In this document: positions 1-32,001 of the stretch, in pieces | How the letters are laid out: the number at the start of each line of letters is the position of its first letter | Numbering within the stretch: position 1 is the stretch's first letter | From: a virus | Lineage: Duplodnaviria > Caudoviricetes | Length of the DNA stretch: 32,001 nucleotides | Reading direction: 5' to 3' (one strand) | IMG/VR virus record: IMGVR_UViG_3300016672_000047 | Coordinates: 1 to 32,001 of that record | Translations under genes and position numbers: made by a program | Notes under the pieces: generated by a model | Told to the model about the DNA's origin: nothing | Seen by the model: the letters and a program-made list of their open reading frames with translations, nothing else | The model's database searches: none

Positions 1-496
1 CGACCTTGGCCGTGCAGTCGTGATTCTTAGCTAGCCGGGTGATGAAGTTGTAGTCCGACTCATTCATCTGGTCAGCCCTTGGCACAACCGAGCCTACTGG
101 GCATTCAGGTTTCCAGCCATTACGCGCAGCAATGTCGCTGACGATCTTGGACAGCGTCACATTTTCCCAACTGCCGCTACGGGTGGTCTTGCCGCTACCG
201 CGCATGTCGCTGGCTTTGCCGCGAATGACCAAGGTGTCCGGCGGACCAGATACCTCAATATCATCCACTGTGTACCGACCCACTCGTGCCATGGCTTTGG
301 TGTCGTAGCCGAGGTAAACCTCAATCCCAGCGCCTTTCTTGGGGAGCGCTACGGCGCCATCACGGTCATCGATTCGCAGCTCGAACTCGTCCGACTCCAT
401 GCCGGGCTTGTCCAACGTGCGCAGCAACAGCAAACGGTCGTTGATCAAGGCTGTTATATCGGCGCCATCAGCGACGATTCGAAAGACTGGCTTCAT
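1..496 (-). CDS. Phage late control/tail protein D (P2 gpD-like), 3' end outside the window
   Basis: Read manually from ATG at 496: MKPVFRIVADGADITALINDRLLLLRTLDKPGMESDEFELRIDDRDGAVALPKKGAGIEVYLGY. Follows U and X as in P2-like tails. Missing from the ORF track because it runs off the edge. Confidence 0.9.
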   Translation of the reverse strand, partial: MKPVFRIVADGADITALINDRLLLLRTLDKPGMESDEFELRIDDRDGAVALPKKGAGIEVYLGYDTKAMARVGRYTVDDIEVSGPPDTLVIRGKASDMRGSGKTTRSGSWENVTLSKIVSDIAARNGWKPECPVGSVVPRADQMNESDYNFITRLAKNHDCTAKV

Positions 497-512
497 GGGT
501 AGTCCTCAATAT

Positions 513-719
513 TCAGTCCCACAACTGCACCTGCTCGACTGTTGGCCGCTCAATATCCGGGAAGGTGATCAGCAGCCCAGTACGCAACGGTTGCGGCTCA
601 TCTGCCAGCAGCCGATTCGCAGCAAGCACCACCTCGACCGTGCCATTGAGGTGACCGTAATGCTGATAACACAGGGTATCCAGCAGGTCACCGTCAGACG
701 TTCTGCATATCATCGCCAT
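513..719 (-). CDS. Tail protein X (P2 gpX-like, LysM-like)
   Basis: MAMICRTSDGDLLDTLCYQHYG...VLAANRLLAD...QLWD, the typical gpX pattern. Start trimmed to ATG 719. Confidence 0.9.
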   Translation of the reverse strand: MAMICRTSDGDLLDTLCYQHYGHLNGTVEVVLAANRLLADEPQPLRTGLLITFPDIERPTVEQVQLWD

Positions 720-1539
720 AGCGCGAGAACTCCAAACTAAAGGTTTGCTTGCGCGGGATCCCGCCGGCCAGCAGCGCGCCTTGCTCCTCATCCATGCTGC
801 GCAGGCACCAGGTGCCGAGTACAACGCCGTAGCCGGTGGTCAGGTTCAAAGGCAGCAACTGCCCACCGATTGAACGTAGGGTGTCGAGCTGCTTCAGCCC
901 ACCCTTGAACGTGGGAAAAATTACGCCCTTGAGACTGAGCTTATCTTCTCCCACGCCCACGGCTTGCTGCGCTGGCCGACGACTGAGCCGCTCCTGCGAG
1001 GCCCAGCGGAATTCCGTCTGCCGTCGTAGTTCGTTAAACGCTGCTGTGTCCAGGTTGAAGTAGAACGGCTGTGCATTCGCCTGCAGCGGCTGAAGGATCA
1101 GCAGGTGCGGAAACGGTTTGACCGCTTCCGCCAGGGGCGTGGCATTCGGCGCCAATGCGCTGGTGGGCAAAATGTTCGCCAGGCGCGGACTGACTTTGCC
1201 GGCGATCTGATTGATTGCGGTGCTGGCACGGGCGGCTTGTTCCTTCAACGTGCCCAGGCGCTCGTCAATTGCCGACAACGCGCGCGTCGCTTTGCTGTAG
1301 GTCGCCAGTACCGTGCCGACCTTAGCCTGCGCCGCGTTAATCCCGCGCATCACCCGTTGCAGTTTTTCGCCGACACCAGGTGGCACGCCGGGAATGCTGG
1401 ACAGCTCATCCGCCGCCCCGGTGATTTCGCCAATGGCGCCGTTCACCGGGCCGACCATGTCGTCGATGCTATGGCGCCCCGCCTCGCCGGCCTGGACAAG
1501 GGATTTGAAGCCCGATTGCAGTTGCTCCATGTAAGCCAT
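694..1539 (-). CDS. Tail protein U (P2 gpU-like C-terminal domain with helical N-terminal extension)
   Basis: C-terminal half LRRQTEFRWASQERLSRRPAQQAVGVGEDKLSLKGVIFP...FSLEFSRY. Located between tape measure and X. Confidence 0.88.
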   Translation of the reverse strand: MAYMEQLQSGFKSLVQAGEAGRHSIDDMVGPVNGAIGEITGAADELSSIPGVPPGVGEKLQRVMRGINAAQAKVGTVLATYSKATRALSAIDERLGTLKEQAARASTAINQIAGKVSPRLANILPTSALAPNATPLAEAVKPFPHLLILQPLQANAQPFYFNLDTAAFNELRRQTEFRWASQERLSRRPAQQAVGVGEDKLSLKGVIFPTFKGGLKQLDTLRSIGGQLLPLNLTTGYGVVLGTWCLRSMDEEQGALLAGGIPRKQTFSLEFSRYGDDMQNV

Positions 1540-1548
1540 GACGACTCC

Positions 1549-4074
1549 TTAAACGTGAGGGGCATCGAACAGGTTGCGCCGGGCTTGCTCTCGGCTGAAC
1601 TCCTCGAACATTTGTCGCATGTGCGGCATCAATTCCTGCGCCAATTGCCGTGGATCCTTCACGTCACCCTGAACCGTAACCGGCATGGTCGGGGAGAACG
1701 TCCACTGCTGGTCTACCCGAGTCGGCTCCGGTTTCGCGGCGAGTCCAGCAGCCAGCACGGCCGGAGCCGTAGTTGCTGTGGGAGCCGCCGCCAACGAACG
1801 CGAGACATCCCCCAAGGCTGGCCCCGGTGCTGCCGCTGCTTTGAGCATCAACGGACCGGGCGATAACGCCGGCGCCATCTGGGACAGAAGCGGCATAGCC
1901 GCCGCACCTGGTGGTGGCAACCTTAACGGCGACGGCTGATCCGGCAGCACCAATCGCTCGGCCGGGGCGTCCGGACCACCGAAGGCAGCCTTGCCCACAG
2001 CGCCGCCCAACTCGCCGCCGCCCCAACTGCCAAGGAATCCGCCGATCAATCCGCCAACGACCGTCCCGATGACCGGCACCACCGAACCAATCGCGGCACC
2101 CGCTGCAGCACCCGCCAACGTTCCGGCCAAGGTGCCTGCGGCATTGCCGTAGCCCTCGGCTTTTTCATCGCGGGTCTCCGCATTTTGATAGGTATCAGCA
2201 GCGATCAAACCTGCCTCGATCAGCGCCATGGGCGCGCCGACCTTAGCGAACCCGAGGCCCTTACCCATCATGGTCTTGGGCGCGAACCGGCTGGCCGTTG
2301 GGCCAATCGGCGCTGAAGGTGCAGGGGTACTGACGGGCGCGCCTCGACCACCACGACCACGCTTGCCCTTTCCACGTCGCCGCTTTCCATCACCTACGTC
2401 GACCCCGCCAGCGCCGCCAGAGGGGTTGGTGACAAAGACCCGCTGGATCACGTTTGGATTGCCCATCAGCGACCCACGAGCAACGTTCAGCAGGCCCTTG
2501 CCGATCTTGATCGCATTGATCGCGGCGCCCAGGCTGACAACACCAGCAGCCAGCACAGCTGCCCCGCTGACCACTGTCGGAAACCGACCCGCCAACTCGC
2601 CAAGCCCATAGGCAACTTTCGCCAGCCCGTCTGCCGCCACATCCGTCAGCGGCCGCAACGCATCACCGATGCGAGTCATCGAGGATTCAATGCCGGCAGT
2701 TGCCGTTGCCCACTTCCGGTTGGACGTTTCCCTCGCCTTCGCTGCATCCGCCTCAATCTTAGCCTTGCCGTCAGTGGCTTCAATGGTCGACATATCAGCC
2801 TTGATTTTGTCGCCGTACTTGATCTGCGCAAGCAGACCAGCACTGGCGCTCTGGTCGCTGACGATGGTCGCCAGCCCGGCAGCTTCAGTCAGGGCGATCA
2901 TGGCCTGCTCTTCCTCGGCACTACCATCCACCGACGACTTGATCTTGGCCTTGAGCGCTTCGATTTTCTTGGCCTTTGCCGGATCCTGCTTTTTGATCAA
3001 CTGCTCACTGAGCATGATGAACGCATCGACCGGGTTTGCAGCCTTACCGCTTTTAGTCGCAGCGAGGATCGAGCCCGTTAGGTCGTAGCCTTCCTTGGCG
3101 AACCGTTCCTGGCTGGTGCTGCTGATCACAGCGTTGAGCAGGTTGTTCATGTTGGTGGCTGCAGCCGCCGAATCCTGAGTTTGCGAGTATTGCGACTGCA
3201 GGCTTGCACCGAGGAAACGCACTGCCTCGGGGCCTTCCATGCCCAGACGCTTGATATTCCCAAGCATCGCCGGCAAATACTTGGCCATCTCCTTTGGACC
3301 AAATGCGCCAATGTCACCCGCCGCAGCCACCTGACCAAGCATGGCCGCCATGTCACCCTGCTTTACGCCGGCTTCCTTGAAGGAGTTGATCAGCGTTGCA
3401 ATCGTATCGGGCTCCATGCCCTGGCCGTCGATCAGGTCAGCGATCTGACCGGCGTAACTAGTGGCAACGTCCCACTCGACGCCTTTTTCAATCAAGGCAC
3501 CCACCGACTGCGCCAACAGTTGCTGGCTCATGCCCTTCTCAGCCGCGACCTTACTGATGCTGGCTGCCAGCTCCGCTTCATCGCCGGTTCCGGCCGTGTG
3601 AGCCCACAACGACATTTGGCGGACCTGCGCCTGGTAATCGCCGGAGATCTTCGTCGGGATCGCCAACGCGCCCGTGAGCACCGCCCCTTGGCCGAGGGAA
3701 TTTTTCATCCCCTCTTTGCCTTGCTGGATCTGCGTATGGCCCAGCGCCTTGAGTTCAGCACCCCGCGCTACCTGCCCGAGAGCCTGGTATTCCTTGCGCA
3801 ACTTACTGACCTCAATGCCCTGCTCTTTCAGGGTTTTGAGGTTGCCTTCGAGCTTTCGCAGCAGACCATCAGCCGACGCCGCACCGGTGTCGTGGGCTTT
3901 TTTCCACTCATCCCGCAAGCGGATGGTGTCGCCGATAGTGCTTTGCAGCACGCGAGCCTTGGTGCCGGTTTCGCCGAGTTTCTTGATACGGCCTTCAACA
4001 TCCTTGAAGGCTGCGCCGACCGTGGAGCTGACGACGCCGCCGATGACCAGGCCGAGCGCCAGGTTATTTGCCAT
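1549..4074 (-). CDS. Tail tape measure protein
   Basis: 841 aa, Ala/Gly-rich and helical, with glycine-zipper segment GAAAGAAIGSVVPVIGTVVGGLIGG. Directly downstream of the tail chaperone. Confidence 0.92.
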   Translation of the reverse strand: MANNLALGLVIGGVVSSTVGAAFKDVEGRIKKLGETGTKARVLQSTIGDTIRLRDEWKKAHDTGAASADGLLRKLEGNLKTLKEQGIEVSKLRKEYQALGQVARGAELKALGHTQIQQGKEGMKNSLGQGAVLTGALAIPTKISGDYQAQVRQMSLWAHTAGTGDEAELAASISKVAAEKGMSQQLLAQSVGALIEKGVEWDVATSYAGQIADLIDGQGMEPDTIATLINSFKEAGVKQGDMAAMLGQVAAAGDIGAFGPKEMAKYLPAMLGNIKRLGMEGPEAVRFLGASLQSQYSQTQDSAAAATNMNNLLNAVISSTSQERFAKEGYDLTGSILAATKSGKAANPVDAFIMLSEQLIKKQDPAKAKKIEALKAKIKSSVDGSAEEEQAMIALTEAAGLATIVSDQSASAGLLAQIKYGDKIKADMSTIEATDGKAKIEADAAKARETSNRKWATATAGIESSMTRIGDALRPLTDVAADGLAKVAYGLGELAGRFPTVVSGAAVLAAGVVSLGAAINAIKIGKGLLNVARGSLMGNPNVIQRVFVTNPSGGAGGVDVGDGKRRRGKGKRGRGGRGAPVSTPAPSAPIGPTASRFAPKTMMGKGLGFAKVGAPMALIEAGLIAADTYQNAETRDEKAEGYGNAAGTLAGTLAGAAAGAAIGSVVPVIGTVVGGLIGGFLGSWGGGELGGAVGKAAFGGPDAPAERLVLPDQPSPLRLPPPGAAAMPLLSQMAPALSPGPLMLKAAAAPGPALGDVSRSLAAAPTATTAPAVLAAGLAAKPEPTRVDQQWTFSPTMPVTVQGDVKDPRQLAQELMPHMRQMFEEFSREQARRNLFDAPHV

Positions 4075-4102
4075 GAGAACACTCCAGGCAGAGATGCGGG
4101 GC

Positions 4103-4219
4103 TCAGTCCATGAGCCACCAGATCATCGTGGAAAAGGGCATGGTCTCGATTTCATTGGCGGCAAATGAATACTGCGTCGCCAAGCGCTTCGCGACCTGCT
4201 TCTGCAGTTCGGCGTTAAA
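4103..4219 (-). CDS. Frameshift extension of tail assembly chaperone (gpE'/gpGT-like)
   Basis: Open frame FNAELQKQVAKRLATQYSFAANEIETMPFSTMIWWLMD* overlaps the chaperone stop (GGG GTT TAA). It has no start codon near its 5' end and fills the gap to the tape measure gene. Confidence 0.7.
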   Translation of the reverse strand, partial: FNAELQKQVAKRLATQYSFAANEIETMPFSTMIWWLMD

Positions 4220-4817
4220 CCCCGTCGTCCTGCACCAGGCGAAAGTAGGCGGCTTGCAGCCGCTGGTAGTCCGTCAGCTTGAGCCCCTCCAGATCCTTGG
4301 TGTCGGATTCAGACAGGTCGGCCAGGAGGATGGTCTCGCGCTGCTCGTCGTCGCCATTGGACGCCGAGGTCGCGGCCCGCACGTCGCGCACAGTGGGGGC
4401 GCGCAACGGCAGGCGGTCGAGCTTCATGTCTTTGAAGTCATACGCTTTGGACAGCGTGACGATGGCGCCGTCGGTGCCAACGACCAACCAAGTCGGGGTC
4501 TCGTCTTTTTTCTCGGGGATACCCGCGTCCAAGATCAACCGCGAATACGCGGTTTGTACCCGTGCATAGTCCGTCAGTTTGAGCCCATCGATGTCCTTGG
4601 TGCCGGCATCAGACAGCGAGGCGAACAAGGTCACTTCGCGCAACACAGCGTCATTGCCACCGATAGCGTCAGAGGCGCGCACCTCGCGCAACAGCGGCGC
4701 GCGCAGGGTCAGCTGGTCGACCTTCACGCCGTTAACATCGCTGGGCCGGGTCAAAGTGATGGTCGCGATATCCGCCTCAATGTTGAGCCAGGAAGGCAGT
4801 GGTTTCAGTTTTTTCAT
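4215..4817 (-). CDS. Tail assembly chaperone with two tandem chaperone domains
   Basis: Start ATG 4817 behind AAGGA. Internal duplication LTLRAPLLREVRA...GLKLTDYARVQTAY / LPLRAPTVRDVRA...GLKLTDYQRLQAAY. Lies between tube and tape measure genes. Confidence 0.88.
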   Translation of the reverse strand: MKKLKPLPSWLNIEADIATITLTRPSDVNGVKVDQLTLRAPLLREVRASDAIGGNDAVLREVTLFASLSDAGTKDIDGLKLTDYARVQTAYSRLILDAGIPEKKDETPTWLVVGTDGAIVTLSKAYDFKDMKLDRLPLRAPTVRDVRAATSASNGDDEQRETILLADLSESDTKDLEGLKLTDYQRLQAAYFRLVQDDGV

Positions 4818-4830
4818 GAGAGCAATTCCT

Positions 4831-5334
4831 TTACAAGCCCAGGTCGCGGCGGACGCTGGCAAGTTGATCGACACCGTTGATAACCCGGACGCAGTTAATT
4901 GGATCGATCTCGTACATCAGCCGGCCGCCGACTTCGAGCTTGAAGTAGCTGACCGCCACGGCGTACTTGAACTCACCGGCCTCACCGGCTTTCCAGTCGC
5001 CTGGATCAATCTCTTTGAGCATGCCCCGCAGGGTGGCGACCACTGCCGTAGTCGCGCCTTTCTGGCCTTTGAAGGAACCCCGGAACACCGCGTTGAACGC
5101 AGTCTGATCGGCCAGGCCGTAAAACTTCATGATCTCGGGGCGCGCACCTTTGCCAGCGAAACTGGCCTCCAGTTTTTCCATGCCCTGATCCATCTCCACC
5201 GGGGCATCCATGCCGCCAGCTCGATGTTCCTCGGTTTTCAAGGTGAGCTTGGGGATCGTTAGGCTGGTGATTTCCCCGTTGAAGCTGAGGCCATCGATAT
5301 GGGCGTTCATGTTGTAGAGCGTTTGCGGAACCAT
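4831..5334 (-). CDS. Major tail tube protein (P2 FII-like)
   Basis: PKLTLKTEEHRAGGMDAPVEMDQGMEKLE and EIDPINCVRVINGVDQLA motifs. Follows the sheath gene. Confidence 0.95.
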   Translation of the reverse strand: MVPQTLYNMNAHIDGLSFNGEITSLTIPKLTLKTEEHRAGGMDAPVEMDQGMEKLEASFAGKGARPEIMKFYGLADQTAFNAVFRGSFKGQKGATTAVVATLRGMLKEIDPGDWKAGEAGEFKYAVAVSYFKLEVGGRLMYEIDPINCVRVINGVDQLASVRRDLGL

Positions 5335-5347
5335 CGAGGGCTCTCCT

Positions 5348-6523
5348 TTATGCGTTGGTGTCGAGAACTTCGGTCAGCCACTGGTTGGTGACCTCGACCC
5401 GGAAGTTGGGGTTTTCTGCAGGCGGCACATCGGTGAAACGAATGTTCCAGTACACCTTGCCCTGCTCCAGCTGGCTGGCCGTGTTCAACTCCGGGTCAGC
5501 GAACACCTCGAAGTTGATCACCGCGCCCTGATTTTTCAGGTCACGCATAAAGGCCTGCAGGCCGTTCGTGACGTCGCTGACGTAGGTCTTTGTGATCGAG
5601 CGGTCAACAGCCCATTTATGGCCGTAGAGAATCGCGTCCATGACGATGTCCATGGTCCGCACGCGGGTAACGAACGCCCACTTCGGATCGCTGGAACAGG
5701 TGCGGTTGCCCCAAAGGCGATACCCGTCATCCCGGATGATCGTGGTGATCTGGGCGTTGTTGAGCAGGTTGGCCCGGCAGGTTTCGTCGCCGTCGAGGAA
5801 TTCGATAGGCCGGCCGGTACCGGTGAGGCCGGCAAACTCTTTGTTCGAAGGCGAGGCCCAGAAGCCGTACTCCGAATCGGTCCAGGCGAAGAGTCCGGCC
5901 ACCCAGGCGGAACTTGGTGCATCGACGGTGGCACTGAGTGCGGTGTCCCAGTACTGCACGCCGGGGTCGACGAGGAACACGCGCTTGCTGCCGAAGTTTT
6001 CGCGGTACTCCATGACGGCTTCGTCGGTGGTGTTAGGTCCGTCGATGATTGCCATGGCACGCAGCTTTTCGCTCAGCGCCACCAGCGCCGTGGCGACGGG
6101 CAAGGTCGCGGTGTGTTTGGGTGCGGCCAGCAAGCGGGGCTGCGCGTTGAATCGGCTCTTGCCGTCGAGCAGCGCCTGCATACCGGTGCGCGTGCCGTTC
6201 GCCAGGACGCCGCCAATGATGGCCGAAGTCTGCGCGGCGGCGTCTGCCACCTTCGCCACGCCACAGGCTACGATCACCGCCTTGGAGCGAACGTAAATGG
6301 CCTGCACCGCCTTGGTGATTGCCGCGTCTGCGCCCCAGGCAGCGATGGCTTCGCTTTCGCGGGTAATAAGTACCAGTTGATTGGGCAAGGCACTGGCATC
6401 AGGACCAGGGGTGAAGGTGTCGCAAAGGCCAATGATGGACGACGACGGCACGGCGATAGGCCGCGTGCCCGTGTCGACGTTGGTCACGGTGACGCCGTGA
6501 AAAAAACCACCTGCAGTACTCAT
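5348..6523 (-). CDS. Contractile tail sheath protein (P2 FI-like)
   Basis: FFHGVTVTNVDTG start, GFWASPSN and GYRLWGNRT motifs, 391 aa. Confidence 0.96.
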   Translation of the reverse strand: MSTAGGFFHGVTVTNVDTGTRPIAVPSSSIIGLCDTFTPGPDASALPNQLVLITRESEAIAAWGADAAITKAVQAIYVRSKAVIVACGVAKVADAAAQTSAIIGGVLANGTRTGMQALLDGKSRFNAQPRLLAAPKHTATLPVATALVALSEKLRAMAIIDGPNTTDEAVMEYRENFGSKRVFLVDPGVQYWDTALSATVDAPSSAWVAGLFAWTDSEYGFWASPSNKEFAGLTGTGRPIEFLDGDETCRANLLNNAQITTIIRDDGYRLWGNRTCSSDPKWAFVTRVRTMDIVMDAILYGHKWAVDRSITKTYVSDVTNGLQAFMRDLKNQGAVINFEVFADPELNTASQLEQGKVYWNIRFTDVPPAENPNFRVEVTNQWLTEVLDTNA

Positions 6524-6530
6524 AGCTGAA

Positions 6531-6564
6531 CTCCAGAAACGAAAAAGCCCCGCAAATGCGAGGC
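6531..6564 (-). terminator. Hairpin + U-tract fused to the sheath RBS
   Basis: Minus strand GCCTCGCA-TT-TGCGGGGC-TTTTTCGTTTCTGGAG, then ATG 7 nt later. Confidence 0.6.
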
Positions 6565-6595
6565 CATGGGAATATGCGTTGTTACGTGAACCGGG

Positions 6596-6626
6596 AAAGA
6601 AAACGCCCGGTAAATGCCGGGCGTTA
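6596..6626 (-). terminator. Rho-independent terminator after the fibre chaperone
   Basis: Minus strand AACGCCCGG-CATTTA-CCGGGCGTT-TTCTTT at the stop of 6624..7325. Confidence 0.7.
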
Positions 6627-7325
6627 TTGAATCAACTCAGCCAGCCACACTGGCTGCTCTGGCCTGCACCCAACTGCTGGGAAGTGAACCGATTCAGGCC
6701 AGCCCCGCAGATCCTGTCGGTAGCCCTGCAACTGCGTGTACTGCTCAGCAGTGAGAGTTGTTGGCCGCAAAGCCTCTACCTCATCTCGGTGACGCGAGAT
6801 CAACGGGTCAGTGAGCAGCAATGCTCGGTCGCGTATTGAACGCTCGCGAGCTTTCAGCTCTTCCAGCGTAGGACCAGGCACCGGGGCGGTACTTGGTTGA
6901 CCGTTTTCGCCAGGCGCAAGCACAGAGCCGCCAAGTGCCAGCAAGCGGAAAATCTCGTGGTGCTCATCTTGAGGCACCTCGACAAGCTCGGATTCAGGCG
7001 GAAGCAAACACGCTGGGTTGGGTACGGTAATGAGCGGGGGCGAGGCCTGTTCATCCGGCACTTCAATCATTGGATGCACTGCATCAGGATCAAGAACCAA
7101 AATGGTTTCAGGCTCAGTTTGAGCTTCTGATTCCTCACCCTCGACTTGAACCACTTCCACCCACGCCGGATTAGGCACCGAAATCCATGGCTGACTCCAT
7201 TCCGGGTCAGGAACATTCACGGTTGGCCGAGTCCAATCGGGATCGGCTACCTGAATAGTCCGGGTACCGTGGAATTGTTCATTAAAAAATGTGTTGTCGT
7301 GTGCGCTATAGAAAATTTTCATCAA
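6624..7325 (-). CDS. Tail fibre assembly chaperone with Pro-rich repeat insert
   Basis: Immediately follows the fibre gene. C-terminus RERSIRDRALLLTD...QLQGYRQDLRGWPESVHFP...RPEQPVWL is typical of fibre-assembly proteins. Confidence 0.8.
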   Translation of the reverse strand: MMKIFYSAHDNTFFNEQFHGTRTIQVADPDWTRPTVNVPDPEWSQPWISVPNPAWVEVVQVEGEESEAQTEPETILVLDPDAVHPMIEVPDEQASPPLITVPNPACLLPPESELVEVPQDEHHEIFRLLALGGSVLAPGENGQPSTAPVPGPTLEELKARERSIRDRALLLTDPLISRHRDEVEALRPTTLTAEQYTQLQGYRQDLRGWPESVHFPAVGCRPEQPVWLAELIQ

Positions 7326-9413
7326 TTAATTTCCTCGGGCTTCTACCATTAAAACAAGTCCCGTTTGGACTACAGCGGCCCACTCTTCCAGTCGGATAGT
7401 AGCGCCGTCCAAGGCAATTGCATTGAAATGCGCCTGACCACCAAACTGTGTACCTGTCGGGAGTTTAAAGCCGATTTTTACGTTTAGAATTTGGTTTGGA
7501 AATTTAAAAGGCCAAGTAACGTTTACAGTTCCAGTCGAAGCAAAGTCGCCGACAACGACATCAATCCACTGCTTAATCTCGCCGGTGTCTGCGTTCTTGC
7601 TCCAACCGTTTGGAGCCAGTAGAGCGGTATCTTTTGGCCGGTCAACCTGCAAATAAACAAATGTCCCGTCAGCGTGTAGGAGGTAAGGCGCAGTCTTAGC
7701 TCCCCCAAAAAAACCGACTGCCTGAGATTGGTCTTTGTTGATTTTCGACGACGGGTCGAAGTTCCCCGCGTCCCACGCCAAGTTCCCCCCAAACGAAGGT
7801 CGTGTAGTCAGGCCTGTAAGGGCGGTAATGCTGCTGTTTACGCCGGTCGTAGCCCCTTCAACCCAGCCACCCCAGACATCAACAACACGCGCACGCCAGA
7901 ACTTCCGGGCGGGAATGCCCCTTGTAACTATCTCCTGGGTCGCCGTCCGATTCCCTGTAGCCAACGAGTAGTTCATATGGAAGAGCATGGATCCAGAGCC
8001 CGCACCCAAAGGCACGTTCAATGTGGCTCCAGCAATAGAGTAAACCCCTGTCGCTTCGATGCTGTTGCAATCACCGCCAGTAACACCGGGTGCGCTTGCT
8101 CCACCCAAACCAAAGTCGGCAACTCGAAGAGCGCGCCCCGCAGTAGTGTCTGACGTTGTGGATGTCGCTGTGAGGGCAGCAGCCGTTCCAAGCTGCGACT
8201 TATCGGCTTTTGAAGACGGGTCAAAGTTGCCGGAGTGATAAACCTCACGCCAGATATAAAGTCCGTCCGCACCTACTCGCCTGAATCCGAAAGTGTCCGC
8301 GCCGCTGGCCATGTGAGCGTAAAGATCGAACGCCAATGGATTTGCGCCGGGATATTTCCACCGCACGTAAAGACCGCCAGTTGTGGGCTTGTCGGTCGTA
8401 GGGCCGGAATAAATCCCGATATCATGCTTTGCAACATCAGCAATTGCCCCAGTAAGAACACCCTGTGGCGTGGACGAGATGGCATCAGTAATGCCTGCCC
8501 CAGCAAGAGTAGTGGGGTTCGTACCAGCAATAACGCGGCCTAGCTTGTCCACCGTCAAGCTGCGGTAAGTGCCAGCGACAATACCCGTGCGCCCGGCAAC
8601 CACTTCAAAGGTCAGCGCAGTGGTGCCAAGTACAATCGGCGCATCTGTCACGAGCTGCCAAACGCTATCGCCGTTTGTAGTACCTTTCTCGACGCTTACG
8701 AACAGCCCCGGTGTCACCTCGACACTGGCGTCAGCATCCTGAGCGCGCTTCCAGGCACCGGCTGCAGGGACAACATAGACACCGTTGTTTTTCGCCTGAG
8801 ACTGGTCTTTCACCAGTACGCGGTCATCTGCAGCAAGCGCCACGCCATCGATAGTCTGTAGGCCACTCAGGACGATGTTCGCAGTGGTGGCCACGAGTAC
8901 CGAATGCTTGAAGTCCTGCTTGTTGAACGCCTCAGTAATCGACAGGTCAACGTATTCGCGGGTCGCCAAAACAATTGCCGGGTCGATCTTCAGCACAATA
9001 TTGCTGATGCTAGAGACAATGAAGTTCATCCGCACAATTTGCGTACGGCCTGAACCCTGATCCAGCGCAGGTTTAAAGCTAGGTGCGCAATTGGAAACTG
9101 CAACCAGGTCACCGTCCGAATCGTACAAGCCGATCTCGCGGATCCACCAACCACCAACGTCTGCCGGAATTACTTGCTCGGCAATGATGACGGCCGCGTT
9201 AACCGGATCAACGCGCAGTTGATTCAACGGCGCACGTCGCTGCTCGTTGATCAGCTTGGTCTGTGTTGCGCTGGGCATAGGGTCAGTGCCATTGGCATCC
9301 CCTACCCCGAGCTGTGTCAGGTTCCAGGGAATCCCCAAGGCATTGGCATTTGCCAACTTCGCGGCCCCCACGTTGGTGAGGATCGCCATAAATTGCGAGT
9401 TGCGATCAATCAT
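7326..9413 (-). CDS. Tail fibre protein (P2 gpH-like N-terminus, mosaic C-terminus)
   Basis: N-terminal ILTNVGAAKLANA...EQVIPADVGGWWIREIGLYD baseplate anchor. The C-terminal region is visibly more AT-rich and ends GWSKNADTGEIKQW...VTWPFKFPN. Confidence 0.93.
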   Translation of the reverse strand: MIDRNSQFMAILTNVGAAKLANANALGIPWNLTQLGVGDANGTDPMPSATQTKLINEQRRAPLNQLRVDPVNAAVIIAEQVIPADVGGWWIREIGLYDSDGDLVAVSNCAPSFKPALDQGSGRTQIVRMNFIVSSISNIVLKIDPAIVLATREYVDLSITEAFNKQDFKHSVLVATTANIVLSGLQTIDGVALAADDRVLVKDQSQAKNNGVYVVPAAGAWKRAQDADASVEVTPGLFVSVEKGTTNGDSVWQLVTDAPIVLGTTALTFEVVAGRTGIVAGTYRSLTVDKLGRVIAGTNPTTLAGAGITDAISSTPQGVLTGAIADVAKHDIGIYSGPTTDKPTTGGLYVRWKYPGANPLAFDLYAHMASGADTFGFRRVGADGLYIWREVYHSGNFDPSSKADKSQLGTAAALTATSTTSDTTAGRALRVADFGLGGASAPGVTGGDCNSIEATGVYSIAGATLNVPLGAGSGSMLFHMNYSLATGNRTATQEIVTRGIPARKFWRARVVDVWGGWVEGATTGVNSSITALTGLTTRPSFGGNLAWDAGNFDPSSKINKDQSQAVGFFGGAKTAPYLLHADGTFVYLQVDRPKDTALLAPNGWSKNADTGEIKQWIDVVVGDFASTGTVNVTWPFKFPNQILNVKIGFKLPTGTQFGGQAHFNAIALDGATIRLEEWAAVVQTGLVLMVEARGN

Positions 9414-10015
9414 GGGTAAACATCCAGAGTGTCTATGCTGTGTTCGCGCCCGACCACACCGATGTACCCGGTGACGTCAATGTCACGCTGCACGGGTGGG
9501 TAGACGTCGATTACGTCGCCCTCATAGAGAGCGACACCGATGTGTATGGCGCCTTGGGTTTCGAGGCTGATAGCCAGTCCGGTCAAGGGGCGGCTGACGG
9601 GCTTGGCGTCGTCGATCAGGTGCTCCAGCTCCAGGTACATCTCTTCGGTGATGCCGGTGTCCAGCACGCCTACCTTCAAGGCGAAGGTGCCGGGAATACC
9701 TTTGGGCGTGGTCTGCCACCACTCAAGCACCTCGATCAGGTAACCGAGCGGTTCCACCACCCGACGCAGGGCGCCAATGGTTCCTTTGTGCGCGTGCACG
9801 TAAAACGCGGAGCGGATGGCCGAACGCTTGACTGCTTCGGACCATTTGTTGTCCCAACGATCCACCGACCACGTCCAGGCCAGCCACGGCAGCAAGTGCG
9901 CCGGGCAGGTGTCCGGGTTGTACAGCGTGCGCAAAGGAATCGCAGTTTTCTCGACTAGCGCGGCCTCAATAGCGCGCTCCAACTGCGTACTGTTTAGCGG
10001 CAGTAAACTGGTCAT
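9410..10015 (-). CDS. Baseplate/tail protein I (P2 gpI-like)
   Basis: MTSLLPLNSTQLERA...CPAHLLPWLAWTWSVDRWD...HAHKGTIGALRRVV. Start trimmed to ATG 10015, overlapping the J stop. Confidence 0.93.
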   Translation of the reverse strand: MTSLLPLNSTQLERAIEAALVEKTAIPLRTLYNPDTCPAHLLPWLAWTWSVDRWDNKWSEAVKRSAIRSAFYVHAHKGTIGALRRVVEPLGYLIEVLEWWQTTPKGIPGTFALKVGVLDTGITEEMYLELEHLIDDAKPVSRPLTGLAISLETQGAIHIGVALYEGDVIDVYPPVQRDIDVTGYIGVVGREHSIDTLDVYP

Positions 10016-10899
10016 GATGTGCCACCAAGAACGACGCTGTAGCCTGTGCAATACGCCGCCTGGGATTTGCTGGGCTTGAGGTCTTTCCAGTTCTTCAGCT
10101 CTACCCGGCCAACACCGCTGATGTGCAACTGGGCGTTGACACCAGATTGAGCAACTTCCAATGCCAAGCGTTTGCGCGGATTGATCCAGACAGCAAGCCG
10201 CCGGGTTGCCTCGGCCAGGGTGGCGTCATTTTCCGGTCCAGCGCCTTGCATGTGCAGTACGGCATCAACCCGATAGTTCAGGATTTCGGCGCTCTGTACG
10301 ATGAGGCGGTCACCCACCGGCCGGACGTTGTCGTCGCTGAGCTTGGCATGCACTGTGTTGAGCAATGATTGATCAGCCAGCCCGCTACCGGTCAGGCTTA
10401 GTACGGTCACTACCACGACAGCGGGTGATGGGCTTTCTGCCGTTGCATCAGCGACCAGCGCCGAAGCGTTGCGTGCATGGAAGATATAGCTGTTACGGGG
10501 GCCTGCTGTAGTCAGCCCTTCGTAGACCAGCTGGATACGCTCACGCAGGGCGTCGTCAGACTCTTTAACTTCTTCGACCGGCGGCACCGCCAACAGGTTG
10601 GCCGGCTGTATCACCAGCCGTTGCAATTTTACGTTGGCCGCGAGCTGATCAAGATCTTCCTTTTCCGCGTAAGCCAACATCAGCGCCTTGGCCGCGTCGT
10701 TGACCCGTGCGCGATTTTGCATCTTGCCGTAGGCGCCCAGCTCGACGAGCTTGACCACCGGGTCGCTTTCCAGCGCGGCGGACCAGTTATCGCCCATGTA
10801 CTCGCGAAAAGCGGCAAGGCCCTCTTCGTACAGCGCCTCGTAGTCCAGCGACTCCAGCACCTGCGGCGCCGGCAACGCCGATAAATCCACCGTGCTCAT
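10012..10899 (-). CDS. Baseplate J-like protein
   Basis: VDLSALPAPQVLE, ESDDALRERIQL, TAGPRNSYIFHA and VRPVGDRL motifs. Confidence 0.95.
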   Translation of the reverse strand: MSTVDLSALPAPQVLESLDYEALYEEGLAAFREYMGDNWSAALESDPVVKLVELGAYGKMQNRARVNDAAKALMLAYAEKEDLDQLAANVKLQRLVIQPANLLAVPPVEEVKESDDALRERIQLVYEGLTTAGPRNSYIFHARNASALVADATAESPSPAVVVVTVLSLTGSGLADQSLLNTVHAKLSDDNVRPVGDRLIVQSAEILNYRVDAVLHMQGAGPENDATLAEATRRLAVWINPRKRLALEVAQSGVNAQLHISGVGRVELKNWKDLKPSKSQAAYCTGYSVVLGGTS

Positions 10900-11222
10900 G
10901 CCGACACCTCCAGCAGTAGGCTTTCGCCCAGGTACTCACCCGTTAACTTGAAGTCGATGCGGCCGCTGACGACGGCAACGACCTGCACCTGTTCCAGCTT
11001 CAGTCGCGGTTCCCAGCGCCCCAGCGAGCGAGCCACCTCGGCCTGCACCGCACTCTTCCAACCGGCGTTAACCGGCAGATCGACAAACCGCCGGATCTGG
11101 CTGCCGTACTCAGGTCGCATCCGTCGACTGCCCACGGGCGTCCCAAGAATGTCCCCAATGGACTGCCGGAGATGGTCGAGACCGGACAGCGGTTTGCCGG
11201 TGTGGCGATCCATTCCGATCAT
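10896..11222 (-). CDS. Baseplate wedge protein W (gp25-like)
   Basis: GMDRHTGK...HLRQSIGDILGTPVGSRRMRPEYGS...RWEPRL. Confidence 0.95.
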   Translation of the reverse strand: MIGMDRHTGKPLSGLDHLRQSIGDILGTPVGSRRMRPEYGSQIRRFVDLPVNAGWKSAVQAEVARSLGRWEPRLKLEQVQVVAVVSGRIDFKLTGEYLGESLLLEVSA

Positions 11223-11227
11223 CGGGA

Positions 11228-11425
11228 TTACTCCTGCAGCAGTTCCAGATCCGGATGCGCCTGCAGCTGCGCGAATTGCTCATCGCTGCTGGCTGTCACA
11301 CGCCCCTTGGCAACCGCTGCAGTACTGCCATCGGCAAAGACCAAGGTGCGAGAGGTGTAAAGCGTGTCGCGGAAAACGCGGCCAGGCCGTGCATCTTCCT
11401 GACCATCGGCTTTGTTCTTGCTCAT
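11228..11425 (-). CDS. Small hypothetical protein between V and W
   Basis: ORF fills the V-W gap and has an AGGAG RBS upstream of ATG 11425. Confidence 0.7.
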   Translation of the reverse strand: MSKNKADGQEDARPGRVFRDTLYTSRTLVFADGSTAAVAKGRVTASSDEQFAQLQAHPDLELLQE

Positions 11426-11434
11426 CAACAAATG

Positions 11435-11466
11435 CTCCTAAAACGAAAAACCCGCACAGGGCGGGT
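11435..11466 (-). terminator. Hairpin + U-tract fused to RBS
   Basis: Minus strand ACCCGC-CCTGT-GCGGGT-TTTTCGTTTTAGGAG, right after the V stop. Confidence 0.6.
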
Positions 11467-11471
11467 CGTAA

Positions 11472-12047
11472 TCAATGTTTGTGGTTCGGCGAGTTACCGC
11501 CGGCATCAATGATCTTGCCGGCACCGTAAATGTCGCCGGTCGTATTCAACTTGCCGTTGATCTGGGTTGCACCGTCGATGGTGACCGCGCCCACCAGGTT
11601 GATCTCGCCCGACACCAAGCGCGTGCTGTCCGGCGTCATCTCAAGCACAGACCCGCCGACCTTTACCGTCACGCTGCCGGCAGGCAGGTCGATGGTGTAG
11701 CTATGGGCCTGCCAGTCGTAGACCAACGAACCACCGTCGTCGAAACGCCACACCTCGACGTGGTCGCGGTTGTCCGGCTGGGCGCCTGCATTGCCGTACA
11801 AGCCAGGGATGAAGGTACCCATCGCCGGCTCACCGCTTGGGCAGATCAACACTCCCTGCTCTTTCAGGCTCGGCACCCTCCAGTGGCGCGCCTTGCCTGC
11901 CGCCTGGCTGTGCCAACGCACCCAGGCGCTGGTCCAGTCACCCGACTGCACACGCACCATGGCGGTGGTCAGATCCACCGCCACCACCACGCAGGGCATC
12001 ACCGTCGAGGCAATCATGCGGTCATGCTGGGCACTGGCGTAGCTCAT
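11472..12047 (-). CDS. Baseplate spike protein V
   Basis: WVRW...AGKARHWRVPSLKEQ, FDDGGSLVYD, and a C-terminal HxH (NHKH) iron-binding tip motif. Confidence 0.94.
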   Translation of the reverse strand: MSYASAQHDRMIASTVMPCVVVAVDLTTAMVRVQSGDWTSAWVRWHSQAAGKARHWRVPSLKEQGVLICPSGEPAMGTFIPGLYGNAGAQPDNRDHVEVWRFDDGGSLVYDWQAHSYTIDLPAGSVTVKVGGSVLEMTPDSTRLVSGEINLVGAVTIDGATQINGKLNTTGDIYGAGKIIDAGGNSPNHKH

Positions 12048-12562
12048 TGCAGATCCTCCGGTTTGATCTGCCTAACCCCCGGTCCAAGGTCGATGACCAA
12101 TGAACCCGGCGGCTCATCCGGCCACGGCCATTCCTCGGCCCCCAGGTAAACCGTCTGGTCCCACTCCACCAGCCAGACGAAGTAGCCATCCAGTTCGGGC
12201 TTGGTCCAGTCTTGTGAGGATCGAACAAACTCGGCGCAGTCGACGACCAAGCCCCAGCTCTGCCCCCGTAGAAGCACCGCAAGCTGAGAGGCCAACTGCA
12301 CGGCCTGCCGTTGCGGATCTGCGCTGATCGAATCAACGATGATCCGCGCCTCGAATTTGCAGGTCAGCGAGGTTTCACCGGTACCGATATCCGGTGCGGG
12401 TTCCATCTCGGCCATTTCCAGCAGCACCACAGGCGTGGGGATGCTGGTGTCAGCCGACAGATCCGGCCAGAACGATGCCCTCTGGATCCCCGGCAATTTC
12501 TCCTGCAGGTGCTGCTCGATGGCCTCATACAGCCTGTCGAGGCTAAAAGATTGATCAGACAC
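12044..12562 (-). CDS. Tail completion/terminator-like protein
   Basis: Position between gpZ and V. Probable GTG start at 12562 overlaps the gpZ stop. Function inferred from synteny. Confidence 0.65.
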   Translation of the reverse strand: MSDQSFSLDRLYEAIEQHLQEKLPGIQRASFWPDLSADTSIPTPVVLLEMAEMEPAPDIGTGETSLTCKFEARIIVDSISADPQRQAVQLASQLAVLLRGQSWGLVVDCAEFVRSSQDWTKPELDGYFVWLVEWDQTVYLGAEEWPWPDEPPGSLVIDLGPGVRQIKPEDLQ

Positions 12563-13211
12563 GGGCGGTCCCCTTGAGGTACTTCTGCAATTCAAAGTTG
12601 AGCTCTTGCTTGAGGATCTCCAGCAAGCGCTCGTCAGCGCGTTTCACCCAGCTGTCGAAGTGCGGTCGCACCTGGTCCAGCGAGACCTTGGCTTTCGCCA
12701 GTGGGAAGCGGTTGTCGCTCTCCGCGATAAAGCCCGAGCTGCGCCGGCCCTGAGTGCTGCCGGGGTAGTCCGAGGCGCTGAAGTGCTTGCTCGACGTGCG
12801 GATCCAGATGTCAGGACTGCTTCCATACACTTGCTTGAAGAACGCTCCCTGATAACGCCGCCCCGCCACCGAGACGCCGGCGCGGGTTTGCCGAGCCTTG
12901 CCGACCCGGCTGGCCTCTATGGCGTTGACCCCAAACCACAACTTGCCGCGCATCGCCCCGCCGCTGACCGGGTAAGCCCGTAGGCGTTGCCGGACGGCGC
13001 CGATTGCGATGCGTTCCTGCTTGCCCACGGCCCTTGCGATATGAGTACGCAGCCAGCCCAGCGTCTTGTTGATTGCACGCCGCTGAGCCGCTGCAGCAGC
13101 CTTGGGCACCAACTGCCCGAACTCGCGCAAGGCCTGGGAATGCACCGCTGACGGCTGAATGTTGATCATCCCGCTGTCGCGCTTGTGCTGAACGTAAGTG
13201 CCGACACTCAT
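12555..13211 (-). CDS. Minor tail protein Z (lambda gpZ-like)
   Basis: Basic protein with AAAQRRAINKTLGWLRT and GRRYQGAF motifs, in the neck-gene position. Confidence 0.8.
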   Translation of the reverse strand: MSVGTYVQHKRDSGMINIQPSAVHSQALREFGQLVPKAAAAAQRRAINKTLGWLRTHIARAVGKQERIAIGAVRQRLRAYPVSGGAMRGKLWFGVNAIEASRVGKARQTRAGVSVAGRRYQGAFFKQVYGSSPDIWIRTSSKHFSASDYPGSTQGRRSSGFIAESDNRFPLAKAKVSLDQVRPHFDSWVKRADERLLEILKQELNFELQKYLKGTARV

Positions 13212-13528
13212 GGACGCTTCCTCAAAATCAGGGCAACCAGGCCATCGCCACCGGGCTCCAGCTGCAGCAGGTCGTAGTCGCCCCCGCCGTCCAGTGTCGG
13301 CAAGTCGATGGTGACCCGCAGGCCCTTGCTCAGGCCGTCCGAATCTTTCACGCGAATCTCAAAGCGAGGCTCGCGTAATCCGGTGTGGACCTTGCCGAAC
13401 TGCGGCGCTTTCCAGGGCGCCGCGAACATGCCTAGCACGGGCTCGGCGCGGCCCTCGATCAGGGCACTGTCGCCCAAGGTGTCGAACACCACATCGTCGA
13501 TGTCGTCGATCAGCTCGCGGAAGGCCAC
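13208..13528 (-). CDS. Head-tail joining protein (gpFII-like)
   Basis: Probable GTG start at 13528, just after the capsid stop. About 106 aa, beta-rich, ending EPGGDGLVALIL. Function inferred from synteny. Confidence 0.7.
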   Translation of the reverse strand: MAFRELIDDIDDVVFDTLGDSALIEGRAEPVLGMFAAPWKAPQFGKVHTGLREPRFEIRVKDSDGLSKGLRVTIDLPTLDGGGDYDLLQLEPGGDGLVALILRKRP

Positions 13529-13530
13529 GG

Positions 13531-14526
13531 TCAGAGTTCCAGCAGGATTTGCGCCCGAGGTCGTGTGCACAGGTGCAGCGGGTTGGACTGGGCTTCACCG
13601 GCCACACCCTTGCCGAACTGCATTGGCTCAATCTTGCTGTAGTACGGGATGCCCTGGGTGTTGACCGTTTCCATGTAGTCGGCCGGCGCGAAGCACGAGA
13701 TGTACAGATCCGGCACGCCCTCAGGGATCAGCAGGGCCTTGTCGTCGTGGACGAAAGCAACACCCGCTACCTTGCCGCGATAACGCTCCCAGACGATCCC
13801 GCCGAACTCGAAGCTTTCACGGGCATCGCCACGCAGAGATGCGGCCTGCATGGTGTTGAGGTAGGTCTCCTTGACCGACTTGTGCACGATGAGCTTGTTC
13901 CAGAAGTTCTTGCCGCACATTGCGCGGGAGCCGCTGTTAGTGACGCTGCCGAGGGCTTCCTCTTGCATGTCCAACGCTTCGCCGCATTTGACCCGCAGCT
14001 CGGTGTCTGGACTGTTCAAGCCCATCTGAAGCTTCTGGCGATTCACGCCGAAGGATTTATAAATGTCCAACAGGACCGTCTTACCATCGGCGTCCAGAAC
14101 CTGGCCGTTCAACGCGCCCATACGCTGGTATTCGTGGGTGGCATCCAACTGGCGGCGCGCTTTCGCCAGGCGCTTATTGACCACGTCCTGCACGGCCTGC
14201 AATTCGGTGCGCGTGCCGAAGGCGCGAATGCCCTGGATCTCGTCGGCCTTGATGGTGAAGCGTTCCGGCAGGTGCACGGTGTTGAACGGAATCAACTGAC
14301 GCTTGGGCGCACCGACCACCATGCCCGAAGTGCCACGCTCACCCGCCGGCACCAGGGCCAGGGTGTCGCCGTCCTTCTCGATCTGTACGGTCAGGGTGCT
14401 GATCCCCTCTTCGCGGAACAGGCCAAGGCTGCTGATACGGCCCGGCAGGTATTCCTGGTCATTGATTGCAGCGGTCAACGAGGAAACGCTGAACGCATCG
14501 TCTTCAAAAATGGCGATCTCGGCCAT
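13531..14526 (-). CDS. Major capsid protein (lambda gpE-like)
   Basis: Start ATG 14526 behind GGAG. FSVSSLTAAIN, FAPADYMETVNTQG and EAQSNPLHLCTRP motifs. Confidence 0.93.
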   Translation of the reverse strand: MAEIAIFEDDAFSVSSLTAAINDQEYLPGRISSLGLFREEGISTLTVQIEKDGDTLALVPAGERGTSGMVVGAPKRQLIPFNTVHLPERFTIKADEIQGIRAFGTRTELQAVQDVVNKRLAKARRQLDATHEYQRMGALNGQVLDADGKTVLLDIYKSFGVNRQKLQMGLNSPDTELRVKCGEALDMQEEALGSVTNSGSRAMCGKNFWNKLIVHKSVKETYLNTMQAASLRGDARESFEFGGIVWERYRGKVAGVAFVHDDKALLIPEGVPDLYISCFAPADYMETVNTQGIPYYSKIEPMQFGKGVAGEAQSNPLHLCTRPRAQILLEL

Positions 14527-14535
14527 GGGGGTACT

Positions 14536-14569
14536 CTCCAGAAACGAAAAATCCCGCACTCGGCGGGAT
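14536..14569 (-). terminator. Hairpin + U-tract fused to the capsid RBS
   Basis: Minus strand ATCCCGC-CGAGT-GCGGGAT-TTTTCGTTTCTGGAG. Confidence 0.6.
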
Positions 14570-14589
14570 GGATAAACAGGGTGAGCGTC

Positions 14590-14928
14590 TTAGCGGACGA
14601 TCACGAAGTGGGTAGCCAGGGCCTTCTCGGCGGCTGGGTCGAGGCCGGTCAAATGCGCTTCGCTGACCTCAGCCAAGCGCACGATGGCACGACCGCGGCG
14701 CGGCACGTCCGATTCGCCCAGCGGCCCGTAGAGGATCGCGATGGCGTTTTCGGTACCGTCTTCGGCGGTTGGCTGATACGGCGCGAACTCACCGGTGAGC
14801 GTGACCAGGCCCAGGATCTGGCCGGGTTCCAGCGCGGCACCGGCAGCGACGTTGATCGCTTCGCGGGAAATATTGCCGGCGCCCTCAGACAGCAGGAACT
14901 CGCCTGCGTGCATCGATTCAATTTTCAT
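14590..14928 (-). CDS. Head decoration protein (lambda gpD-like)
   Basis: FLLSEGAGNISRE...GQILG...DGTENAIAILY. Lies between protease and capsid genes. Confidence 0.88.
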   Translation of the reverse strand: MKIESMHAGEFLLSEGAGNISREAINVAAGAALEPGQILGLVTLTGEFAPYQPTAEDGTENAIAILYGPLGESDVPRRGRAIVRLAEVSEAHLTGLDPAAEKALATHFVIVR

Positions 14929-16055
14929 GCTCTTGCTCCTTTCGAGTTACCGTTCTGTGCCGCCTGACGGCTGGCCCAGATTGATTGGCTGTCGACCTGC
15001 TTGGCCTTGACCGTGGGTGCGGGGTCGTCGTCCAGCGGCAGGCTGTTATTGATTTCAAAGCCACCGCCGCTGCCCACCAGCTTGTCGAACAAGCGCGCGC
15101 GGACTGCGGCTTCATCCAGCCCCGCCGAAACGAACTCACCGGTCAGCTCAGGCAGGCGCGCCGCGACACACAGGCCGTGCAGCGCTTTGGCCTTGGTCAG
15201 CGCGGCCTGGACCACGGCTTCGCTTTCCAGCTTTGTGGTAGCAAGCAATGGCTCCACCAGGTTGCTGATGCCCGCCGCTGCACATCCCTGTGTGACCATA
15301 AGCGCCAGCTTGGCCGCGTCCAACACGGGCGCTGGATCTGGCTCAGACGGTTCGGCTTCGGGCTCTTCCTCAAACTGGGCGAGCAGTTCCGCCGGTGCGT
15401 GCTGGAAACGCTGCAGCACAGCGCCCTGGCCGAGACAGGCTTTGACCTTCAGCCCGTCGCCCACTTCATCGGCCAAGCCCAGTGCCACCGCTTCGTTGGC
15501 CGTGAGCCAGGTCTCTGCGTTGACCATGCGCCGCAGCTCGGCTTCGTCGATGTCCGGCGCCTTGGCTTTGTAGGCCGCGATGATTGCTTCCAGGGTCTGG
15601 TCGAGCGCGTCAGCGACCTTGCGCAAGTCTTCGGCATCGCCCGCCGCGTATGTCCAGGGGTTGTGGATCATCAACATGGCGTTGGCCGCGATCACCACCC
15701 GGTGAGCGCCGCACACCGCGACACTTGCTGCACTCGCCGCCAGGGCGTCGATCCGGCCGGTACAGCGTTCGCCCAGCCGGGACAACGCGTTGTGGATCGC
15801 CAGGCCGTCGAACAACTCGCCGCCGATGCTATTGAACGCGGCGATCACCGGCGACACGCCGTCATCCATGGCGCGCAGATCCTGCACGAACTGATTGGCG
15901 GTGACGCCCCAAGCGCCGATCTCGCCGTACACAAAAATTTCGATGCTGCGCTGCTCGGCTTCGCCGCTGGCCTGAAAGGTGTACCAGCTCTTATCGGCGA
16001 CTTTGACCTGCTTGCCCGCCTTGTCATAAACGCGGGGCTTGGCTTTTTTGCTCAT
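14925..16055 (-). CDS. ClpP-family head maturation protease (with scaffold-like C-terminus)
   Basis: IFVYGEIG, NSIGGELFDG, IDALAASAAS (catalytic Ser), LMIHNPW (His) and ETWLTANEAVALGLAD motifs. Confidence 0.93.
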   Translation of the reverse strand: MSKKAKPRVYDKAGKQVKVADKSWYTFQASGEAEQRSIEIFVYGEIGAWGVTANQFVQDLRAMDDGVSPVIAAFNSIGGELFDGLAIHNALSRLGERCTGRIDALAASAASVAVCGAHRVVIAANAMLMIHNPWTYAAGDAEDLRKVADALDQTLEAIIAAYKAKAPDIDEAELRRMVNAETWLTANEAVALGLADEVGDGLKVKACLGQGAVLQRFQHAPAELLAQFEEEPEAEPSEPDPAPVLDAAKLALMVTQGCAAAGISNLVEPLLATTKLESEAVVQAALTKAKALHGLCVAARLPELTGEFVSAGLDEAAVRARLFDKLVGSGGGFEINNSLPLDDDPAPTVKAKQVDSQSIWASRQAAQNGNSKGARA

Positions 16056-17533
16056 GGTTGTTCCTTTTCATCAAACGTCTCGATGGCATCAAGCGTCGTG
16101 TAATTGAGGCCAAGGTCCGTGGACCTGGCGAGGTCGGCAGCGTTTTCCGCGTCGATGGTTTCCGCGTCGTAGCCGTTGCGCAGACACATCTCACTGCGCG
16201 AGCCAAAGCCCGCCTGTACTTCCATCCGCCGCGCCTGTACGTCCTGCACCGGCTGGATGTAGGCCCAGCCTTGCGGCACCCAGCGCGTGCGCAGGTATTC
16301 GCGGCGACGTTGCGCGTAGTCCTCCAGCACCAGGGCGCCTGACAACACCGCCATGTCCATCCACGCGGCGCGCACTGGGCGACACAGCTGATGCACGTAC
16401 ACGCCGAATTGCAGTTGCTCCAGGCGGCGCCGGAACTCGTTGAGCACCACGCGCAGCGCCCGGTCGTTGACCTCGCGCATGTCGCCGGTGAGGATCTCGT
16501 AAGGCGTGCCCGAACCCGCCGCCGCAGCCATCAGTTGCTGACGCATGAAGTCCGGGTAGTTGTTGCCAGCATCCGGTGGCTTGGAGAACTCCACCTCTTC
16601 ACCTGGCGCCAGCTCCTGCATAGTGCCGGGCTCCAGGGCGACCATCGGCGTGAAGCCGTCGCGGTCGGTGGTCAGCAGTTGCCCGGTGACAGGGTCGCGT
16701 GGTTGCTGCCCGCTGTCCGGGGCTGGCCGCTTGATGAAGCCGGCGAATAGATTCGCCACCTCCTGGCGGAACAGCACCGCGTCGTCGTAGTTGTCCAGGC
16801 TGCGCAGGCGCTTCAGCACCGGGGCCAAACGGGGTACGCCTCGCAACTGCCCCGGTTCCATCGGCTCAAAGATGTGCAGCACCTGCGCCGCCGGAACACG
16901 CACCAACTGGTTGTAACCGGCATTCAACGACGACGAATCGCGTGGGTGCGACAGGTACATCCAATACGCCACACGCTTGCCGGCCGGGTTGAACTCGATC
17001 CCGGCGCGGATCACGTTGCCGTTTTTGGCCGTCTCGAACTTGTCGTGTGGGACAAACTCAGGGGCCAGCGCCTGCAGCTGCAGCGGCACCGCCAAACCTT
17101 CACTGGGGCTGCGCGGTCGCAACCGCACAAAGCACTCGCCGGCCGTTTCCACGGTGCGCGCCACCAGGGCCTGCATGCCGTAGAAGTCGGTCAGCTCATC
17201 GGCGTCCGCTTCGTCCACCCAGTCATCCCACAGCTGCTGCTGGAGTTTGCGCAGATCGGCGTCTTCAGTCGTCGGCCTGGGCGTGATGCCCGTGCCGATC
17301 AGGTTGCTGACGCGCTTGTCGATGACGTTGAACGCGTACGGATCATTGCGCACCGCCGCCCGCGAACGTGCTCGCAGGTTGCGCAACGCCGGGGTGTTGA
17401 TGCTGTTGATACCGTTGTCGGTTGCTTCCCAACTGGCCGAGCGGCGGCCCTCGCCGGCGCCTTCGTAACTGGCCTTGATGTTCGACGGCAGCAAGAATCC
17501 GTTACGGGTCAGCGTCGGATAATGTCGGGCCAT
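16052..17533 (-). CDS. Portal protein, lambda family
   Basis: LRARSRAAVRND, RPGQ-like EPGQLRGVP, YEILTGD and WAYIQPVQD motifs. Confidence 0.95.
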   Translation of the reverse strand: MARHYPTLTRNGFLLPSNIKASYEGAGEGRRSASWEATDNGINSINTPALRNLRARSRAAVRNDPYAFNVIDKRVSNLIGTGITPRPTTEDADLRKLQQQLWDDWVDEADADELTDFYGMQALVARTVETAGECFVRLRPRSPSEGLAVPLQLQALAPEFVPHDKFETAKNGNVIRAGIEFNPAGKRVAYWMYLSHPRDSSSLNAGYNQLVRVPAAQVLHIFEPMEPGQLRGVPRLAPVLKRLRSLDNYDDAVLFRQEVANLFAGFIKRPAPDSGQQPRDPVTGQLLTTDRDGFTPMVALEPGTMQELAPGEEVEFSKPPDAGNNYPDFMRQQLMAAAAGSGTPYEILTGDMREVNDRALRVVLNEFRRRLEQLQFGVYVHQLCRPVRAAWMDMAVLSGALVLEDYAQRRREYLRTRWVPQGWAYIQPVQDVQARRMEVQAGFGSRSEMCLRNGYDAETIDAENAADLARSTDLGLNYTTLDAIETFDEKEQP

Positions 17534-17739
17534 TAGATTCCCTTGCCTCCGTGGGTAAGCCGGATTACGCGAGAACGTGGCCCGGCGGCTTGGCTCAGTG
17601 ACGTGCGGATCTCGTCGCGGGCCTTGAGCAGTTCGTCGATAGAGCGGTACTCCACCGTGCGGTCGCTGTAGCGCACGGTCTTTTCACCGCGTGCAATGGC
17701 GCGCTCGATGGCTTCGAGGTGCTTCGGGGTAAACGACAT
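17533..17739 (-). CDS. Head-to-tail joining protein W (gpW-like)
   Basis: 68 aa, LEAIERAIARGEKTVRYSDRTVEYRSIDEL. Lies between terL and portal. Confidence 0.88.
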   Translation of the reverse strand: MSFTPKHLEAIERAIARGEKTVRYSDRTVEYRSIDELLKARDEIRTSLSQAAGPRSRVIRLTHGGKGI

Positions 17740-17740
17740 A

Positions 17741-19765
17741 TCAGCGTCTCTTCAGGTAACCGCTGGTGGAGCTGCGGCGTTGTGGGGGTGCAGCGGGTCG
17801 CGGTTGGGCCACAGGTGCAGCAGGTGGCGGTGCGCGTAGCGACTGACGCGCCGCAACAGGTGCCGGTGTTTCGTCAGCGTCGACGCGCTCGCCTTGTACG
17901 GGTTTGACGCCCAACACATCGTCGAACAAACCGGACTGAGCCAGCGCTTGGCGTACCCGCTCCCAGTCGTGTTCCTGGTAGCGGTTGATGCCCAGGTAAT
18001 GCGCCATCGCCAGGCAGTACACCATCAGGTCGAGCGCTTCGTTGCGCTCAGCCTTGCCCTTGACCCACTCGATGCGCTTGTAGCCTTTGACGTAGCGGGC
18101 GACCTTGCGCTCGGCCACGCACTGGGCGAAGAACTCGTCCGGCAGGTCTTTGGCAAAGTGCAGCGAACCGGGGCCGTCCTCGAAGGCGTAGCGGTTGTAG
18201 ATCCAGTCCTTTGCGGTGTCGGTACCGACAAACCACAGCTCGGCGCCACCACGTTCGGTCTGCCCCTTCCATGTCACGTCGACCATCGACGGCCGCTGAG
18301 CGATCACAGGTTTGCCGGGCTTGCTCGCGCCCTTGATGGCGAAGATGTTGCGCCAGCGCCGCACACGACAGAACTGATAAACCTCATCGGTGTGGTGACC
18401 GCCGGAGTCGACGCCAGTTGCCAAAATCGCCAAGCCGACACCGCAAGGATGCCGGTAGCGAACTTTGAGTTTCTCGTCCAACACCGCCCAGGTACGCTCA
18501 TCTGCAGGGTCGCCCCAGATCACCTGGTGATCGACTACCCAGCGTTCCATGCCGACACCAAAGCCCATCACCATCAGCTCCAGGCGGTTGGCCTGGACGT
18601 CTACGGCGCCAGTCAGCATCAGCACGCCCACCGGCATGGTGCCGAGGGTGTAGGTTTCCAGCCGTGCCCGAGCGACCAGCACTTCGGCCTTGGTCTGCTC
18701 TTGCGCGCTGTCCCAGACCTTGGCAAGGCGGGTGTTGTAGAACACCTGCATCAGCCCCATGTCGCCCTTGGCCTGGGCCTTCTTGGCGTCTTCGAACTCC
18801 TCGGCAAGCGACGGCCAGTCCTTCCAGCCAATCGGCGAGTACAGCGCGTTGAGGTGGAAGCCGACCGTCTTGCCATCGCCGCTGCCATGGGCACGCCACT
18901 CGCCACGGGCGAGCATGTCGGTCTTGTGATGCTCCTCAATCAGGACGTCACATTCAGGCGCGGCGCACTGGTAGTGAACCGTTCTGTAGTCCTTGCTGTA
19001 GAGCAGCCCTTCCCATTCCAGCACCTGCATGTGCCCGCATGACGGACACGGCACGTAGTAGTAACGCTGGTCGCTGGACTCGAACAGATCCGCGATCCGC
19101 GAGGCGCCCTTGATCGTCGGCGAGCTGGAGAAGTAAATCTTGGCGTTGCGGCCAAAGTTCGTCGCCCGCGTCTCTGCCAGCACTATTGGGTCACCTTCCT
19201 GGCCGACATCGTTTTCCCACCGGTCGACCTCGTCGCCGTAGATATAGCGCGCCGACAGCTCGGACAAGTTGGCCGCAGAGCCCGCCGTGGTGACGTACAA
19301 AGCGCCGCCCTCGAACTCCTTTGTGTCCATGGTGTTGCGCGCATCCCGCGAGCGGCTGGCCGCTACACGCTTCGCCAGTTCCGGGGTGGCCTTGATCGTC
19401 TTACTGATCCGCCCCGAGACACGCTTGGACAGGCTCAGACTCGGCAACAGCGCCAGGATGTTGGAAGGCGCCATGTGGATCAGGCCGCCCATCCAATTCA
19501 ATGCGATCTGGGTTTTCATCAGTTGCGAAGCCACCATGGTGACCACTCGCCGGCACGGGTGAGCCGGTGACAGGCAGCGCATCGGCTCGCGTGCATACGG
19601 CGTCCGGTCGGTACGGTACTGGCCGGGCTCAGGCGCGCCGGTGTCTCGCGGGATGCGCATGTACTCGTCGGCCCACTCGTCGATCCAGAGGTCTGGGTCG
19701 GGACGTAGCCCACGGAAATACGCCTCACGGTACGCACGGTCACCGTCAGGAATTTCCGTGGTCAT
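17741..19765 (-). CDS. Terminase large subunit (lambda gpA family)
   Basis: TPYAREPM, Walker-A variant ASQLMKT, YGDEVD, SSPT, CPSCGHMQ, AVDVQ, VDSGG and RNEALD motifs. Confidence 0.96.
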   Translation of the reverse strand: MTTEIPDGDRAYREAYFRGLRPDPDLWIDEWADEYMRIPRDTGAPEPGQYRTDRTPYAREPMRCLSPAHPCRRVVTMVASQLMKTQIALNWMGGLIHMAPSNILALLPSLSLSKRVSGRISKTIKATPELAKRVAASRSRDARNTMDTKEFEGGALYVTTAGSAANLSELSARYIYGDEVDRWENDVGQEGDPIVLAETRATNFGRNAKIYFSSSPTIKGASRIADLFESSDQRYYYVPCPSCGHMQVLEWEGLLYSKDYRTVHYQCAAPECDVLIEEHHKTDMLARGEWRAHGSGDGKTVGFHLNALYSPIGWKDWPSLAEEFEDAKKAQAKGDMGLMQVFYNTRLAKVWDSAQEQTKAEVLVARARLETYTLGTMPVGVLMLTGAVDVQANRLELMVMGFGVGMERWVVDHQVIWGDPADERTWAVLDEKLKVRYRHPCGVGLAILATGVDSGGHHTDEVYQFCRVRRWRNIFAIKGASKPGKPVIAQRPSMVDVTWKGQTERGGAELWFVGTDTAKDWIYNRYAFEDGPGSLHFAKDLPDEFFAQCVAERKVARYVKGYKRIEWVKGKAERNEALDLMVYCLAMAHYLGINRYQEHDWERVRQALAQSGLFDDVLGVKPVQGERVDADETPAPVAARQSLRAPPPAAPVAQPRPAAPPQRRSSTSGYLKRR

Positions 19766-19768
19766 AGG

Positions 19769-20362
19769 TCAGCTCGTCGTCATCGCTCGTTCAAGGTCGG
19801 AAGAAGACATGCGCTCAGCCTCTTCCAGTGATTTACGGAGTGTCGCCGTCAGGTGTTTTTCGATGTCCCACGGGTCGGTCATCGCGGCCAGTTTGTGGGA
19901 CAGTTGGGGCAGCAAGCCGAACAACTGATCACGCAGATGGCGCCCGGCGTTGTAGGCGCCAAGCTCCACCGCCTCCCTGGCAACCAGTGAGCCCTGCGCC
20001 TTGTGCAGCTCAATCTCGGCCAGTTGCGCCAGGTTGTGTTCGCGCATGGCGCGCGCCTTCTGGAAGTCGTGGCCCTTGACGGTAAGAGTTTGCTGCGGCG
20101 CAGCCGTGTTAGTCGGCTCGGCCAGGGGCGACAATTGGCTGTAAACGTCACGCTGAATCCGGTCCTGCTTGTGTCGAGCAGCGACGGCAGCCTTGCTAGG
20201 GTCGGCGGTTTCAAGGATCAGCGCCTCGGTTGCCAGCACGTCGACCATCTTGCCGTCCGGCGATAGCACCAGGCGGTTGTTGCCTTTGAGCCAGGTGATG
20301 TAACTCGGCGTCCTGCCGATGCGAGCCGCGAAAGCGCTTTTAGAGAGGTAAAGAGGCAACAT
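19769..20362 (-). CDS. Terminase small subunit
   Basis: N-terminal HTH (SKSAFAARIGRTPSYITWLK) and FQKARAMREH...KAQGSLV coiled region. Directly upstream of terL. The exact start is uncertain. Confidence 0.85.
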   Translation of the reverse strand: MLPLYLSKSAFAARIGRTPSYITWLKGNNRLVLSPDGKMVDVLATEALILETADPSKAAVAARHKQDRIQRDVYSQLSPLAEPTNTAAPQQTLTVKGHDFQKARAMREHNLAQLAEIELHKAQGSLVAREAVELGAYNAGRHLRDQLFGLLPQLSHKLAAMTDPWDIEKHLTATLRKSLEEAERMSSSDLERAMTTS

Positions 20363-20436
20363 TTGAAGGAGATCCCGAGAGGAATGGAAAGGGGATTGAA
20401 ATACATTCCCCCTCCGATTCGATATGGGAGTTGGAG

Positions 20437-20742
20437 TTACTTGGCGAAGTGGGCTTCCATGTAGGTCAGCAATGTCGAGGTAGTCAGTTGACTTTCGGGA
20501 AGCACATCATGCTTAACGTCCTGATCATCGTCCTTGTTTGCCACCGCGATAGCGAATTCACCGGGCTTGCTATCCATCGTCATAACGATGATTCGTTTTT
20601 TTGTGGCAGTACAGTCGAGCACAGCAGAATGGCCGTCTCGAATATACAAAGGTCCACAAGACACCGATGCTCCGTCATAAAGTTTGGTAAAAACACTGAA
20701 AGCCTCCGCCGCCACCATCATCATCTGCTCACCAATTGCCAT
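20437..20742 (-). CDS. Hypothetical protein (moron between cos and terS)
   Basis: 101-aa ORF with AGGTG RBS in an AT-richer segment. No recognisable family. Confidence 0.7.
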   Translation of the reverse strand: MAIGEQMMMVAAEAFSVFTKLYDGASVSCGPLYIRDGHSAVLDCTATKKRIIVMTMDSKPGEFAIAVANKDDDQDVKHDVLPESQLTTSTLLTYMEAHFAK

Positions 20743-20904
20743 GTGTTCACCTAGTGCTTATGAAAACCACATGGAAACACATTCCTAGCGATCATGAATA
20801 GCCAAAAGCCACCACCAAAATTCACCATGAAAATTCAGAATTTCAACACGGCCACTTCAATTTCAATGGATTGAATTTCAGTAAGCTGGCGGTCCTCCCG
20901 CTAA

Positions 20905-20957
20905 CGCTTTCCCGCGGGTTTCATGCCCCGTGTCCCTCGAATGCCCCCAGGGTCCCC
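20905..20957 (-). other. Putative cos site (cosN 12-mer GGGCATGAAACC at 20928..20917, cosQ-like GGGACCC at 20956..20950)
   Basis: Minus strand ...ACG-GGGCATGAAACC-CGCGGG mirrors lambda ACG-GGGCGGCGACCT-CGCGGG and lies upstream of the terminase genes. Confidence 0.7.
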
Positions 20958-21025
20958 GGCGGCCTTTCGGCGCTTCATTTTGGTGTAAACCCCTACAGGC
21001 CACGTATTCCGTGGCCTCCAGCGCA

Positions 21026-21370
21026 TCACGCCTGACCGCCACCCGAGGGCGGCACATCGCACACACCCAACCGCTTGGCGGCCCAGCGTTCATACAGGCC
21101 GATGGCGACATCGGCGCCGGCCATCGCGGTGAGGCATCCGATACTTCCCGCTGCCAGGACCGACATGCCTGACGCGTGCAGCAACATCATGGTGGAAAGC
21201 CCGCAGACCACGCAGGCCCCGGACCGAAGCAGCAAGCGGCGGACCAGGGACCAGCCGCTTACCCCCGCCTTGTCGGCCCGCCATGCCTCGCCGGAAATCC
21301 CGCCGACCAGGGACAGTAGGATCACCATCCAGACCGGCATCTCAATAAGCGCTTGCTGCTCGTTCGTCAT
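21026..21370 (-). CDS. Holin (Pseudomonas phage/pyocin type)
   Basis: MTNEQQALIEMPVWMVILLSLVGGISGEAWRADKAG..., multiple hydrophobic segments, basic C-terminus, GGAG RBS. Confidence 0.85.
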   Translation of the reverse strand: MTNEQQALIEMPVWMVILLSLVGGISGEAWRADKAGVSGWSLVRRLLLRSGACVVCGLSTMMLLHASGMSVLAAGSIGCLTAMAGADVAIGLYERWAAKRLGVCDVPPSGGGQA

Positions 21371-21376
21371 CACTCT

Positions 21377-21410
21377 CTCCAATGCAAAAACCCGGCTCAG
21401 GGCCGGGTTT
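21377..21410. terminator. Hairpin upstream of the holin RBS (U-tract on minus strand)
   Basis: AAACCCGGC-N5-GCCGGGTTT inverted repeat, followed on the minus strand by TTGCATTGGAG. Confidence 0.65.
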
Positions 21411-21456
21411 CTTGATATCGTCGGTTGTTCAACTTCAATTTAAAACAGGGTGTTAC

Positions 21457-21804
21457 ATGGATGCTTCTGGGGTTTTCACAGGCTTGCTTACGACCGTGAT
21501 CGGAGGAAGTTTTGTCGCTTGGCTGTTTGCTCCAGCAGACGTCTTAGGCGGAGCGGTACGCCGCCTCAAAATTATGGGAAGCATCTTGTATCGGTCTCTA
21601 GCCCTTCTAGGTGCTCTCGCAATGCTAATTAGTTCTGCTAATGAGTTTTACAAATTCGCTTATTCCGAAGCGCCGATCCAGAGAATGGAAGTAATAGGCT
21701 TGTTCTTCTACATGCTGAACTTTTTCGTGTACCTGGTGGCTACCATTGCGGTGACTGCAATCTGGGCCAAAGGAGAAGGTTCGAATCGTTCAGAACGCCC
21801 TTAG
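21457..21804 (+). CDS. Small membrane protein (about 3 hydrophobic segments), moron
   Basis: ATG 21457 behind AGGGTG. AT-rich, oriented opposite to flanking genes, with long hydrophobic stretches. Confidence 0.75.
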   Translation: MDASGVFTGLLTTVIGGSFVAWLFAPADVLGGAVRRLKIMGSILYRSLALLGALAMLISSANEFYKFAYSEAPIQRMEVIGLFFYMLNFFVYLVATIAVTAIWAKGEGSNRSERP

Positions 21805-21835
21805 CCTTGCGGTCGCACCTATCGAAGATGGGTAC

Positions 21836-21864
21836 TTTTTACAGGTCGATTCCGGTGGCAGCAA
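21836..21864 (-). promoter_or_regulatory. Candidate late promoter
   Basis: Minus strand TTGCTG-17 bp-TAAAAA, pointing into the holin/head/tail operon. Confidence 0.5.
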
Positions 21865-21885
21865 GTGAGTTTTAATGCCATGGCG

Positions 21886-21940
21886 CAATACGGGTGCAAT
21901 ACAGGTATGACGCAGGTGCAACGCAGGTACAACGCATTCA
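21886..21940. repeat. Five tandem degenerate 11-bp repeats
   Basis: CAATACGGGTG CAATACAGGTA TGACGCAGGTG CAACGCAGGTA CAACGCATTCA. Confidence 0.8.
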
Positions 21941-21969
21941 TTCGGCTGTCGCTTCTGGTGCCCCGTCTG

Positions 21970-22242
21970 ACCTGTCCCACTACTCTTGATCGAAGTAGGA
22001 CAGCTACAGGCGTCTGAATACGGGGCTCTGCACTGCTGTCCTACCTTTATTACTATTCTCTTGTGTATAGAGAGAAAGCTAAAAGCACGCGTGCGCGCCA
22101 TGGGCGCGATTACGTGCCCGCTACGCTCATGTGTGCGTGGGGCGGGTGAAGGTTGGACGGTAGGACAGGCCAACAATAGCGCGGCCTGCGCCTGTCCAAC
22201 TGCGCTAAATGGCATTCGGACAAGGGCGGACAGTAGGACAAA
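21970..22242. repeat. Candidate replication origin: GTNGGACA(G) repeats in both orientations around an AT-rich core
   Basis: Copies at about 21971, 21995, 22036, 22152, 22160, 22191 and 22218-22241. AT-rich tract at about 22046-22085. Downstream of the primase-helicase. Confidence 0.6.
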
Positions 22243-22265
22243 GGCACACGGAGTAACGCCGGACG

Positions 22266-22631
22266 TCATGCAGCCTTCCCCATCAGCATGCCGGCAATGT
22301 GCAGGTGGGCTTCGTGCAGACGCTGGTAGTAGGTATCCCGACCGCATCCGCAATGGGTGTACTTCTGCGAGAGGAAGCTTTCGTGGTTGCAGTAATGCTC
22401 ACGCACGACGACCGACAGCTGCGGCGGCAAGTGCTTGTTGACGATCAGCTCGATGTCGGCCGATTCATCCAGCAGCACCCGACTGCCGCGTGTGCCGCGT
22501 ATCAACTCGCCCTTGCATTCCATGAGCATGGCGATCATGTTGCCGCCACTCGGCCCTCCCCCGTTTTCCGGCATAGGTGAGTGCAGATCCTGCGCCCATA
22601 GTTTGAGCATCTCGTCGATTCGCTTAATCAT
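22266..22631 (-). CDS. Putative late-gene regulator (Q-like position, C-terminal HTH)
   Basis: IDEMLKLWA N-terminus and CGCGRDTYYQRLHEAH C-terminal HTH-like end. Last gene before the late promoter. Function is inferred. Confidence 0.6.
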   Translation of the reverse strand: MIKRIDEMLKLWAQDLHSPMPENGGGPSGGNMIAMLMECKGELIRGTRGSRVLLDESADIELIVNKHLPPQLSVVVREHYCNHESFLSQKYTHCGCGRDTYYQRLHEAHLHIAGMLMGKAA

Positions 22632-24843
22632 CGAAGCAAGGCTCCTCGATCACCGACTGCTGCAACGCAGACGCACGCCCCCAACCCGCAGGCTTTACAT
22701 AGGCCCAGGGCCGCACCCCACTCTTAGGCAATGCCGGCATGCGCCGCTTGCGCCAGCCCAACCGGTGCATGATCGCCCCGACCCGCATCTGCTCAGGTTT
22801 GCCCCAATGGCCGAAGTCCAGCTTGAGCGCCTGGGTGAGGATCTCGTTGCCGGTGGCCGTTTCGCCGATCTGCGACTCTTCCATCCATGCCAGGATCGGC
22901 CCTTCCCATTCGTCGACGACGAAGCGTTCGTCCTGGGCCTCGGCGAACATCTTGGATTCGTCCTTGTTCACCCACCAGATATCACCCGCCTCGAAGCAGA
23001 ACAGTGCCTCGGCCCACAGCTGGTCGCGGATCTCGCGCAGTTGCTCCAGATCGACCTTGTTGCAGAACACCGGCCAATAGCGACGGTTGCCCGTGGCGTC
23101 CTTTAGGTATTCCTCTTGGTTGGTAGTGCCCACGAAAACACACTGGCGTGGCACGTCATTCGTTCTTCGGCCGTAGCTCTCGCGGTAGGTGTCGGTGGAC
23201 GCGGAGAAAAACTGCTTGGCCTTGGTGCTTTCCGCCTTGTTGAAACTGTCCAGCTCCCCCAACTCAACAATCCACTTGCCGCGAATCGCCTGGAAGCTGT
23301 CCTTATCGCCGAGAGCAAAGGGCGTGTCCATGAACCACTCGCCACCGAGCACGCCCATGGCCGTCGACTTACCAGCGCCCTGCCCGCCTTCGAGGATCAT
23401 CACCGAGTCAGCCTTGCAGCCCGGGCGCATGACCCGCGCAACAGCTGAGATAAGCCAGCGTTTGCCGACCTTGGCCGAGTACTCGCTCGTCTGGACGCCC
23501 AGCACGTCGGTCAGCCAGGTTTCAATACGGGGCACGCGATCCCACTCCAGCTTCTCCAGGTACTCGCGCACTGGATGGAAGGCGTGGTCGTGGGCTACAA
23601 CGCTTACGGCCTCGATCACATGGGAGGCTTTGACCCGCAGGTTGTATTGCTGCGCGAGCCACTTCATCACACGCATGTCATCGATGTCGGCCCAATCGCC
23701 GGCACCGCCACCGAAGGGTGCAGACCTTAGCTTGACGATCTTGGAGCTGAACACGCTGTAACCGATGACACCGGCCCAGCGTTCGTCGTTGCCCAGGATC
23801 AGCTCGACGTTTTGCATGTGCGCGATCAGGGAGCCGTTTTCGGTGCGGGCGAGTTGGTCTTTCCAACCGCCAGCTGCAGGAGGCTTGACCACCGCCAACA
23901 CCTGGCGGCGGACGGCCTCCAAACCTTCAGCGACGTGCAGGTCGTTGAAGTCCGTCCACTTGATCTCGCGCTCGCCGGAGAACACAGGGGCAACCACCTG
24001 GCCGCCGACAACCAGCGCGGCGTTGTTGGCCTTCTCTTCGCCAGGGTTCCAGGGATCGCCGTTGGGGCGTTTGGTCTTCCAGTCATCATCGCGACAGATG
24101 ATCAGCGGGCAGCCGGGGAAGCGCTCGCGCATGGCCTTGGAGACCGGCAGGAGGTTACCCGCGTCGAAGGCAATGGCGACGGTGAGCGAAGTCGCCATGT
24201 GAAGGCTGGCGCCCGTGGCGTAGCCCTCACACACCAGCACCGGCTCGCCAGGTTCGGGGTGAGGGCCAATGAGGTGGAATGCGCCCTCTTTCGACATGCC
24301 GTAGGGCCAGTACGCCTTGTCGCGGCCAGTGTCCTCTTGCTTAGTGGGGAAGATTACCTGCAGGCCGACGATCTGGTCGCGCACGTTGCACATAGGCACT
24401 AAAAATGCGCCAGTTCGAGGCGCATAGCGAACCTTGAAGCCGACGATCTGCTTTCGATCCAAGTAGGCGCTCTTGCCCTTTTCGGGCATGCGCTTGAACA
24501 GGCCGGCAGCACGGTTGGCCGCTCGACGTGAAGCATTGGTCGCGATCTCGGCGGCCTTACGCTTGGCATCTTCCTGGCGAGCGCGCATGACTTCGCGCTC
24601 TTCGGGGCTCATACGCCCTGGCTTGACCTTGATCTTTTGGGTGTCGCCGGAGCGCCAGTCACCGAAGCTACCGAAGATCAGCGTCTCGTTTTTTTCGGTG
24701 TGGTGTTCGTGGATGACGTACCAGCCGTTTTTTTCCTTGCCCTTGTCCTGGGCGGTTTTGCAGCGGGTGAGTTTGCCGAACGTCAGGGGTTGGGCGGGTT
24801 CGAGGCCGTAGTCTGCGAGCTGATTGAGCACATCATCGAGCAT
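22624..24843 (-). CDS. TOPRIM primase fused to VapE-family helicase (replication protein)
   Basis: TOPRIM VCEGYATG...ICRDDD...TDFNDL. Helicase Walker A GGQGAGKS, plus VELGEL and GTTN...DATGNRRYWPV. Confidence 0.93.
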   Translation of the reverse strand: MLDDVLNQLADYGLEPAQPLTFGKLTRCKTAQDKGKEKNGWYVIHEHHTEKNETLIFGSFGDWRSGDTQKIKVKPGRMSPEEREVMRARQEDAKRKAAEIATNASRRAANRAAGLFKRMPEKGKSAYLDRKQIVGFKVRYAPRTGAFLVPMCNVRDQIVGLQVIFPTKQEDTGRDKAYWPYGMSKEGAFHLIGPHPEPGEPVLVCEGYATGASLHMATSLTVAIAFDAGNLLPVSKAMRERFPGCPLIICRDDDWKTKRPNGDPWNPGEEKANNAALVVGGQVVAPVFSGEREIKWTDFNDLHVAEGLEAVRRQVLAVVKPPAAGGWKDQLARTENGSLIAHMQNVELILGNDERWAGVIGYSVFSSKIVKLRSAPFGGGAGDWADIDDMRVMKWLAQQYNLRVKASHVIEAVSVVAHDHAFHPVREYLEKLEWDRVPRIETWLTDVLGVQTSEYSAKVGKRWLISAVARVMRPGCKADSVMILEGGQGAGKSTAMGVLGGEWFMDTPFALGDKDSFQAIRGKWIVELGELDSFNKAESTKAKQFFSASTDTYRESYGRRTNDVPRQCVFVGTTNQEEYLKDATGNRRYWPVFCNKVDLEQLREIRDQLWAEALFCFEAGDIWWVNKDESKMFAEAQDERFVVDEWEGPILAWMEESQIGETATGNEILTQALKLDFGHWGKPEQMRVGAIMHRLGWRKRRMPALPKSGVRPWAYVKPAGWGRASALQQSVIEEPCFDD

Positions 24844-25060
24844 AACGGGACGTCCTCAGATCATCAGTGGACTTGCACTCAATGCAGAGCGTGCAACCGG
24901 GCTGTGCCAATCGACGCCCCTCGGGGATCGGCTCTTCACATTCATCACAGAACATCAAGGAAGGCAGAACAATGTCAGACAGCAGCGCGAGCCGTGCCGC
25001 GACGGCTTGATCAATCTGCTTCTGCACCAGGTCATTTGCAAAGTCGATGTCATCAGCCAC
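24833..25060 (-). CDS. TraR/DksA C4 zinc-finger protein
   Basis: ADDIDFAND...CDECEEPIPEGRRLAQPGCTLCIEC. Confidence 0.92.
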   Translation of the reverse strand: MADDIDFANDLVQKQIDQAVAARLALLSDIVLPSLMFCDECEEPIPEGRRLAQPGCTLCIECKSTDDLRTSRYAR

Positions 25061-25571
25061 GGTCCGCCCCCCGAGTTGTCTGGTTGACGTAGGTGGCGCG
25101 ATTCAACATCCCCAACAACCCCTGAATGCCGCGAAACACCTGCAGGCGAATCTCGGCCAGTTCCTGATCACTCACAACACCATCGCCAATGCTCTTGGCC
25201 CAGGTGTCGGCCAGATCGGCCACCTGCCGGAAGTACCCGGCAATACCGGTGGTCAAGGTCTCGGGCATATCGCTGGTGTAGGTTTCAGCCAGCTCCTGCC
25301 AGGTCGTATCGCCGACCAGGGCATGCACCGCATCGAGGATGCGCCGGTCCTTGGTCAGTTCGAGGATCTCGCCGAACTCTTGAATGTTGACGGCGTGGGA
25401 GGGATGGGTGGGAGACAACTTGTGCTGCAAGGTAGTGGCATTGCGGCCGGTGGTGGCGGCTATCGCAGCGGCACCGCCGGGATAATCCCGTGCGGCGTGG
25501 TACAGGGCTAATTCAAGCGTCAGGACTTCCCTTTGCGCTCTATCAACACAGCTTAAAGCTACTCGGCTCAT
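25053..25571 (-). CDS. Phage regulatory protein, CII-like (186/P2-type family)
   Basis: Start ATG 25571 behind AGGA. LYHAARDYPGGAAAIA...LQHKLSP and DGVVSDQE motifs. Downstream of cro. Confidence 0.82.
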   Translation of the reverse strand: MSRVALSCVDRAQREVLTLELALYHAARDYPGGAAAIAATTGRNATTLQHKLSPTHPSHAVNIQEFGEILELTKDRRILDAVHALVGDTTWQELAETYTSDMPETLTTGIAGYFRQVADLADTWAKSIGDGVVSDQELAEIRLQVFRGIQGLLGMLNRATYVNQTTRGADRG

Positions 25572-25730
25572 GGCATTAATCCTACTAAGTTGCCAGTGCC
25601 CCGCGACCTGCAGTGGTGTTACATTTGCCGCGTGGCTTGAAAGGGCCCAAACGCCGGCTAGATCTAGGGATCGAAACCGGCACCGTGCCGAGGCGAACAA
25701 TCCGTTGCTCACCTCTGGCGCAACAGCTGC

Positions 25731-25805
25731 CTAATCTGTGGTGGAAAAGGCAGCAACCCAAGACATCCGTGTCTTGGCAGCGCGATAAAGGGAGGTGGTT
25801 TGCAT
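25731..25805 (-). CDS. 24-aa small ORF MQTTSLYRAAKTRMSWVAAFSTTD
   Basis: Strong AGGAGG SD 9 nt before ATG 25805, on the cro-cII transcript. Too short for the ORF track. Confidence 0.45.
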   Translation of the reverse strand: MQTTSLYRAAKTRMSWVAAFSTTD

Positions 25806-25870
25806 GTGGTGTGCCCTCCTACCTTCGTCGCGACCCGACAGCACTGTGGTGGTGTGTGCCGGGAGGAACT

Positions 25871-25896
25871 AGGCGGCCCTTGGGTCGCCTTTTTTC
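25871..25896 (+). terminator. Rho-independent terminator for a plus-strand (antisense) transcript
   Basis: AGGCGGCCC-TT-GGGTCGCCT-TTTTTC. The U-tract is on + although the flanking genes are on -. Confidence 0.75.
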
Positions 25897-25899
25897 TAT

Positions 25900-26160
25900 C
25901 TACACTGTGGCTTTCTGCGGCGCCGATGCATTGAGCAGCCAGGCAGCGTCAAACGCATTGCCCTTTTGCTTTGCGGCGGTCGCTAAGAGTTTTGCGTAGT
26001 GGGTTTCACCGGTGTAATCGGTGCGGGGAAGGCTGGCAGCCAAGCGCCATTTATTGAGCGCCTGATAACTCCTTTCACACACCTTGGCGGCAGCACCAAT
26101 GCCGCCTACGGCTTCAAATGCGAACGCGATGGCGTTCGGAAAATCTGCGGGGTCCAGCAT
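25900..26160 (-). CDS. cro: Cro-like repressor
   Basis: Start ATG 26160 behind GGAGG. HTH GGIGAAAKVCERSYQALNKW. Divergent from cI. Confidence 0.85.
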   Translation of the reverse strand: MLDPADFPNAIAFAFEAVGGIGAAAKVCERSYQALNKWRLAASLPRTDYTGETHYAKLLATAAKQKGNAFDAAWLLNASAPQKATV

Positions 26161-26173
26161 GGCAACCTCCATT

Positions 26174-26248
26174 TATCAACTCGAAGTTGATATTAACATC
26201 AACTGACTATTGCGCAACCCCTGTGAGAGTATCAACTCATGGTTGATA
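26174..26248. promoter_or_regulatory. Right operator/divergent promoter region
   Basis: Palindromes TATCAAC-TCGAA-GTTGATA (26174-26192) and TATCAAC-TCATG-GTTGATA (26230-26248), with a half-site CATCAAC at 26197. Minus-strand promoter TTGCGC-16-TAATAT for cro. Confidence 0.85.
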
Positions 26249-26964
26249 AGAACGAGCTACGGGCAGCTTTCACGGCGCGCCTTCACGAAGCACTCGACGA
26301 TGCCGGTGTACGCACCCGGGGACGTGGGGTGGATATTCACGCCCATCTTGTGAAGGTTGGGGCTAAAAAAAGTACTCAGGCCATCAGCAAGTGGCTGAAT
26401 GGCGAATCCATACCTGAGGCGGACAGCATGGTTGTGCTGTGTTCATGGTTGAAGGTGCGTAGGGAGTGGCTGGAATATGGTGTGCTACCTAAAGAGCAGA
26501 CCGGGGACAGTAATGTCCACCAGTTCGATAAAGCAGGCGAAAGTAATGTCCGAGAGATCACTCGACGCTTTGGAAAAGTCCCACTGATTTCGTGGGTACA
26601 GGCAGGCGCATGGTGCGAGTCGAATTTTGAGCAGCATGACGGCGAATCATGGCTGTCGTGCCCTGTGCCTATCAGCGAGAGCGGTTATGCGCTGAAGGTA
26701 CTTGGTGACTCTATGACGAATCCAGGGCCAGGTCGCAGCTATCCTACGGGGTGCATTATTTTTGTGGATCCTGAGGCTGAAACGAAGACAGGTGATCGAG
26801 TGATCGCGAGGGTTCCCCGGACCAATGAAGCTACATTTAAGATTTTGGTGGCGGACGCAGGCAGACAATTTTTAAGGCCTATCAATCCGCAATACCCAAT
26901 CATTGATATTACGGAAGAAACACACATATGTGGAAAAGTAGTCGGTTCATTTATTCCAGAGTAA
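26239..26964 (+). CDS. cI: CI-like repressor (HTH + S24 autopeptidase)
   Basis: QAISKWLNGESIP HTH, VPLISWVQAG cleavage site, VLGDSM catalytic Ser, EATFK catalytic Lys. Confidence 0.95.
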   Translation: MVDKNELRAAFTARLHEALDDAGVRTRGRGVDIHAHLVKVGAKKSTQAISKWLNGESIPEADSMVVLCSWLKVRREWLEYGVLPKEQTGDSNVHQFDKAGESNVREITRRFGKVPLISWVQAGAWCESNFEQHDGESWLSCPVPISESGYALKVLGDSMTNPGPGRSYPTGCIIFVDPEAETKTGDRVIARVPRTNEATFKILVADAGRQFLRPINPQYPIIDITEETHICGKVVGSFIPE

Positions 26965-26978
26965 TTTAATGTCTAAAA

Positions 26979-27695
26979 CTATGCCTTTAACGCAGCCATT
27001 CGTTTCTGCCTTAATAGTCTCTTTCCCTCCTTTGCCAGATCCTCCAGACAATCATAGATATACATCAGCTCAAGTTCACTCGCAGCCTCAAGAAGTTGAT
27101 TATTTAGCTGAACTGTTCGCGCTTTAATCTCTTCACTGGCACATTCATGATTGGAGTACTTATACAAAAACCGTAGCAACCCACAAGTCTCTATGAGACG
27201 TCTACCCTTATCCGTTTTTGGCAAATACACACCCGCCACACTGATGACATTTATGTGTGCAGAATACTCATCAAAGTGAGGATGGCAAATCAAGTAATCA
27301 TCGGACTCGGTCGAAAACTCATCCTTCACTTTTGCCTTAGTCACAGGCTTATCTAATTTAGCGCCATTACAATCCTTACAACTCACACAGAGATTTTGAC
27401 TTTCAAACATGAAGTGGGGGTGTGTAGCCTTTGGTATTATGTGTTCAGCATCCCAAACCCCATTATGCTCAACCACATTTCTCTGCAAACAAAAAGCACA
27501 CTGATAATCTTGAGCAACAATATAGTGATCCTTCAGACTTTTCTTTATTATCTTCCACACTCCTTTATTAGTATTATCCCAGAAGCCCACCTGTTCCTGA
27601 CGCTGCATCTTCTTAAAGTCCTCAACCAAAGAAACATGCTTAATAGAGTACGCATAGGGCCTGTTTATTTTAAACTGCGACTGCTCCAAACTCAT
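26979..27695 (-). CDS. HNH endonuclease (PtuB/Septu-like)
   Basis: CAFC...WDAEHIIPK...NLCVSCKDCNGAK HNH zinc motif and ICHPHFD. ATGA overlap with the upstream ATPase. AT-rich. Confidence 0.88.
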   Translation of the reverse strand: MSLEQSQFKINRPYAYSIKHVSLVEDFKKMQRQEQVGFWDNTNKGVWKIIKKSLKDHYIVAQDYQCAFCLQRNVVEHNGVWDAEHIIPKATHPHFMFESQNLCVSCKDCNGAKLDKPVTKAKVKDEFSTESDDYLICHPHFDEYSAHINVISVAGVYLPKTDKGRRLIETCGLLRFLYKYSNHECASEEIKARTVQLNNQLLEAASELELMYIYDCLEDLAKEGKRLLRQKRMAALKA

Positions 27696-29047
27696 TGCTG
27701 AACCTCGCTAAGAGCGTCACTCAGAAGATCTATCAATTTAACAACGGGATCGTGCGGCCTCAAATAACCTCTCAAACTAATGATTCTAGCCAGCACATCC
27801 ATACGTTCCTTACTCAGATCAAATCCACCACTTAGCGTACCTAGCGCACTTATAAGCTCACGTGTGAGATATTCATTTTTATATCCAGGAGCACCAAAAA
27901 CGCTCGCCAACTGAAAGTCCGCAGACCTATTATTTAATGCACGAGCATCTACAGTAAGTCCCCTCTGAATATCAAGCACATAACAATTGTTATTACTCAA
28001 ATTTGAAACCACTTGAGGCGAATGCGTGGCAACAATAAAATGACAGCATTTAAAATCACGAAATGAATCTATCAATAATCCGATAAATCTTTCTTGCCAC
28101 TCAGGATGAAGGCAAACTTCCGGCTCATCTATGCATATTAATGCACCATCCTCAATATGACTTGCTATCCCTAAAAGAGCCAATAAAACGCATTGCTCAC
28201 CCGAGCTTGCGTCAGTTATCCTAATTGGACTCTGCACGCCTATTTTCTGCAATGTAATATCACGAAGCCTAATAAACCCTAATTCAAGGAGACATAAAAA
28301 TCGGTCATCGACCGAGCCTCCCAAATTTATTTCAAACACACCAGCCTCATCAATTACGACGTCCAATCGCGGCTTTAAACTAATTAATGAAAAATAATAG
28401 AACGCATCAAGAATTTCGTCCGTTCGATCAGCAATCCCTTCGTAATTAAATTTTTGATTGAAGGGTGCTCCCTTTCTATAGCGCGCATTTAAAAAACTTA
28501 ATAGCGCTCCCTTAGGGTCCTCAGACTGTAAAATCTCATGCATTACCGTAGGCGACGGATCCATAACTAGCCTAACCTGCATAAACCCGTGATAACCCAT
28601 GTAAGAAAACACATTCATGATAGCTTTTAGACGACCAACGTCCTTATTAATCGACCGCAACAACTTACTTATAATTCTCGCCATGTACCCTAGACTTAGG
28701 TTCTGACCAGAGAGCCCTTTCAGCCCAACGTATTCATACTGGCTGGCAAACTCCCCCCTTCTATCAATTGGAAACTTGTCAAAGGGGCTAGTAGACGATG
28801 CAATAATTTTCGTCGGTTGCAGATTAAAACGGACTGATCCCGCATCCTCCGACCATTCGCGTCTAAGTAAAGGCCTATCTTGTGAGGGCTCAGGTACAGA
28901 AACAAATGACCTTATCAACTGGCGCAACAAAAGGCTTTTGCCAGCCCCATTCCGACCCACCACAATAGTAAATATATTTTCGTAATTACAAACATCACCT
29001 AAATGAAATTTCAGTTCTTCGCCTCGAAACTTGCAACTATTAATCAT
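27692..29047 (-). CDS. ABC/AAA_21-type ATPase (PtuA/Septu-like)
   Basis: Walker A GRNGAGKS, signature ASSGEQ, Walker B/D-loop IDEPEVCLHP, H-loop ATHSP. No transmembrane partner. AAGGA RBS. Confidence 0.9.
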   Translation of the reverse strand: MINSCKFRGEELKFHLGDVCNYENIFTIVVGRNGAGKSLLLRQLIRSFVSVPEPSQDRPLLRREWSEDAGSVRFNLQPTKIIASSTSPFDKFPIDRRGEFASQYEYVGLKGLSGQNLSLGYMARIISKLLRSINKDVGRLKAIMNVFSYMGYHGFMQVRLVMDPSPTVMHEILQSEDPKGALLSFLNARYRKGAPFNQKFNYEGIADRTDEILDAFYYFSLISLKPRLDVVIDEAGVFEINLGGSVDDRFLCLLELGFIRLRDITLQKIGVQSPIRITDASSGEQCVLLALLGIASHIEDGALICIDEPEVCLHPEWQERFIGLLIDSFRDFKCCHFIVATHSPQVVSNLSNNNCYVLDIQRGLTVDARALNNRSADFQLASVFGAPGYKNEYLTRELISALGTLSGGFDLSKERMDVLARIISLRGYLRPHDPVVKLIDLLSDALSEVQQ

Positions 29048-29186
29048 GAATATCCTTTTCTTGCGGCAATCTTATGAATTTAAAGGTTTCCCATCATAAT
29101 GCCACTACCTGCAATGCACCATCTCTGCGCCATCCTCCCCTGGGAACTCGAAGGTTCCGCGCAGATAAACTCATGACGCTTCAAAA

Positions 29187-29231
29187 TATCAACCAATGGC
29201 TGTTGACTAAAATCAACCACAGGTTGATATT
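29187..29231 (+). promoter_or_regulatory. Early (pL-like) promoter with operator
   Basis: TTGACT (29203-29208)-17 bp-GATATT (29226-29231). Operator AATCAAC-CACAG-GTTGATA (29211-29229) and half-site TATCAAC (29187) match the cro/cI operators. Confidence 0.85.
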
Positions 29232-29266
29232 TGCCTCACTCTCCCACCACAGAGCGAGGCAACACC

Positions 29267-29443
29267 ATGCACACCACAGCCACCCTGCACGTCCACCCGG
29301 CCGCTGCTAACCCCTCCCGCATCTTCGAAATCCGCCGTCTGGCACAAGACTGCGGCTGCGCCTTCATCGCGTCCAAACCCAAGCTGAAACAGCACACCGC
29401 CCCTGCTCCGTTCGATCCGAACGGCGGAGGGCAAGCGGCATGA
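29267..29443 (+). CDS. Small early protein (58 aa), unknown function
   Basis: GAGG RBS, ATG 29267. First gene after the early promoter, with an ATGA overlap to the next gene. Confidence 0.75.
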   Translation: MHTTATLHVHPAAANPSRIFEIRRLAQDCGCAFIASKPKLKQHTAPAPFDPNGGGQAA

Positions 29444-30021
29444 ACACGTACAAACTCGACAACCGCACCCTGTCCCTGCTCAAGGCCCAGGTCAGCCTGA
29501 CCGAAACCTTCAACCACCTCCTGCGCACCGATACACAGCGCCAGGCCCTGTCTTTTCGCCTAAAAGTCGAGCGCCGCATTGCAGATACGCACTTCACCGT
29601 TGAGCTGGGCAGCGAACGCCACACGCTGACCCTGACCAACAGCAAGAAGATGCACCTCAAGCTTGCGGACTTCATCGAAGAGATCGTCAACGGGCCTTCC
29701 AACCCTGCAGAGACACCTGCCACGCCGCATGTAGATCGACGCTACGGCGTGTTTGAAACCGAACATAAGCAACAGGTGTTCGATCTGGTACGCACCGGCG
29801 GCGCGCTCAGTCTCGACATGGGTTTTGAGCAACCGATCAACCTGGCGATCCATCGCAACAAATCCCGCGCTGGCATCACCACCATCATGAGCATCGGCGT
29901 CAGAAAGCCGCGCTCCAAATGCTTCACGGTGTACGGCAGCGACGTGGAGATCTATTCCATGGTCGCCGAATCCATCACCCACCTGGCTGCCGTGGCGACG
30001 CCCGCCGCGCATGCAGCATAG
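29440..30021 (+). CDS. Hypothetical early phage protein
   Basis: 193-aa ORF with GC3-rich codons, coupled to its neighbours. Confidence 0.8.
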   Translation: MNTYKLDNRTLSLLKAQVSLTETFNHLLRTDTQRQALSFRLKVERRIADTHFTVELGSERHTLTLTNSKKMHLKLADFIEEIVNGPSNPAETPATPHVDRRYGVFETEHKQQVFDLVRTGGALSLDMGFEQPINLAIHRNKSRAGITTIMSIGVRKPRSKCFTVYGSDVEIYSMVAESITHLAAVATPAAHAA

Positions 30022-30030
30022 GAGGTCGCG

Positions 30031-30315
30031 ATGGAACGTAGCCTCGAAAAAGCCGCCAAGTACTTCGGCCTCACCCGCCCCAAGCTGATCCTGCTCATGC
30101 GTCAAAAGGGCATGCTCAACGACCGCAACCTGCCGGCCTTCCCGGTGCGGGATCGCGAGTATCTACGAGTCAAGGACAGCAACTGGTTCCACGAGACCGC
30201 CGGCATGCAGTACAGCCAGTCGACCAAGGTTCGGCAAGCAGGCATCCGCTGGCTCGCCGATCAACTGGGGCTCGAACTGCCAGCAATCCCGGCAGACAAC
30301 CGTGACGTGGCCTAG
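30031..30315 (+). CDS. Antirepressor KilAC/ANT-like stand-alone domain
   Basis: SLEKAAKYFGLTRPKLILLMRQKGML...NLP...YLRVK...TKVRQAGIRWL pattern. AGGAGG RBS. Confidence 0.78.
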   Translation: MERSLEKAAKYFGLTRPKLILLMRQKGMLNDRNLPAFPVRDREYLRVKDSNWFHETAGMQYSQSTKVRQAGIRWLADQLGLELPAIPADNRDVA

Positions 30316-30520
30316 GGAGTACGCCCGCCAGATCGTCGCCATGAGCACACGCGAGGAGCGCAACGCTGCGCTCCTCGAAGTGCCGGAGCATCTGCGGGAG
30401 CTGACCAAACGCCATTGCCTGAATGCTTGGAACCACCCTTCACGACTCAAACGCAAGGAGGCCGCAGCCCATGAGCAACAACTGCCAGACACCGCTACGA
30501 CTGCTACCCGCCCCGGATAG
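30302..30520 (+). CDS. Hypothetical protein
   Basis: WPREYARQIVAM...RNAALLEVPEHLR. Fills the gap between neighbours. The 3' end overlaps the next gene by 50 nt. Confidence 0.6.
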   Translation: MTWPREYARQIVAMSTREERNAALLEVPEHLRELTKRHCLNAWNHPSRLKRKEAAAHEQQLPDTATTATRPG

Positions 30521-30797
30521 TGCCACCGTCGAGATGCTGCACCAACTCTTCGGCGACGTGCTTATCCCCCTGGAAAAGCTGCGCGTGCATTACTTCAAGA
30601 ACCTCAACGAAAAGACCTTCACCGAGGCGATCGCCAACGGGCGTATTCAGCTGCCGGTGACCACCCTGGACCACAGCGTCAAGGCGATCCGGTATGCCCA
30701 CATCAAACACGTCGCAGCACTGATCGACATCCGCGCTTACCGAGCGGACGAAGACATGCCTCGGCCACAAAACGACTCAACCGAGCAAGACCAGTAA
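30471..30797 (+). CDS. Pyocin activator PrtN-family protein
   Basis: AAGGAGG RBS, ATG 30471. LFGDVLIPLEKLRVHYF...GRIQLPV...SVKA...HIKHVAALID pattern. Confidence 0.82.
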   Translation: MSNNCQTPLRLLPAPDSATVEMLHQLFGDVLIPLEKLRVHYFKNLNEKTFTEAIANGRIQLPVTTLDHSVKAIRYAHIKHVAALIDIRAYRADEDMPRPQNDSTEQDQ

Positions 30798-30845
30798 CCC
30801 AGACGGCTGCCACCACCAGCCACGAAACTACCAGGAGCACACCAC

Positions 30846-31244
30846 ATGACTGCAATTCAAATCTGCGCACTGATCGGCATCATTATCTCGGCCGCGATCC
30901 TCTACTGGGTCGGCTACCGGGGCGGCCTCACTGACGGTAAAAATGAAGGTTACGAAGATGGCCATTCTGACGGTTTCTCTAGGGGCCAGGACGATGCATC
31001 AGCCGCATATGCAACCTCTCTCGAAAAGATGTCGATGCGTTCCCAGAGTCTAGAACACATTCTGCACCGGGAACCGCAAGACCGCCTCGACCTTCTCGCC
31101 ATAGCAGAAAAGCTCAAGCTAGCCGCTGATACCTTCCGAGCGGTTAAATCCGAAAGCCAGGCATCACAGACCCTTGCCTTGCGCGACAAGGCCCTGAGCA
31201 TGGCTGCTGGGTTGGATTCCTTCTTTCAGGAGGATGCTGCATGA
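30846..31244 (+). CDS. Hypothetical protein with N-terminal membrane anchor and GxxxG repeats
   Basis: ICALIGIIISAAILYWVGYRGG hydrophobic segment, then DGKNEGYEDGHSDG. AGGAG RBS. Confidence 0.8.
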   Translation: MTAIQICALIGIIISAAILYWVGYRGGLTDGKNEGYEDGHSDGFSRGQDDASAAYATSLEKMSMRSQSLEHILHREPQDRLDLLAIAEKLKLAADTFRAVKSESQASQTLALRDKALSMAAGLDSFFQEDAA

Positions 31245-31462
31245 ACCAGGCCATCACAACGCTTCGTCTGACGCCTCAGGCCGCCGGGACACTGCAACAG
31301 CAGCACGCCAAGGCCACCAATGACCTGCGCGCCCTGACCCGTTACAGCAAAGAATTCGAACGCCAGTTGAAAGCCCTGGTCGGCTATGAAGCTCTTCGCC
31401 AATTGCACAAGGCAACCGATAACGCCTTGCTCCTGGCCGACTTGGTGAGGGAAGCCGCATGA
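31241..31462 (+). CDS. Hypothetical protein (coiled-coil)
   Basis: AGGAGG RBS and ATGA overlaps at both ends. Confidence 0.75.
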   Translation: MNQAITTLRLTPQAAGTLQQQHAKATNDLRALTRYSKEFERQLKALVGYEALRQLHKATDNALLLADLVREAA

Positions 31463-32001
31463 ACTGGATACTTACCTCCACCGGCAAGCGCTTCGACCTG
31501 TACGAGCCTGACGCAGACATGATCGACCCACGGGACATCTCGCACGCGCTGGCACACCTTTGCCGCTTCAACGGCCACACCCGCGAGTTCTACAGCGTGG
31601 CTCAGCACAGTTGCATCGTCGCAGAGCTGGTGCCGGAAGAACACAAACTCGCCGCCTTGCTCCACGACGCCACCGAGGCGTACCTGGGCGACATGACACG
31701 ACCACTCAAGCAATGGATGCCCGACTATCTAGGTTTCGAAGACATCGTTTGGGAGCGCATCTGTGTTCGCTTCGACCTGGCACTCGATCTCCCTGCCTGC
31801 GTACGCCAGGCAGATCTGATCGCGCTTGCGACCGAGCGCCGAGACCTCATGCCACCCGATCCGGCCATCTGGGATTGTTTGGTCGGCATCGAACCCATGA
31901 TTGAAACCATCCGCCCTTGGTCTGCCGCAGAAGCCCGGCTCACCTACCACCAGCGCCTGATGGACCAGCTCGCTATCGAACACCGGAGGAAAGCGGCATG
32001 A
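31459..32001 (+). CDS. HD-domain phosphohydrolase (YfbR-like 5'-deoxynucleotidase)
   Basis: CRFNGH...FYSVAQHS...ALLHDATEAYLGD...ADLIALATERRDL. Confidence 0.9.
   Translation: MNWILTSTGKRFDLYEPDADMIDPRDISHALAHLCRFNGHTREFYSVAQHSCIVAELVPEEHKLAALLHDATEAYLGDMTRPLKQWMPDYLGFEDIVWERICVRFDLALDLPACVRQADLIALATERRDLMPPDPAIWDCLVGIEPMIETIRPWSAAEARLTYHQRLMDQLAIEHRRKAA

Follow-up and report, generated by a model that had tools for sequence, protein, structure and literature searches.

A conserved, probable guide RNA between cro and cII

We found that, in the phage DNA analysed here, the sequence that separates cro from cII holds a conserved multi-hairpin element with three loops that co-vary with their complements in the PL operon. 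We consider it likely that the element is made as a plus-strand RNA of about 265 nt that pairs with start regions of that operon and blocks their translation, and that it comes from a promoter likely activated by CII. The best reading of this RNA is as a C4-like multi-target antisense RNA that belongs to an undescribed family and has no match in Rfam.

Genomic context of the element

The DNA that we analysed (the window, 32,001 nt) is a 32-kb virus record with a lambdoid gene layout, in the order late genes, Q-like gene, primase, DksA/TraR finger, cII, cro, cI, PtuA/PtuB and PL operon. Relatives of its cII are encoded on 499 IMG/VR stretches, and the relatives that bear names are Pseudomonas of the fluorescens, syringae and putida groups. 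The genes and the promoter that enter the argument are as follows.

25053..25571, minus strand: cII, an activator of the CP76 (phage 186-type) family, 172 aa (Pfam PF06892, E 2e-20; PHROG 101)
25900..26172, minus strand: cro-like gene (PHROG 35)
26239..26964, plus strand: cI repressor (Peptidase_S24, PHROG 4)
29203..29231, plus strand: PL promoter, TTGACT-17-GATATT (promoter scan and sequence)
29267..29443, plus strand: gene 29267, here e1, the first PL gene, 58 aa
start at 30846, plus strand: gene 30846, here e6, 132 aa

The window cII matches a solved "Regulatory protein CII" in the PDB weakly (E 0.28). A 219-aa version of cII extended to a GTG was rejected because the alignment contains single-base indels and the closest homologues are mostly 172 aa long. 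The Q-like protein is 30% identical to an H4907 protein annotated as an antiterminator, and a comparison with the PDB gave no match. The PL promoter is overlapped by repeats of the ATCAAC..GTTGAT type, as are also found between cro and cI. Within the PL operon, e2 overlaps e1, and downstream of e1 lie a KilAC-domain antirepressor-like gene, the third of the operon (30031-30315), and a PrtN/excisionase-like gene (30471-30797). For e1 and e6, the ESM Atlas gave unnamed clusters only, without a function.

By eye, cI seems to be leaderless, since a PRM-like extended -10 within 26204-26241 puts +1 at the A of its ATG. The region between cI and PL (26979-29047) is occupied by a Septu-like PtuA/PtuB defence pair (PADLOC E 1e-128 and 4e-72), and this slot differs in length and content among relatives.

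Fold of the cro-cII gap

The gap, which a preliminary description had put at roughly 330 bp, spans 328 bp (25572-25899). The extended -10, the hairpins and the GTGGTG-type loops that had been read from it were all found in place, and a terminator scan likewise set a plus-strand terminator at 25871-25890 plus its U-tract. Of the stem-loops that had been drawn, the strings stood, but in the predicted fold, which leaves only 3-5 bases open per loop, loops 2 and 3 have stems whose registers differ slightly from those drawn. Two more helices, at 25653-25681 and 25685-25721, had been missed. The main features of the gap are listed below.

25598..25636, minus strand: helix A, which straddles the promoter (alignment folds, compensatory pairs)
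25632..25896, plus strand: predicted small RNA of about 265 nt, with seven helices including the terminator (folds, RNA-library depth step)
25726..25754, plus strand: stem-loop 1, with a loop complementary to the PL leader
25758..25777, plus strand: spacer hairpin E, without a guide loop (6 of 8 pairs occur with more than one Watson-Crick type)
25781..25832, plus strand: stem-loop 2, whose segment 25803-25814 is complementary to the gene 30846 start and, over 10 nt, to codons 1-4 of gene 29267
25834..25863, plus strand: stem-loop 3, with a loop complementary to T3 (and to T1)
25871..25896, plus strand: intrinsic terminator with six U, ending just short of the cro stop codon

Helix A can form in full only in the cro-cII mRNA, where it displays a CACCAC loop; it is a possible fourth target and could act in the leader of the cII mRNA. 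Inverted repeats of the helix A type also occur, by eye, in divergent phages, there with other loops. A protein-coding reading of the gap, as a 128-aa plus-strand ORF at 25613-25999, was rejected because single-base indels run throughout the alignment.

Complementarity between the loops and the PL operon

Both of the pairings that had been proposed proved exact: loop 1 (25735-25744) is the reverse complement of 29244-29253, and loop 2 (25803-25814) is that of 30837-30848. Two further matches had been missed. One is a conserved site ahead of the Shine-Dalgarno sequence of e6 (T3), and the other is a second match of loop 2, of 10 nt, at 29269-29278, which covers codons 1-4 of gene 29267. We denote the targets as follows.

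29244..29253, plus strand: T1, ending 2 nt ahead of the Shine-Dalgarno GAGG of gene 29267
30805..30821, plus strand: T3, a hairpin GGCTG-CCACCAC-CAGCC (compensatory stem changes)
30837..30848, plus strand: T2, from the last Shine-Dalgarno base through the ATG of gene 30846

The pairing of loop 3 with T1 extends over 9 nt. In the predicted fold T1 is mostly unpaired and the loop of T3 is fully open. The string CCACCACAGA is present in both the cro-cII and the PL mRNAs.

By length alone, this complementarity is weak and lies within chance, the longest complement of the gap region in the window being an unrelated 13-mer (3961-3973). When the start regions of eight PL-operon genes were subjected to dinucleotide shuffling, the best match (12) was reached in 40 of 2000 shuffles, and the best two matches (12 and 10) in 5 of 2000. 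Every loop, when compared with 20 of the window's start regions, paired best with e1 or e6; the start of the KilAC-domain gene had no long match to the loops, and the late leader of the window offered no target for them. A further test, namely that targets tolerate wobble changes only, was dropped because any transition in a C/A target yields a wobble.

Conservation across relatives

We compiled 296 loci, of which 283 had enough upstream DNA; 275 with a cII at least 70% identical gave 233 distinct gap sequences. The gap is conserved across all of these sequences, in which the Pseudomonas prophage loci represent about nine types of repressor. The terminator is present in 211 of the 233, and helices B to G show compensatory changes. 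Among these relatives cI and cro are swapped while the RNA element persists, and the targets are conserved beside widely differing PL promoters and operators. The 226 repressors form 10 N-terminal clusters, and the consensus loop 1 is found together with its target at 165 loci, representing 9 of the 10 clusters.

A blastn search of the gap against 50,697 phage records returned a single 22-nt match (E 0.4), and tblastn with cII reached related phages where blastn of the gap gave little. Related RNAs are found in P. aeruginosa and Halomonas phages; inspection of the P. aeruginosa group by eye revealed no obvious U-tract terminator.

At 14 loci of the putida group (L168, L180 and 12 more), the cro-cII gap holds a tandem duplication of the RNA together with the inverted repeat described below. 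The cII-proximal copy lacks the -10 box and the U-tract and retains altered loops, and the duplicated copy of L168 has kept the repeat and lost the start codon. Two divergent loci, L288 and L291, carry an expanded RNA, four hairpins of which have an identical guide for the PL leader (that of loop 1). The terminator hairpin is possibly an extra guide in several of the Halomonas-type loci L296-L304, where the PL operon contains a 12-13-nt complement to it.

Co-variation of loops and targets

We found that loops and targets change together in a clade with variant loops 1 and 3, in a loop 2 group and at two Halomonas loci. The co-variation set comprised 219 loci, the 14 putida-group loci with tandem duplicates being omitted, and 203 and 198 of the 219 extend to the two target regions. 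Paired cells amounted to 2352 of 2412 for loop 1 and 2020 of 2052 for loop 2; the pairing of loop 3 is short, and 193 of its 1584 cells are mismatched.

A double change in loop 2 is accompanied by the matching double change at the e6 start in every case (6/6), the variant target is never found beside another loop, and the variant takes three parsimony steps on the cII tree. The cognate duplexes of loop 2 come to -24.9 and -19.9 kcal/mol, and the crossed ones to -12.5 kcal/mol both ways. Where loop 1 has changed from GG to AA, the PL leader has changed from CC to TT in 9 of 17 cases, and this variant target is never found beside the consensus loop, whose duplex with it would reach -15.9 vs -21.8 kcal/mol. 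A change from G to A in loop 3 is matched by C to T in T3 in 12 of 18 cases, and six consensus loops 3 meet the variant T3 target via a G-U pair. Because the variants of loops 1 and 3 fall mostly in one clade, we counted them as one lineage. There are exceptions: 8 of the 17 loop 1 variants are without a matched target, loop 2 is changed opposite an unchanged target at one locus (L050), the target is changed opposite an unchanged loop at two (L125 and L136), and loop 2 is lost at another (L282).

In four divergent phages in which cII is 39-47% identical (L163, L288, L291 and L295), the longest complement of the RNA within 7-8 kb is in the PL leader (17, 13, 13 and 15 nt, respectively). In Halomonas phage H4907 (L296), whose cII identity falls in this range, the top four complements are of 13-14 nt and two of them lie at the first PL gene; for L162, no PL-leader site was among its nine longest complements. 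A further comparison covered 19 loci, 13 of the Halomonas type and 6 of the 37 of the P. aeruginosa type. At one Halomonas-type locus (L305), one loop base is changed and both targets follow, with 16 and 13 nt of perfect pairing, and at another (L297) a different loop base is changed together with the target in the first gene.

These data bear on the possibility that the matches are chance products of C/A-rich leaders and that their conservation is hitch-hiking. The Pseudomonas phage leaders compared here are C/A-rich, the variant loops are confined to few clades, and the window's longest complement is the unrelated 13-mer. However, double compensatory changes, their occurrence in several independent lineages including Halomonas, and the four divergent phages whose longest complement lies in the PL leader argue the other way. 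We regard chance as largely refuted and give it almost no credence.

A predicted CII-type promoter and a copy of its repeat in the late region

Upstream of the -10 box lies an inverted repeat that had been missed, and a second copy faces the holin gene.

25571..25595, unstranded: inverted repeat TGGCA-N15-TGCCA, predicted CII site (conservation, 186 pE geometry)
25617..25625, plus strand: extended -10, TG-n-TACATT, with a predicted start at about 25632 (sequence, conservation)
21856..21880, minus strand: second TGGCA-N15-TGCCA, a perfect copy that faces holin, predicted CII-controlled late promoter

The half-site centres of the first repeat (25593 and 25573) are 20 bp apart, at about -39 and -59 from the start predicted off the -10 box. 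Its four outer pairs are invariant in 102 of 102 non-redundant sequences, its spacer is 15 nt long in 99 of 112 distinct promoters, and in divergent phages a -10-like box stands, by eye, 23-24 nt after the repeat. According to PMC6593788, the CII of phage 186 binds an inverted repeat at about -38/-58 of pE, a promoter that transcribes cI and has negligible basal activity. By analogy, the promoter of the RNA is likely activated by CII.

Of 211 loci, 207 have the late-side repeat between the Q-like gene and holin; 36 copies lie elsewhere in the 3.9 Mb. The repeat also occurs in divergent Pseudomonas and Halomonas loci. Sequence around it is conserved on the holin side only, where a conserved -10-like box lies 25 nt further. 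The count of repeats in the window is by itself not significant (3 with one mismatch vs 2.24 expected), and the significance lies in the conservation. From these sequence patterns we infer that CII acts, through predicted binding sites, at both the RNA promoter and the late promoter; the late-side copy suggests that a CP76-type CII may control late transcription. The two promoters have different spacer sequences, which makes the Q-like protein a less probable binder.

A third TGGCA..TGCCA, with a 16-nt spacer, is found deeper in the late region of some divergent loci (near 13536 in L288 and L291, near 13768 in L296). In most relatives only about 143 nt separate the late-promoter repeat from holin, and in the window a 140-aa membrane-like ORF (21382-21804, plus strand; no match in PADLOC) is inserted in the late leader. 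A terminator-like hairpin lies directly ahead of holin.

Depth of the element in RNA libraries

Three runs recorded as RNA, from one study of organism H, yielded contigs that are 84-95% identical over long pieces. Short contigs within 25677-25895 have depths of about 1,000-14,000, vs 81-480 for the long flanking contigs, and the ratio of the element to its left (cII-side) flank is 79, 46 and 30 in the three runs. Contigs of X14 and X18 break at 25895 and 25896, which is the end of the plus-strand U-tract. A run that is probably DNA (X1) is flat, with no depth step. The means of the left flanking contigs equal 57, 43 and 43 high-depth words, which would put the left (5') edge no further left than 25626-25637, close to the predicted 25632. 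Depth is greatest at the left, as expected from 5'-anchored reads of a plus-strand RNA. A T-rich loose end precedes 25677 in one contig of X18, as could be expected of a tailed 3' end on the minus strand; another loose end in X18, at 25850, resembles sense 23S rRNA and was left out of the evidence.

Because such contigs show neither strand nor a reliable level, the depth step is supporting evidence and not proof. A multi-guide RNA is probably expressed, on the strand and from the start that we infer. A plus-strand small RNA that pairs with PL start regions, as the preliminary description had proposed, is now supported by co-variation, the kept terminator, the conserved promoter and the depth step.

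The same promoter could serve another purpose, in that the element might chiefly be an attenuator-like leader of a pE/PRE establishment transcript, which would start under CII and by regulated read-through continue into anti-cro and cI, pairing with PL being secondary. Its position, its direction and the spacing of its repeat are those of 186 pE, which transcribes cI (PMC6593788). However, cI has, by eye, a plausible leaderless PRM-type promoter of its own, and the loops co-vary with sites at a distance of 3-5 kb. The terminator may leak, and the P. aeruginosa group has no obvious U-tract; against this stand the presence of the terminator in 211 of 233 gap sequences and the breaks of RNA contigs at its end. 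We consider an attenuator of this kind to be quite improbable.

Strand of the selected structure

The gap folds better than shuffles on both strands, with z -3.05 on the plus and z -4.30 on the minus strand. We also carried out a wobble test, in which GU and AC parsimony steps were counted over pairs that are at least 70% Watson-Crick. The GU/AC steps were 25/14 for helix A, 14/12 for B, 11/49 for C, 7/0 for D, 9/27 for E, 89/88 for F, 25/15 for G and 5/3 for the terminator. This result is mixed: C and E point to the minus strand, D and G to the plus strand, and B and F to neither; the commonest non-standard pairs of the terminator are G-U on the plus strand. From this mixture, structure seems to have been selected on both strands.

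Another possibility is that the working elements are hairpins with CCACCAC loops on the mRNAs (cro-cII, the PL leader and the gap between xis and e6), to which a protein or RNA polymerase would bind much as at lambda nut or HK022 put sites, and that the plus-strand RNA is only their cis-antisense partner or decoy. The better fold of the minus strand, the tolerance of helices C and E for minus-strand wobble, the T-rich loose end in the X18 contig and the fact that helix A is whole on the mRNA only would all be accommodated, as would T3, a co-varying hairpin with a fully open loop. The placement of the sites also recalls lambda, in which nutL and nutR are same-sense sites after PL and after cro. 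In antitermination of this kind, however, the sites of one phage share one specificity. Here, each loop changes with its own target as the other sites stay constant (the loop 2 group, L305 and L297); base-pairing predicts that pairs change one at a time, and a single protein that binds a shared site would not allow it. Moreover, T2 and the match in e1 coincide with start codons and lie outside hairpins, the terminator and the promoter are on the plus strand, and the PL genes include no recognisable arginine-rich protein of the N type. We therefore think it unlikely that these hairpins are chiefly protein-binding sites, and favour a plus-strand antisense RNA.

Proposed mechanism

Such an antisense RNA would be made from about 25632 to 25896 on the plus strand and would stop at its own terminator. 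The extended -10 would give basal synthesis in the lysogen, and CII would boost it. The loops would kiss open CCACCAC/CACCAC stretches, T1 and T3 being predicted to be unpaired; at gene 29267 the ribosome site would be clamped from both sides by loops 1 and 2, and at gene 30846 by loops 3 and 2. A block of e1 would have polar effects on e2, which overlaps it, and then on the KilAC-domain and excisionase-like genes, and PL output would be damped by the RNA at the decision point and later. When PR fires, the cro-cII mRNA, as a mirror copy, would neutralise the RNA, which may explain why both strands look as if selected for structure.

Given a promoter that resembles a CII-activated one and has its site in common with the late promoter, shut-off of PL in lytic growth may be a further or an alternative role of the RNA. 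One point against a role in the lysogen is that a strictly CII-dependent promoter would be silent there, as basal activity of 186 pE is negligible (PMC6593788). A role in lysogeny, suggested by abundant RNA with low flanking depth, and a shut-off in mid-infection can both hold.

Comparison with known RNAs

That the RNA is not of a described family, as had been supposed, agrees with Rfam, which gave 0 matches in the window at the gathering score and, at a lower threshold over 25400-26300, three weak unrelated matches (E 2.6-5.6). A search of mainly open literature found no description of it. It may sit among the unnamed candidates of PMC10690425, where a search of part of the supplement gave no match.

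Like c4 of P1/P7 (RF01695) and the CI RNA of P4, this is a structured phage RNA with loops complementary around a ribosome site, and, as in c4, two sites flank each targeted ribosome site. PMC12197685 and PMC8198154 describe c4 loops as pairing around a ribosome site on an mRNA in which the antirepressor is encoded further downstream; in P1, c4, icd and ant form one operon (PMC8198154), and C4 RNA is matured by RNase P according to PMC5499578. Unlike c4, the RNA described here does not match the RF01695 covariance model, is about 265 nt long with three guide loops (four or more in L288 and L291), and has its own terminator and a CII-type promoter. It is encoded apart from its targets, in a transcription unit of its own that lies 3-5 kb from the sites behind PL, and it is conserved across repressor types, whereas c4 is the basis of P1/P7 heteroimmunity.

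Lambda aQ, an antisense RNA of about 220 nt, comes from paQ, a promoter whose activity in the lysogenic response is co-ordinated with that of pRE and pI (PMC12197685). Both RNAs come from a CII-type promoter, CII control being predicted for ours, but the action proposed for aQ is in cis on Q, and the present RNA has a conserved fold and, as trans targets, short sites within the PL operon. With 186 pE, as described in PMC6593788, the element shares a CP76-family CII alongside, a repeat two helical turns apart and a promoter that faces a lytic promoter; it differs in the conserved terminator before cro and in the recurrence of the repeat at a late promoter facing holin. P22 sar and lambda OOP are likewise phage antisense RNAs, which tune antirepressor or cII output, but they are short (68-77 nt) and have one target each, and OOP overlaps the 3' end of cII, whereas the present RNA lies upstream of the cII start. 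Protein sponges of the CsrB/RsmZ type repeat ANGGA in their hairpin loops. We rejected a sponge of this kind because the loops read GUGGUG, GGA occurs in loop 1 only and is preceded there by GU, and there is no Rfam match; the GGA of loop 1 is also lost in 17 variants.

Implications

More tentatively, we can imagine a broader picture, possible although rather doubtful at present, in which modular guide RNAs are widespread in temperate phages of Pseudomonas and Halomonas. Each hairpin would be a separately evolving guide for one start site, CII would switch on the RNA and the lysis promoter together, the RNA would confer cross-immunity independent of the repressor, and the variant clades would be instances of escape and rematch. 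Because the RNA and its targets are common to nine repressor groups, a lysogen's RNA would, if this is true, silence the PL operon of heteroimmune relatives. That 9 of the 10 repressor clusters have the consensus loop 1 and its target in common predicts such cross-talk between heteroimmune phages, and the natural compensatory variants are ready-made specificity controls. The occurrence of the predicted CII site at the late promoter as well suggests for this CII family a role other than the establishment of cI, a role that would be surprising to phage specialists. If the reading as a guide RNA is true, an RNA layer would be added to the lysis-lysogeny switch of a very common Pseudomonas prophage family.
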